Shown here piece by piece: positions 1 to 64,000 of a DNA stretch of 64,000 bases; position 1 is the first letter of the stretch, and the number at the start of each line of letters is the position of its first letter. The DNA is from Octopus sinensis. Lineage: Eukaryota. Both the position numbers and the translations under genes were made by a program. The stretch spans positions 96,348,001 through 96,412,000 of the forward strand of contig NC_042999.1 in assembly GCF_006345805.1 (NCBI RefSeq), written 5' to 3'. The notes under the pieces are model-generated. The model made no database searches, was not told where the DNA came from, and worked only from the letters and a program-made list of their open reading frames with translations.

Positions 1-1992
1 TCTTTCTTCTCTCTATTTTCTGTCTTAATCTTCTCTGAGCATGGGGAAAGCTATTAATGTTGCTCCTTATACAAGTTCCATCTTGAGTATTAGCTTCGAT
101 CATTTTGTACCTGATTCACTGAGTGACACATAAAGAACTAAACAACTACTGGGATGAATAACGTTAAAAATGTTTCAATGAAAATTAAATGAGAAAGAAA
201 CAAAAGGATATTTGAAGTTAATGACAGAAAATTCGAAGCGGTAAATGAAATTAAATTTTGTTAATTGTTTAGCTTAATAGAAAGAGGAAACCTTTCAATA
301 AGACGTCTTACAACTATTGACGTGAATAAAAAAAATATTGGAAACGAATGACAGTGAAAATGTCACAAATGGAAACAGCTTTTAATCATGCAACGGAAAT
401 GAAATCTTTTTAATGAACAAAATTGCTGTGTTCAACGAAGAACTTTTTCGATAGAATTGGTCAATTTTGAAAGGTATATTATTTTAACTTTGCGAAAGGG
501 TGTAGCATTTTCAGCTAGATCTATAAATAGAATCTATAGAAGCAGAATTAAGTAACTGTCCAAGAAAAGAAATAAATAATTGTGCAGCATTTACAAGATT
601 TTGAAATTCCATTAGTTAATTTTGTGCGCATTACTTTGAATGTAGAAATGAACAAAATTAGTCTTACTTTAATAGGTATTATGAAATATTAAAAAAAAAA
701 ACATGCGTTTCACTCATCGACATGGAATTTCAGTAATTTTATTCCTAAGACATGTTTAGCGTTTATCGTCATTAAACCTGAATTAAACTACGTTTTACAG
801 TTCTTATCATTATCAGGACACGACTCTTCGATTCGAGAAGAGAGGGAAAAAATTAGGCGGTACAATCCTATGTATAATGTATGTAAGAACAAGCATACGT
901 TTTAATTTAATCTCCCTTAATTTCCAACGTACCGCAGAATCTTCAACAGAAATTCAATTAGATATTTAAAATATTTCCTAGTTCCATTACAAATTTTAAT
1001 TTCAAGCGACTGTCTAATGCAATAAATTCAACTTCTGTAGTTACTTGTATCTTTGCCAGCCGTAATAAAACCATGGAATCTTAGAATTGTTGTACAGATG
1101 GAATTCTTTAACCGAACATGATTTTAAGACTCACTTATATCGGCACAGATAATGTTTTATTAACTCAGAAAGGAAATTCTTCGAAAAATTGCCAAAATAT
1201 TTGCTTTCGTTCGTGCTAGAATTTGCGAAGTTGTATAGACACAAAGGTTTTCTGTCAAAATGGAGTTGCCATTTGCTCTTAACTAAGAAACAATCTCGTA
1301 AAATTCTTTTAAACACCATTCAATATTGTCTCATTATAATACACTAAGAGGATATGTTGTAAGAATTTAGAAAATGCTGAAAAACGTTGGGACATTTAGG
1401 CATGATGACTATGTTTCTTGTATCCATTCTTGAAAGATTTTCCAATTTTTTCCCTTCTGGTTTGTTATTATTACATTTGCAGACTTCACAGCATTGTGGT
1501 TGCAAATTTTCTTCACGCATTCACCAACATAAATGCCAAATTTTAATGCATAAACTTTTTCAATTAATTATTTATTCTTCCCCTTTTCTTTTTCTGTAAG
1601 AGTATTTTATACCATCCTCACCCTTTCCTTAGCTCTTCTTGCAAGGACTTTTTAAATTGGTGAGAGTCAATGGGTTTTTCTGTTCACAATCAAAATATAT
1701 GACATTCAAATGTTTTCTGCTTGTTCTTTAATATATTCTTTTCCCTTATTCTATTTACCACGATCGTCTGAAGAGGTGTAACTCATAATAGTAAGGGTAT
1801 GTTAAGTTTCCAGCAGCAAGTGTATATATATATATATAGGTTATGAGAGGTAATGCTGTCAAGAAGACCCAAAGGTGTCAGGTAATGCTGAGTAAGCGCT
1901 ATGGACAGATTATAGTTAAGCTCCAGGTTCGGTGATTATGCGAATGAGGAGTCCAACGTAGGTCATATATTCGCATGCATATATATAAAAAA

Positions 1993-2657
1993 AATTAGCC
2001 GAATGAGATAAAAATCCAAGGCTGCGAAAGATATCAGAACATTTATAAAGAGAAGGTCTTACAGCTGCTTCCAGTATATTTTATATATCCATTCATCGGA
2101 GACAGTGCGAAAAAATGGTTAAGCAATAGTTATTCTATAGAAAACTAGCAGTATCGCCCGGCATTGCTCGGGTTTGTAAGGGAAATAACTATATAAGCAT
2201 TTTAGAGAGTTACTTCCCTTATATAAAACCGAGTAAAAAATGCATTAAAAAAATGAAAAAATGATGGTAAATTTTTTTAAAATCATAGACTCATCGTACA
2301 CGCGCGCTAATACCCAAAAGGGCTCGATATGAATCACGACTATAAGGTACCCGCTTTTGGTTAAACTGCACCACAAAATGTGGGAGTATTTAGGAATCTA
2401 AATCGGAGTAGACAGACTCTCACACACACAACTTCAGTTTTATATATAAAGATATCCATGCATATCTCACGTCTGTTTTCATTCCTCCACTTCACTCTCT
2501 ATTTCATATCTTCTATACAATAACTATTGCTTAACCATTTTCTCGCACCGTCTTTGATGAAAGGATATATAAAATATACTGGAAGCAGCTGTAAGACCTC
2601 TTTATAAATGTTCTGAAATCTTTCACAGCCTTGGATTTTTATCTCATTCTGTTAATT
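1993..2657. repeat. Inverted-repeat pair (arms about 1993-2134 and 2519-2657) of a Penelope-like terminal fragment, each arm carrying a degenerate hammerhead motif
   Basis: Left arm aattagccgaatgagataaaaatccaaggctg...gcaatagttatt is the reverse complement of right arm aataactattgc...ggatttttatctcattctgttaatt, with a few substitutions. Each arm contains gtct-(T/C)(T/C)GATGA-a-stem-gGAAGC-AGCT-GTA-agac. Confidence 0.85.
2144..2453 (+). mobile_element. Non-autonomous Helitron/Helentron-like (DINE-1-like) element in the spacer of the inverted repeat
   Basis: Begins actagcagtatcgcccggcattgctcggg (ACTAG start plus GC-rich subterminal hairpin cccg...cggg) and ends gacagactctcacacacacaacttcagttttatatataaagat, the terminal pattern typical of invertebrate DINE-1/Helentron-type elements. 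No ORF. Confidence 0.6.
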
Positions 2658-2819
2658 ATATATATATATATATATATAATACATATATATATATATAGTA
2701 TATATATATATATATTATATATATTATATATATATATGTATATATATATGTATGTATATGTATAGATATATACCTACACACACACACGCTTTCTTAATGT
2801 CCACATTTCCGTCCTTGCA

Positions 2820-2850
<31 letters not shown>

Positions 2851-2897
2851 ATATATATATATATATATTATATATATATATATATATATTATATATG

Positions 2898-2954
<57 letters not shown>

Positions 2955-2975
2955 GTATATATATATGTATATATA

Positions 2976-3013
<38 letters not shown>

Positions 3014-3085
3014 ATATATATATAATATATATATTATTATATATATATATATTATATATATATATATATATACACACATACATAC

Positions 3086-3119
<34 letters not shown>

Positions 3120-3468
3120 GTTCTCAGAAACACATGTAAGTTGACGCAATTAAATAATTTGCTTTCTTAGCTTTGTTTCTATTTTCTAGGTGTACTCCGA
3201 AAAAATCATTTAAAGACAGCTTGGGCTATAATACACGAGTTCTCTTCGTGGTTTTCACTTTCACTATATTAAGGTACATATGAAGTTTAAAAATGTTTTA
3301 ACTTTATGTTTAAAAATTAGGTTATGCAATTTCAACCGCACTTGTGCAATAACATCCACAATCCCCCATCGACGCCCGCCCCCACATATATATAGAGAGT
3401 GCGAGATGAAAATACATATAAATATTTATATACATATATATATAATATATATAATATATATATATATA

Positions 3469-3525
<57 letters not shown>

Positions 3526-3568
3526 ATATATATATATATGAATGTATGCATCTATATATATATATATA

Positions 3569-3611
<43 letters not shown>

Positions 3612-3638
3612 TATATGAATGTATGCATCTATATATAT

Positions 3639-3677
<39 letters not shown>

Positions 3678-3745
3678 ACACATATATATATATATGTTTC
3701 TGTGCATGCATTTATTATATACATATATATACACACTCGTGCACA
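2657..3745. repeat. Large imperfect (TA)n/(TACA)n microsatellite blocks (about 2657-3120 and 3410-3745)
   Basis: Directly visible; source of the I/Y-rich ORFs in the track. Confidence 0.95.
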
Positions 3746-3768
3746 CTCATAACAACCATCGCAAACAC

Positions 3769-6165
3769 CTGACGATATATCTTACCAAAGACATATTGGC
3801 TGCTTTCTAATCACGTTTATTAATTTCATCAATATTTTCAATCAGTCCCATTCTTTTACAAAACTCTTGATAAGTTGATAATACTATTCCATTTACAGTT
3901 TTTAAGCTTCTTTGTTGTAGTATAACAGTATTCTCATAAATTAAAGATCTGTGTGACTAGGGTTTAAGTTGATAATACGAGTCTTATACAAATCATGGCA
4001 CATTATCCGTCACAACCACCAATCAGCTTTTCTGGTTGTCTTCGTTCTTTCATAATTTATCCCAAACTCATTACTGATTCACATGTAATACTGCAATATA
4101 TGACGGTAAAAGGTGATTATTATTAGCCTCAGGAGCAACAACAACCAGTTTTAAATACAGTCAACTTAGTTATTCCTGGCTTACAGTTCGCCAATCATTT
4201 GCTTGACTATATTCATTATGAGTAATTTGTTCATTCTGTAGATGCTCTGGAAGCTTTTGAACTGCAGGATATTGCTTATGCATTGGGAATGCAGAAAGTT
4301 TCAGATAAGTCTAGAAAACACTGAGTCTTCACAAATACCCGAATTTCGTTTTATGCCTGCTACCCACCTGGAATTTGAGCCATCGCGCGATCTGATCCTT
4401 TGGTAATGTTTTTGCAGTCATTCTTCACTGCTTCCGTCAATGCCACTATTTCAGCAGTGGTATGTGCCTCATACGTTGCGCTAAGTGTAGTTTTATACGG
4501 TACGGACCAATGATTGCTAATCTTTATCTCCCGTCTGTGTGTTTGCAAAATGCAGGATTTCCCGCCATATTATCCCAATTAGAGTCTTTAAAAAGGAAAC
4601 GAATTTTCATTCTTAACAATGTAGCTTGTACTGTTCGGAAATCCTTTCTGAAATTTACAATATGTTTCTGTACGGACTTTTGAGACTGGATTGTCCACGG
4701 GGACCGAAGGATCATGTTATTTTGAAATATATTGAATAACAAAAGACTCTTGATCTAGATTCTCAGCACAAACAAATCGCTCAATATCAGTTGTTCCCTG
4801 GGGTTATTTCTTTCTTCTAGGTTTAAAAGAACACGACTGTCTGGCTATCCTCTCTGCTAGATTTCTTTCATACATGGTTAACGTTTTAACTCTTTAAGTA
4901 GGTCATGAAGATGCTTCAGATTTTAATGAAACACTCTTTCTCTATCAAATCGATCACTTGGATTTTCACATGGAAAAAATCATGACTTTAATCTTTTTTT
5001 CCAGTTCGGATTTGTCGTATATGTAATGGCAATATCCTGCGCTCCAAAGCTTCTGACGTTGCTCATGGATTCTTGGAATGCTTCTTGGAAATCCATATAT
5101 ATACACGATGGTGTTATGATTTTGCCTTGATTTCATTATTCTCCATCCACAGCACCAACAAGACCTTTGTAAGTGACCGGATGTATCATTATTTTTGTGT
5201 TTTTTTTTAATATTTTCGTTATAGTTACATCCCTTTATTTTTATCTATCAGTCTTGACAGAATAGACATGTGCAAGTTTTTGGCAGAGATTCCTTAACGT
5301 TAGCGTTATAAAATTATATGTTTCAGCTACTTGCAAATATAATTCTGTATGAATGAAATCTGTTTATTATTTCTGATACTCTTAACGTTTATTCTTTATG
5401 TCAATCAGTGCCAAAAGTAAGCACGATGTAGTAAAGAGCATCAAAACTTCGGAGTATCTTTATATGTATACAGCCATGTGCTTCCACATATATGATACTT
5501 CGAGGTATCTTATATATATACGACCAGCTGCTTCTACATATGTAGACAATTGCATACAGTCCCAATTCTGTGACAAATGTTCCTGTACAATTCTAATTTT
5601 GGACTATAACCTGGCATCGTTGTTAACTAACAACAGGGAATTCAAGGCCAAGGTGATCCACAAGAGGAAGCTTTTTCTAGATATGTTAATGGTTCAAAAT
5701 TTGGTAATTATTGCCTTTTCCATCCCAGTGGTTTGATGTGTTTCAGCCGCATTACAAAACCTGCACTTGTTCTCATTACACACGTGGAAAAGTTCTGGTT
5801 TTGCACTGGGTTATGGAAGAAACACAATCCAAAACAATAGCAATCTTTTCTCTTAAACTGAACTTCAAAGTGACGATTTCAGGCGGTTTTTAATAGCTTT
5901 CCTTTCTTCTCCACTTTCATTTTATAAAACTTGAGACATACAGTTTCTGTAAGATAATAACCGAGTGATTTTTCACTTTCAAATAATCATGCTTTTCTGT
6001 TGGTTGCTAAGAGGTAGTTTCTTTCTGAATCACTTTCTCTTAATCACTTTCTCTTAATCACAGTTTCTACATGCAACCAGGGAGGTGTTTCTAAATTCTC
6101 CAGCTTCCTCTGCATGTTGACGCTGTATTTTCCCGTGCCTCTATTTTGCTATGTTCTCTTGGCAT
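3769..6165 (-). pseudogene. Decayed autonomous Helitron Rep/Hel gene (N-terminus through the Rep domain to the start of the Rep-helicase linker), with many stops and frameshifts
   Basis: Minus-strand translations across frames: PGYSPKLELYRNICHRIG (cf. F.I.GQ.YHRIG); AITYTTNPNWKK...ENPSDRFDRERVFH (cf. LFITFTCNP.W...DRPD..ARVF); DIERFVCAE; REIKISNHWSVPYKTTLSATYEAHTTAE...KNITKGSDRAM (cf. DNRWVVPYNP.L...Y.AHINVE...KY..KGSDRA); SLKTVNGIVLSTYQEFCKRMGLIEN (cf. DL.TVNG...TF.EAC...GLLE). Motifs are in the correct order. Confidence 0.85.
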
Positions 6166-6456
6166 TGTTATAATTTTACTTCGTTCAAGAAAACATCCGA
6201 ATGATAGATTTCTTATTTATATAATCTTTAAGGAATTATAAAATTGGTCTGCTGGAATCAGCTTGTCGCAAGCAAGTTAAATGGTGATTTCTAAAATTTT
6301 ATAGGGCAGCACCAGTTGAGATTAAAATTTATTTAAAACATAATTTAAGACACACATACATGCACAGAGCTAACGCAAATTTATGTTTTCAATTTTTTGT
6401 GCATTACTAAAACTACACTTATTTTTATTCTCAGTCTATCTTATCTTCTCTCTCTC

Positions 6457-6491
<35 letters not shown>

Positions 6492-7909
6492 GGAAGAAAT
6501 CCATTGTGTTTGGGTTTGGAGAGTCAAGGGCTCCGCCATGTTTAAAATGCTCGAGACACGGCGTATGTCATAACAGTGTTCCTACAACTATTATATTTCA
6601 TGTCTGTGCTCCGTCTTTGCTTGAGAATTTATCGTCTTGTTCTAACAGTATTTATCCTTGATCGCTCTGGCTACAACTATCGAATGCCGCTCCACAAAGT
6701 GAACGTATTAGGTAATCGAAACCATAAAGCGTATTCAATTGAAGGTTGATGAAAGGAACTATTTTGTATAACCTTATTTTTCCATCCGACCTTTTAATGT
6801 CTATTTGTTTTGTCGTGCCTTTCCTCGTCCCAATCCTCCCATGTAAACTTCGGTCCAAAGACATTCCACTTACCCTGTTTTCGCTCCGTTCTGGTTGTAT
6901 AGTTATTGTCCGTTCTGTAAATGTCCATGTCTTGTACGTCTTTTGTACTTCGCCTGGTACACACCTTTTAGTATATTTCTTATTGTTAATGCACACAGCT
7001 TCCTTTTTTCGCAACATTAACTTGTTTAACCATTTACCTTTTTCCGCAATCTTTCCTTCTCCCTTTCCTCTCACACACACACTCTCTCTCTCTTTCTCAC
7101 CCCCTTCCCCACCTGCTTTCTTAACCCTTTTATCCTTGCGTCCTTCCCGTCAGTTCTACTACTGCTGTATTTTTATATATGGTAATTTATTTTTTATTTG
7201 CTTTCACTACCAGTTTTCTCCTGTATGATAGCTTTTTATTCTTTGACCGCTGGTACATTCGGACGAGTCTTTTCTCCATTCCCTTGATCAAAAGGCCTTC
7301 TATAATTTCTCTTCATGTTGATCCGTGCACACTCTTGTATTTTCTAAGTCGCAAGACTATTTAAATATTTTGTTTACAGTCGAAAGACTGTCACTTTTCT
7401 TGTCTGTGCTACACTCCTGAAACAGATAACCTAGCACTAGCTATCGAATACTGCTCCACTAGTGGGAACGCAATGAGGTGTTCGAAACCATGGAGAACAT
7501 TTTGTTGGTGGCTAATTGAAGAATTTTTTTGTATCATTTTTACCGTCCTGTTCCATGTCTATTAGCTTTTGCTTGCCTTTATCACTTACCCGTCTCTCGG
7601 TGTAAAATCTTGTTGAAAGACACTCCACGTTCACTATCTCTGCTTCGTCCTGATGGTTTTTTTTCTTTGCCCTCTTTTGTAAATTTTACGAACTCATTCC
7701 TGTCTCGGTCTTTAGTACTTCACTCATTGCACTCGTAAACACACACACACATTCGTACATACATCTATATATACACACATATGCACGTATGTATATATAT
7801 TCATATATGTATGTATGTGTATGTATGTACATATATATATATATATATATATAATATATATATATACACGTATATATATATACATATGTTTATATTATAT
7901 ATATGGTTG

Positions 7910-7979
<70 letters not shown>

Positions 7980-8486
7980 ATTTCTTCTCACGCCATGTAT
8001 CTGTAACTATAAACTCTACTAATCGGTTAATTACTTCATTTTCTCTACCCTATCCATTCTCTCTTTGTCTCTTTCCATTAATCTTCCACGATGTGTTTCT
8101 CTCTTACTTCTCCTTACCTGACTTCCCTCCACCCCTATCAGTTCACTGTTTCCTCATTTAACTTTTCGTCTCAAACATGTAATACACACAATTAATCTCA
8201 CTTTATCTGTCACACACGTTGCTTTCCGGATCTTTTTTCTCTTCAACTCTTATTCTACCTTTTTCCAAGTTTGTGGCAGCGCAGTGTAGAACGTTTTCAT
8301 TCGTTTCCAGAGAGAGAGAGTGGAGGTGCAGAAACAAATTGTTACAACACGTATTTTACATTGAAACCAATGAGTTTTTGTAACCATACACTCCTCTAGA
8401 CTCTTATGCCCCACCCCCACTTTTTTCTTTGGCATAATCTGTTCAGATTCCTCTAATTTCTTGCTCTCGTTTTTATTCTCCTATGA

Positions 8487-8519
<33 letters not shown>

Positions 8520-9096
8520 TTCTCTCTCATTCACTCGCCCATCAATTCTATTTATCATCCACTGTCTTTCCTTCCTTCAAGAAAGTAACAAGCTTTACTT
8601 ATTCCTTATTCTCTAATATTTTACCCTCTTTCTTAATTTTCACTAACTCTGCGGCCAAATGTTATACACCATTTTGATTTGTATCGTCTGGTCTTCTTTA
8701 GTAAGGATTATATAAATCAAGCGCCAAAAAAAAACAAAAAAAAAACACATAAGCAAATAGGCGTATGTTCTCCCCTATACCGAATTCTTATGCATGCCTT
8801 TCCCTGCACTTTTACACACCCCCACAGACGCGTGACGCACTTTTACACACCCCCACAAACGAACAGAGAAAGTTGGGAGGAGGAATGGAATTAATGCATG
8901 CATACACACACACACACCACACACAAACGATAGTATTGAACAGCGAGAATGAGTACTCAGCACCGCATTTGGTGGGAAAACATTTATTTGTAGATTAACA
9001 ATGCCAGCAATGGTTTCATGTGGAGAGATGTCATCCAGCATAGAGACAGATGGCCAACATTCTTGAGTGGAATACTTAAAAAATTTCAAACACCCA

Positions 9097-9245
9097 TGGC
9101 TATGTGGTAAGAAGCTTGCTTCTCAACCACATGGTTCTGGGTTCAGTCCCACTGCATGGCACCTTGAGCAAGCGTTTACTATGCCCTCGGACCGATTAAT
9201 GCTTTGTGAGTGGATTTGGTAGACGGAGACTGAAAGAAGCCTGTC

Positions 9246-9325
<80 letters not shown>

Positions 9326-9526
9326 AGTGCTTGTCCCCACCACCATCGCTTCACAACCGATGTTGGTGTGCTTACGTCCCCATAACTTAGCGGTTCGGCA
9401 AAAGAAGCCGATAGAATAAGTACTAGGCTTACGAAGAATAAGTCCTGGGGTCTGTTTGTTCGAGTAAAGGCGGTGCTCAGCATGGCTGCAGTCAAGTGAC
9501 TGACACAAGTAAAAGAGTAAAAGAGT
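9097..9526 (+). mobile_element. tRNA-derived SINE, family A, with internal (TA)n(TG)n tract
   Basis: A-box-like tggctatgtgg, B-box-like ggttcagtcc, body cttgagcaag...gtgagtggatttggtagacggagactgaaagaagcc, 3' tail (gtaaaaga)n; homologous to 11917-12323. Confidence 0.9.
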
Positions 9527-9600
9527 ACCCATATAAAACCTGTAGTAGCAGTGTTAATTCACAACTAAATTATATATACGTATAATATATATATATAAAT

Positions 9601-9819
9601 AGGCGGCGAGCTGGCAGAAACGTTAGCACGCCGAACGAAATGCGTAGCCGTAACGTTCTGAGTTCAAATTCCGCCGAGGTCGACTTTGCCTTTCATCCTT
9701 TCGGGGTCGATAAATTAAGTCCCAGTTACGCACTGGGGCTGAATTAATGGACTTAGTCCCTTTGTCTGCCCTTGTTTGTCCACTCTATGTTTAGCACTTT
9801 GTGGGCAATAAAGAAATAA
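9601..9819 (+). mobile_element. tRNA-derived SINE, family B (aagaaata-type tail)
   Basis: aggcggcgagctggcagaaacgttagcacgccg...gagttcaaattccgccgaggtcgactttgcctttcatcctttcggggtcgataaattaagt; multiple homologues in the window. Confidence 0.9.
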
Positions 9820-10062
9820 ATATATATTTATAAATATACATATGCACAGACACGCGTATGTATGTATTCTTCTGTCTTTATCACCTCTCTAACTATTCAA
9901 TACTAGTGCTCACCTTATCTTCTGTTGGGTTAACCGCCACCAGACCATTTCTGCTCTCAATACTGCCTGCGAGGATGTAGCTGTCATTTCTATTGTTCTC
10001 CCATTAACTTATGCCATGACTGTCTTTATCATTACACTCTCTCGTACTGTCTCTCCCATTTC

Positions 10063-10632
10063 TATTGGGTTTTCTGGAAAGTTTGTGCCGATTTATAGTA
10101 GCTTACCTTTCAACTTATTTTAGTACATGGTTGAGTCCATGAAATAGGATTTGACTACACCTCCATTTAGAGCACAATTTAAGCTATCTTTTCGTGGAAG
10201 AAGATTTATGTTCCTATAACCTGTGTTAATTCTGTAACCTTTTAAAATGGAAGATAAGAAAGTTTATTTTCGGCACTTGATGCTTTGGGAACCAGGCAAA
10301 AATTGCTACAGCTCGGCTGGGATGTGTTACCCCACCCTCCATATTCACCAGATATTCCACCTTCGGATTTCCACTTATTCAGGTCTCTGCAGAACAGTCT
10401 TAATGGTAAAAATTTTAATTCCTTGGATGACGTAAAAAGATACCTTGATGAATTCTTTGCCATGAAACCACCTCAATTCTGGAAAGAGGGTATTTTCAAG
10501 TTAAAGGACAGATAGAGACGCATTGTGTAACAAAATGGTTCATATTTGATTGCTTAAAAATGTAATGGCAAGTATTTATTGACCATTTTCTTTCCTTTAA
10601 AAATCGGCACGGACTTTCCGGACAACCCAATA
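10063..10632 (+). mobile_element. Internally deleted mariner element with both terminal inverted repeats and TA target duplication
   Basis: 5' TIR tattgggttttctggaaagtttgtgccgattt and 3' TIR aaatcggcacggactttccggacaacccaata are reverse complements. Transposase N-terminus MEDKKVYFRHLMLWE is joined near 10291 to the C-terminus QLGWDVLPHPPYSPDIPPSDFHLFRSLQNSL (mariner YSPDLAPSD motif). Confidence 0.92.
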
Positions 10633-11563
10633 CTTTCTGTTCTATAGCATTACCCCGATCACACAGCCTCTACCCCATACTCTCTTTTCTATCTCCTTCT
10701 CACTCTCGATCAATGATTCTCGACAATTTTTTACCAATGGACCCCTTTGATTTCTATTCTCTTTGGGTACACCCTCAGCCATTTAAAAATCTTTAAAAAT
10801 CCTATTATATTTTTATAATTTGATATTATTCGGACCTGTATAAAAAAAGGCTGTAAAAATATTTTGTGTATTGTAGAAGTGTAACCAATTTATTGCAGAT
10901 AGATTTTAACAACAAAATCTTGAATAGATCCCCAGGGGCTACATGGATCCCCAAGAACCACTACTCTAGACATCTTATACAATCGCACTCTTTTCTATAC
11001 ACTCTATAGGTTGAGTCGCTCTGAGAGTAAGAAGGTAACATAGAACAATGAATATCTTTTCTGTATGATAGCGTACAAGGCAATCTCACTAATGCCGATG
11101 CCAAGATAAAATGCAACCAGTACACTTTGTAAAATAATTGGCAAAGATGTGGAGATATCTTTGACATGTTGCGACATATCCTCTCTGGTACTGTCGCCGT
11201 TAGAAAACACACCTAATGCACTCTAGAATGGTTGGTATTAGAAAAGTCAAAGCAAATGACGTGTGCACTCAACCGCGACAACACCTAGAAGGATAGTAAC
11301 TCTAAGAATTGATAGATCCAGTAGATGACAGCATTTAAAGCTGAGTGTAAATGTGTTTGTGCGTGCGTGTATGTATATGTCTGTGTGTTTGTGTGGGCAT
11401 TATGTTACGTGTACAACATCTCTCTATTGTTTTTTATGTATTTACATGTGATATACTGTCTATTGAAATCAGTTTAAACTTCACAGACAAATATGCATAC
11501 ATCGTAATACAAACACAGACATTCTGTACAATTCTGGACACAAGTTACAAATAGTTTTGTTGG

Positions 11564-11623
<60 letters not shown>

Positions 11624-11644
11624 ATATATATATGCAAATATGGA

Positions 11645-11833
11645 TGAGGACGTCACCAACTGTGTAAGCAACATGAACTACGTAGACAAACGAGTCAAAT
11701 ACGTAAACAACGAAAGAAAAAATGGAAAACAGGATAAGTAAACACGGAGAAACGTCTCTTCATCAGTTGTCGGTGTCTATCTACTCCTCATTTCGAGCAT
11801 TCAACGACAATATGAGTCTTCAAAGACAGTCGC
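11645..11833. mobile_element. Short interspersed repeat flanked by (TA)n, probably a Penelope-like terminal fragment; homologue at 28002-28153
   Basis: Shares cttcatcagttgtcgg(c)tgtctatc(t/g)actcctcatttcga and the aacaacg..aaaaatgg.aacagga.aagtaaaca segment with 28002-28153. The class assignment is inference. Confidence 0.6.
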
Positions 11834-11844
11834 TATATATACAT

Positions 11845-11906
<62 letters not shown>

Positions 11907-11916
11907 TTATATATAT

Positions 11917-12323
11917 AGGCGCAGGAGTGGTTGTGTGGTAAGTAACTTGTTTACCAACAACATGGTTCCGGGTTCAGTCCCACTGCGTGGCACCTTGGGC
12001 AAGTGTCTTCTACTATAGCCTCGGGCCGACCAAAGCCTTGTGAGTGGATTGTGTAGACGGAAACTGAAAGAAGCCCGTCGTATATATGTATATATATATA
12101 TGCGTGTGTGTGTTTGTGTGAGTGTGTTTGTCCCCCTAGCATTGCTTGACAACCGATGCTGGTGTGTTTACGTCCCCGTTACTTAGCGGTTCGGCAAAAG
12201 AGACCGATAGAATAAGTACTGGGCTTACAAAAGAATAAGTCCCGGGGTCGAGTTGCTCGATTAAAGGCGGTGCTTCAGCATGGCCGCAGTCAAATGACTG
12301 AAACAAGTAAAAGAGTAAAAGAA
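11917..12323 (+). mobile_element. tRNA-derived SINE, family A, full length
   Basis: aggcgcaggagtggttgtgtggtaag (A box), ggttcagtcc (B box), internal (TA)/(TG) tract, tail aagtaaaagagtaaaaga. Confidence 0.9.
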
Positions 12324-12680
12324 TATATACATACATACATAAATACATACACATACACGTTGGTGTAGTTATTCATATATATGTGCAAATATAAATGTAT
12401 ATGTATTTTATATTTACCGGTTTCTATAAGAAGCTACGGCCATGCCAGGGCACCATCTTTAATGTGATTGGTTTCACACTCACCTCCCGACTTCCTCTCC
12501 GAAATCGTTTCTGGTGAGCCACCGATTTGCGAAACTGAGTAATACCATCTGGTTGATAACTCACAAAGAATTTTGTGTCTGTTTCTCGTCCGGTTGTACA
12601 TTCAGTATACGTTGTACGTTTTTTTACCTGTGGTTTGTTTACTTATAATACATTTTTTCATTTATCATATGATATGCATA

Positions 12681-12725
<45 letters not shown>

Positions 12726-12732
12726 ATTGTGG

Positions 12733-12788
<56 letters not shown>

Positions 12789-12868
12789 TGTGTTTGTGGT
12801 GTGTGTGTGGTGTGTACACACATTTCATAATAAGTACACACACACACATACACAACACACACACAACA

Positions 12869-12954
<86 letters not shown>

Positions 12955-14326
12955 TATATGTATATGGGTTTGTGTGTGTATGTATGTATATTCTAAATAT
13001 ATGTATGTCATATCACATATGTGCTACTGGTAATACGTAACCGACTATAACTTGTCGTGTGGTCAAGCCATCGGTGACTAAACTGGTCATTAAGCCGGTC
13101 ACCCTACCAAGCTTGCTTGGTAAGGAGGATGGTTTTCGCTAGACGTCACGCAGGAATAGAATTAAAACCTTTTAAAGTGCAAACGAACAGAGTGGAGTCA
13201 ACGGCCACCCAACAGATGGTATTGAGAGACCCGCCAGACTTTATTTAGTCATCTCTTGGAATACTTTAGCACTACATGTACAATTTCGTTTTTGTTTGCA
13301 AGCAATGCTACAGATTAGTTCTTCTTTTTCAACAAATGCATACGCTGTTTATAGGGTGGGATTGGTTCCTTAGAGATTGAGATTAGCCTGATAGGCCTTT
13401 CCTCTCTTTCAAAAGTTTTCAAGCAAAGGCATCGCTTAATTATTAACATCTCCATTTTGTGTTGCATATTATGACTGCGCGTAACCATAATGGAATGAAG
13501 GCATGCGTCGGCGTAGTTGGTAAGCTCTCCGAACACCTGTTGCAAGAGGCTCCCATCATTGTCACATCTGTGTAAAAGAATGTAGGTCCATAACAGGACT
13601 GAAAAGCCACTTCCATGCTGCTCGTGTTAACGGGGAAAATCAAGCGATGGAATTGCTTGAAACCGAGTTGCAGCCATCATGTTCTCTCTCACACTCTCTC
13701 TTCGCTCCACACTCACTCGCACGCATGCACACACACACACGTATATAATATATACATATAAATACACACGCGTACATATATATGTGTAAATATATTTACA
13801 CATATATATATGTATAGGGAGAGAAAGAGAGAGAGAGAGGGAGAATACATGTATATGAATATATATAGATATAATATTTGTACACACATAGATATATATG
13901 CATAACATACATACATACAGATATATATATATATGATAATTCGTCCATCAAATTTGACATTGGACTAGGTCTTGCGAAAATATATGAATAAGTACGAAAC
14001 AATGAAAAAGACATAACCAAAGAAAGAAAAAACCGAAAATAATGAAGCTATTTCGGTTATTGATGGTCAATAAACAGAATGACATAAAACATGCACCACC
14101 TTAACATATAGAGCCCAGAGAATCAGACCGCTCTTCCCTGCATTAAGCTATTACAGTATTGCGTCTTAACTGCAGTTGTAGTGGCTGGGATCTTTGATAT
14201 AATGCAATGGCATCCATTTAGGGAGCTGCTATAATTTTGAAGCCCAAATACAAGTGTTAAACATTCCACGATCCTTTCTCTCTCTCTTTGTTTCTCTGGA
14301 TACACACACATACTCATACACATACA

Positions 14327-14397
<71 letters not shown>

Positions 14398-14400
14398 AAA

Positions 14401-14550
14401 TCTTTTCTACTCTAGGCACAAGGCCCAAAATTTTGGGGGAAGGGGCCAGGAAATTAGATCGACCCCAGTACGCAACTGGCACTTAATCTACCGACCCCGA
14501 AAGGATGAAAGGCAAAGTCGACCTCGGCGGAATTTGAACTCAGAACGTAA
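14401..14550 (-). mobile_element. SINE family B, 5'-truncated (ctagagtagaaaaga tail)
   Basis: Reverse complement of the family B body: gaaaggatgaaaggcaaagtcgacctcggcggaatttgaactcagaacgtaa. Confidence 0.9.
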
Positions 14551-14860
14551 ACATTTTTAAGGATTTAAGGATTAATTTTTTAAGGATATATATATAAGTA
14601 TATATATATATATATATATATATATTTCAGTAGTAATATTTCGAAAACTGCTTTCAAGTGATATATAATCCTGGCAGTTATCGTGTTGACTCTTAGATCA
14701 ATTCTCAATGCCAGTTAGCCACAGCGAATGTTGGTGATACTCGAGTTAATGATAATTTACTAGAATCAGTTATTATCCTCGTTTGGTGAATCCGAATGTC
14801 CTTTTAAGGACTGCGTAGTTCAGTAAAGAAAATAATGAAATTAATAAACATCAGGACAAC

Positions 14861-15110
14861 GGGGATTTACACATCCATATTTCATTATACAATTATTTGC
14901 AGCATTCTTCCTTTGGACCTACGCGCGTTTCGGCTGCATCTGCAGCTCACTGTTATGTGTGCATCTTGGTGTTAATTGTCGGTGCACCTTCTTCAGGATC
15001 CGTTGTTTGCTGCACATTACAGTGTTCAGTGGATGCAGCCGAAATGTGTGGTGTCCAAAGGAAGAATGCTGCAAGTAATTGTATAATGAAATATGGATGT
15101 GTAAATCTCC
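14861..15110. repeat. Inverted-repeat pair (arms 14861-14940 and 15032-15110)
   Basis: ggggatttacacatccatatttcattatacaattatttgcagcattcttcctttggac...cggctgcatc versus gatgcagccgaaa...gtccaaaggaagaatgctgcaagtaattgtataatgaaatatggatgtgtaaatctcc. Confidence 0.9.
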
Positions 15111-15201
15111 GCTCTCCTGATCTTTATAAATTTCATTATGTGGGTGTACATACATACATGCACATACATATATATATATACACATCAATTCATATATATA
15201 G

Positions 15202-15242
<41 letters not shown>

Positions 15243-15287
15243 GTGTGTGTGTGTGTGTGTGTTCGTGTGTGTGTGTTTGTGTGTGTT

Positions 15288-15677
15288 TAAGTTGATGAAT
15301 GCTGCCATAATCCTTGCCTACGGTTAAAAGGAGTTTTGCTGATCTCTTGCTCAACTGCGCCCTACATATAATAATCAAGGCGGTTGCAGTCTGGGGAGTT
15401 AGGTGGCCAGCTGTTAGGGGTGATGTGGTCGCAGAAATTGTCTGACAGCCATGACTGGGTTCTCCTAATTGTGTGGCATGGTGCAGATTCCTGTTGCCAG
15501 ACATAGGATCTTCCAGCAGCCACCCTCTTGACCCAGAGCAGCATTACCTCCTCCAGGCATTTAATGTAAGCCTCCGTGTTGAGTTTGAGCCCGTGTAGAA
15601 AGATGAATGGAAACATAACATCGCCATCATTAGTGATCATTCCAAACACCATGATGTTGACTGGATGTTTGATCTTT
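15288..15677 (-). pseudogene. Tc1/mariner-superfamily DD37D (maT-like) transposase fragment
   Basis: KHPVNIMVFGMITNDGDVMFPFIF...YVWQQESAPCHTIRRTQSWLSDNFCDHITPNSWPPNSPDCNRLDYYM*. There are 37 residues between the second catalytic position (E here instead of D) and the D of RLD; in-frame stop follows. Confidence 0.85.
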
Positions 15678-16208
15678 AATCACTCTTGGTACATCTAAGA
15701 TTGCACTGTCTTCAGACTGACACTCAAACACGCTAAAATGTATGTATTGGAGCTTCTGGCCCGAATGTCAAGCAGTCCAGCATGTCTTTTCCAAATTTCT
15801 GGCAGAGTGAATTGTATCTTGGTGCTGTTTTACTCAGAGATAGTGCCCAACTGACCCTACTATACTGTGTAGTCAAATCGAAATATCCTTTATTTCGCAT
15901 GCACAAAGTAAAAGATATAAAATGGCGACAATTTACCCGTCGCACCTTGTGTGTGTATGTGTGTATGTGTATTTAAATTTATTTACGGGATACGTTTTGA
16001 ATATGCAAATGAAGTCTCTATTCTATTATGCCAGGTACAGTCTAATGATGCTGACTGGTGAACCAGATTTTTGGAATTGTACTGAGCTGTATCGATGTAC
16101 AATTTTAATGTATTAAAATATTTATAAACTCTATCCAGGTACCATTCCTATTATTACTTATTACTACACACACACACACACACACCACCCACACACACAC
16201 ACACACAC

Positions 16209-16253
<45 letters not shown>

Positions 16254-16257
16254 GAAA

Positions 16258-16632
16258 TAAGTAACGAGGATGCACCAGGTATTGGTGCATTACGACCGTT
16301 GCAAGCGACTCCATTTAATCGATCAATGCAAACATTACATCAATTTGAAATAAAGAAAAATATTTTTCTTCTGCCACTCTAAATCATAGTAGGCTTTAGG
16401 TATTTTTCCTAAATATATATATATATAGCAAGAAGAAATAATGAATTCCAGTCCTAGGGAAATTTTTCTAAAAAATTATAATGGGGTATCCTGTATGTTG
16501 GAAATCTATATTGTCATACGCATCCGAGGAGAGTGGTTTGTTTGAAATCGATGTAATATTTGCATTGATCGATTAAATGGACCCACTTGAAACAGCCGTA
16601 ATGTACTAATACCTAGACATCCTTGTTACTTA
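16258..16632. repeat. Inverted-repeat pair (arms 16258-16346 and 16545-16632)
   Basis: taagtaacgaggatgcaccaggtattggtgcattacg...ccatttaatcgatcaatgcaaacattacatcaattt versus aaatcgatgtaatatttgcattgatcgattaaatgg...gtaatgtactaatacctagacatccttgttactta. Confidence 0.85.
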
Positions 16633-16704
16633 TTTACTTTTTATTCACTTAACTTCGACAGAATTGGTGCCTCAATTTAAGTATCTAATTCTGCTGAATT
16701 TTAG

Positions 16705-16735
<31 letters not shown>

Positions 16736-17032
16736 GCACACAGACACACACACACACACACACACACATATATGTATAACATTCAAGAGACAGAGAAAAT
16801 GGTATTCATAAGATTCTTTATTAATCACTACGATCTTTTCGACCCATCATGCATTGGTCCTTCGCGATGCACATTGGCTCGAAATGATCGTAGTGATTAA
16901 TTAAGAAACTCGTAAATTCCGTTTCCTCTTTCTCTCATGTTATATATTCAATGATGAATCAGGTACCTGAAAAGAGTAAACGTGCTTAAAATAGCATATT
17001 ACCACGTTGAAATTGTTATATATATATATATA

Positions 17033-18360
17033 TATAATTTCAACAATTGAGGGTAAAATTAATTAATTATTAATCAATTTCACCAAGTATTCAGTATGTA
17101 AAGGGACCATTATAGGCGAATTCAAAATATTACATTATATATAAGGGCTTAGTAAAATAAATTACTTTGCCACATACTGAACTCATTAGAAATAGCAGCT
17201 AAAGAAATTTCTTCAGCTATTTCTAATACTTAAAGAAGATCTCTCTCAGATAGTGTTTGCCTAAACCAACTCACAAAAGTATGGGGGAAAAAACATTAAA
17301 AAATCAAGTGCAAAGGTTATGTGAGAACGTACGTTTCTAGATTAGTCCATTCGACATTTCTTTCTTCAGCTCAGAATTCCTTGAATCGGATTTGGGAACA
17401 CTGAAAGTCGGGAGCATACCCTTTCGGCTTCTAATCACCTCTAGAATTCTGCTCGAACTAAAAGTGCTATCAAATTCGAATATGCAAGCGAAGAATTTCT
17501 GCTCTCCCCTTTCCACCAGCGTGGGTTAAAATTGACAAACACCATGTATTAACGGTGAAAACGCAGCATTTAGCAGAGAGAGATGAATTATAATTTCAAC
17601 AATTGAGGGTAATTAATTATTATTATTAATCAATTTCACCAAGTAGTCAGTATGTAAAGGGACCATTATAGGCGAATTCAAAATATTACATTTATATAAG
17701 GGCTTAGTAAAATAAATTACTTTGCCACATACTGAACTCATTAGAAATAGCAGCTAAAGAAATTTCTTCAGCTATTTCTAATACTTAAAGAAGATCTCTA
17801 CTTAAAGAAGATATAATGTAATATTTTGAATTCGCCTATAATGGTCCCTTTACATACTGAATACTTGGTGAAATTGATTAATAATTAATTAATTTTACCC
17901 TCAATTGTTGAAATTATAATTCATCTCTCTCTGCTAAATGCTGCGGTTTTCACCGTTAATACATGGTGTTTGTCAATTTTAACCCACGCTGGTGGAAAGG
18001 GGAGAGCAGAAATTCTTCGCTTGCATATTCGAATTTGATAGCACTTTTAGTTCGAGCAGAATTCTAGAGGTGATTAGAAGCCGAAAGGGTATGCTCCCGA
18101 CTTTCAGTGTTCCCAAATCCGATTCAAGGAATTCTGAGCTGAAGAAAGAAATGTCGAATTGACTAATCTAGAAACGTACGTTCTCAAATAACCTTTGCAC
18201 TTGATTTTTTAATGTTTTTTCCCCCATACTTTTGTGAGTTGGTTTAGGCAAACACTATCTGAGAGATCTTCTTTAAGTATTAGAAATAGCTGAAGAAATT
18301 TCTTTAGCTGCTATTTCTAATGAGTTCATATGTGGCAAAGTAATTATTTTACTAAGCCCT
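17033..18360. mobile_element. Young compound repeat: 556-bp unit, partial head-to-tail copy, then inverted copy; forms a fold-back with arms of about 550 bp
   Basis: tataatttcaacaattgagggt occurs at 17033 and 17589. 17814-18360 is the near-identical reverse complement of 17144-17692. Flanked by (TA)n on both sides. The architecture resembles Penelope-like insertions (inference). Confidence 0.9.
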
Positions 18361-19115
18361 ATATATATATTATATTAATATATATATTATATATATATAT
18401 ATAATATATATATATATACATGCACACACACACGTATCACTGCATATGTCTTTCGCATCTTCGCTCTGGGGAACGGAGCCTCAGTTCTAAAGCCTCTCTA
18501 TCACTATATATGTGTGTGTGTACGTATATGTATATGCATATATACATACACTTATATAAAAATAAACAACAATTCTTCCATCCCCATGCGTATATTTCAT
18601 TCTTTAAACTAAAAACACTTCACAAGTTACATGTACGTGTATGGAAGTGTGCATTCATGCATATGTCGGCATGTGCATATAATATATATATATATATATA
18701 TGTGTGTGTGTTTATATGTATGTATCTATGTATGTATATTTGTTCAAAAATTTAATACTACGATAACAACAACAACAACAACCACAGTACAAACCAACTA
18801 TAATCAATAAATATGAAACAAGAATATCAGTTAGGAATTGTTTATTGTTTTCTTCTTTATTATAGCAATTGTTTTCTTTATTGATTTCTTTTGTTCTTGA
18901 TCATCTTGGCCGTCACAGATACACCAGTCATGGATTGATGAACCAGACAGCTTCTCTCATCGTCGCTCTTCCCCTACACCTTATCGCACACATTTAGCAG
19001 TGAATGCGAGGATGTATGAATGTGTTTTAATGTTTACAAACTCTGAGGTTATACATGTGTGTGTGTATGTGTGTGTGCGTGCACTCTCGCGTATATGTAT
19101 ATTTACGGGTATTAT

Positions 19116-19170
<55 letters not shown>

Positions 19171-19248
19171 CATATGCTTACATATACACACACACCAATG
19201 TATGTAAACGAGTGCATGCGTATGAGTGGAAGTACACATAGTAAGCAA

Positions 19249-19325
<77 letters not shown>

Positions 19326-19924
19326 GATACACGCACATACGTACATGTATATATGTATATGTATGTATATACAAGCATGCAGGCGCATGCGTAATTGAAA
19401 GACTTGTTTGCAGCTATAAAGAATATATTGATGTTCGTATGTGCGTATGTGTGTGTGTGTGTGTATGTGTGTCACCATATGAGTGATTGGCCACGTTTAC
19501 TTTGTAGTGCCAGATTTTGCGTATGCGTGTATGTGTGTATGTGTGTATGTATACACACACATACACACACCTGCAAACACACACATAAACAAACATTCAC
19601 AAACAAAGACGCACACATTGATCAGTTCCTATTATACCTGACATCAGATATTGCTCTGCCTCCTCAGTAATTTATTCTTTCATTTCAGTATATGATTATT
19701 TGATTATTACTTCTTATTGCTATCTTCATTTTTCTTTAATTCTGTTATTGTCGTTTTTCTCTCTTATGTATTTTTCCTGTTTAAGATATCTACTCTCAGA
19801 TGCCAGTTATCTGCAACAGTATTCATAGCAGTGGGGGTGGTAAAAATAGTTCTACTACGAAGTGTATATTGTTTTTATTCTCACGCTTTCGCAGCTAATT
19901 TTGCTCAGTTATTGTTTGTTAGCA

Positions 19925-19948
19925 TTATTTTTACTATTATCATCATCA

Positions 19949-19981
<33 letters not shown>

Positions 19982-20040
19982 TATTATTATTATATTATTA
20001 TTATTATATTATTATTATTATTATTATTATCATTATTATG
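19925..20040. repeat. (ATT)n/(CAT)n trinucleotide microsatellite
   Basis: Directly visible. Confidence 0.9.
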
Positions 20041-20153
20041 GCGGGTTTTGAAATGGCCTTTATTAAAATAATGTTTTAATACTTTGCGCAAATATACAAT
20101 TTGATAAAAGGACATTTAAAAATAATATACTGCTAATGTATGCACGAGTGGAT

Positions 20154-20195
<42 letters not shown>

Positions 20196-20431
20196 ACATA
20201 TATATATACACGCGCACACACAAATATACACAAATATACGTGCGTGTGCGTGCACATGTGCGCGTGTGTATTGATGGGTTTATGTATGTATACTCTTTCT
20301 GTATTATTATTATTATATAAAGTTCATATCATAAGAGTTGTGCCCTAGCTAAGAAATAAAGTTTCTGCATTGGTTGTATCTATATTATGTGTAGATATAC
20401 GTATACATGCATATGTATATGTGTGTGTATG

Positions 20432-20515
<84 letters not shown>

Positions 20516-20603
20516 ATGTATGTATGTATGTATACATACATGGTATATATATATATATATGTATGTTTATATTTATAGTATGTATGTATATATATATATA
20601 CAT

Positions 20604-20647
<44 letters not shown>

Positions 20648-20672
20648 ATTTTTATGTATGTATATATATATG

Positions 20673-20717
<45 letters not shown>

Positions 20718-21439
20718 TATGTATACATAAACATAATACAGTTTCACACATCTTAGACACTTATATAGACATGTATACACACAAACATTGTGTGTACAGG
20801 TATGTATGTATATACGTGTGCGTGTGTTTAAGTTTGTGGACATATGTATATACGCATACATACACAAATGTGTGTATTGTGCAGTCTAATTGCCCAATTA
20901 AACTGCAGAGTGGAAAGGTGTTTACTTAGTTATGTAGCCACTTATATACAAAAATATATGAATAAATAAAAGCGACAGAATAAACACTTAATGTTTTAAT
21001 TAATCAACATTTAACAATTATCAGCGGCTTTTCGAAAATAAGTGAAAATGGCGTTCCTATTCAAATGTAGGTGTAGTTGGTGTTGTTGCTTCTGGCAGGG
21101 GGCGCTGGTGGTAAACGTATCTGTTGTGGTGGTGTTTCTGTGATGCTGATGGTACGATGGATCTAAGTGATGATGGTGGATTTACTTGTGGTTTGTCGCT
21201 GTTTAGCTCCAGGTCAACTCCAAGAGAGCTGACCTGTGATCAAAAAGATTCCAGTCATGACTATCCATTTGTATTTTTTCTTCTCATTTTGCGATGCGTT
21301 ACATATATCTTGGGCTACATTATTTAATGTATACCCTTCCTTCTTTTTCTTTAAGGCGGTGTAGTGTCGTGATTTGAGTGAGATTTGCCTGATATTTCTA
21401 GCATGTCGAGCGACCATGTAGAGGCTCCCTTGCTGGCTA

Positions 21440-21865
21440 GTTAGTAGTGGTATCTGATTATGGTAATAGTGACAGTGGTAATGACATTGGTGGTAGTGTT
21501 GTTGTTATTGTTGGTGAGTGTGTAATGAAAGTAATGGTGATGATCATAATGATATTGTAGTTGGTAGTAGCGTCAGTAGCTGGTGTTGTTTCTAGTATTA
21601 ATAGTGTTAATAATGATGATTTTGATGTTGGCGGTGGCGGTGGTAGTGGCGGTAATATAGTAGTGGTGTTGAAAGTAATAGCATGTACCAACTGCAATAG
21701 CACTAGTTGTTGTTGTTGCTGTGGTGGTGGTGGTGGTGGTTGTGGTGGTGGTAGTGGTAGTTTTACATCCAGCAAACTAGTATATAGTAGTAAAGTAGTG
21801 TTCTTGTTGGTATGTATCAGTTGCGATAACCTTACTAGCAGCGGTAGTAGTAGTAGTGGTGGTAA

Positions 21866-21915
<50 letters not shown>

Positions 21916-22018
21916 TAGTGCTGGTGTTGGGGGGATGCCAGGGTGATGATAAATAGAATGTCGACGATTCATGACAATTTGGTATAATAGTGATAACAGT
22001 AATGTATTGATGAGGGAA

Positions 22019-22067
<49 letters not shown>
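21440..22067. repeat. Mosaic (GGT)/(TAG)/(TTG) trinucleotide low-complexity tract
   Basis: Directly visible; includes pure (TAG)n runs near 21860-21913 and 22020-22067. Confidence 0.9.
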
Positions 22068-22068
<1 letters not shown>

Positions 22069-22216
22069 TTTTGACAGAAGTTGATTAAGGGTGCAAAATG
22101 GGATACTTGATGACATTTGTTTTGTTCTTTGTTGGTTTTTGTTTTTCTTAAGGGGGGGAGGGAGATTTCTCTTTATTTTTGATTTGCTTTTTTTCTTTCA
22201 GGTTGCACATTTAAAC

Positions 22217-22249
<33 letters not shown>

Positions 22250-23374
22250 ATATATAACAATATATGGATGTTGCTACCAGGACAACAATGGGTGATGGTT
22301 GCTATGAGACAAGCATCAGGTCGCATAACCAGCTTATGTTTGGCAGGGTAATGATGCATAACTTGCACAACCGGCTTGTCATCTTGATTTGTAAGTAGTG
22401 TAAGCGTATTTATCTCTTGAAGGACATCGACTCAGAGAGCATACCAGGTGCTTTGTGAGGGTGGAAGGAGGTAAGAGGGATGCGTAAAGGTGCTGTTGGT
22501 GAAAGTGCTGCGAGTAGGCTGAGCACAGAAAAGACTTTTTTGAGAACGGCAGATATCTAGCGATCGTTGAAGGAAAAACGAAAGCAAAAAACAAAAAAAT
22601 AGAAAGAAATGTGTTAAAGAAAGAAAGAGTGAAAGAAAGAAGGATCGTTGAAGAAAGAAAGGCAAGAAGGAAGCAGAGAAGTTTTGTATAGACTGAAAAG
22701 GTTACACAGAAAAACAGACAGACAGACAGAGAAAGTAAAAGAGAGAGAAAGAGACAGACAGACAAACAGGGGTGAGGTGATGGTCGTGAAGTTTTGTGTA
22801 GTTGACAGTTTTCTCAATGTTATGCAATATTTAACAAAAGATAGATAGAAAGATAGATAGATAGAGAAAGAGGGGGTAGACAGAAAGTCAATGAAATATA
22901 TAACAGATTGATAGTGATAAAGATGTGAAGTGTGTGTATGTGTGTATGTGAGGGAGAGAGAAAGAGAGAGAGAAAGATAGAGGTAGAAAAGACTGAAATA
23001 TGTGAATTAAAGTAGAAGAGAAGGCAGTAGGGGTGAGAAAAGGTGCGCCGTGGATTTGAGATAAAGTTGATTCAATGCAAGAATATGTCGTCAAAATCAA
23101 AATGTCTTACTCAAACAACAATTTCAAGACCAACAACAGCAACAAAAAATATAAATAAAAAAAATAATAATGAAATAAAACAGGAATAAAGAAAAAACAC
23201 CAAGAAAACACTTTAGAATTAAATAAAAGTTTATGCTTTGAACAAACAACAACAACAAAAAGAACAACAAAAATAAACCAAATCTATTGCATGCTTGATC
23301 TGAAACCGTTTGTCTGTTTTGGTGTTTTAACGTTGTAAACGATATTTACATACATCACATAAATATATACCCAA

Positions 23375-23406
<32 letters not shown>

Positions 23407-23707
23407 CTTGTGTATATATAGATATGTATACTTATATACATACATAGATATTTACATATATATGTATTATACATATATGTATATGTATGTGTATAGTATA
23501 TAGATATACATGAGAGAGAAAGTGAAAGTGAGAGAGAAAGGTGTGAGTGTGACAAGGAAAGGCTATATATATATATATATATAAGTGAGATGCTTAAACG
23601 GACAGATAATTACAGGCATATCCTTTGGTGAGAGGGGATGAGGAGATGTCAGCAAAAAAAAATTTAAAATTAAAAAAAATAATTGTTTGATGGCAGTCTT
23701 AGGTGTT

Positions 23708-23922
23708 TCAAGACTGTTGAACACGGGCCCTGAAATCCCTCGGGTCTTTACAATAGTCAAGAAGTTCTTCAATGGTACAGGTATTGTAGCAACACTCACA
23801 AACGATCCCACTCCAGTTGCGGTCACGCTTCACCAAGTAGGACTTGGCTTTCTTTTTACTAATGATAATGTCTTTGAGTGTACTACTTCTATGGCGGAGA
23901 CCTCGGGATGCATAAGGTGATA
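23708..23922 (-). CDS. Terminal coding exon of a molluscan-type insulin-like peptide precursor (C-peptide end, KR cleavage site, A chain, short C-terminal extension)
   Basis: Translation (x)[70 protein letters not shown]. Canonical insulin A-chain spacing CC-x3-C-x8-C; extra Cys in GIVCECC as in molluscan insulin-related peptides; dibasic KR before the A chain; strong acceptor tcttttatcttcttcttttgcag giving a phase-1 intron in the C-peptide, the conserved insulin-family intron position; TGA at 23708-23710. Confidence 0.95.
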
Positions 23923-23946
23923 CTGCAAAAGAAGAAGATAAAAGAG
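23923..23946 (-). promoter_or_regulatory. 3' splice acceptor (polypyrimidine tract plus CAG) of the insulin-like terminal exon
   Basis: Minus strand reads tcttttatcttcttcttttgCAG|TATCACC; AG at 23924-23923. Confidence 0.9.
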
Positions 23947-25203
23947 ATCTTAGCTTGTAAAACATAAAGAAATTCATCAGTTAGGACAGTAACAATATCA
24001 CCAATAGCTGTATCTTCATAACCATCAACAATGCCATTGAAAACCCTTCGAAATATAACTGACACGCATATCATCACCAGATCATTTATATTCAACGAAT
24101 ACATTTTATACATTTATTCTTTTACTGGCACCGGATAATTAAAAACGTTAAAAGAGAATCTACAAACAGCAAGCAAGGTAGTTAACTGGAATAATACTGG
24201 ATCAGCTGATATTATGGAACAAGAAGGTTTTGTAATCATGCACAGCATTCACATAGCTGTATGGAAACATTTAGAAAATGTTCTCACTACCAGAACACGT
24301 AACTCCAAGTTTTCCTAATTATATTTAAGTGGGAAGAGACCTACTTTTATAAAGACATACTTTTCAAAAAAAAAAAAAAAAAGAAAAGAAAAAAGACGGG
24401 TATTCCATATGTAAACATAACAATGAACATAAGGTCCATTCAATTTAGTGATGTTCTTCAGTAGATTAAAAGTTATTAAAAAATTGGTCATATTTCGATC
24501 ATATTTCTAATCTTGCATTTAGAAATGCAAGAATTATATACATTTTTCGTATCTTTTATCCTGTTCTAATATAGTCCATTTTTCTCAAGGATCTTCCACT
24601 TAATATTGAAATTGATTCCATGTTCTTTTACATACCAGATGTAAGTAGACAACTGCGTTACATTCCTCTTTCTTATATGTTTAAATGATGAAATGTGACC
24701 ATACCTACATTAAATTTACACACTACGTTAAAGTTTTATTTGTTGGAGGCGACTTCACTTTATATATGATTGCTTCGACAGTGCATGACTGATTAAGAGA
24801 GATGCATTAATATTTTTGCATACATAGTTAGGCTAAGTTTATTTAGTAGGGTAATATGCTGTTAATTTTTTTGTATCAGTAGCACAATTGTAACTCAGTT
24901 ACAGTTAAAACTGTTTCTGTAGAATAATTTTTGTACCTGTAGTTAATAGAGAAATTCTAATCCGTTAAGGTTGGGGATTCTTAGTAATGCTAGACTTCCC
25001 ATATTAAAATGAAGATTGTATTAACCAGATATTATTACAGTGTCTTTTCTTAGTGTAGGATAGCAGTACTGGATGGAATAAAAAGATCATATCTTTAAAT
25101 ACACTAGATTCAAATGTATTATTATAGTACGAGCCACTGTATCAAAGATATTGTCATTCGATGACAATTTGGATATTCTACTGATAATATTAATGAGATT
25201 TTT

Positions 25204-25406
25204 AAGGTGGCGAGCTGGCAGAAACGTTAACACGCCGGGCGAAATGCTTAATAGTATTTCGTCTGTCTTTACATTCTGAGTTCAAATTCCGTCGAGGTCG
25301 AATTCACCTTTCGGGGTAGATAAATTAAGTTGCGTAGTGAGGTCGATCTAATCGGCTGCCCCGCCTCCCCAAAAATTTCGGCCCTTGTGCCTAGAGTAGA
25401 AAAGAA
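25204..25406 (+). mobile_element. SINE family B (ctagagtagaaaaga tail) with imperfect target-site duplication
   Basis: Family B head and body; flanks aatattaatgagatttttaa and aatattagtgagattttaa. Confidence 0.9.
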
Positions 25407-26119
25407 TATTAGTGAGATTTTAAAAAGTTATATTTGGCAGGAGTCTAAATTATTGCAAGTTTTTCAATAGATTTTCAAAAAGTCTTATATAAGTTTGTAG
25501 CTAATTTGATAGTAACATCTGAGAAATTATTGATGTTTAAATAAGTGATAGTAATTCATTTTAAGCTGAATTCGGTGCAGGTGTTAATAAGGTAATTTTT
25601 AAAGTATTATATCTGTAGAGTTTGTAGGATACAGGAAAGCTATAATTTTTGCATATGTTTATTGGGGTAAAATTCTTATTTTGCTCATATAGATTATATT
25701 TAGGCCAAGTTCGCATACCTTAACACTATCTTAAGATCTCGTGCATCAAATTAGCCTGCTGAGTTTGATTTTTTGACCCAAGAAAAATTAATATAAAAGG
25801 ATAGGGTTTTTCCAAATATGGATAATATCAATTTCATTCTCATCTACATTGATATATATCTTAGCGAATTCTAAAGGAATGATGATGAGAGGTTAGTGAT
25901 GTAATTCGTGAATGTCGAATTGGCTGTGAAGATAATATAATTAATAATATCTTTCGAGCAAGCTTGTGACTGTAACACTGCTGTTACCGGAATCTTCATT
26001 TGGGCTAGAGGCAAAATTCGTTTTATAGTCATTCAATGTAACATACTTCTCGCGTTTAGGCAAACATTTTATGCTATTTTCAAATTTATTTTATAAGCTA
26101 TGTTTTTGTCTCAATATTT

Positions 26120-26355
26120 ATATTGATCTTAATTTATCCAGTCATATATGGTCCTTAAAAGAAAAAAGTGTCAATTACAACATCCATTGGAAGATCTTAG
26201 CCAAGTGTAAACCTTACACCAGCAGCAGTGGAAAGTGCGGTCTTTGTGATATGGAAAGATCGTTCATCTGGAAAAGCAGCTTAAACCCCGCTGATTGACT
26301 AAATTCAAGAACTGAACTTTTTGGATCAATTCCACATATAGCTAAATATTTGCTA
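26120..26355 (+). pseudogene. Penelope-like element, C-terminal GIY-YIG endonuclease region fragment
   Basis: NLSSHIWSLKEKSVNYNIHWKILAKCKPYTSSSGKCGLCDMERSFIWKSSLNPAD*LNSRTELFGS matches the PLE C-terminal pattern LS..IW.LK....Y.I.WKIL....PY.....C.LC..E..I......LNSR.EL. Confidence 0.85.
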
Positions 26356-27083
26356 TGTTTTTGGTCCCCCAAAGATCACAGATAGAACCTGCTTTTTATA
26401 TTGTGTCCGCGTACAAGCATTTTATCTCTCTATATTTTATATATATATATTTTTACATATTTTTCTGTATATTACCTTTCACCCTGCATTTTTTGTGCAT
26501 ATGCGTATACAGATGTGTATATGAACATATTTGTGCGTGTATGGGCATACATACGTGTGTGTGCGCGCACATGTGTGCGGGTATGTATATGTGTACATGT
26601 GTATGGTTGCATATATATGTATACATATAGGTGTGTGTGTGAGTGTGCATGCATGTGTTTCACACGAGTGTGAGTGAGCATATTCATATATAACATATGC
26701 GTATTTAGACGTGTATATGATTATAATTGTGCGCGTATGGGTATGTGTACGTGTGTGTGTGCGTGTATGCGGATATATGTGTACATGTGTATGGTTGCAT
26801 ATATAAGTGCACATATAGGCGTGTGTGTGGGTGTGTATATGTTTCACGTGAGTGTGAGTGAGCATATGCATATAGGCACATGTACGTAGGTGTGCGTGCG
26901 AGCATGTATGTATGTACATGCGCGCATACGCGATTTCTATGAGCTTTTTTTACTTTCTCTTCGGGTTTTTTTCCCTTTATTTAACGGTCATTCTAATAGC
27001 TCTTTCCTTTGTCTTAATAACGGTCATTTACATTGTAATTTCCTTTTGTTTAACGATCATTTTCATAGCATTTTTGTTTGTCT

Positions 27084-27147
27084 TAATAACTGACGAGATG
27101 CCGGAGCAGATTTTCCGCCCCGACATCCGAAACTCGGAGTTTTATTA
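27084..27147 (+). ncRNA. Type I minimal hammerhead ribozyme candidate (Penelope-associated)
   Basis: TAATAA-CTGACGA-GATGCCGG...CCGACATC-C-GAAA-CT-CGG-AG-T-T-TTATTA: 6-bp stem I, intact core, stem II with one mismatch, 3-bp near-palindromic stem III, GUU triplet. Lies about 0.7 kb 3' of the GIY-YIG fragment. Confidence 0.75.
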
Positions 27148-27945
27148 TGGCACATATATCATTGTCACATATTATATTACACACACACATACACACACAC
27201 ACACACACATACACACACACACACACACACACATACACACACACCACACACATGTATATGTATATATGTATATATATATATATATATATAATACAGTTTG
27301 TATATATGTTTTTGCTACAGTTAACATGGGAAACACTCAGTAATTAACAAAAACAATTGTAGCAATTTGGATTAATGCCTGTTCATCCTATCTTTTTGTA
27401 TTATAATTTTTTGCATGAATTCTGCGGATACGAACAGATTTCCACCTGTATATCCAGTAAAAGGAGAATTCTTGCAATATGAAAACCTAAAACAGCCGAT
27501 GCCCTTTGGAAAACGCGTTATAAGATGATATTAAATATTTTTTGCTACACACACAAATGTATATATATATATATATATAACGTTGCTACAAATTTACAAG
27601 TTCCTCTTGATTATTTCATTTTAGTCTGTAGAAGAATGTGCAAAATTGTCTTATTCATCCTAATAAAGATATATAAATTCAGCAAAAATTGCTTATTGTA
27701 CCGGTTGACTAATCGGTTCAGTCAGTGTTTTCAACTAACACGAGATGAGACAAACAATCTCCGAAACAGTTACATGGAAAACAGAGGTCACATTTTGTGG
27801 TATATTTGAGGTCCGTTCTTCTCAGATATTTCATATACACATAAAGTTAAGGCACCAACCACAAGTTGAGACGTTTTGCCATCAGTTATTAAACTTTTTC
27901 TCTCGTCCAGTTTAACTAGATTTGAACTGTCTAGATTCGGACAAT

Positions 27946-27983
<38 letters not shown>

Positions 27984-28001
27984 GTAAATGATATATAGTA
28001 T

Positions 28002-28153
28002 AAGGACCCTTCATCAGTTGTCGGCTGTCTATCGACTCCTCATTTCGACCAAGGGTCCTTTCTCTATGTTTACTTGTCCTGTTCTCCATTTTTTCTCGTT
28101 GTTTATGTATTTAACCCTTTAACCCGTTGATTGAACCGTTGGTGATGTCCTGT
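28002..28153. mobile_element. Rearranged (partly inverted) copy of the repeat at 11645-11833
   Basis: 28002-28047 is in the same orientation as the 11645 copy and 28051-28153 is inverted. The two segments begin with aaggaccctt and its exact reverse complement aagggtcctt. Confidence 0.75.
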
Positions 28154-28592
28154 AAATATGTGTGTGTGTGTGTGTGTGCGTGTATGTATGTACGTACGTA
28201 CGTACGTATGTGTGTATGTTTGTATATATGTATGTATGTAATTGTTTCAGTCACAGGATTACGGCCATGCTAGAAAACTGCATTGAAGTATAAAATTGAT
28301 TTAGAGTACTTCCTCTAAATCTAGAACTTATTCTCTTAGAGCTGAACCTCTAAATGGGAGGGGGGAGAAACCACTGCAGTTTTTCATGTGGTGAGGGAGA
28401 AACACAGAACACACCAGCACTTGCATACACACACACATATATGTATATTATTGCATGTACGTATATATGCATGTATGCATATGTTTATATATTTAAATAT
28501 ACGTGTGTGTGCGTGCGTGCGTGCGTACGCTTGTGTCCGTGTTTTTGTTTAAGAACCTGAAAACCAATGTTTCAAAAAGTTCAGTATATATG

Positions 28593-28688
<96 letters not shown>

Positions 28689-29293
28689 CGATGAATATAT
28701 ATATTGATAAAATATTATATACTAGACTGAACTATTTACTGGGGTCGATATAACCCGCGAAGTCAGCGCCTTAGCATAGTCAGGGAGCAATGACTGCATC
28801 CAGGAAGGAATAATAGAATTCAGTAACTTTCTTATAAGCATATATATTGACTGCAACAACAAGATAGAAACAATAAAACAATAACGACGTCTTCAAAAAC
28901 AACAGCAACAACTTAATGCGGAAGCATCAAAGCTTCCAACTGCAACAGCAACAATAGGAGCGCAAATAACAATAACAATAACATAGCAACTATAACAGCA
29001 ACATCAAACAGAATAGGCAATACCATCATAGGAAGACTTGCACCTGAAACAACGTCAACAATAATATCGTGCATGATCAATGGCAATTACGACAGCAGGT
29101 GCAACAGAAATAGTGCTAACTGCAACAACAAAATAAAGGCTGACAGTAGGCGTGGTTGTGTAGTTAAGAAGTTTCAGGTTGCACTTCAGACAATTGGCTT
29201 TGACATAGTCGTGGGTGAAATGGTCTACATGCCACTGTATACACACGCACACATGCGCACACACACGCGCGCACGCACACACACACACACACA

Positions 29294-29337
<44 letters not shown>

Positions 29338-29519
29338 ATTCACTCACTCACTCACTCACTCACCCATATGGTTGCAAAGCAAGGTTTCTTAGTGCTCTGA
29401 AGTAAAATCGCATCTGGTACTCCTAACTGAATAGGTATAGGAAGCCAGAATAAATTTTGCAACCCTTTACACCTGCGCCTGGGGATGACTACCCACCTTG
29501 CCTCTGACTGATACACCTA

Positions 29520-29610
29520 CGTATGTATGTATGTATGTATGTATGTATGTATGTATGTATGTATGTATGTATGTATGTATGTATGTATGTATGTATGTAT
29601 GTATGTATGC
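29520..29610. repeat. (TATG)n tetranucleotide microsatellite
   Basis: Directly visible. Confidence 0.95.
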
Positions 29611-31859
29611 AGCATGAAAAAGTATGTATGTAAGTAACAAGAAAAAATACGAGTATTAAAGTGGAGTGATAAAATAGATTTGAAGTTGAAAAGTATACAA
29701 CAGCATAAAACCCGATGAACGGAAGCGTTCGAACAAAACCTCTTTGTTGTATTTATTCTGCCCGAGTTGACAGACATCGAAAAGGCAGTGAACTTGTTGA
29801 TCGGCTAGTTGGAAATAATGAACTACTTGCGCTGTTATTGCTCAAATCCATTATATAAAATACTAACAAAAAAAATCTCAAGAAAACATTTAAAAGCACC
29901 TGCAATGACAACAACGAAATATCGTAATCAACAGCGATAGCAACAAAACATTGTAACAACTGTTGCGTCTACAACAGTATCTCTAACAAGCCAATGAGGA
30001 GATTTCTAATGGTCACCCGCCCAACTAAAATAGCAGTTAAATTTCCTTCAGATCATTCCATATTGTCTTTACGCACTAAAGTTTTTAGTCTTGGGTACGC
30101 TATAGCTGTGGAAAAAAGTATGGCTCCGGTAGGAACGCCTCAATCGGAGCTAATTTGTTGTTTAAAATATCAGCAGTTACATTAGATATTCAGTGATTTT
30201 TTAGTTCACTTCTATTGGATTGAAAGTCGTCTATTCTATTAGTGTTTCCGCTGATGTGTACACCCTAATGAAGCTACTTAGACACTGAAATATGTAAAAT
30301 TAAGTATCGTGATTAAGGAATAGTGACGATCAGACAGAAATTGCCAACAGATACTTTGATTTTCTGATACCCATTCGATTCCTTTAGTCAAAGCTCTCAC
30401 CATAGTATTACCAACAGCTAACACAATAACAATCTTAAGTTGCTATTGCATCAATGATTCCATAGTTTTGAACAAGGAACGTTTGCTCATGTCTGAACAG
30501 AAATGAAAAAATAGGCTGGTAAAAATTGCATTAATTGATAAACAAAATAGTATAGATTCTGCAGACATGGAATTGAATTAACTGTAATACACAGTTAATT
30601 TATATATAAAAAAGTGGCTCTCAGGAATAAGGCTGAAGCTAGAAACATGATAAGGTTCTAAGTTCATGAAAACACCTTATTTGGCAATTGTTAGCAAAGA
30701 GCAAGGCTATTTACGAATGAGTTACGCATGAATACAGCCAAGATGCCTAACAAATATGTGTGAGATGAATGAGAGAAGGGCTGTTCTTGGTATAAACATA
30801 ATTATGGTTCTAATTGCTCCAGCAATTTCGAGGTGAGGTATTTAGTCGATATCATCGACCCGATTATTTGACTGATGCTTTATTTTATCAACTCCGGAGG
30901 AATGAAAGACGACGATGACTTCAATGAGAATGAACCGCAAGATATTTTGTCCAATGCTCTAACGATTCCGCAAACCCATCATTCCCTTTGCCTAAACAAA
31001 ATTATAAATAAACTAATGGACATTCTCCATGCGTGTAAATAATATCTCTTTCATTAATTGGCTCTAATTTGTTAATTGTTGTTAGATTAATGGGATTAAC
31101 TCCTTGCTCAGTTGTTGATTATAACAAAATTAACTAGTAAAAGGAATGACATTTTGAGGCCACTTCAGTTTGTGGAAACCAGTGGCACTTGATAGTGAAT
31201 CTATGATATGGGTGTCAGTAATGACACACTGTAGCTTTTTAGGTGACATGTATACGATGGGCTTTACAAACATTTCCCTGCAGTACCACGTTGCAAAAAC
31301 CTTATCTCGAAACATTTACCTAAAATTAAAATATATGTAAACATGTAAATAACGCTATAAATGAAATTAAAATTGTGATGCATCGTCATCACTGTCCTAA
31401 ACTGTAGTTTGCTTAGCTTAGGTATATGTATAGATCTTGGTTTGGAAGACAATGGTGGATGACAAAATTGCAGAGTAGCACGACTGCAGAGGTGTACGAA
31501 GATGAAGAGAGAGAAAATAATTTTCGACGTCTAACAAACGTCTAGACCGTGAGAAGACTGAGAAGTACAAAATAACTGGAACTAAATGTACAGAACACAC
31601 AAAATGCGTTGTTAGATAGAGAAACACCCGAAGTATTATACATTCTTAATTTCTATCATTAACTGCACGAACGACTATTTTGGCGGTCAAGTGGATTGAC
31701 ATCTTGACTACTGTAGAATAATGGATGTGGTTGTTGTTTTTAATACAGAACCGATACCTATCTATTTCTCATTACAGTTAATGCTTCTTTTTATTGTTTG
31801 TTTTTCGTTCCTTTTCATTGGTTTGGTGTGAAGAGGCCCTCTGAAGACAGCTGTTTAAT

Positions 31860-32200
31860 ATGTAGAGGATGATGTTGAACAGCAGCTGCAAGTTGATGGT
31901 TATAGGAAAAACATAGACCAGGAGCGAATTCTGGAAACTAGTATTAAGTGGTGGGAAAATTAGACGTTAGCGGTAAGTGCAGTGCATGTAGTGGGGGTAC
32001 AATACGAGTGAGAAAAGGCAGTAAGAAGTAGGCCTAAGGGGAGGCGACACGTGATCAAAGAAATCTTGAGAAGTAGTGGACGCTATTGTAGCTTTAGAAG
32101 TGCCAAAGTGGGGAGGCAGTACATCTGTCGACCACAGGTCGGAATGTATTGGGTAACAATTTTCAGCCGGTTAGATGAGTAGCCGTCTTTGTTTTTTGTT
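31860..32200 (-). mobile_element. Degenerate LINE (CR1/L2/Jockey group) 3' end
   Basis: Minus-strand FPTT...NSLLVYVFPITINLQLLFNI resembles the LINE C-terminal FFP.T..LWNSLP..VFP..NLQ.F motif; stops present. Confidence 0.5.
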
Positions 32201-32564
32201 TCTTTTTTGGTGGAGATAGTTGGGATGCATTATATAGAACACTGATCCATTACTTTTCCAGAAGAAAGATCTATTCACAAGGATAACTTCATGAGTCTTT
32301 AAATATAAATCATGCTGCACATTGGGTATTAATTTAATCGTGCATTGTATAAGATGCTCATAAATTTACATTTAATTGCTTTAGATTGTTTTATGCAAAA
32401 TATACAAAAAAAAAAGAGCAGCGATCGCTGTGGTCTTATGAAATTAACTGTGCCTCACCAAATTTTTGCTATGAATTACGTTGTGCATCACTGGTCTGAG
32501 TTATCTGTGCATACACACATGCTGTTGGCGATTTCATTTCCTACTTTGGACTTTTCCCGTTCTC

Positions 32565-32600
32565 CTTTCCATCGAAGAGCAATGCTCGAAACGTCAAAAA
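32565..32600 (+). ncRNA. Degenerate minimal hammerhead-like motif (core damaged)
   Basis: ttt-CCATCGA-a-GAGC-aat-GCTC-GAAA-C-GTC-aaa: stem II, GAAAC, palindromic ACGT stem III and GUC triplet are present, but the CUGANGA core is not intact. Confidence 0.45.
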
Positions 32601-32872
32601 CTCTCTCTTTTTACTGAGCGTCAAATTACTACATTCCTGTGCACGTCCTTTTGTTGTCTGTTAGTGTTAATTTTATTGCTCGTTTATTTGAATTGACTAC
32701 ACATATTTATACATACATACGTATATGTGTGTGTGCGTACGCGCGCGTCTGTGTGCGTGTGTATGTTTATGTTTGCACATGTGTGCGAGTATATGTTTGC
32801 ATACCTGTCATCGTGAGCATGCTTAACTAAACGTATACCAATATCGTCTGCGTGTGTGTGTGTATGTGTGTA

Positions 32873-32909
<37 letters not shown>

Positions 32910-33278
32910 GTTACATGTGGATCCATGTATGTACATACGTTTGTTCTCGACTGTATTTTATGACTATAAAGTGTTTTTGGTTTGTGTTTGATGCGTGTAT
33001 ACACTTTTGCTGCATCAGTATTTGTATATGCATCTGTTGCCAGTATCTTTGTATGCCTGCACCAGAGTTGGCATCTATGCACAGAAGCAAGAGGCGTATG
33101 TGCTTGTATGTCGGTGTAAACCATACTGTATGTGTGCGTGTGTGTGTGCGAGTGCATGTGTGCGTGCATGTGTGTGAGTTTAGATGTAGCTATTTACATA
33201 AAAATGTGTCTGTTTATAAGTTTGTGTATTTGTCTAAAAGTAGGTACCTATATAGATGTGTACCATATATGTAGATGT

Positions 33279-33315
<37 letters not shown>

Positions 33316-33721
33316 TGTGTATGTATATGTGTATATATATATATATGTGTGTGTGTATGCGTGTGTTTGCGTGTATGTAAGCGTGTGTGGTAATATCTAC
33401 ATACAACTGAGTTGTTGTTTAATGTGTTTTGTTGTTGAAATTCCATTCATGCATGGCGTGTTTACCAAATTATTTTCATAACATGTCGGTGCATTTATTC
33501 ATCCAACTGCACACATCACAACATCAGTGCTACTGCAAGCTGCATTGCAGCGATATCTCTCTAATTAAATTACTTTTCTAAATTGCATCTATGGCTTCTC
33601 TTCATTGTGTATTGGAAAACATATGCATGTGTGTAGGAGGAGTGTGTGTGTGTATGTGTGTGTTTCTGTGTGCATGAAGGAAGTGTTTGCATGAGTGTGT
33701 ATATGTCTATGTATTAGGGGA

Positions 33722-33769
<48 letters not shown>

Positions 33770-33974
33770 CTGCGTGAGTATATATATATGTATATATATA
33801 TATATGTGTGTGTACCTATATGTCAGGAATTATGTAGGTGATCTAGTTGCTGTATATGAACAAATACATTATATTCAAGTATGTGGTATGTGTGTATGCG
33901 TGTGTTTATTTGTGTCACTCTTTCTTTATCTGTCTGTATATACGCGCACACACGCACACACACACACATGTGTG

Positions 33975-34030
<56 letters not shown>

Positions 34031-34956
34031 TCATTCATTATTTATTATGCATGCTCCCATAAGAATTTGTGTGTGCTTGTATGCATTTATGTAGGTAGGT
34101 TGCTCTCTGTGTGTTCTTGTGTCTGCATTTGTTTGCATACATGAAAACATATCTCCGTACATTCATGCACAAATAAACTTGTGCATGGGTCTGTCTTAAT
34201 TGTGTGTGTGTGTGTGTGTGTGTGTGTCTGCCTGCTTGCGCACACGCGTCAGGAATGCTGCAAGATAGATACGCTTAATTTAATAGACTTCTAACATTGA
34301 TAAAAAATATGCTTTTTCCAGAAGTTGTAAAAGTAAATAAGAAAGGGTGTCACAAAATATCAAGATGCTAAAGCTTAGTGGATTTGGTACACTGCAAAAT
34401 CTATCCATCTGCTTCAGTCTTTTCGACCAAATTTCATTTTTTCATATATTTTCTTTGGGTGTTTCTTATCATTTGATAATCTTTTATACCATAGTAAAGA
34501 CAAAAAAGAAATATATTATATACTTCCCCAAAAACTTTTCTATCTTCTCTCCTCGTGACAAGAGACAATGCTCAAACCCTGGTATATTTTAGTAAATAAA
34601 TATGACCTGTGAAACCCAAAACTTCTTAAGATCAGACACCACATGAGTGGTTCAACTCGACACTGTAAGACGAGACACTCGTGAATTTTAGTGTTGTTGC
34701 TGATGTTGCTTATAACTTCAAACGATCCCACTATATGTCACACTCCTAAAGTTAGGCAAAGTGGCTTTAATTTCTCTACTGTTTGATCATGGAGGGAAAG
34801 TCAGTCCTCGTGATCTTTTATTTTTGTTTTCCAGGGTCTCTGACTATGGTGAGAGCAAGAGAGTATGTTATTCTCAAATCGGAGATCTGACCTAAATGCA
34901 ATACAGTGATTCTCACTAAAGGCACCATACAACGGTATTAAATTATTAAATTAAAT

Positions 34957-35190
34957 AGGCGGTGAGCTGGCAGAAACGTTAGCACGCCGGGCGAAATGCG
35001 TAGCCGTATTTCGTCTGTCGTTACGTTCTGAGTTCAAATTCCACCGAGGTCGACTTTGCCTTTCATCCTTTCGGGGTCGATAAATTAAGTACCAGTTACA
35101 CACTGGGGTCGATGTAATCAACTTAATACCTATGTCTGTCCTTGTTTGTCCCCTCTGTGTTTAGCCCCTTGTGGGTAATAAAGAAATAGG
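34957..35190 (+). mobile_element. SINE family B, full length (aagaaatagg tail)
   Basis: Complete head, body and tail; flanking ggtattaaat duplication. Confidence 0.92.
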
Positions 35191-36932
35191 TATTAAATAT
35201 GACAGATTAAATCTACCACCTAAAAAAATTCACAGCGTGAATAGTCAGAATAAATTCTGCAATGTGTCTCATTCAACGTTCTAAAAATTCTGACAATCTC
35301 TCGGGATTGGAACTTTATTTTATCGACTCCTAAAGGATGCAAGATAGAGTTGACCTCGACAAGATTTGAACTCAGCATGCAGAGAACCGGAACCAGTTAT
35401 TTTCCTCTACGCTGTAACTGCTGTCAAATTACCGCACACTGATGAAAGACAGGCGTCAGGATCATTATCACGATGGACACGTGAGTACAGGTAGCAAGAT
35501 TTGAAACACTGTCTGACTGTCCACCAAACCTACTGGTCTGACCATCGGTGGTCCTCTATTTTTCATATAGTAATGCATTACCTAAATCTGAACGTTTACT
35601 TTTGCGATAGCCGTACGTATGTGTGCGCACGAGTGCGTATGTGTGTGTACACGCACGTGTTGTATATGTGTATGTGTGTAATTTTTTCGTCTAAATTTGA
35701 TGAAACTGACATAAAGTGGGACGAGAACCAATATTTTTAGCTTGGCAAGTAAAATAGAATACCTTGTCAGGAAGAGCATGAATTAAGTAATAGTTGTAGA
35801 AAGATTCGAGCCGACTACCATTAATTCGGCAACACAATCCTTCAAACTAATGAACATTAAATATAACTATGTTAATTTAAATTAAGCAAAGAAAATATTT
35901 TAATTAGGAAAATGACAAAAGAAAGCTGAGTGGAAGACACATTTACCATTTAACCTTGATCGAGTAGAGAAGCATAGAGAGCGAAGAATGCTGTGGAATT
36001 GTTTGTGAAACGTGGGCGGTGAAAGAGTTTAACAAACAACAAGAAATATGCCATCTTGATGAAATAAACCATTCTAAACAGGTGAAATGTAATTAAGAGC
36101 TTTTATTCGTCGAAAAGAGTAATTCAATTTTATTCATGACTTATTTCTATGCTGCTTGAAGTAAACAACCCCTTTGAAACTTGGGTCTTGCAACAAACGC
36201 GGGTACATTAAGTTAGAGAGAATGCGAAAAGTAATAGGAGAGAGAGAGAGAGAGAGAGAGAGTAGGGGTGTCCGTGTGTTTAAAAGCAAGCAATCCCGAC
36301 ATGCAGCTGGAGATTCGATTAAAAACAACGAAATAAACAAGTCGACATACATGCTTCGCTAAGAGAAAACAAAGTATGCGGCTAGATATACTCACATAAC
36401 TACAATCTAATAACGAACATATAAGTGTACACATCACTTACAAACATATAAACAAAATCACATTTTTTCAAGACCACATTTACATAGAGGTAGATATGCT
36501 GTTTACACCTACTCAAATCATATACACGCATTAGTATATATATATATATATATATATATACGCAGGTGCATTTTCAGGCATGTGCACATACACATAAAAC
36601 AGTACAGTGTTCATTATAAATTTATTTCCACGAAAACTTCGTTAATGTTTCAATTCGAAACGTGATTATTTTGAAATTAAAGAGAAACATTAAATATTTC
36701 ACGACTGTGTGGGCGGTTATTTTGGCTGTGAGTTGGTGAGTCTGGTTTGATTAAACGAAAACATGATGTTTAGACTTTTCAAACGAATGCATTCTTCCTA
36801 TATATTTAAATTAGACTCAGCTTCAATTCTTGGTGCGCAGTTGAGAAATTAATTAAGCTAAGATCGAACAATTGAATCCTCATCGTTGAACGATGAAGAT
36901 CTAACACAATACACACACACACACACACACGA

Positions 36933-36967
<35 letters not shown>

Positions 36968-37022
36968 TCGAATCAATTTTACCTGGGGATAAACAGGGTC
37001 TTCAGCAAGTTAGAACTTGTAA

Positions 37023-37068
37023 CTTGCCTGATGATCTTGTGCACCCGCAGGCGAAACTTAGTTGCAAG
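37023..37068 (+). ncRNA. Type I minimal hammerhead ribozyme candidate
   Basis: CTTGC-CTGATGA-tCTTGTG-cacc-CGCAGGc-GAAA-C-TTA-G-T-T-GCAAG: perfect 5-bp stem I, intact core, 6-bp stem II (two G.U pairs; U instead of G at 10.1), 2-bp stem III, GUU triplet. Confidence 0.65.
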
Positions 37069-38638
37069 AGACACACTCGAGTAAAATTGCTATTAATCTC
37101 TACTATGATATCTAGTTCTCTTTTTTCCGACAGTCAACACTAAACGGATATATGTATATCTCTGAAGGATATATATAGGTATATTGGTGCAAACAAGAAA
37201 AGTAGTACTCAAATATGAGTCACTGTTGTCTAACGATGAGGATTCAGTTTTTCGATCAAACTGGACTGCCTGTTCTTCGAATTAGTATGTAAGTGGGTGA
37301 GTATTCCGCAAAAAGGTATATACCCATAACGTACTTCTCAATCAGAATCAGCATGACGGAATGTGACAATGCTGTATCCTTTCAATTACAGTTACAATCC
37401 AACCGACTGCCTTCTGGAAAGTTTCAACTCACCCACTTTTATTAAAACGCTAGGCTATAGAAAGTGACAATTGCCTAAGGAGCCAGGCAGTCGAATCGAA
37501 GCCAGGACTTCGTGATTACAATGCAAAAGTTTTAGATTTATTGATCTAAGGTACTTTTGACTGAGGAGATAAAAACAGGTCGAAACACCAGTATCTCAAA
37601 GTCCCCTTCTCTCAATGAATCAGGTATGCTGTGAACACACATTGTTTGAAATGAGAAGTTGTTTTCTGTATACAAAACCCAACAGCAACTAGCAAATTCA
37701 CTTTGGAATCTGTCAGAACGTATTAAGAATGAATAAGTACGTCATTGAATGCTAGACATTTTTCTTGAAATTCTTAATAAGGCTGAAGCCAGATACGGAA
37801 CTCTCCAGTTAGAATGAGACGACTCATTATCAATTGTTTGGTTAAAGACAGCACATCAATTAATAGCTGCAATTTGGGTCTATCCAGTGAACAATGGCAA
37901 ACTGTCTACTTTATAGTGTCTATTAAGAAGACTGCTTACAAGCTAGTTTAAAACTGCTGTTATTACTACTACTGCTCTTGCTGCTGCTGCTGTACTGCAC
38001 AGCTGCTGATGCACTGCTGTTGTTACTATTGCTGCTTTGGTTGTCGTGTAGCCTCGGTCAGCTCCGAGCCAACAGACGTATACAAAAATCGAGTTGTTGT
38101 AGGTCATAAACTGTGTACAAATACATGTTTTGTTTACATGTAAAAAAAAAAATTGGTCTATATAGATTGGTGGCGGGAAGGATAGCATTCAAAATGATGG
38201 GATGCGGCAGCTGAACATGCAAAGGAAAAAGAAAAGTGTAAAAAAATAAAAACAAGTAATGACTTTTAGCGATAGGTGAGGGACTGTAGTCAAAATGTAG
38301 GGACATTCATGGAACTGAAGACTATCGGTGGTGAGGTGGTAGGGATGGTGATGGTGAAATCACTTTGCTGCTATATTGATGGCCATGGTAGTGTTGCTGA
38401 TGCTGCTTATCGTATAAAAGTTGTGATGGTGGTGGTGGTGGGGGTGGGGGGTGTCGGTGGTGGTATTAGTATTTGAGGTGGTAGCACTTGTGGTTAAGGT
38501 AATAATTATGGTAGTAGAGGATGAAATGATGGATGGTGTGTTGGTAGTGGTGGTAATATTTGCATATTTGCCGTGACAATAGGGTTAATTAGTTCAGTTC
38601 CATTCTTCCACTTAGGAACAACCAGTGAGAGGCACCCA

Positions 38639-38673
<35 letters not shown>

Positions 38674-38996
38674 CAACAACAACAATCCTCATTTTTTGCT
38701 ATAGAACAACAACAACACACAAATGAACAACTATGTCCTCCGCAAGGAAACAACATAATTGCACACTTAAGTTTGGGGGTGGAAGAGGTGATAGTGGTGG
38801 TCATGGCGGCGGTGTGGAGGCTTATAGGTCAGAGGGCGTTGTGAATGAGATTTTAGCAAAGTGTTTGCCAAAAGGTCGGTCATAAGTCAGGGCATTGCTC
38901 CTTTGCAGGTCAGAACACTGACCCGAAAAAGTAAAAGGATAAAAAGGAACTAAATTATATATTAAGGAAGTAATGTGATGTGTGTGTGTGTATGTG

Positions 38997-39027
<31 letters not shown>

Positions 39028-39599
39028 TGTGTGTGTGTGTGTGTGTGCGTGCGTGTGTGTGTGGAAAGTGAAAAGGAAAGTGAAGAGAAAAAAACTAAGG
39101 GAGAACATAAACGGTTAGAGTGAAGACAATTATAAAATAACATATGAAAGCTACTGTAAAAAGATGCCATTTTCAATACTAGATACACCACACACAATGA
39201 CATACAAACACATACACACACGCACACATACATACATACATACATACATACATACATACATACATACATACATACATACATACATACATACATACATACA
39301 TACATACCCACACACAATAACTGGTGTGGATACTCAACTCAGTTTTAGCACATACATGTACATACATGCATGTGTGTATGTGTGTGTAAGAAAGGGAGAT
39401 GAAAATGAAAGAGGGAGAGAGAATGAGAGACAGCGGGTGGGAGAGAGTTGGAGGGAGAGGGGGTGAGAGAAAGCAATTTATCACAGAAGGGTAATTTTAT
39501 ATCCAGTTTTTGATTAATTCTTGATATTAGTACTCGTACACTCAATCAGATCGCAGTCGCTCTAAATGTTAAACCTCACTGTCACCGAGGAACTCTCTT

Positions 39600-40110
39600 G
39601 ATATAACTAGGACGACATCTCAAAGACTGGCACCGCTCTTCAACTTCAGAAAATAATTCAGCACCCCGATCCCCACCCGCCACCAATTGCTAATATTAAA
39701 CAAAACTCGATGAGGTTTGCAATTGAGTACTTACCCATTATCTGTGACGATGTTGTTACACACGCACAAAAATCCTAGATCGCATTCAGAGAATGGTCAC
39801 TTGAATATTTTGGCATAAACCACTCTCAGATAATATCTAGCTTCTGACTATCGGTGTACTGTCAACTCTCCCTATCCTTTCTACCGCTACTATAATGGCT
39901 TCTGTTATTCAGAGATAACTGGTCTTGTGCCATATTCACTCAAGACTCCTGACCCATCATTGTGACTCCCTATCATCGCTTATCTGTCCAACCTCTTAAG
40001 TCCATGGAAAACCATTATGCACAGTCATTTCTCTCTTCCCCAACGCCAGCTTTCTGAAACAACTTCCCTGCCTATACTTTTCTTTCCGGTTAATCACAAA
40101 TGTCAGAGCA
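39600..40110 (+). mobile_element. Degenerate LINE (CR1/L2/Jockey group) RT C-terminal remnant
   Basis: LDRIQRMV..., FYRYYNGFCYSEITGLVP..., NHYAQSF and a tgaaacaacttccct (W/N..P-like) segment, in the order expected for a LINE C-terminus; frameshifted. Confidence 0.7.
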
Positions 40111-40885
40111 GGTTAAAAAAGAGGTCTCCGTTATGAAGTGCCAAAAGATTTCGTCGTACTTCTGCGATCTATTGTCACTTAAACGCCCTCATTCACACAC
40201 TCCCAGACACACACGCACACAAACACACACACACTCATAAGGAGGTGTACTAAACTCAGGCCCAAATCATTTAGAACAACTCTACCGTCTATGTATGTAT
40301 ATATAATGATAGACAGAGAGAAAGAGAGAGAGAGAGATTTCACGTTTTCCAGTGCCGAAATCGCTATGACTAGATAAAATCATGGCTGACAAAATGACTT
40401 TCTGCATGTCTGTACATGCCTCTCTCTCCTTCTCTCATTCTCTTTCACACATACACACACACACACACACGCTCTCTCTCTTTCTTTCTTTCTCTCACTC
40501 TCTCTCACTCTCTCTCTCTCCATATATATATATATACACACACATACACACGCGTATATATATGTATGTATATATATATATATATTTACATAAACATACA
40601 TGTATGTAAGTATATATATGTGCGCGCGCACGCGTGTTTAATACAATTTGCATATATGGTTTTGCTATATAATTCATTGAGCATAATACAGAAAATATAA
40701 ACGAACCATGCTGGTTGTAAATGAGATTTCAAATTTCACCACAAGCTCTCAGAATCAGCCGAAGTATTGTCATATGGATAATTTCTTGCGACATGTTCAC
40801 GTTGAAAATGTTTGAATGTGCAGTGTTATAGGCAGGGATGCAGATACACTTTGTTATATTCTATATTTAGTATTTAACTCCATTA

Positions 40886-41095
40886 AGGCGGCGGGCTGGC
40901 AGAATCATTAGTATGCCGGGCAAAATGCTTAGCATTTCATCTGTCTTTACGTTATGAGTTCAAATTCTGCATAGGTCAACTTTGTCTTTATTCCTTTCAG
41001 GGTCGATAAAATAAGTGCCAGTTGAGCACCGAGGTCCACGTAATCGAATTATTCCCTTCCTCGAAATTGCTGGCCTTGTTCCAAAATTTGAAACC
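40886..41095 (+). mobile_element. SINE family B (ccaaaatttgaaacc tail) with perfect 19-bp target-site duplication
   Basis: agtatttaactccattaag at 40869-40887 and 41096-41114. Confidence 0.93.
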
Positions 41096-42819
41096 AGTAT
41101 TTAACTCCATTAAGTAAACAAATTATATACATTTATATGTGTGCCTGTCTGTGTTATGATGAACTTCTGTATAATTTCTGTAAACCAAGCTGCGTTCATT
41201 TAGTCAGCAGAAGATAAACAAAGAATACTTGGCCAAATTACTGCGCAGCAAGAACGAACCCAGAGCCAGGTGTTTGCGAAGCGAGCGTTTCTCATGCGTT
41301 TAATGCCATTCTAACACACGTGCAAGTGACGTATTGAAGTAGATTCAGTTGTACCTTGTTATAATTGCTTTACATCATTTTAACCTGTTTAATTGTTGTT
41401 ATATAAATTTTGGCCAACTGTGTAAATCTTCAATTTTTTTTTAGTTTTCTTAGATTTCATCGGCATTTTGTGTAAGACTTGTCACAACTGTGAAAATATG
41501 TCACATTATAACTATAATTTCAACAGCCTTAAAAATGAATTCTATTTCAGGAAATGTTTAAGTTAGGTGATATAACATCCTTCTTAATATGTTTATATGT
41601 CTGACAGTTGATTTATTAGCAAATGATTCTTGACAAAAATAGATGGAATTAAGTGTTATTTAAATGAACTTCTTGCTTAAACCATGCGTAGTAACTGACT
41701 TTTTTTTTGCCTTTAGAATGATCGACAGTGCCTTACATTCCACAGAGTTGTCAAATGTAAACCACCAAAGCTATGTTAATCTATTACAGTCTAAACACGA
41801 AGAAAAAGGTACTCCTAAAATAAAACTGTTGGAATTCGTTCGCTTTTCTATCGTACAGCAGACAAAATAGATATCTTTAAAATAACCTGTTTGACAAACC
41901 ACTCAAGTTTACTGAAGTGATTAGTTTTTAAAATCTTCAGTCTAATATCAAAATGTAAGAGAGGATAGCAATAGAGTTAAAGTAAATGAAGAAAAGAAAG
42001 AAAGAAATCAGTAAATTTTTTCTTCATCAAAAATGTTATGAAATCCAACAATACAGAATGGTTTCAGAATGTCAATCTTTGATTTTATATTATCTGGCCT
42101 CTAACTGGGACGAATCATTACCAGCAACATGTACTTCCTCTATGATGTTATACTCAATTGCATGAAACCGAAGCTGAAAAATCTACGCCTCAGTCGGAGA
42201 AGTGCAAAACCATGACTGTATTCATTAGACCCCAATATTTCTTTTAGCCATACCCAAGGAAGAGGTTGAACTTATTAAGTAGGCAGTTCTGATAATTACT
42301 GTCCCTACTAACAGATGGGAAGTGTAATAGTATTTGTCATGGTATTTATAGCTACATTTGTCTGGATATGAACCAACGACTATTTATTCGCTCTAATCTA
42401 CCGGCTCAACCATCTGGGATTACAAAATTACTTTATAACAATGTATCCTGACGTCAGCTGCCGTGTTGTTTTGCTTAGCCCTGTGGTCCGTGGTGGGAAT
42501 ATCTATTTAATTGTTGAAAGGGTTTCTCTAGGATCTGAGTCATCAAATACGTATATCCGAAATATAAAGCGAAAAGTGTGAGGTTCGGTACAGAAACTTG
42601 GGGAGCACCCCACTAGGATTACTAATTAGATATAATATGGTCTCTCTTCCTCTCTCTCTCTCTGTCTGCACGCATATATTGTTACATAAATATGTGTCCC
42701 ACAAACCCACAGCGACAAATAGAAAGTGCAATATAATTATATATAATCATAAGCTAACTCACACTCTCACATACAATTTTACGTACTCAATGATATCGAG
42801 AAACACACACACGCACACA

Positions 42820-42866
<47 letters not shown>

Positions 42867-43276
42867 GCGCGCATACACAGACAAATACACACACATAATG
42901 ACATATTTACACACATTTATAGTACTGAAGCTCTGTCCAGGGACCGAAACCTAAGTATTTTCCTTGGAAACTATAAGTTGCTCTGACATCAGAATATTTC
43001 CATCAGTCATGATAATGCAATTGAATGATATTAAGTACTTGATGGTTGCAGGCTGCAGAAGTGACCGAGAAACAGAATAATAGGCAGTTTGATTACCTCA
43101 GTGGGGCAAGTATGGATGGAACTCACGATGCACATTCATTTTACTAACAGCAAGCCATTCCACACTGAACTGTCGAACTTTTCTTTGCATACATGTCATT
43201 GTATCATATGGGTTGTCGTGGCTCCGTTGATATCTCTTACACCAGTTGTTTCGTTTTAAAATAGTAGATTCTCGTT

Positions 43277-43610
43277 AAGGCGGAATCGATTAAAATAAGT
43301 ACCAATTGAGCACTGAGGTGGATGTAATTGACTTATTCCGCCCCCGAAATTGCTGGCCCTGTGCCAAAACTTGAAATCAATATATTAGATTCTTGTAAGG
43401 CAGTGAGCTGACAGAATCGTTAGCACGCCGGGGGAAATGCTTAGTAGCATTTCGTCCATCTTTACATTCTGAGTTCAAATTCTGCCGAGATTGAGTTTGC
43501 CTGTCATCCTTTCGGGGTCGACAAAATAAGTACCAGTTGAGCACTGGTGTCGATGTAATCGACTCATCCCATCCCCCGAAATTGCTGGCTTTGTGCAAAA
43601 ATTTTAAATC
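43277..43610 (+). mobile_element. Two tandem SINE family B copies: an internally deleted copy (43277-43380) and a full copy (43397-43610)
   Basis: tatattagattctt is duplicated at 43381-43394 and 43613-43626; related tagattctc upstream of the first copy. Confidence 0.88.
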
Positions 43611-45136
43611 CCTATATTAGATTCTTATGATTAGATAGAAATGGATCGCTTAGAGCGTAGAATACAAGAAAGGAAATATTTTGCTGGTTGTGCACCTCCC
43701 AATCACATTAACAGCGTAAGTGAACTGCCATGGCTTCATAAAAATCGAAATTTGTTTCACAGTGTTCTAAATTGCTAATAAATAGATAACTATGTTTTTG
43801 GAGTAAGTAAAAAGTCAAATTCTGTGCAAGAGATTATAGCCAATTGAATTTAACCCAGTACCCATTTAACAACCCTGACGTGTTGAAATTTGAGCTAGTA
43901 ACTGTGAAATAAAGAACTCATAATGAAACGTAACATTCAACTCTTTTCCTGCTACATTGTGAGAAATAGATAATGATTTCCTTTTATTAAAGATAAAGCG
44001 AACCCTTACATGGAAGAGGCTACAGTCGACGAAATCCACTTGTATTTATTCTATCGATATAAGAGGAAAATTAAATTAAATACTATAAGGCATTTAGTTT
44101 GATACTCCACTATTTTTACTAACTAGTTATAATACTGTTGTCGATAATATTATTCTGTTTGACATGAAGTTGGAGTGTTACGCTTTAAAGAAACTTAACT
44201 ATTGAATGAAAGCAACGGTCTATAAGTTTAAGCATCAAATGAGAAATAAGATTATAGAGTGGTAGTTTTCATTATAAGTATCAATTCAGTTGATAAATAG
44301 CTCAGCGATAGGTGGCAAAATCGATAGAAGCCATGCAGTATTTAGTTACATCGACAATCCTTTACATAATTTTAGAGCCGATAAAATAAAATAGAATTGA
44401 TGTATTATATTGTTCTCTTCCTTACAACTTGTACCTTGTGCAGGCTATGAAACGCTCTTATTTAGTTTTGGGGAGAGACAGTCACCAAAATATTTCAGGC
44501 CGTTATCAAACTGGTGAGATTTATGTTAGTAAAGATCACTTAAAACTTCTGCTAGATAAGAAAACGGTGTGCTAAATTTTTGAAGGAAGAATTGGGTAAA
44601 ATTGTGGAGATTTGAGGGATTACACACAGTAGAAATAATAAAATAACAACGAAAAGTCATGGGTTAGATTAGTGACTTTGATGTCTGGAAGCCATGCAGC
44701 AGAATAGTTAGTGTCAGAGTTAGTAAACTCTAAATGGGCGGGTGTCTGTTTTAGCCTTTAATTAAAACACATGGGTCATATATGGTAGGGGGTAGACTGT
44801 GGGACCAAATCTTATTCCTAGGTTTCAGTGACATTGGCACATCTTTTATTGAAACGTAGCGTCAAAGAAATCGCTGCAGCATGCAGACACAATTGCAATA
44901 ATCGTGTGCACCACTACTGCAAAATATATCACAGTCTACCCAAATCCTTCTTATTGTTTCTTGTTGTTATTGCTCATGTTGTTCTTGTTCTTGTTCTTGG
45001 TATTATTGTTTTTCTTGTCCTCATTTCGCTTGCTCTTGTTCTACTTTTTGCATCCCAATCTCTTTAGACCACACACCCATGCGTATGCATGCGTATATAG
45101 TGAACTATATATAATACGCACATACACACAACCATC

Positions 45137-45183
<47 letters not shown>

Positions 45184-45599
45184 TCTGTGTGTGTGTGCAT
45201 GCTTATGTATGTTCATGTTTATATATACGCATAGACGTACAGAGTTCATACATGTGTGTGTGCGTGTATGTATGAAAACGCACACACTCATACACGCATG
45301 CACATACATCACAAACGCAGACATAGATGTAGGACAATGATCTCAGACACCGGCCCACCGCAAGGATAATCTGTCACCGCCACCATTTTGCCCTCAGCCA
45401 TACCACTCATACCGCTACTACTATCGCTATCACCATCATCATCATCATCATGCTTTTTTTATTTTTATAAGGTTATACAAAAGTGGGGCAGTATTTATAA
45501 GTGATACAGAACGCCATGTAAACATTTTCTTGACAAAAATTCAAACAGATGTGGTAATAGTGTGATAAATTTGTTGTAATAGTGTGTGTGTGAGCGCGC

Positions 45600-45651
<52 letters not shown>

Positions 45652-46321
45652 GTGTCTGTGTGTGTGTGTATGTGTCTGTCTGTGTGTGTGTGTGGTAGAT
45701 AGTAGCATGAGATAATTGCGTGGTAATAAAGAGAGGGGCTAAGTTGTTGTTTCACCCTAGATCACTTGATAGAGCAGACCTATGTTCAAAGGCGGTTCGA
45801 AACTGTACATCGAGAACGAACGAGATTTTATCTACGTGGACGTTGGAAATAGCAGCAAAAATCTTTCTCAAATCAGACTCTGCCGTCGTAATACAAGAAC
45901 ACACTTGTGGGATGGGGTAATTAAAGTATACAATAATAATGAGAATGATGAATCTAAGTGTTAATTTGTCATAACTATACGACAGTAACGTGATAAATGT
46001 TTGGTTATGGACAAAAGAATGTGATAAATTTAAGAGATATTGGTGGATAACGAATATAGAATAATATACAATAAATTCATGTGATGATAAATAGCATATA
46101 AGGGACACTTGTGATAAAATGTATTGTGATTATGTCTAAGCTGAAACCACAGTCGACCCTCATCTGCTGATGTTCGTTACAACTGTATGCAATGATCATG
46201 AAGTACAAATGTACGATGCAATGTGCATAATAATACTCAGTACCTCATTAAGGCAATAAGCTAAACAAGGTACAGCCTGGGCTTCATAATCCGCTGGATC
46301 CTTAAAATATTTAAAAGGTAT

Positions 46322-46421
46322 AAGGCGTCGACAAATTAAGTACCAGTTGCGTACTGGGGTCGATTTAATCGACTGGTCTCCTCCCCCAAACTTTCGGGCC
46401 TTGTGCCTAGAGTAGAAAAGA
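46322..46421 (+). mobile_element. SINE family B, head-less or internally deleted copy with target-site duplication
   Basis: aaggcg is joined directly to tcgacaaattaagtaccagttgcgtactggggtcg...ctagagtagaaaag; flanks aatatttaaaagg at 46306-46318 and 46421-46433. Confidence 0.85.
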
Positions 46422-48134
46422 ATATTTAAAAGGCATATATGTTAGTGAGACGTTTTGCGATATATATATCCAGGCTTCATATAGTTTATGTTTCACTAAG
46501 TGTAAAATGAGTGCTGGAAATAATGCTTGTTGTAATGATACTTTTGAATTGGCACATAGCTTCAAACAGAGAGAAAGGATCATATTCGTTTGAATCGACT
46601 ACAACATTTCCAGTATCTATTCAATTATTTGATCTTGGATATATGAATGACGAAACTGTTCCCGGTGGGATCTGAACTCCAAAAGTGGAGGTGTGAATCT
46701 AAATATTTCTAAATATCTAAACTTCTCCACTAGTGCTTTTATGAAAATATTTCGTCACTTTGGTTCTCTTGAACGATTGTCTGGCATATTGAAGTTTCCA
46801 TCTCGAAACTAGCTCCCGCCAAAAGATACATTATACTACTCTACTTATAGGAGAAACACTTTGCGTTTTATACATATCACTTGTTTAATTCAGGGAAATC
46901 GTCTTGAAGCTAATCTATTCGTTAACAAGCAACAATAAAGAAAGCAGTAACTGTGTAGCTTAATTTACGTTTGGAAAGCTGAACAAAGTGTGAAGGGAAA
47001 ATATAGAGAAAAAAAAAACATGCTTAAAACCGACAATAAAAACGATGTCATAAACTTTTGGCGAATCTGACAGCTGTTCTCATCTTGAAGTGTTTAATTA
47101 TCTTCCATCACAATCAGTGTTGAGTGCATGGCTACTAGATTGGGCTGTAAGTGGCAAATTACGCTGCTCTTCAAGACTAAAAGCTGTATTGTACTACTTT
47201 CGATTGAAAAAATTTAATTTTTAAAGGGAAGGGCCCTATTAGATGTTATATTAGATTGTCAACTAAGCAAATTAGATTTGTCCCACAGGTAATCGTTTTG
47301 GATTGCTTCCTAAAATTCGCTACTTTTGAGAATTTAATGCTACTTTTTATAAAATTGAACAGGTAACAAATGTCTAGTTGGCCATAAAAGCCTTAAACCA
47401 CGACAGATGTTCGCAACACTTACCTGCAAGATATAGTATCCAAATTTACAACATTACATGTTATGTAAGATCAATTAATACTAAGTAACCCATGTGGTCA
47501 TGAATCCTTTTAATCAAAAGTATTCTCGTTCAGTGTTGATCTGGGACTAAAACAACAATAACAATATTGCTACAAGTCCTTGACACTTCAGTGAAGGTGT
47601 CCGCTAACCTCATCAGAAAAAAAATGTGAGATATGATCTCCTGTAAAATTACAACGGTAACAACAATAGCAAACACTAAGATCAAGAACGACGACGATAC
47701 CACAATTACAACTAACAAAAGAAATAATAGAAATAACTTCTACGATACTAACAACAATTAAAAACAGAGAAACTCAATTTTGCTAGGTATAGAAAAGTGT
47801 CGTTGAAAAGTGAACTAAAGGAAATAGCATTTCGCAAAACGAGGGTCAGTGAATAGATAGATAATTGGTTTCAATTGCTATCAACTTTCAATATCCAACA
47901 TACCTACCACTTTCACCATTTGCATTAGTACTGTTAATGGTCCAACGAATCACTAACAACATCGTTATCACAACATTGTCACTGATATTTCTCACATCTC
48001 TGATTGTTAGAATGATAACAGAAGCAATAATATAATGCTTGCCTTCTATCCCTGCCTTCACCTATATCGCTATATTATCGCAATACTATAGCTATGGCCG
48101 CAACTTCAAATAACTAATACTATAGCTCTGACGC

Positions 48135-48176
48135 GACAGACAGACAGACAGACAGACAGACAACAGACAGACAGAC

Positions 48177-48252
<76 letters not shown>
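48135..48252. repeat. Compound (GACA)n(GATA)n microsatellite
   Basis: Directly visible. Confidence 0.95.
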
Positions 48253-49569
48253 GCGAGGGCAGAACAACCCCGAATTGCTAACTTAAAAGATCTTTATTCT
48301 CTACGTGTGGTTTTGAGAGGAAATACACAGAGTTTACGCAAAATTGCTTAAGATCAGTTATAACCACCATGTATATTCATTTCGGTCTAGATATAGAGCT
48401 AATTCCATCCTTCTATTCCAGCATGCCAGGAAATTAAGAAGCAGTAGAACAGAAAGCGTTTTCGAAATCTGGAATAATGTAAACAAAGTATCCTCGTACA
48501 ATAACTAAAGAAGATTCACTCTGTGCTTATCTGCGTATTTATCTATTCTGAAACATCTGTCAAGAACGTTTCACAAAGGATACGCAATGTTATCTTTTAT
48601 CAAAGTACAGTAAGAACGATAATTCTAGTAGAACAATTTTGTTCGATCGGTCTTCTTTGAGTAATATTTGTATCTAATTCGTAATAATTTGATCTCTGCT
48701 TATTACTTCACGTTACGTACCCCATTACGCATTATATATTGTTAAAGATTAGTCTGCGTGAAAGATATGTTCTCATTTTCTTCTCTTCCACTCCCACGTA
48801 TACACATTTATGCATTAAGTTATGGCACACACTTTATTGACGGAGAACTTTTGAAGAAATCCAATGTTTCTGCGTCTGCAGTTCCCATTTCTCATCTGCT
48901 CCAAGTCAGAAATTAGATCCCGGAAATAGTTTCTACTTAGAAACGCATAATCTAGAGATGCTTGTCTTATAGTACCGGGACGTTTTCATGTGACATCTAA
49001 GAATTGATTATTCATTTATAGTACTACTGAAGATTTGTATAAAAGCGGGTAGGACGGAAGTTCATTTGAATGAAGAAGGCGTTTTAAAAGTGTTTTATTT
49101 GAAAAATTCATTTCGGTATCTTAACCTTTCGAAAAACTTATCGTAGAATTTTATGGGACTTGATTAAGATTTCCATGTCATGAGGCTTATAGTTACTAAC
49201 TGTATCCTGCATATGTAGAGTAAATGTTACGGTGTGATACAATGATTATACACACATATACACACAAACGTACGTGCCTGCTCATGTTTGTGGGAAGATA
49301 TAAGTATATATATAACATTACTTTAGCTACATGACTCATGTCACTCTGAGACCGTCTTTCTATTTCCTTCGTGCCAATCTCTGGTCAGCTTTATAAAACA
49401 TCACTTTAGATTTGTGATCAATTACACCTGAGCAAGCCAACTCACATTCAAGTATTCCGTTAGCTTTTTGAGGCTAAGACCTAGCAGTCAAATTCCTGTA
49501 TGACGCTTATTCCTTTCCCCTACCCATCAATCAAGCCGTCTTTATATGGCACTATGTACGTATTATTTA

Positions 49570-49612
<43 letters not shown>

Positions 49613-52589
49613 TACACTTTTGTTATGCTAGTTCTCTTTTTCTAGGACATCTCTTTACAGATTGTATTTTAGACTACCACTTTTAACACCACTACCGTTA
49701 CTAAAACTGCTACCATTATCAGTTTCAATTTCAGTGATGGCAATTTAACTTACCCGCTATTCTTGAGAAAATGACGTCATAACATCGCCCCCTAAAAGCA
49801 ATAGGGCTGATTATACACAAATGGGAATGATCTCGGAGGAGGGGATCAAATAACTGACTTTATTTCATACATCAGTTTAGTAGTTCCTCTCTTTCAAATT
49901 TGAATTTACTACGAAACACTCTCTCTATGCTTTTAGCTACAGTCATATTTTGTCAAGTAAAGACGATTTGATTATCCTGTTGAAATATGAAAACATCACT
50001 GCTGAGAGGGTTCAACTATCCTGACCAACTCATGCCCTTATACGTTGAACCAATATTTATTTATTTGAAATAGCATACGTTATAAAGCAGTTGTTAGAAC
50101 TCTACTAGCGACTTTTTATCAGTAGCTCAAAAGATTAGCGATCGTATTCCTCTATTTGAATTAATAAAGGCGCTTGGCATTCATTGCTAAGCTTTTTAGG
50201 TTGTTTGCATTTTGTTTCATTTCAGTTCTGATCGAACAGATCTATAACCAAAGCTGCTTTAGGCTTGATCATCCAATTTTTCTTTCAAACACAATATATA
50301 AAGCATATAAATGTTTTAAACATTAAGCAGATTTTCATATAGTGAAATGAATATTTATGCATTCTTTGAAATGTCACAGAGATTAGACAAATGTGGTTAG
50401 AGAACAGAAGTTCTATGTTTAACAATTATTAGAAACATGAATGTACAATGTCTGTTTTCTGAATTTTTTTTTTTTTTTAGTTACTGTTGTGTCTCCGACA
50501 GAGATGCTTCATCTTGAGTAAGGTACTCAGCTCTACATGAATAGATATATAGCTAGAGATCACACTACTTAAGCGAAAGGTCGATAGCTCAGACAAGAAG
50601 CAAATAGCTCCCGGGTTCTGAATTCGAATTTTGCCTTCGTAAAAATGATAATAAGATACGGTAGAGAACTCTCATTTGCATTGATTTTGCGAATTTTTTT
50701 TTGTAACCAAATTAGACACCAAATCTGCAATTAGACATTGATCTAGTGGACAGACTTGAAAAATATCACAGTAGAAGAAATCCAAGTATCTAAAATATGT
50801 CATTAGAGAAGAAGCCTGTTGGGAAGAGGAACGCGGTGTAACAGAAGATGACACATTGTTCAGTGTCCAAGCAATCGGCCTTTCGTCACTTTCACGAATT
50901 TAACGCTAGGTATATTGAAGCAAGCGGAGTTGAGCGTCTTGCTAAAGATACAGCAATACTGATAAGGACACACTAGTAACTGAAGAGAACCTGATAAAGG
51001 ATTTTCTCAGGAAAATGTTTGTGATAATTCAATGACACATAAGGTATTTTATTCATTTCATTTTCAACAATGCTAAAGTTGTGTTCTTTCTTTCTATCCA
51101 AATATATCACTTTCAATTAGTTTGTTGCTCTGAGAACTGTATATCACGGATATAATAGTCAAGTGGTTAAATAGTTGTATTGGCCAAACCTGTTCCGGCA
51201 TTACACACTTCAAATATCTTTATATCTGCAGTGATCTATATCAGCTGAAGTAACTTAATTTCTTTTTTCATGACAAACGAATATTAGTAGACAGATTCTA
51301 ACCAACAGAATATGCAGTCCGATTTTGATTCCTAGATACCACCAGCCATTTTATTAATGTTAATTATTTTCGCTAATGCTAAAAAAATACTAAGAACGCT
51401 AGCTCATAGCAGTGTAGTGCATAGCTAATAACAGTCCTTCCTGTGAATAACAATTCATATTAGACTTCAAGAGACCTTTTATGTTGCCGTTTGATCGGCT
51501 GGAAATATCAGCCAAAACTTACTCAAATCACACTATTGTCTTAAAGATGAATAAACTTGATAGTGTAATTTTTGTTAAGGTATGCCAGCAAAATAGCATG
51601 GTCAGGAGTAAAATAGGTCTATTTGATCAAGACTGACAACTTCTTTACAAGCAGATGACTAAGTCGTGGATGATATACGAATACAAATCGTAAACCTTTC
51701 GATTAACATAATAGTATCCTTAGACAGATGTGATTTCCCATAAAAATAGATTTATTAAGACAAAATTTATATTATTATTATACTTATACATTGTAACTGT
51801 ATTATATTATATCTGGGTAAACAAATATAAAATTGTTCTGTGGCCAATCTAAGAAAATGGCAGCTGGGTGTTAATGAGGTCAGGAACACTGAATTTCTTG
51901 TAATTGTTGAGTGTGGTGCTTAAAAGTTATCCGCTCCAAGGAAGTGTTGATCTTGTGATTGTTTCGTACAACTGGCACTCCCAAGTACAATGATCCAGCC
52001 AACATATTTTCTTTGAGTAGTTACGAAAAAAGAACTTATGATGCGGATATACGTCAAAGCTATGAAAAATAACAAACTTCCCAAGTGTTTTCAAAAAAGT
52101 TAATAGCGAGTGATACTGAGAAGTTATAATGTGAACTAATTCAATCAGCTGCAGCTTTCCCCCGTCATTTAAGCTGCTAATGCTTTTAAGAATAAGTGAC
52201 TGTCTAACTACCCAGTTCTCTTTTGTTGATGTCAATGAGTTGAATACCAATGACATCAAAAATAACCACATACATATTTCAGCTGTACGTCAAATAAATA
52301 CAGTTAGATATCAATATATTTGGTCACGTTAAGCAGAAAGTTCGACGATCAATAAGCTGAAGAATGAAAAGAGAAACGAAACACACGGGATGGTAAAAAT
52401 AGTTACAGACTAGATGCTTTCAGGTATTTATTTCAGTGTTTTCAATCTCTAAGTCGTATCCAGCCGAAATCTACGGAATAAAATATCAGTTATCTAATAA
52501 GTCGTTCCCATCGAATACATCTCGCCACAAAAATTAGTTTTCTGCTTCAATAATAGATCAATTTATTTGCAACAAGTGATATCAGTTGC

Positions 52590-52720
52590 ATGGCCATTGA
52601 TTCGACTATGAGGACTTCCATGAAGCCTTCACGAAGCGGCTGGAGCGCAACAGGTGCAGTGAAGTCAGAGAATCCTACTTTCAAAGAGATTAAAGTCTGA
52701 AAACCTCTGGAATGTATCTT
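52590..52720 (+). mobile_element. Mariner transposase extreme C-terminal remnant
   Basis: FDYEDFHEAFTKRLERNRCSEVRESYFQRD* resembles the mariner C-terminal helix pattern (EDF..AF.KL.ER..KC....G.YFE.D). Confidence 0.5.
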
Positions 52721-54214
52721 GTATATCACAACTTCAGTAGTATACAGTGAGATTTTCAGTTTTATGAAAATACAGCTAAAGACTACTCAGATATCTGAGA
52801 CAAATTTTACAGACGGGTTCTGATCATAGCATGTAGATGCTGACAAATGTAAGGAAAGGAACCCATTATGTAGCAGCTTTATTCATGTTCAGAGTAGTAA
52901 ATATATTTATTTTAATCATAGAAATTGTCATTTCTACAATGCAAGACGAGTATTTTGTTTCAGTTTGTTACTCCACCAAGGATAGAATTTTTAAATAAAT
53001 TATCTCCTAAAATATTAAAGTACTAATTTGAGTAGTTAGAATGGAAGACGCTCTGTAGTGTAATAGATCATGTAATCAATAAGCAGCTTCGATTTAAAAA
53101 CAAACTTATAAACGAAGCAAAACAAAACAATTTTCCGAAGAAAGATATTACAGTGGATCACAAAATCCGTTATCGTACACATCTCACATACTCAAACCAG
53201 ATTGTGTTATTCCACTAATATGTGCTATTTAAATTCACCATAGACTAAACCGGGAAGAGTGGAAATCTATCTAAGGATTTTTTACGAAGTATTTAGAAAT
53301 GTCGAGAGTCCTTCATCAATCGTGTTTCCCCAGTCACTAGAAACAAGAATGCATCCAGGGCATTCCTGTATCCAGTGATTAGAGAAACACGCACTGGATA
53401 CATTCCCTATCCTATCTTAGTTTCAGACTTTCTGAACTATGGTTTCAAAGTCATAAGAAAGTTCAGAAAATTCGAATTTAAAAATGCATAGAAACAAACG
53501 AAACAGGTAGAGAAATTTTATGATGGCGTTAGACATAGTTGCTTGGTAAAAAGAAATAATTCTGGTAGATAAATTGGAGAAAGGGACAACGGAAGAACAG
53601 CTAGCAGGGTTTTCTCAAGAGTTATCCTTAAAATGTGGCAGGATATATATGCATCCAATTCGCTACTTCAAGTCTAAATTGAAACAACATCGACGACAGG
53701 AAATATAGAAATTCTATATGATAAAACTAGATTACGTTATCCAGTCATAAAGAGAAACAAAGCCAGGAACATCAATGCAGAGTGGAAAACTGTCTTTTAA
53801 CGAAGAATGTCTATATTGAAGGAGCATAGCAGCAGTAGCTAAGGACAAGACGCTAAAAGATTTGTTAAAAACAAATGTACTTTAAATAGTGGATCATGGT
53901 AGAAATAGAACTAAAGGAGGAAAAGAGAAGCTGTGTATAATTAGTTGATTTGTAAGGTAGTGGGGTGCGTGTTGTCTTTAGTTATCACACTGAAGGATCT
54001 GCAACCATTTCTTTGGAAATGAATAAAGAGAGAATAAAACCGATTTGTAAGTAACGAGGATAGGTCACAAAACTTATAGAGAGTGGGCTGTCGATTCAAA
54101 CGATTATACCATTTGATGTGTACGTATTTTATCTACTCAGAAAGGGTTAAAAGTATGACAACCGCAGCGGGATTTGAACGCAGGCGATAAAGAAACGACA
54201 CTATATATTATATG

Positions 54215-54568
54215 TTCTTTTATCTTTTACCTGTTTTAATCATTGGCCTACAGCTATGCTGGGGCACCACCTTGAGGAGTTTTAGTCGAACAAATCGGCC
54301 CAGTATGTATTTTTAAGTCTAGTACTTATCTTATCGGCCTCTTTTACTGTACTACTTAGTTAGCTCACGTAAGCAAACCAACACCGTTTGTGAAGTGGTG
54401 GTGAAGGTGTACAAAAGCAGACACAAAGACAGACACATTTGCACATATATACACGACGGTCTTCCTCAGAGTTTCCGTCTACCAAATTTACTTACAAGGC
54501 ATTGTTCGGCCCGTAGCTATAGAAGACATCCAAGGTGTCGTGCAGGGGGATTGAACTGGAAACCATAA
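54215..54568 (-). mobile_element. SINE family A, old diverged copy
   Basis: Reverse complement of the family A tail (ttcttttatcttttac) and body (gtttccgtctaccaaatttacttacaaggc...). Confidence 0.75.
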
Positions 54569-54939
54569 GAGTTTTTTTTTAAATAAATACAAAGGTAAAT
54601 TAATTGCATTCAATGCGAAATAATTCCATGTAAAACATAAAGTAAGCCATGTCATGTACAAGGAAGTCAATTAAAATATAATTGTTATTGATACACTGTT
54701 ATGTAAACATACATAGAATTACATACACATACAGACGTTCATACATTTAGACACACATACACAGAAATACAAATATGCTTATCTTTACATACATATACAG
54801 ACATGTAAATATTCATTCAAACACACACACACATAAATACAAATATAGGCAAATTTGTTGGTTAACTAAGACTAAGGCCTATCTCGAGTCTATAGTGTCA
54901 TGAGGGGACTGGCTTATCCATGTTGCTGGGGCTGTCAGA

Positions 54940-55140
54940 GAAATAAAATTACAAGATTCATCCCTGAATGGGACGCCAGTCAGTCGTAGTGTTATCTCCT
55001 GTGCTACTGGCTGAGGGAACTGGAGTAACATGAAATGAAGAACCTTGCTTAAGGACATGATACACTGCCTGTTCCAAGAATGGAATTCACCATCTGATGA
55101 TTGCGGACTCAACTGAGTAATCACTAAGCCATCCGCCTTC
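54940..55140 (-). mobile_element. tRNA-derived SINE, family C, diverged copy
   Basis: ccctgaatgggacgccagtc...gaactggagtaacatgaaatgaag...cttgcttaaggaca; homologous to 55812-55989. Confidence 0.7.
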
Positions 55141-55658
55141 ACAATTAGTGATATTTAGGTTTTTAACAACTGAAACAGTTTGAAGAATTTTCTAGAGGTG
55201 TGTTAGAGTTCAAAAATGTTGTGACTGTCAAGCCATAGTTTAGTAACAAGAAATAACCTGGTTTTTAAATATAGCTTCAATAATTTTTATTAGCATAGGG
55301 AAAAGTTCTTCTAAATATGAAGAATATTAAACGATTTGAATTTATAAACAAAAAATCTATGACATTAGCAATGAAACGACTAACCTATCCATTAGTCTAA
55401 TAAACTGTAAAGTGAATTTTAGATGAAGCATGTGCAGATCTGTGTTGAGATAATGTTTCTTTCAATTAAATATATCTAGTCTAATTACAGTGATAGAAAA
55501 CTTTCAATTTGCCTGTGGTTCACAGTAAGCGGGAAAAACTTTACTCGCATCTAATGAACACCGCTAACAAGTTTATATTGTTTAAAATTTGCATAAATTT
55601 CAATTTGCTATTCTAAATTAAGTACGTTGCATTGATTTTTCTTCACACTCACTTCCTC

Positions 55659-55749
<91 letters not shown>

Positions 55750-55811
55750 CGAAAGAGATAGTCCACTTTACTCAATACGGCGCATAGGCAGGGTTTCCGG
55801 TGTATATATTC

Positions 55812-55989
55812 CACCCTGGATGAGACGCCAGTCTGTCACAGAATTACTAAGTTTTACTTGCTGAGTGGACTGGAACAATGTGAAATGAAGTGTTTTGCTC
55901 AAGAACACAACACATCACCCAGTCCAGGATTCGAAACCACAATTTTACGATCATGAGGCCATTACCTTAACCACTAAATCATGCGCCTA
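55812..55989 (-). mobile_element. tRNA-derived SINE, family C
   Basis: Minus strand begins gtaggcgcatgatttagtggttaagg (A box)...gtttcgaatcc (B box), then cttgagcaaaacacttcatttcac...ccagtccactcagc. Confidence 0.85.
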
Positions 55990-57544
55990 CACACACACGC
56001 GCGCATGTGAATCGTTGGCAATGGATCGAATTTGACATGAAATGTTCAACATTGTCTTTCATCATCTTTATGAATTATGGCTCAGAGTTGTTTTAGAGCA
56101 AAGTTAGAAATACATCTTTTCTGAATATTCAATTAATTCATATGATGTAAGTAGATTGTGTAACGTCACAAGATAATATTATAATTTCTTTTTCAATCAA
56201 TATTAAATACCTAACTTTAGTAGATATGGATATAATAATTTTGTAGGACTGTGTTATACTGTGTTGGCAATTCTGTACCTCTTACAGATCGGCCTCAATT
56301 CTCTCATCATATCCCCCTTCCCACCTGTTTTTGAAATACCATCTGTTTCTGTTGAATATGATACTCCAATGTTGACCTACTTCTTAGTTTTAGCGTCTAG
56401 CAACAATACATACACCTCAGTCAAATGGTGCTAGTTCAGCAAAAGACCAAATTCCAGCCCAGACAGCGACTGCAGGTTCAACGGGACACCGCGGAGAAAA
56501 TAATGATTGAAATAGATTTTTGTTCTGACCGACACCTGATACCCAGCAATGGGTCTCACAGGCTTTGAAACATGTGGTATCTTTATTGCTTGGTTTATAT
56601 TTCAAGAGACGCAGGATGATCTTAATTCTCCACCCCCTACAGTGAAAAGCGATATCTGTAGCAAACAATTCCCACCCCACACATCTTTATTTTTGTTCGT
56701 TTTCCCTTCATTTTTCTTTTTCCTTTATTTTTGTATTTTCTTTATCAAACACGATTCTTCAACAACCGTTTTACACCCGCTGGATTTGTTCAGGTGCTTC
56801 CATAAGCATATAACAAACTCACAGTTCATTATTTTCGCATTAATTTCCACGCTTTGTTAATGTTAGAAAGTCATTGTCTAACCGACAAGTATCAGACAGT
56901 ATTTCCCCCTCAGAAGATGGAGCTAGTCAATTAAAGATGCGAATGTCCACACACACACAAACAAACAAAAAAAGAGAGAAAATCTGTAGTTAAGTTTAGT
57001 TCAATCTGATTAATAAATGTAATTATTGATTTCTTAAAAGTGAGACAAAACATCTAATTTATAGAAGGAAATTAGATTATTCCAGGTTCATGCTGTTTAT
57101 AATTTCCGCATTTTCATTAGTCATAATATTTTATATGTTAATACTTAGTCCCAGATCGACATTATTCTATCAGACCTATGACGTTTCTGCGATTAGGACA
57201 ACAGTATCTGATGTATCCTCAATTCTAAAGACGGTAGAGTGAAATTTGAGCAAGATGTAGCAATTATTTCAAGAAAGTCGGGCGATTACGTGTAGTTCCC
57301 CTTGTTGGTGTTATTTGAAATATAAAGGTCCCTAGTACTGTTGAGTTGAGGTTGTAACGTACTTTCGATTCTTAGCTGAAGTGCGTTCCCTCTACTCACA
57401 CTGATACTATCTTAGGAAAAAGTCTGAACACTACTTTCTATAAGGCCATTGTGAAATAACTGGCTAGAAAATAGGAAAAACTTACATGACCTAATTGTAT
57501 ATATATATATTATATATATATATATATATATACAAATACTTATA

Positions 57545-57641
<97 letters not shown>

Positions 57642-57643
57642 TA

Positions 57644-58467
<824 letters not shown>

Positions 58468-59849
58468 CTGAAGCACTGCTGTTTGGTGTTGCTGCATAAT
58501 TTTTACTTCACTAATTCATTTTAGAACTTGATATTTGGTGCATGTGGAGTTTGACGCCGCTGCCCGCATTTGCACTTCCTACTGTGAATTTGGCTTAAAA
58601 CCTTAAAATCAGGCTTTTTTCCTTCGTCAACACAGCCTGTTTTCACGGTTTTAATCCAGAAATTGGAACCAATTCACAATTAACGTGAAGTCTTTTTAAT
58701 ATTCTTTCACTAGCCCGTTTTCAGTTACGTGTATATTTAATCTGAAATTTTCGGTAGCTTTTTGAATGTTTCGGCAGTTCAAGTATGTTGGAGTTAGGTC
58801 GTTTTCACAAAGTACACAAGAGTGAAAAAAGAAAACCAAAAGAAACTATCGTTGTATGTACAAAATTATTACTTCTGTTGCTACTTCAGAATTATCTTGG
58901 TTAAATATTTCTTTCGAGAACGTTCTTAAGTTCAGATATATTGTTCTTTTTACTTGTTTTTTTTTTATTTATTATTCGCTAATTTTCAAGGGTCATTCAC
59001 CAGAATAAATATACATTTAAAAAAATATATATGACGTCTCAGACTACAATTTTTTTTATTCACAATCACGTATACGGTAATACATACGAAGGGAAGCTAA
59101 GTTTCATAATCGAGATTTCAGCAAATTTTGAGAATTTGTTAGTAGGTTGACGATAGTGATATATAGTAATCGTAATCAAGAGGGATGTTTTGTCAGCTGC
59201 CTATCCTTTAAAAACGAGGGGATTAATGCTATAAGTTTTCGATGGGGAGGGGGCGTTTTATTTATTTATTTATTTTGTGTGTCATATTTTATTAAATTGC
59301 AGGAAGAGACATGGTTGAAAGTTTTTATGAATGGAAGAATTTCATTGGAAGAAATGAATCGCGGACAAGAATTACTAGCATCTAATATAAACTAAATTTC
59401 AATTATAAAAATGAGTAGGAAAGTGTTATTTTGATAAATACTAAGGAGTGTTTGGTGTTTGTGACGATTGACAAAAATGTCATTCAAAAACTTACGGATC
59501 CTCGAAAAAGAGAGGGTGAGTAGAAAACGTCAATGAATTTAGCAGAACCAAACAAAATTTGAATCCGGATTGTCTATTGTCATCCTCCGAATAAGAAAAT
59601 AGAACACAAGTGGCTAAAATGATGGAGGGTGAATGGGGAGGAATAGACAGAAAAAAGGAAACAGAGAAGAGAGGAAGGACGAGAAACAGCGGAGAATAGG
59701 GAGATATACTGTTAACAGATATTGAAGACAGTTGATTGAGGGTAGAATGAAAAAAGATACACAGACGGCTGTAAATAGGTAAAGTGAATAAGAGAGTGGG
59801 TTCACTTATAGGTAATTTCCCCCCATACTCCTAGAGTTATTAATGATAT

Positions 59850-60700
59850 AAAGCAACAATTAAAAAAGTTGAGAATATCTTTTCTCGAAGATAGAGCTAC
59901 ACCACTAGTTTCAAAGAGATCAATGCCTTCGCCGTTGTAACTTTCTACTAATGAAGCGTACTGAAATATCTTTCTATGATAGAAGTGGAAGCTGTACAGA
60001 CGTTCAATATCTTTAGATAGGAGCTAACTCTGAGATATACATTATTGCGAAGTAACAACGAAATAGCCATTTGGACCCTTGGAATTAAATTCTGTTTAAG
60101 GAAAAGGGAGAATAAAGCAGGTGTCGGAAATTTAAACCCCACTCAGATAAAAGTGTAAGTTTTGGAAAATTGAAAGTTTCAGGGTAAAGTGAAAATGTCG
60201 CGTTCAGCGTCCGAAATCAGGGTTTGGGGGCTAACAATTATCTTCTAGACAATATTGCTGAGAGAGTTAGGGAAACCTCCATTCTTCGTTTTGGATGTCG
60301 GTGACTATCTTTTCAATGGCACTAAGAATACTTGACAAACACCCGGAACTAGTCCATCAAATAGTGTTATACGTGCTAGATAAACATCCAGAGACAGTAG
60401 CGTTTTCTAGACAATGGAGTTTAAGGAGTTTTGGTAAATAATTTGGAGAATGAAGTAGTTCCTCTCTTAGGATCAGAGATGGCCATAGTAAGAGATGGTA
60501 TTAATGGAGCTATGCATCCGTTTCTTGCTTAACGCCGTCGTAGCTGGAAGAAAGAACGCTTACGTCATAATGCTTACAAATGAATATTGAGAATTTAAGA
60601 CAGTGAAATCCGAGAAGGATCTGTGGGGAGTCAAGGCGAATAAGTACTTCAGGAATATTTAATCATGTAATTTTTATTTATTGTTTAATTTTACTAAGAT
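59850..60700 (-). mobile_element. Possible very old LINE reverse-transcriptase remnant
   Basis: Weak minus-strand similarity only (KDIERL...QRRRH near 59900-60010; GCIAPLIPSLT...FSKLF near 60430-60520); heavily interrupted. Confidence 0.3.
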
Positions 60701-63564
60701 ATTAATATCAATTTTGATTTTATTCACCAGTATAACAATTTTATAAAAATAACGCGACGCTTTCACTATACTCAGAAACTCAGTTTTTGGAAAGTTTTCA
60801 CGTTTGTAGTGAGATGAGCTAAATTCCCGATGTTGTACAGAAAATTATATAAAGATTAATTTCCTTCTTTTGGATGATCAGTTCAGTAAAGCTATAAAAC
60901 CTGGCTAAGGAGTTTGCTTTTGTGGTGTAGATATTACTGTGAAAGAGTCATCGGTATTAGACAGAAGAGGATAGGAAGGTTAATCCCAGTTAGATGATGT
61001 GCTTAGTAATAAACTAGAATAAATAATTGCAATTTGGCGGAGGGGAGATATTTTAACTGCGTGACAAATGTAACATGGCAACAAAATATTGTCATTGTCA
61101 ATTTTCAGCAAGTCCTCATTCTTCACGCTTACATCATATCAGCTGGTCAAGCATTCTGAAGTGTTAGGTTTCCAACAATTGAAAGATGGAAGACATCAAT
61201 TGATATTATTCCTGTTGAATTTTTAAATGCCGATTCTATATGCAATATATTCAGACACTTCAGTATGGTTAGCAGTAAAGATAGTTCATTGCCAGATGTA
61301 ATCTATTCAGAGTTGGCGAAATTCCGATCTACTGGAACAATGGCCAAGAAGCTCAAACTGCATGCAGATGAAGCTTTGAAGTTAGTTGCAATGTAGGTTA
61401 TGGCATTAGATAGGGATATAATCTATCAATGTTAGCAAAGGGAGAATGACAGAGGAAAACTTTTGAGTTTGGAATTAAGGTCAATGTATTTATGCATTTC
61501 ATTAGGAATATCAAATATTTAATCTGCTGGAAGTAATATGAAAGATCTTACTTAATTATGGGGACAGAATACATTACGTAAAATTATTGTTCAAAGTTCA
61601 AATCTCGTAGGAATGGCTTTATCGTGTCGCACATCTCTTACAACTAAGTGGTCAGAAACAAAGACGTTATAGTTTCATCACCATGTGACATTTGGATAAC
61701 GTTGTCATCCACATCAAATCCTGGTCAACAAATGTAACAACAACGGGAACAGTAGCAAGTAAAACTTAAAATTACTACTCAAATGCAACAAAAACGGTAA
61801 CGCAAATATCACTTGATAACCCAAAATTGACGTATTATCAGCAAAATTACAATCATTATCATCATTACGATCATCATCGCTATTATCGAATTTGAGACTT
61901 AAGGAGAAAACAGTCATCCCTACATTGTAAACTCCAAGCCGTATCTCAACAAAGGTTAAACATGTTACATAGGAAGTAATGACAGCGTCGTGGGCGGTTG
62001 TAGTTGTCAGCTCTGCTCAAGTTGTACTATGTATAGTATACAATCAGCTGAATGATAAGGTCCAACCTATCGATCCATCTTCCCAGCTACAGCATAATTT
62101 CGCATATCTGAGGACCATACTGCACTATTCGTCTCGCATTGATGTATAGTATAGGATTCATTGTGATAGGTTGAAAATATTGTACACTCTCCATTGACGA
62201 TCTTGTAGATCCGCAGAATTAGATGACTGCTACACTGGAGGCGGACAAGCTGAACTCAGAATGAAGCATTGCTGTTCCTCTACAATTAGTATGTTTGTGG
62301 TCTGCATCCCAGCGCTGTGTTCGAGTACCAGTGATATTATTGCTTCTGTATTTGTTCTTTATGCTTTGGGCTGAGTGAGAGAGAGTTTTTAGGCTGATGC
62401 CAAGGTAGTATTAATAGGTGTTGCATACGTGGCTGTATGTTAGGACGTAGATTTTTCATCTAATGACAAAGATTGCGCTGACTGAAACTCACTGCCATGC
62501 AAACTAAGCTCATCGCATGTCCACATGGCTTTTCATACTTAGTTTGTCGTGTATTTTTCTAAGTGGTGTGTGTACTTGTCATGATGTGTAGAGAGACGTT
62601 TGTGCATTTTACAGATCAATAAGAGAAGACTAAAGCCTTAGATAGATATGGTATAATCTACGATGAATCCAATGTATTCTTTTGATACCATAGTTGTTAT
62701 TCCTTTCGGTTGACCAATTATGATACACAACATTGTTCTATGTATGTCTATGCTGTTTCTTTTTTCTTTACTATACTTACTATGTGTATTTGCTATAGAA
62801 TTATGATTTCACTCATCTCCTAGGTTCTGGGCATTTGACAGTGCTGACGCGAAAAGTTGACAGTTGTTGGTGAGTACCGTGATCCTTCAGCCTTAGGTAT
62901 TTAGGATTTCGACAAGTAAAAGTTATTTTTAGTTTAGATTTTTCATTGGGTATCTATCAAAGTCAAGGCCCAAATGCGAAATCGGAGATTGCTATAAGAA
63001 GTTAATGTCGTTTTGCCTCCTGTATATCTAGTATATCTAGTGTGTTATGAAGCGTATGAAGGAATTGCATGTTAGCCCTAGTATTTTTGTCTTTTGTATA
63101 AAAGGTATGTTTGTGTTACTGAATGTGACGGTTGGTTATATTTGATAGTCTCTGATAATACCTGTATGATGAAATTGTATTTGGTAGATGTAATTCTAAG
63201 AGTCAGTTTTGTAAATCATTTATGTAGTTGTGAGAAGAATGGTAGAATATGAGTGAGATGACATCTATGTATAACGCTGTCTGTAATAAGTTATTACTTT
63301 TCTGATGTCTGCATGAAAAAAAGGGTCATGTTCCGTGATAATCGTATTTCTCTTCCGTTTTTTTTCTTTTAGTGGTTGATATTCGAGGAATGTCTAAGAA
63401 CTTTTGCTTAGGGTAACAGAATGGGTATATTAATTGAAGGTGCTACTGTGAGTTTGGATGTGATATCACTGTTGTTGAAGATGATGCTAATTACTGTTTG
63501 CAGTATTTTTCTATTTGTTAATACAAATATATTCCAGTTGTTTTGTTTTTCTATTTCATTATTA

Positions 63565-63597
<33 letters not shown>

Positions 63598-63601
63598 TTG
63601 T

Positions 63602-63639
<38 letters not shown>

Positions 63640-63956
63640 TAGTAGTAGTAGTAGTAGTAGTAGTAGTAAAAGCTCTACCACTTTCTAAACTGCAAAATTG
63701 AATTGTGCATTGAAGAATGTCTTTGTACACTGTGCATCGTGAATGTCTCCTTCTCGATTAGTTCATTTTGACAGACATTGACCTCTCTTTGTTTTCCTTG
63801 TCAATGACTTTTCTTATCACTGATAAAGTAAATCTTGGAGCCACATCACCATTTAGTAGTTTTATAAATTAAATTGTTAATGCCGATTCTTATCTTAGTT
63901 TTTGTTGTTTGTTACAAACACTTCCCCCACCACTTTTTTTAATCTATCCTTCGGGG

Positions 63957-63996
<40 letters not shown>

Positions 63997-64000
63997 CGTT

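What the first reader, a model, noticed from the sequence alone, without database searches (positions are those of the whole stretch)
23708..23922. Molluscan four-disulfide insulin-like peptide, the only host gene signal in 64 kb
Seen: KR followed by A chain [25 protein letters not shown]. Established: CC-x3-C-x8-C defines insulin-superfamily A chains, and the extra Cys two residues before CC is the hallmark of molluscan insulin-related peptides, pairing with an extra N-terminal B-chain Cys. Which cephalopod paralogue this is, and whether it is neuroendocrine or salivary/venom-gland expressed, cannot be told from the sequence.
Basis: partly seen in the sequence, partly recalled or inferred. 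Interest (0 to 1): 0.75.

Follow-up and report, generated by a model that had tools for sequence, protein, structure and literature searches.

The report
Last exon of octopus insulin-like peptide gene
This stretch is the last coding exon of an already annotated and already measured octopus insulin-like hormone gene; the rest of the gene lies outside the window, beyond a very long intron, so the finding is real but ordinary.

Summary
On the minus strand, 23922..23708 is an AG splice acceptor, 2 nt of a split codon, 70 codons and TGA. It encodes the distal C-peptide, a KR site and a 38-residue A chain with C-x-CC-x3-C-x8-C. It passes Pfam Insulin (28.7 bits, cut-off 23) and is the only such motif in all six frames.

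It is 100% identical to the C-terminal 71 residues of Octopus sinensis XP_036357072.1 ("con-Ins Im1", 153 aa) and O. vulgaris CAI9719717.1. Both carry a hydrophobic N-terminus, an eight-cysteine B/A framework and RR/KR sites.

The signal/B-chain exon is not in the window. The O. sinensis gene spans 101.7 kb, and the Argonauta orthologue has a 92.5 kb phase-1 intron at this position.

Published O. vulgaris "Mirp" qPCR primers match the window perfectly and give the stated 190 bp amplicon. The transcript was therefore measured in the gastric ganglion in 2017. dN/dS against Argonauta is 0.13. The cuttlefish orthologue (SjILP) was cloned and knocked down by RNAi.

Verdict: a functional, already known molluscan-type insulin-like peptide gene. 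Low interest.

The parts
23708..23922 (-). Coding part of the terminal exon of the insulin-like peptide gene (2 nt of a split codon, 70 codons and TGA)
   Evidence: Pfam Insulin above cut-off. 100% identical to residues 83-153 of XP_036357072.1.
23825..23922 (-). Distal C-peptide (V)[32 protein letters not shown]. It ends in the KR processing site and contains the mollusc-wide conserved block [KR][KR]-x-A-x-S-Y-L-x-K-R.
   Evidence: Translation. In an 11-sequence mollusc alignment the columns A108, Y111, L112, K114 and R115 are invariant.
23711..23824 (-). A chain, 38 residues: [38 protein letters not shown], with five Cys in the pattern C-x-CC-x3-C-x8-C
   Evidence: The five Cys columns are invariant. 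The A chain has the same length (38 aa) as that of cuttlefish SjILP.
23708..23710 (-). Stop codon TGA
23923..23946 (-). 3' splice site: polypyrimidine tract plus AG (AG at 23924-23923), phase-1 intron
   Evidence: Sequence. The junction ...RRNY|VSPY... in XP_036357072.1 falls exactly here. Argonauta has a GT donor after ...AGTTACG and a phase-1 junction.
23629..23707 (-). 3' UTR, shown to be transcribed
   Evidence: The published O. vulgaris Mirp qPCR primers match perfectly at 23629-23648 (+) and 23799-23818 (-). The amplicon is 190 bp, as stated in PMC5736919.
23048..23628 (-). Probable continuation of the 3' UTR, or a conserved downstream region (inferred)
   Evidence: Blocks are about 85-100% identical to the Argonauta 3' flank, interrupted by TA/CA microsatellites. 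No canonical AATAAA was identified, and the poly(A) site is not determined.
23925..64000 (-). Part of the very long intron that separates this exon from the signal-peptide/B-chain exon, which lies beyond the window
   Evidence: No B-chain match anywhere in the window. The O. sinensis gene range is 101,724 bp. The Argonauta intron is about 92.5 kb.
36019..36356 (.). Single-copy conserved non-coding block in the intron, collinear with Argonauta
   Evidence: 71% identity over 339 nt to L001 91325-91642, one hit only, with stops in all frames.
56273..56586 (.). Second single-copy conserved non-coding block in the intron, collinear with Argonauta
   Evidence: 70% identity over 319 nt to L001 57579-57888, one hit only, with stops in all frames.

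Best explanation
This is the last coding exon of the octopus (O. vulgaris / O. sinensis complex) gene for a molluscan-type insulin-like peptide. NCBI annotates the gene as 'con-Ins Im1' (XP_036357072.1 and XP_029634273.1) and the O. vulgaris literature calls it 'Mirp'.

Shown here: the exon encodes the distal C-peptide, a KR cleavage site, the 38-residue A chain and the stop, followed by a transcribed 3' UTR. It is joined across a phase-1 intron of roughly 90-100 kb to an upstream exon outside the window, which encodes the signal peptide, the B chain (C-x14-CG-x10-C) and an RR site.

Inferred from established insulin-superfamily biology: the precursor enters the secretory pathway and folds with three canonical disulfides plus a fourth between the extra B-chain and A-chain cysteines. 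Prohormone convertases then cut at RR and KR. The two-chain peptide activates the insulin-like peptide receptor tyrosine kinase (PI3K/Akt and MAPK pathways).

From the literature: the physiological role is probably in feeding and metabolism through the gastric ganglion, and in ovarian development, as shown for the cuttlefish orthologue.
For: - **Exact anatomy:**
- **Family match:** Pfam Insulin at 28.7 bits against a cut-off of 23. A profile of the mollusc alignment hits solved IGF-II, IGF-I and insulin chains at E = 4.5e-8 and weaker.
- **Identity to annotated proteins:** 100% to the C-terminal 71 residues of O. sinensis isoforms X1 and X2 and of the O. vulgaris model. 99% to the truncated O. 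bimaculoides model. 85% to Argonauta hians. The full-length O. sinensis protein is 62% identical to the Sepia latimanus ILP.
- **Framework:** all eight Cys are invariant across 11 mollusc sequences.
- **Gene structure:** the gene range is 101.7 kb in O. sinensis. In Argonauta, exon 2 is at L001 4820-5062 and exon 3 at 97587-97778, with a GT donor and a phase-1 junction.
- **Selection:** dN/dS is 0.13 over 63 codons against Argonauta. Similarity is lost on the intron side of the acceptor.
- **Expression:** the published Ov-Mirp qPCR primers match perfectly and give a 190 bp amplicon. Expression in the gastric ganglion was 100-1000 CPM.
- **Orthologue function:** SjILP was cloned by RACE, is expressed mainly in the ovary, and RNAi lowers vitellogenin and related genes.
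Against: - The signal/B-chain exon is not in the window, so the link rests on annotated models in three species and on the cuttlefish cDNA. No reads were aligned to this sequence.
- The qPCR amplicon lies within one exon, so it does not prove splicing.
- No poly(A) signal was identified.
- The AlphaFold model was uninformative (pLDDT 40.6).
- Disulfide pairing, cleavage sites and receptor activation are inferred, not measured, in any octopus.
Confidence: 0.93

Rival explanations
1. Orphan exon or processed/decayed pseudogene: an insulin-like A-chain remnant that is no longer part of a working gene.
For: No signal-peptide or B-chain exon occurs within the 40 kb upstream in the window. The O. 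bimaculoides UniProt model is a truncated 90 aa protein without a B chain.
Against: The open frame is intact and has a good acceptor. dN/dS is 0.13 against Argonauta. The exon is identical to full-length models in two Octopus species. The orthologous intron is 92.5 kb in Argonauta, which explains the missing exon. The transcript was quantified at 100-1000 CPM and by qPCR.
Confidence: 0.02
2. A weaponised (salivary or venom-gland) insulin, as the automatic RefSeq name 'con-Ins Im1' might suggest. It would be secreted in saliva to act on prey rather than as the animal's own hormone.
For: Only the database name, which is assigned by similarity to a cone-snail entry. Octopuses are venomous, and I found no tissue survey of the posterior salivary gland for this gene.
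Against: The peptide has the endogenous molluscan eight-cysteine framework shared with non-venomous limpets, chitons and pond snails. It is under strong purifying selection. It is expressed in a visceral ganglion in octopus and mainly in the ovary in cuttlefish. A 2026 cephalopod venom-gland preprint mentions insulin only in a list of chordate peptide abbreviations.
Confidence: 0.04
3. Chance occurrence of a cysteine pattern in a repeat-rich, AT-rich genome.
For: The window is full of TG/CA and TA microsatellites that translate into Cys-rich strings.
Against: The pattern is unique in six frames and lies in non-repetitive sequence. Pfam scores it above the cut-off. There are 92 homologues at E <= 0.001, and it is 100% identical to annotated proteins.
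Confidence: 0.01

Closest known systems
Octopus sinensis 'con-Ins Im1' isoforms X1/X2 (XP_036357072.1, XP_029634273.1) and O. vulgaris CAI9719717.1
   Same: The C-terminal 71 residues are identical to the window's exon. This is the same gene, so the window comes from this species complex.
   Different: Nothing differs in the exon. The annotated isoforms differ only at the N-terminus, which is encoded outside the window. The name is an automatic similarity label, not evidence of venom use.
Ov-Mirp ('molluscan insulin-related peptide 3') transcript of the O. vulgaris gastric ganglion (PMC5736919)
   Same: Both qPCR primers match the window perfectly at 23629-23648 and 23799-23818, and the amplicon is 190 bp as published.
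   Different: The paper named the transcript by its best Swiss-Prot hit (Lymnaea MIP III, P80090) and did not describe the gene structure.
Sepiella japonica ILP (SjILP, MK611805) and Sepia latimanus ILP (QHI00148.1)
   Same: These are the cuttlefish orthologues. They share the architecture of signal peptide, B chain, C-peptide and A chain, with eight Cys and a 38-residue A chain starting [13 protein letters not shown]. The full-length O. sinensis protein is 62% identical to the S. latimanus ILP.
   Different: The C-peptide and signal regions have diverged. Function (ovary expression, RNAi) was tested only in cuttlefish.
Lymnaea, Aplysia and other molluscan insulin-related peptides (MIPs)
   Same: They share the A chain C-x-CC-x3-C-x8-C, the extra B-chain Cys, dibasic processing, and the conserved C-peptide tail ...K[KR]xAxSYLxKR.
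   Different: Outside cephalopods the best matches to the 71-residue exon are 45-58% identical over the matched stretch. Full-length gastropod and chiton sequences are 32-42% identical to the O. sinensis protein. The cephalopod A chain carries a 13-residue C-terminal extension ([13 protein letters not shown]), and the gene has a roughly 90-100 kb intron.
Vertebrate insulin/IGF
   Same: The fold family is shared. The mollusc profile hits IGF-II, IGF-I and insulin PDB chains (E = 4.5e-8 and weaker), and there is a phase-1 intron in the C-peptide region.
   Different: Vertebrate peptides have three disulfides, not four, and overall identity is low.

Membership tests
Insulin/IGF/relaxin superfamily (Pfam PF00049) | A-chain cysteine motif CC-x3-C-x8-C | tested here: met
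   [15 protein letters not shown] on the minus strand, unique in six frames.
Insulin/IGF/relaxin superfamily (Pfam PF00049) | Profile score above the curated threshold | tested here: met
   28.7 bits against a cut-off of 23, E = 2.8e-6, for the exon alone.
Insulin/IGF/relaxin superfamily (Pfam PF00049) | B chain with C-G-x10-C, encoded upstream in the same transcript | tested here: met
   Not in the window. Present as YCGDKIPNFLRLIC in the full-length O. sinensis and O. vulgaris proteins, whose C-termini are identical to this exon. Located in Argonauta 92.5 kb upstream.
Insulin/IGF/relaxin superfamily (Pfam PF00049) | N-terminal signal peptide | tested here: inconclusive
   A hydrophobic stretch WTMLLALLISLLNWQLVIAG precedes LEHTC in P0093. 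No signal-peptide predictor was available, and the region lies outside the window.
Insulin/IGF/relaxin superfamily (Pfam PF00049) | Dibasic cleavage sites flanking a C-peptide | tested here: met
   RR follows the B chain. KR lies immediately before the A chain, inside the window. K114 and R115 are invariant in 11 molluscs. Cleavage itself was not measured.
Insulin/IGF/relaxin superfamily (Pfam PF00049) | Phase-1 intron within the C-peptide coding region (that this is characteristic of the superfamily is from my own knowledge) | tested here: met
   The split Val codon is G|TA at 23922. Argonauta has the donor ...TACG|gtaag and the acceptor ...gcag|GACTC.
Insulin/IGF/relaxin superfamily (Pfam PF00049) | Insulin fold | tested here: inconclusive
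   The AlphaFold2 model from a 4-sequence alignment had pLDDT 40.6 and was not usable for a fold search. A sequence profile does hit solved IGF and insulin chains.
Molluscan/lophotrochozoan four-disulfide insulin-related peptides (MIP type) | Extra A-chain Cys two residues before CC (CxCCxxxCxxxxxxxxC) | tested here: met
   [18 protein letters not shown]. The motif is defined in PMC5996578 and PMC9221753.
Molluscan/lophotrochozoan four-disulfide insulin-related peptides (MIP type) | Extra N-terminal B-chain Cys, Cx(9-14)Cx11C | tested here: met
   C40-x14-C55-x11-C67 in P0093. These columns are invariant in the alignment.
Molluscan/lophotrochozoan four-disulfide insulin-related peptides (MIP type) | The fourth disulfide is actually formed in the mature two-chain peptide | not testable with these tools
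   This needs peptide chemistry or mass spectrometry.
Molluscan/lophotrochozoan four-disulfide insulin-related peptides (MIP type) | Signals through an insulin-receptor-type tyrosine kinase | not testable with these tools
   An ILP receptor has been described in cuttlefish (PMC9654127, listed). No ligand-receptor assay exists for the octopus peptide.
Cone-snail venom insulins (con-Ins), the label carried by the RefSeq entry | Venom-gland expression and action on prey | not tested
   No salivary-gland data were found. The known expression is in the gastric ganglion and, in cuttlefish, the ovary. The label is only an automatic similarity name, so I do not file the gene here.

The most novel reading that the evidence does not exclude
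The exon's most conserved non-cysteine feature is the tail of the C-peptide. It is a short segment bracketed by basic sites: [11 protein letters not shown] in octopus, with the consensus [KR][KR]-x-A-x-S-Y-L-x-K-R in cephalopods, gastropods and a chiton. It could be released as a separate small bioactive peptide co-secreted with the insulin-like peptide, rather than serving only as a spacer or convertase-recognition element. From memory, C-peptide fragments ('C-alpha' peptides) have been detected in Lymnaea and Aplysia, so even this would extend something partly known.
Probability: 0.15. Interest if true: 0.4.

Novelty: already known. Interest (0 to 1): 0.15.

Why it matters
It matters little as a discovery. 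The gene is in RefSeq and UniProt, its transcript was quantified in O. vulgaris in 2017, and its cuttlefish orthologue has been cloned and knocked down.

The useful outcomes are practical:
- The anonymous window can be placed in the O. vulgaris/O. sinensis complex.
- The O. bimaculoides UniProt model (90 aa, no B chain) is shown to be truncated.
- The 'con-Ins' label on the RefSeq entries is a naming artefact, not evidence of a venom insulin.
- The gene has a roughly 90-100 kb intron with two conserved non-coding blocks and a conserved 3' flank. These could guide work on its regulation, given that insulin signalling in octopus feeding, reproduction and post-reproductive decline is still poorly understood.

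Tried and rejected
- **B-chain exon in the window:** regex scans for CG-x10-C and C-x11-C in six frames, and tblastn with the Argonauta precursor at word size 2 and E up to 1000, found nothing beyond microsatellite translations. The roughly 92-100 kb intron explains this.
- **O. sinensis locus DNA:** it could not be fetched because the gene's range is too long. The O. bimaculoides model and the window's own 89-aa ORF are not on record as called genes.
- **Alternative acceptor:** I considered an in-frame alternative acceptor 21 nt downstream (CCCGAG|GT), which is the site Argonauta uses. The annotated O. sinensis isoform X2 differs only at the N-terminus, so there is no support for alternative use in Octopus.
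- **Structure prediction:** AlphaFold2 on a 4-sequence alignment gave pLDDT 40.6, so I ran no fold search.
- **Other features in the window:** Rfam and tRNA scans found nothing. The ten least repetitive ORFs of at least 110 aa have no Pfam hit.
- **Literature:** a search for 'con-Ins Im1' with octopus gave nothing relevant. The Aplysia insulin processing paper is not held in the library.
- **Poly(A) signal:** no canonical one was recognised in the conserved 3' flank.

Full report
**1. Observation**

The minus strand of 23708-23977 translates to ...[71 protein letters not shown]. Immediately upstream on that strand is ctcttttatcttcttcttttgcag, a polypyrimidine tract ending in AG at 23924-23923.

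From 23922 the exon reads TA (completing a split codon), then 70 codons, then TGA at 23710-23708. That is 215 nt in total.

The CC-x3-C-x8-C pattern occurs only once in all six frames of the window. The 71-residue translation passes Pfam Insulin (PF00049) at 28.7 bits against a cut-off of 23, E = 2.8e-6.

**2. Identity**

- A word-indexed search found only the O. bimaculoides UniProt model (P0001, 90 aa), at 99% identity.
- An exhaustive HMMER search found 92 homologues at E <= 0.001. The best full-length hit was a 150-aa Argonauta hians protein, 85% identical.
- Searching with that protein returned O. sinensis 'con-Ins Im1 isoform X1' (XP_036357072.1, 153 aa) and the Sepia latimanus insulin-like peptide.
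- The last 71 residues of the O. sinensis protein are identical to the window's exon. The same is true of isoform X2 (147 aa, which differs only at the N-terminus) and of the O. vulgaris model CAI9719717.1.

The window therefore comes from the O. vulgaris/O. sinensis complex. I cannot tell which of the two species.

**3. Where the rest of the gene is**

No B-chain or signal-peptide exon exists in the window. The O. sinensis gene range is 101,724 bp.

In the Argonauta locus L001:
- the exon for the signal peptide, B chain and proximal C-peptide lies at 4820-5062;
- the exon for the distal C-peptide and A chain lies at 97587-97778;
- the intron between them is about 92.5 kb, with the donor ...AGTTACG|gtaag, the acceptor ...tttttgcag|GACTCC, and phase 1.

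In Octopus the junction ...RRNY|VSPY... falls exactly at the AG at 23923/4 and is also phase 1. Window 23925-64000 is therefore part of this intron, and the upstream exons lie beyond 64000. Argonauta uses an acceptor 21 nt further 3', so it lacks the seven residues VSPYASR. The cuttlefish protein has the long form.

The O. bimaculoides model replaces the true upstream exons with 19 residues from about 24014-24074. In this window that segment is followed by AT, not GT. I regard it as a mis-prediction.

**4. Is it functional?**

Against Argonauta, the shared 63 codons give dS 0.49, dN 0.065 and dN/dS 0.13. Similarity is lost on the intron side of the acceptor.

All eight cysteines are invariant in an alignment of 11 sequences, which include cephalopods, gastropods and a chiton. 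In O. sinensis numbering these are C40, C55 and C67 in the B chain, and C124, C126, C127, C131 and C140 in the A chain.

Direct evidence of transcription comes from the literature. The qPCR primers published for O. vulgaris 'Mirp' (molluscan insulin-related peptide 3) match the window perfectly at 23629-23648 (+) and 23799-23818 (-). They give a 190-bp product, the size stated in the paper. That study found the transcript at 100-1000 CPM in the gastric ganglion, with expression strongly changed by Aggregata infection. The amplicon lies within one exon, so it shows transcription and a 3' UTR of at least 79 nt, not splicing.

**5. How it works**

Shown: the architecture is signal-like N-terminus, B chain (C-x14-CG-x10-C), RR, C-peptide, KR, and A chain (C-x-CC-x3-C-x8-C) with a 13-residue tail. 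This matches the published definition of molluscan/lophotrochozoan insulin-like peptides with four predicted disulfides.

Inferred from established insulin biology:
- co-translational secretion;
- folding with three canonical disulfides plus a fourth between the extra Cys of each chain;
- convertase cleavage at RR and KR;
- activation of the insulin-like peptide receptor tyrosine kinase.

The cuttlefish orthologue SjILP is 98% identical to the S. latimanus ILP, which in turn is 62% identical to the full-length O. sinensis protein. SjILP was cloned by RACE, is expressed in all tissues but mainly in the ovary, and its RNAi lowers vitellogenin and other ovarian genes. The octopus authors suggested a role in food intake or metabolism, or a neuromodulatory one. 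Work on the octopus optic gland implicated an insulin-binding protein but not this ligand.

**6. Comparison and novelty**

This is a member of a known family and is itself already annotated and measured. The RefSeq name 'con-Ins Im1' is an automatic similarity label. I found no evidence of salivary or venom use. The framework, the purifying selection and the known expression sites all point to an endogenous hormone or neuropeptide.

The mollusc alignment profile matches solved IGF-II, IGF-I and insulin chains (E = 4.5e-8 and weaker). A structure prediction from a shallow alignment was uninformative (pLDDT 40.6).

**7. Other content of the window**

- There are no Rfam families and no tRNAs.
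- ORFs of at least 110 aa are mostly microsatellite translations. The ten least repetitive have no Pfam match.
- Comparison with Argonauta shows a conserved 3' flank of about 660 nt, two single-copy collinear conserved non-coding blocks in the intron, and a short multi-copy repeat.

**8. Verdict**

The finding is ordinary, with interest 0.15 and novelty 'already known'.

Noticed in passing
window 23048-23707 (minus strand, downstream of the stop): About 660 nt of 3' flank is conserved between Octopus and Argonauta, in blocks that are about 85-100% identical and separated by TA/CA microsatellites. One example is ...TGCCTGTAATTATCTGTCCGTTTAAGCAT... This suggests a long 3' UTR with conserved regulatory elements. 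No canonical AATAAA was recognised.
   Followed up: partly
window 36019-36356 and 56273-56586: Two single-copy blocks inside the giant intron are collinear with the Argonauta intron (about 70% identity over about 320-340 nt) and have stops in all frames. They are candidate conserved non-coding (regulatory) elements of the insulin-like peptide gene.
   Followed up: partly
window 11968-12080, 9097-9310, 54447-54566: A short (about 100-200 nt) interspersed repeat has three copies in the window and 17 matches in the 100 kb Argonauta locus. It is probably a SINE-like element shared by octopods.
   Followed up: partly
window about 24014-24074 (minus strand): The O. bimaculoides UniProt model of this gene (90 aa) begins with 19 residues encoded here instead of a signal peptide and B chain. 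In this window the would-be donor is AT, not GT. The public model is probably a mis-prediction caused by the roughly 100 kb intron.
   Followed up: partly
window 23825-23860 (C-peptide tail); alignment A2: The C-peptide tail [KR][KR]-x-A-x-S-Y-L-x-K-R is about as conserved across mollusc classes as the A chain. It is bracketed by basic sites, like a small neuropeptide.
   Followed up: partly
Argonauta locus L001 97560-97590 compared with window 23900-23924: The acceptor site has shifted by 21 nt between Argonauta and Octopus, changing the C-peptide by seven residues. Octopus still has an AG at the Argonauta position.
   Followed up: yes
remote hits (P0012, P0031, P0042, P0044, P0058, P0068, P0072): Proteins of 1200-3000 aa contain two to five insulin-like stretches each. 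They may be fused gene models of tandem insulin genes or real multi-domain proteins. Their source organisms were not looked up.
   Followed up: no
whole window: GC content is about 35%, and TA, CA/TG and poly-purine microsatellites are very dense (for example 2750-3700, 12600-13000, 18900-20800, 26400-27300, 32600-34100). These produce many long spurious 'ORFs' rich in Cys, Tyr, Ile, His and Thr.
   Followed up: partly
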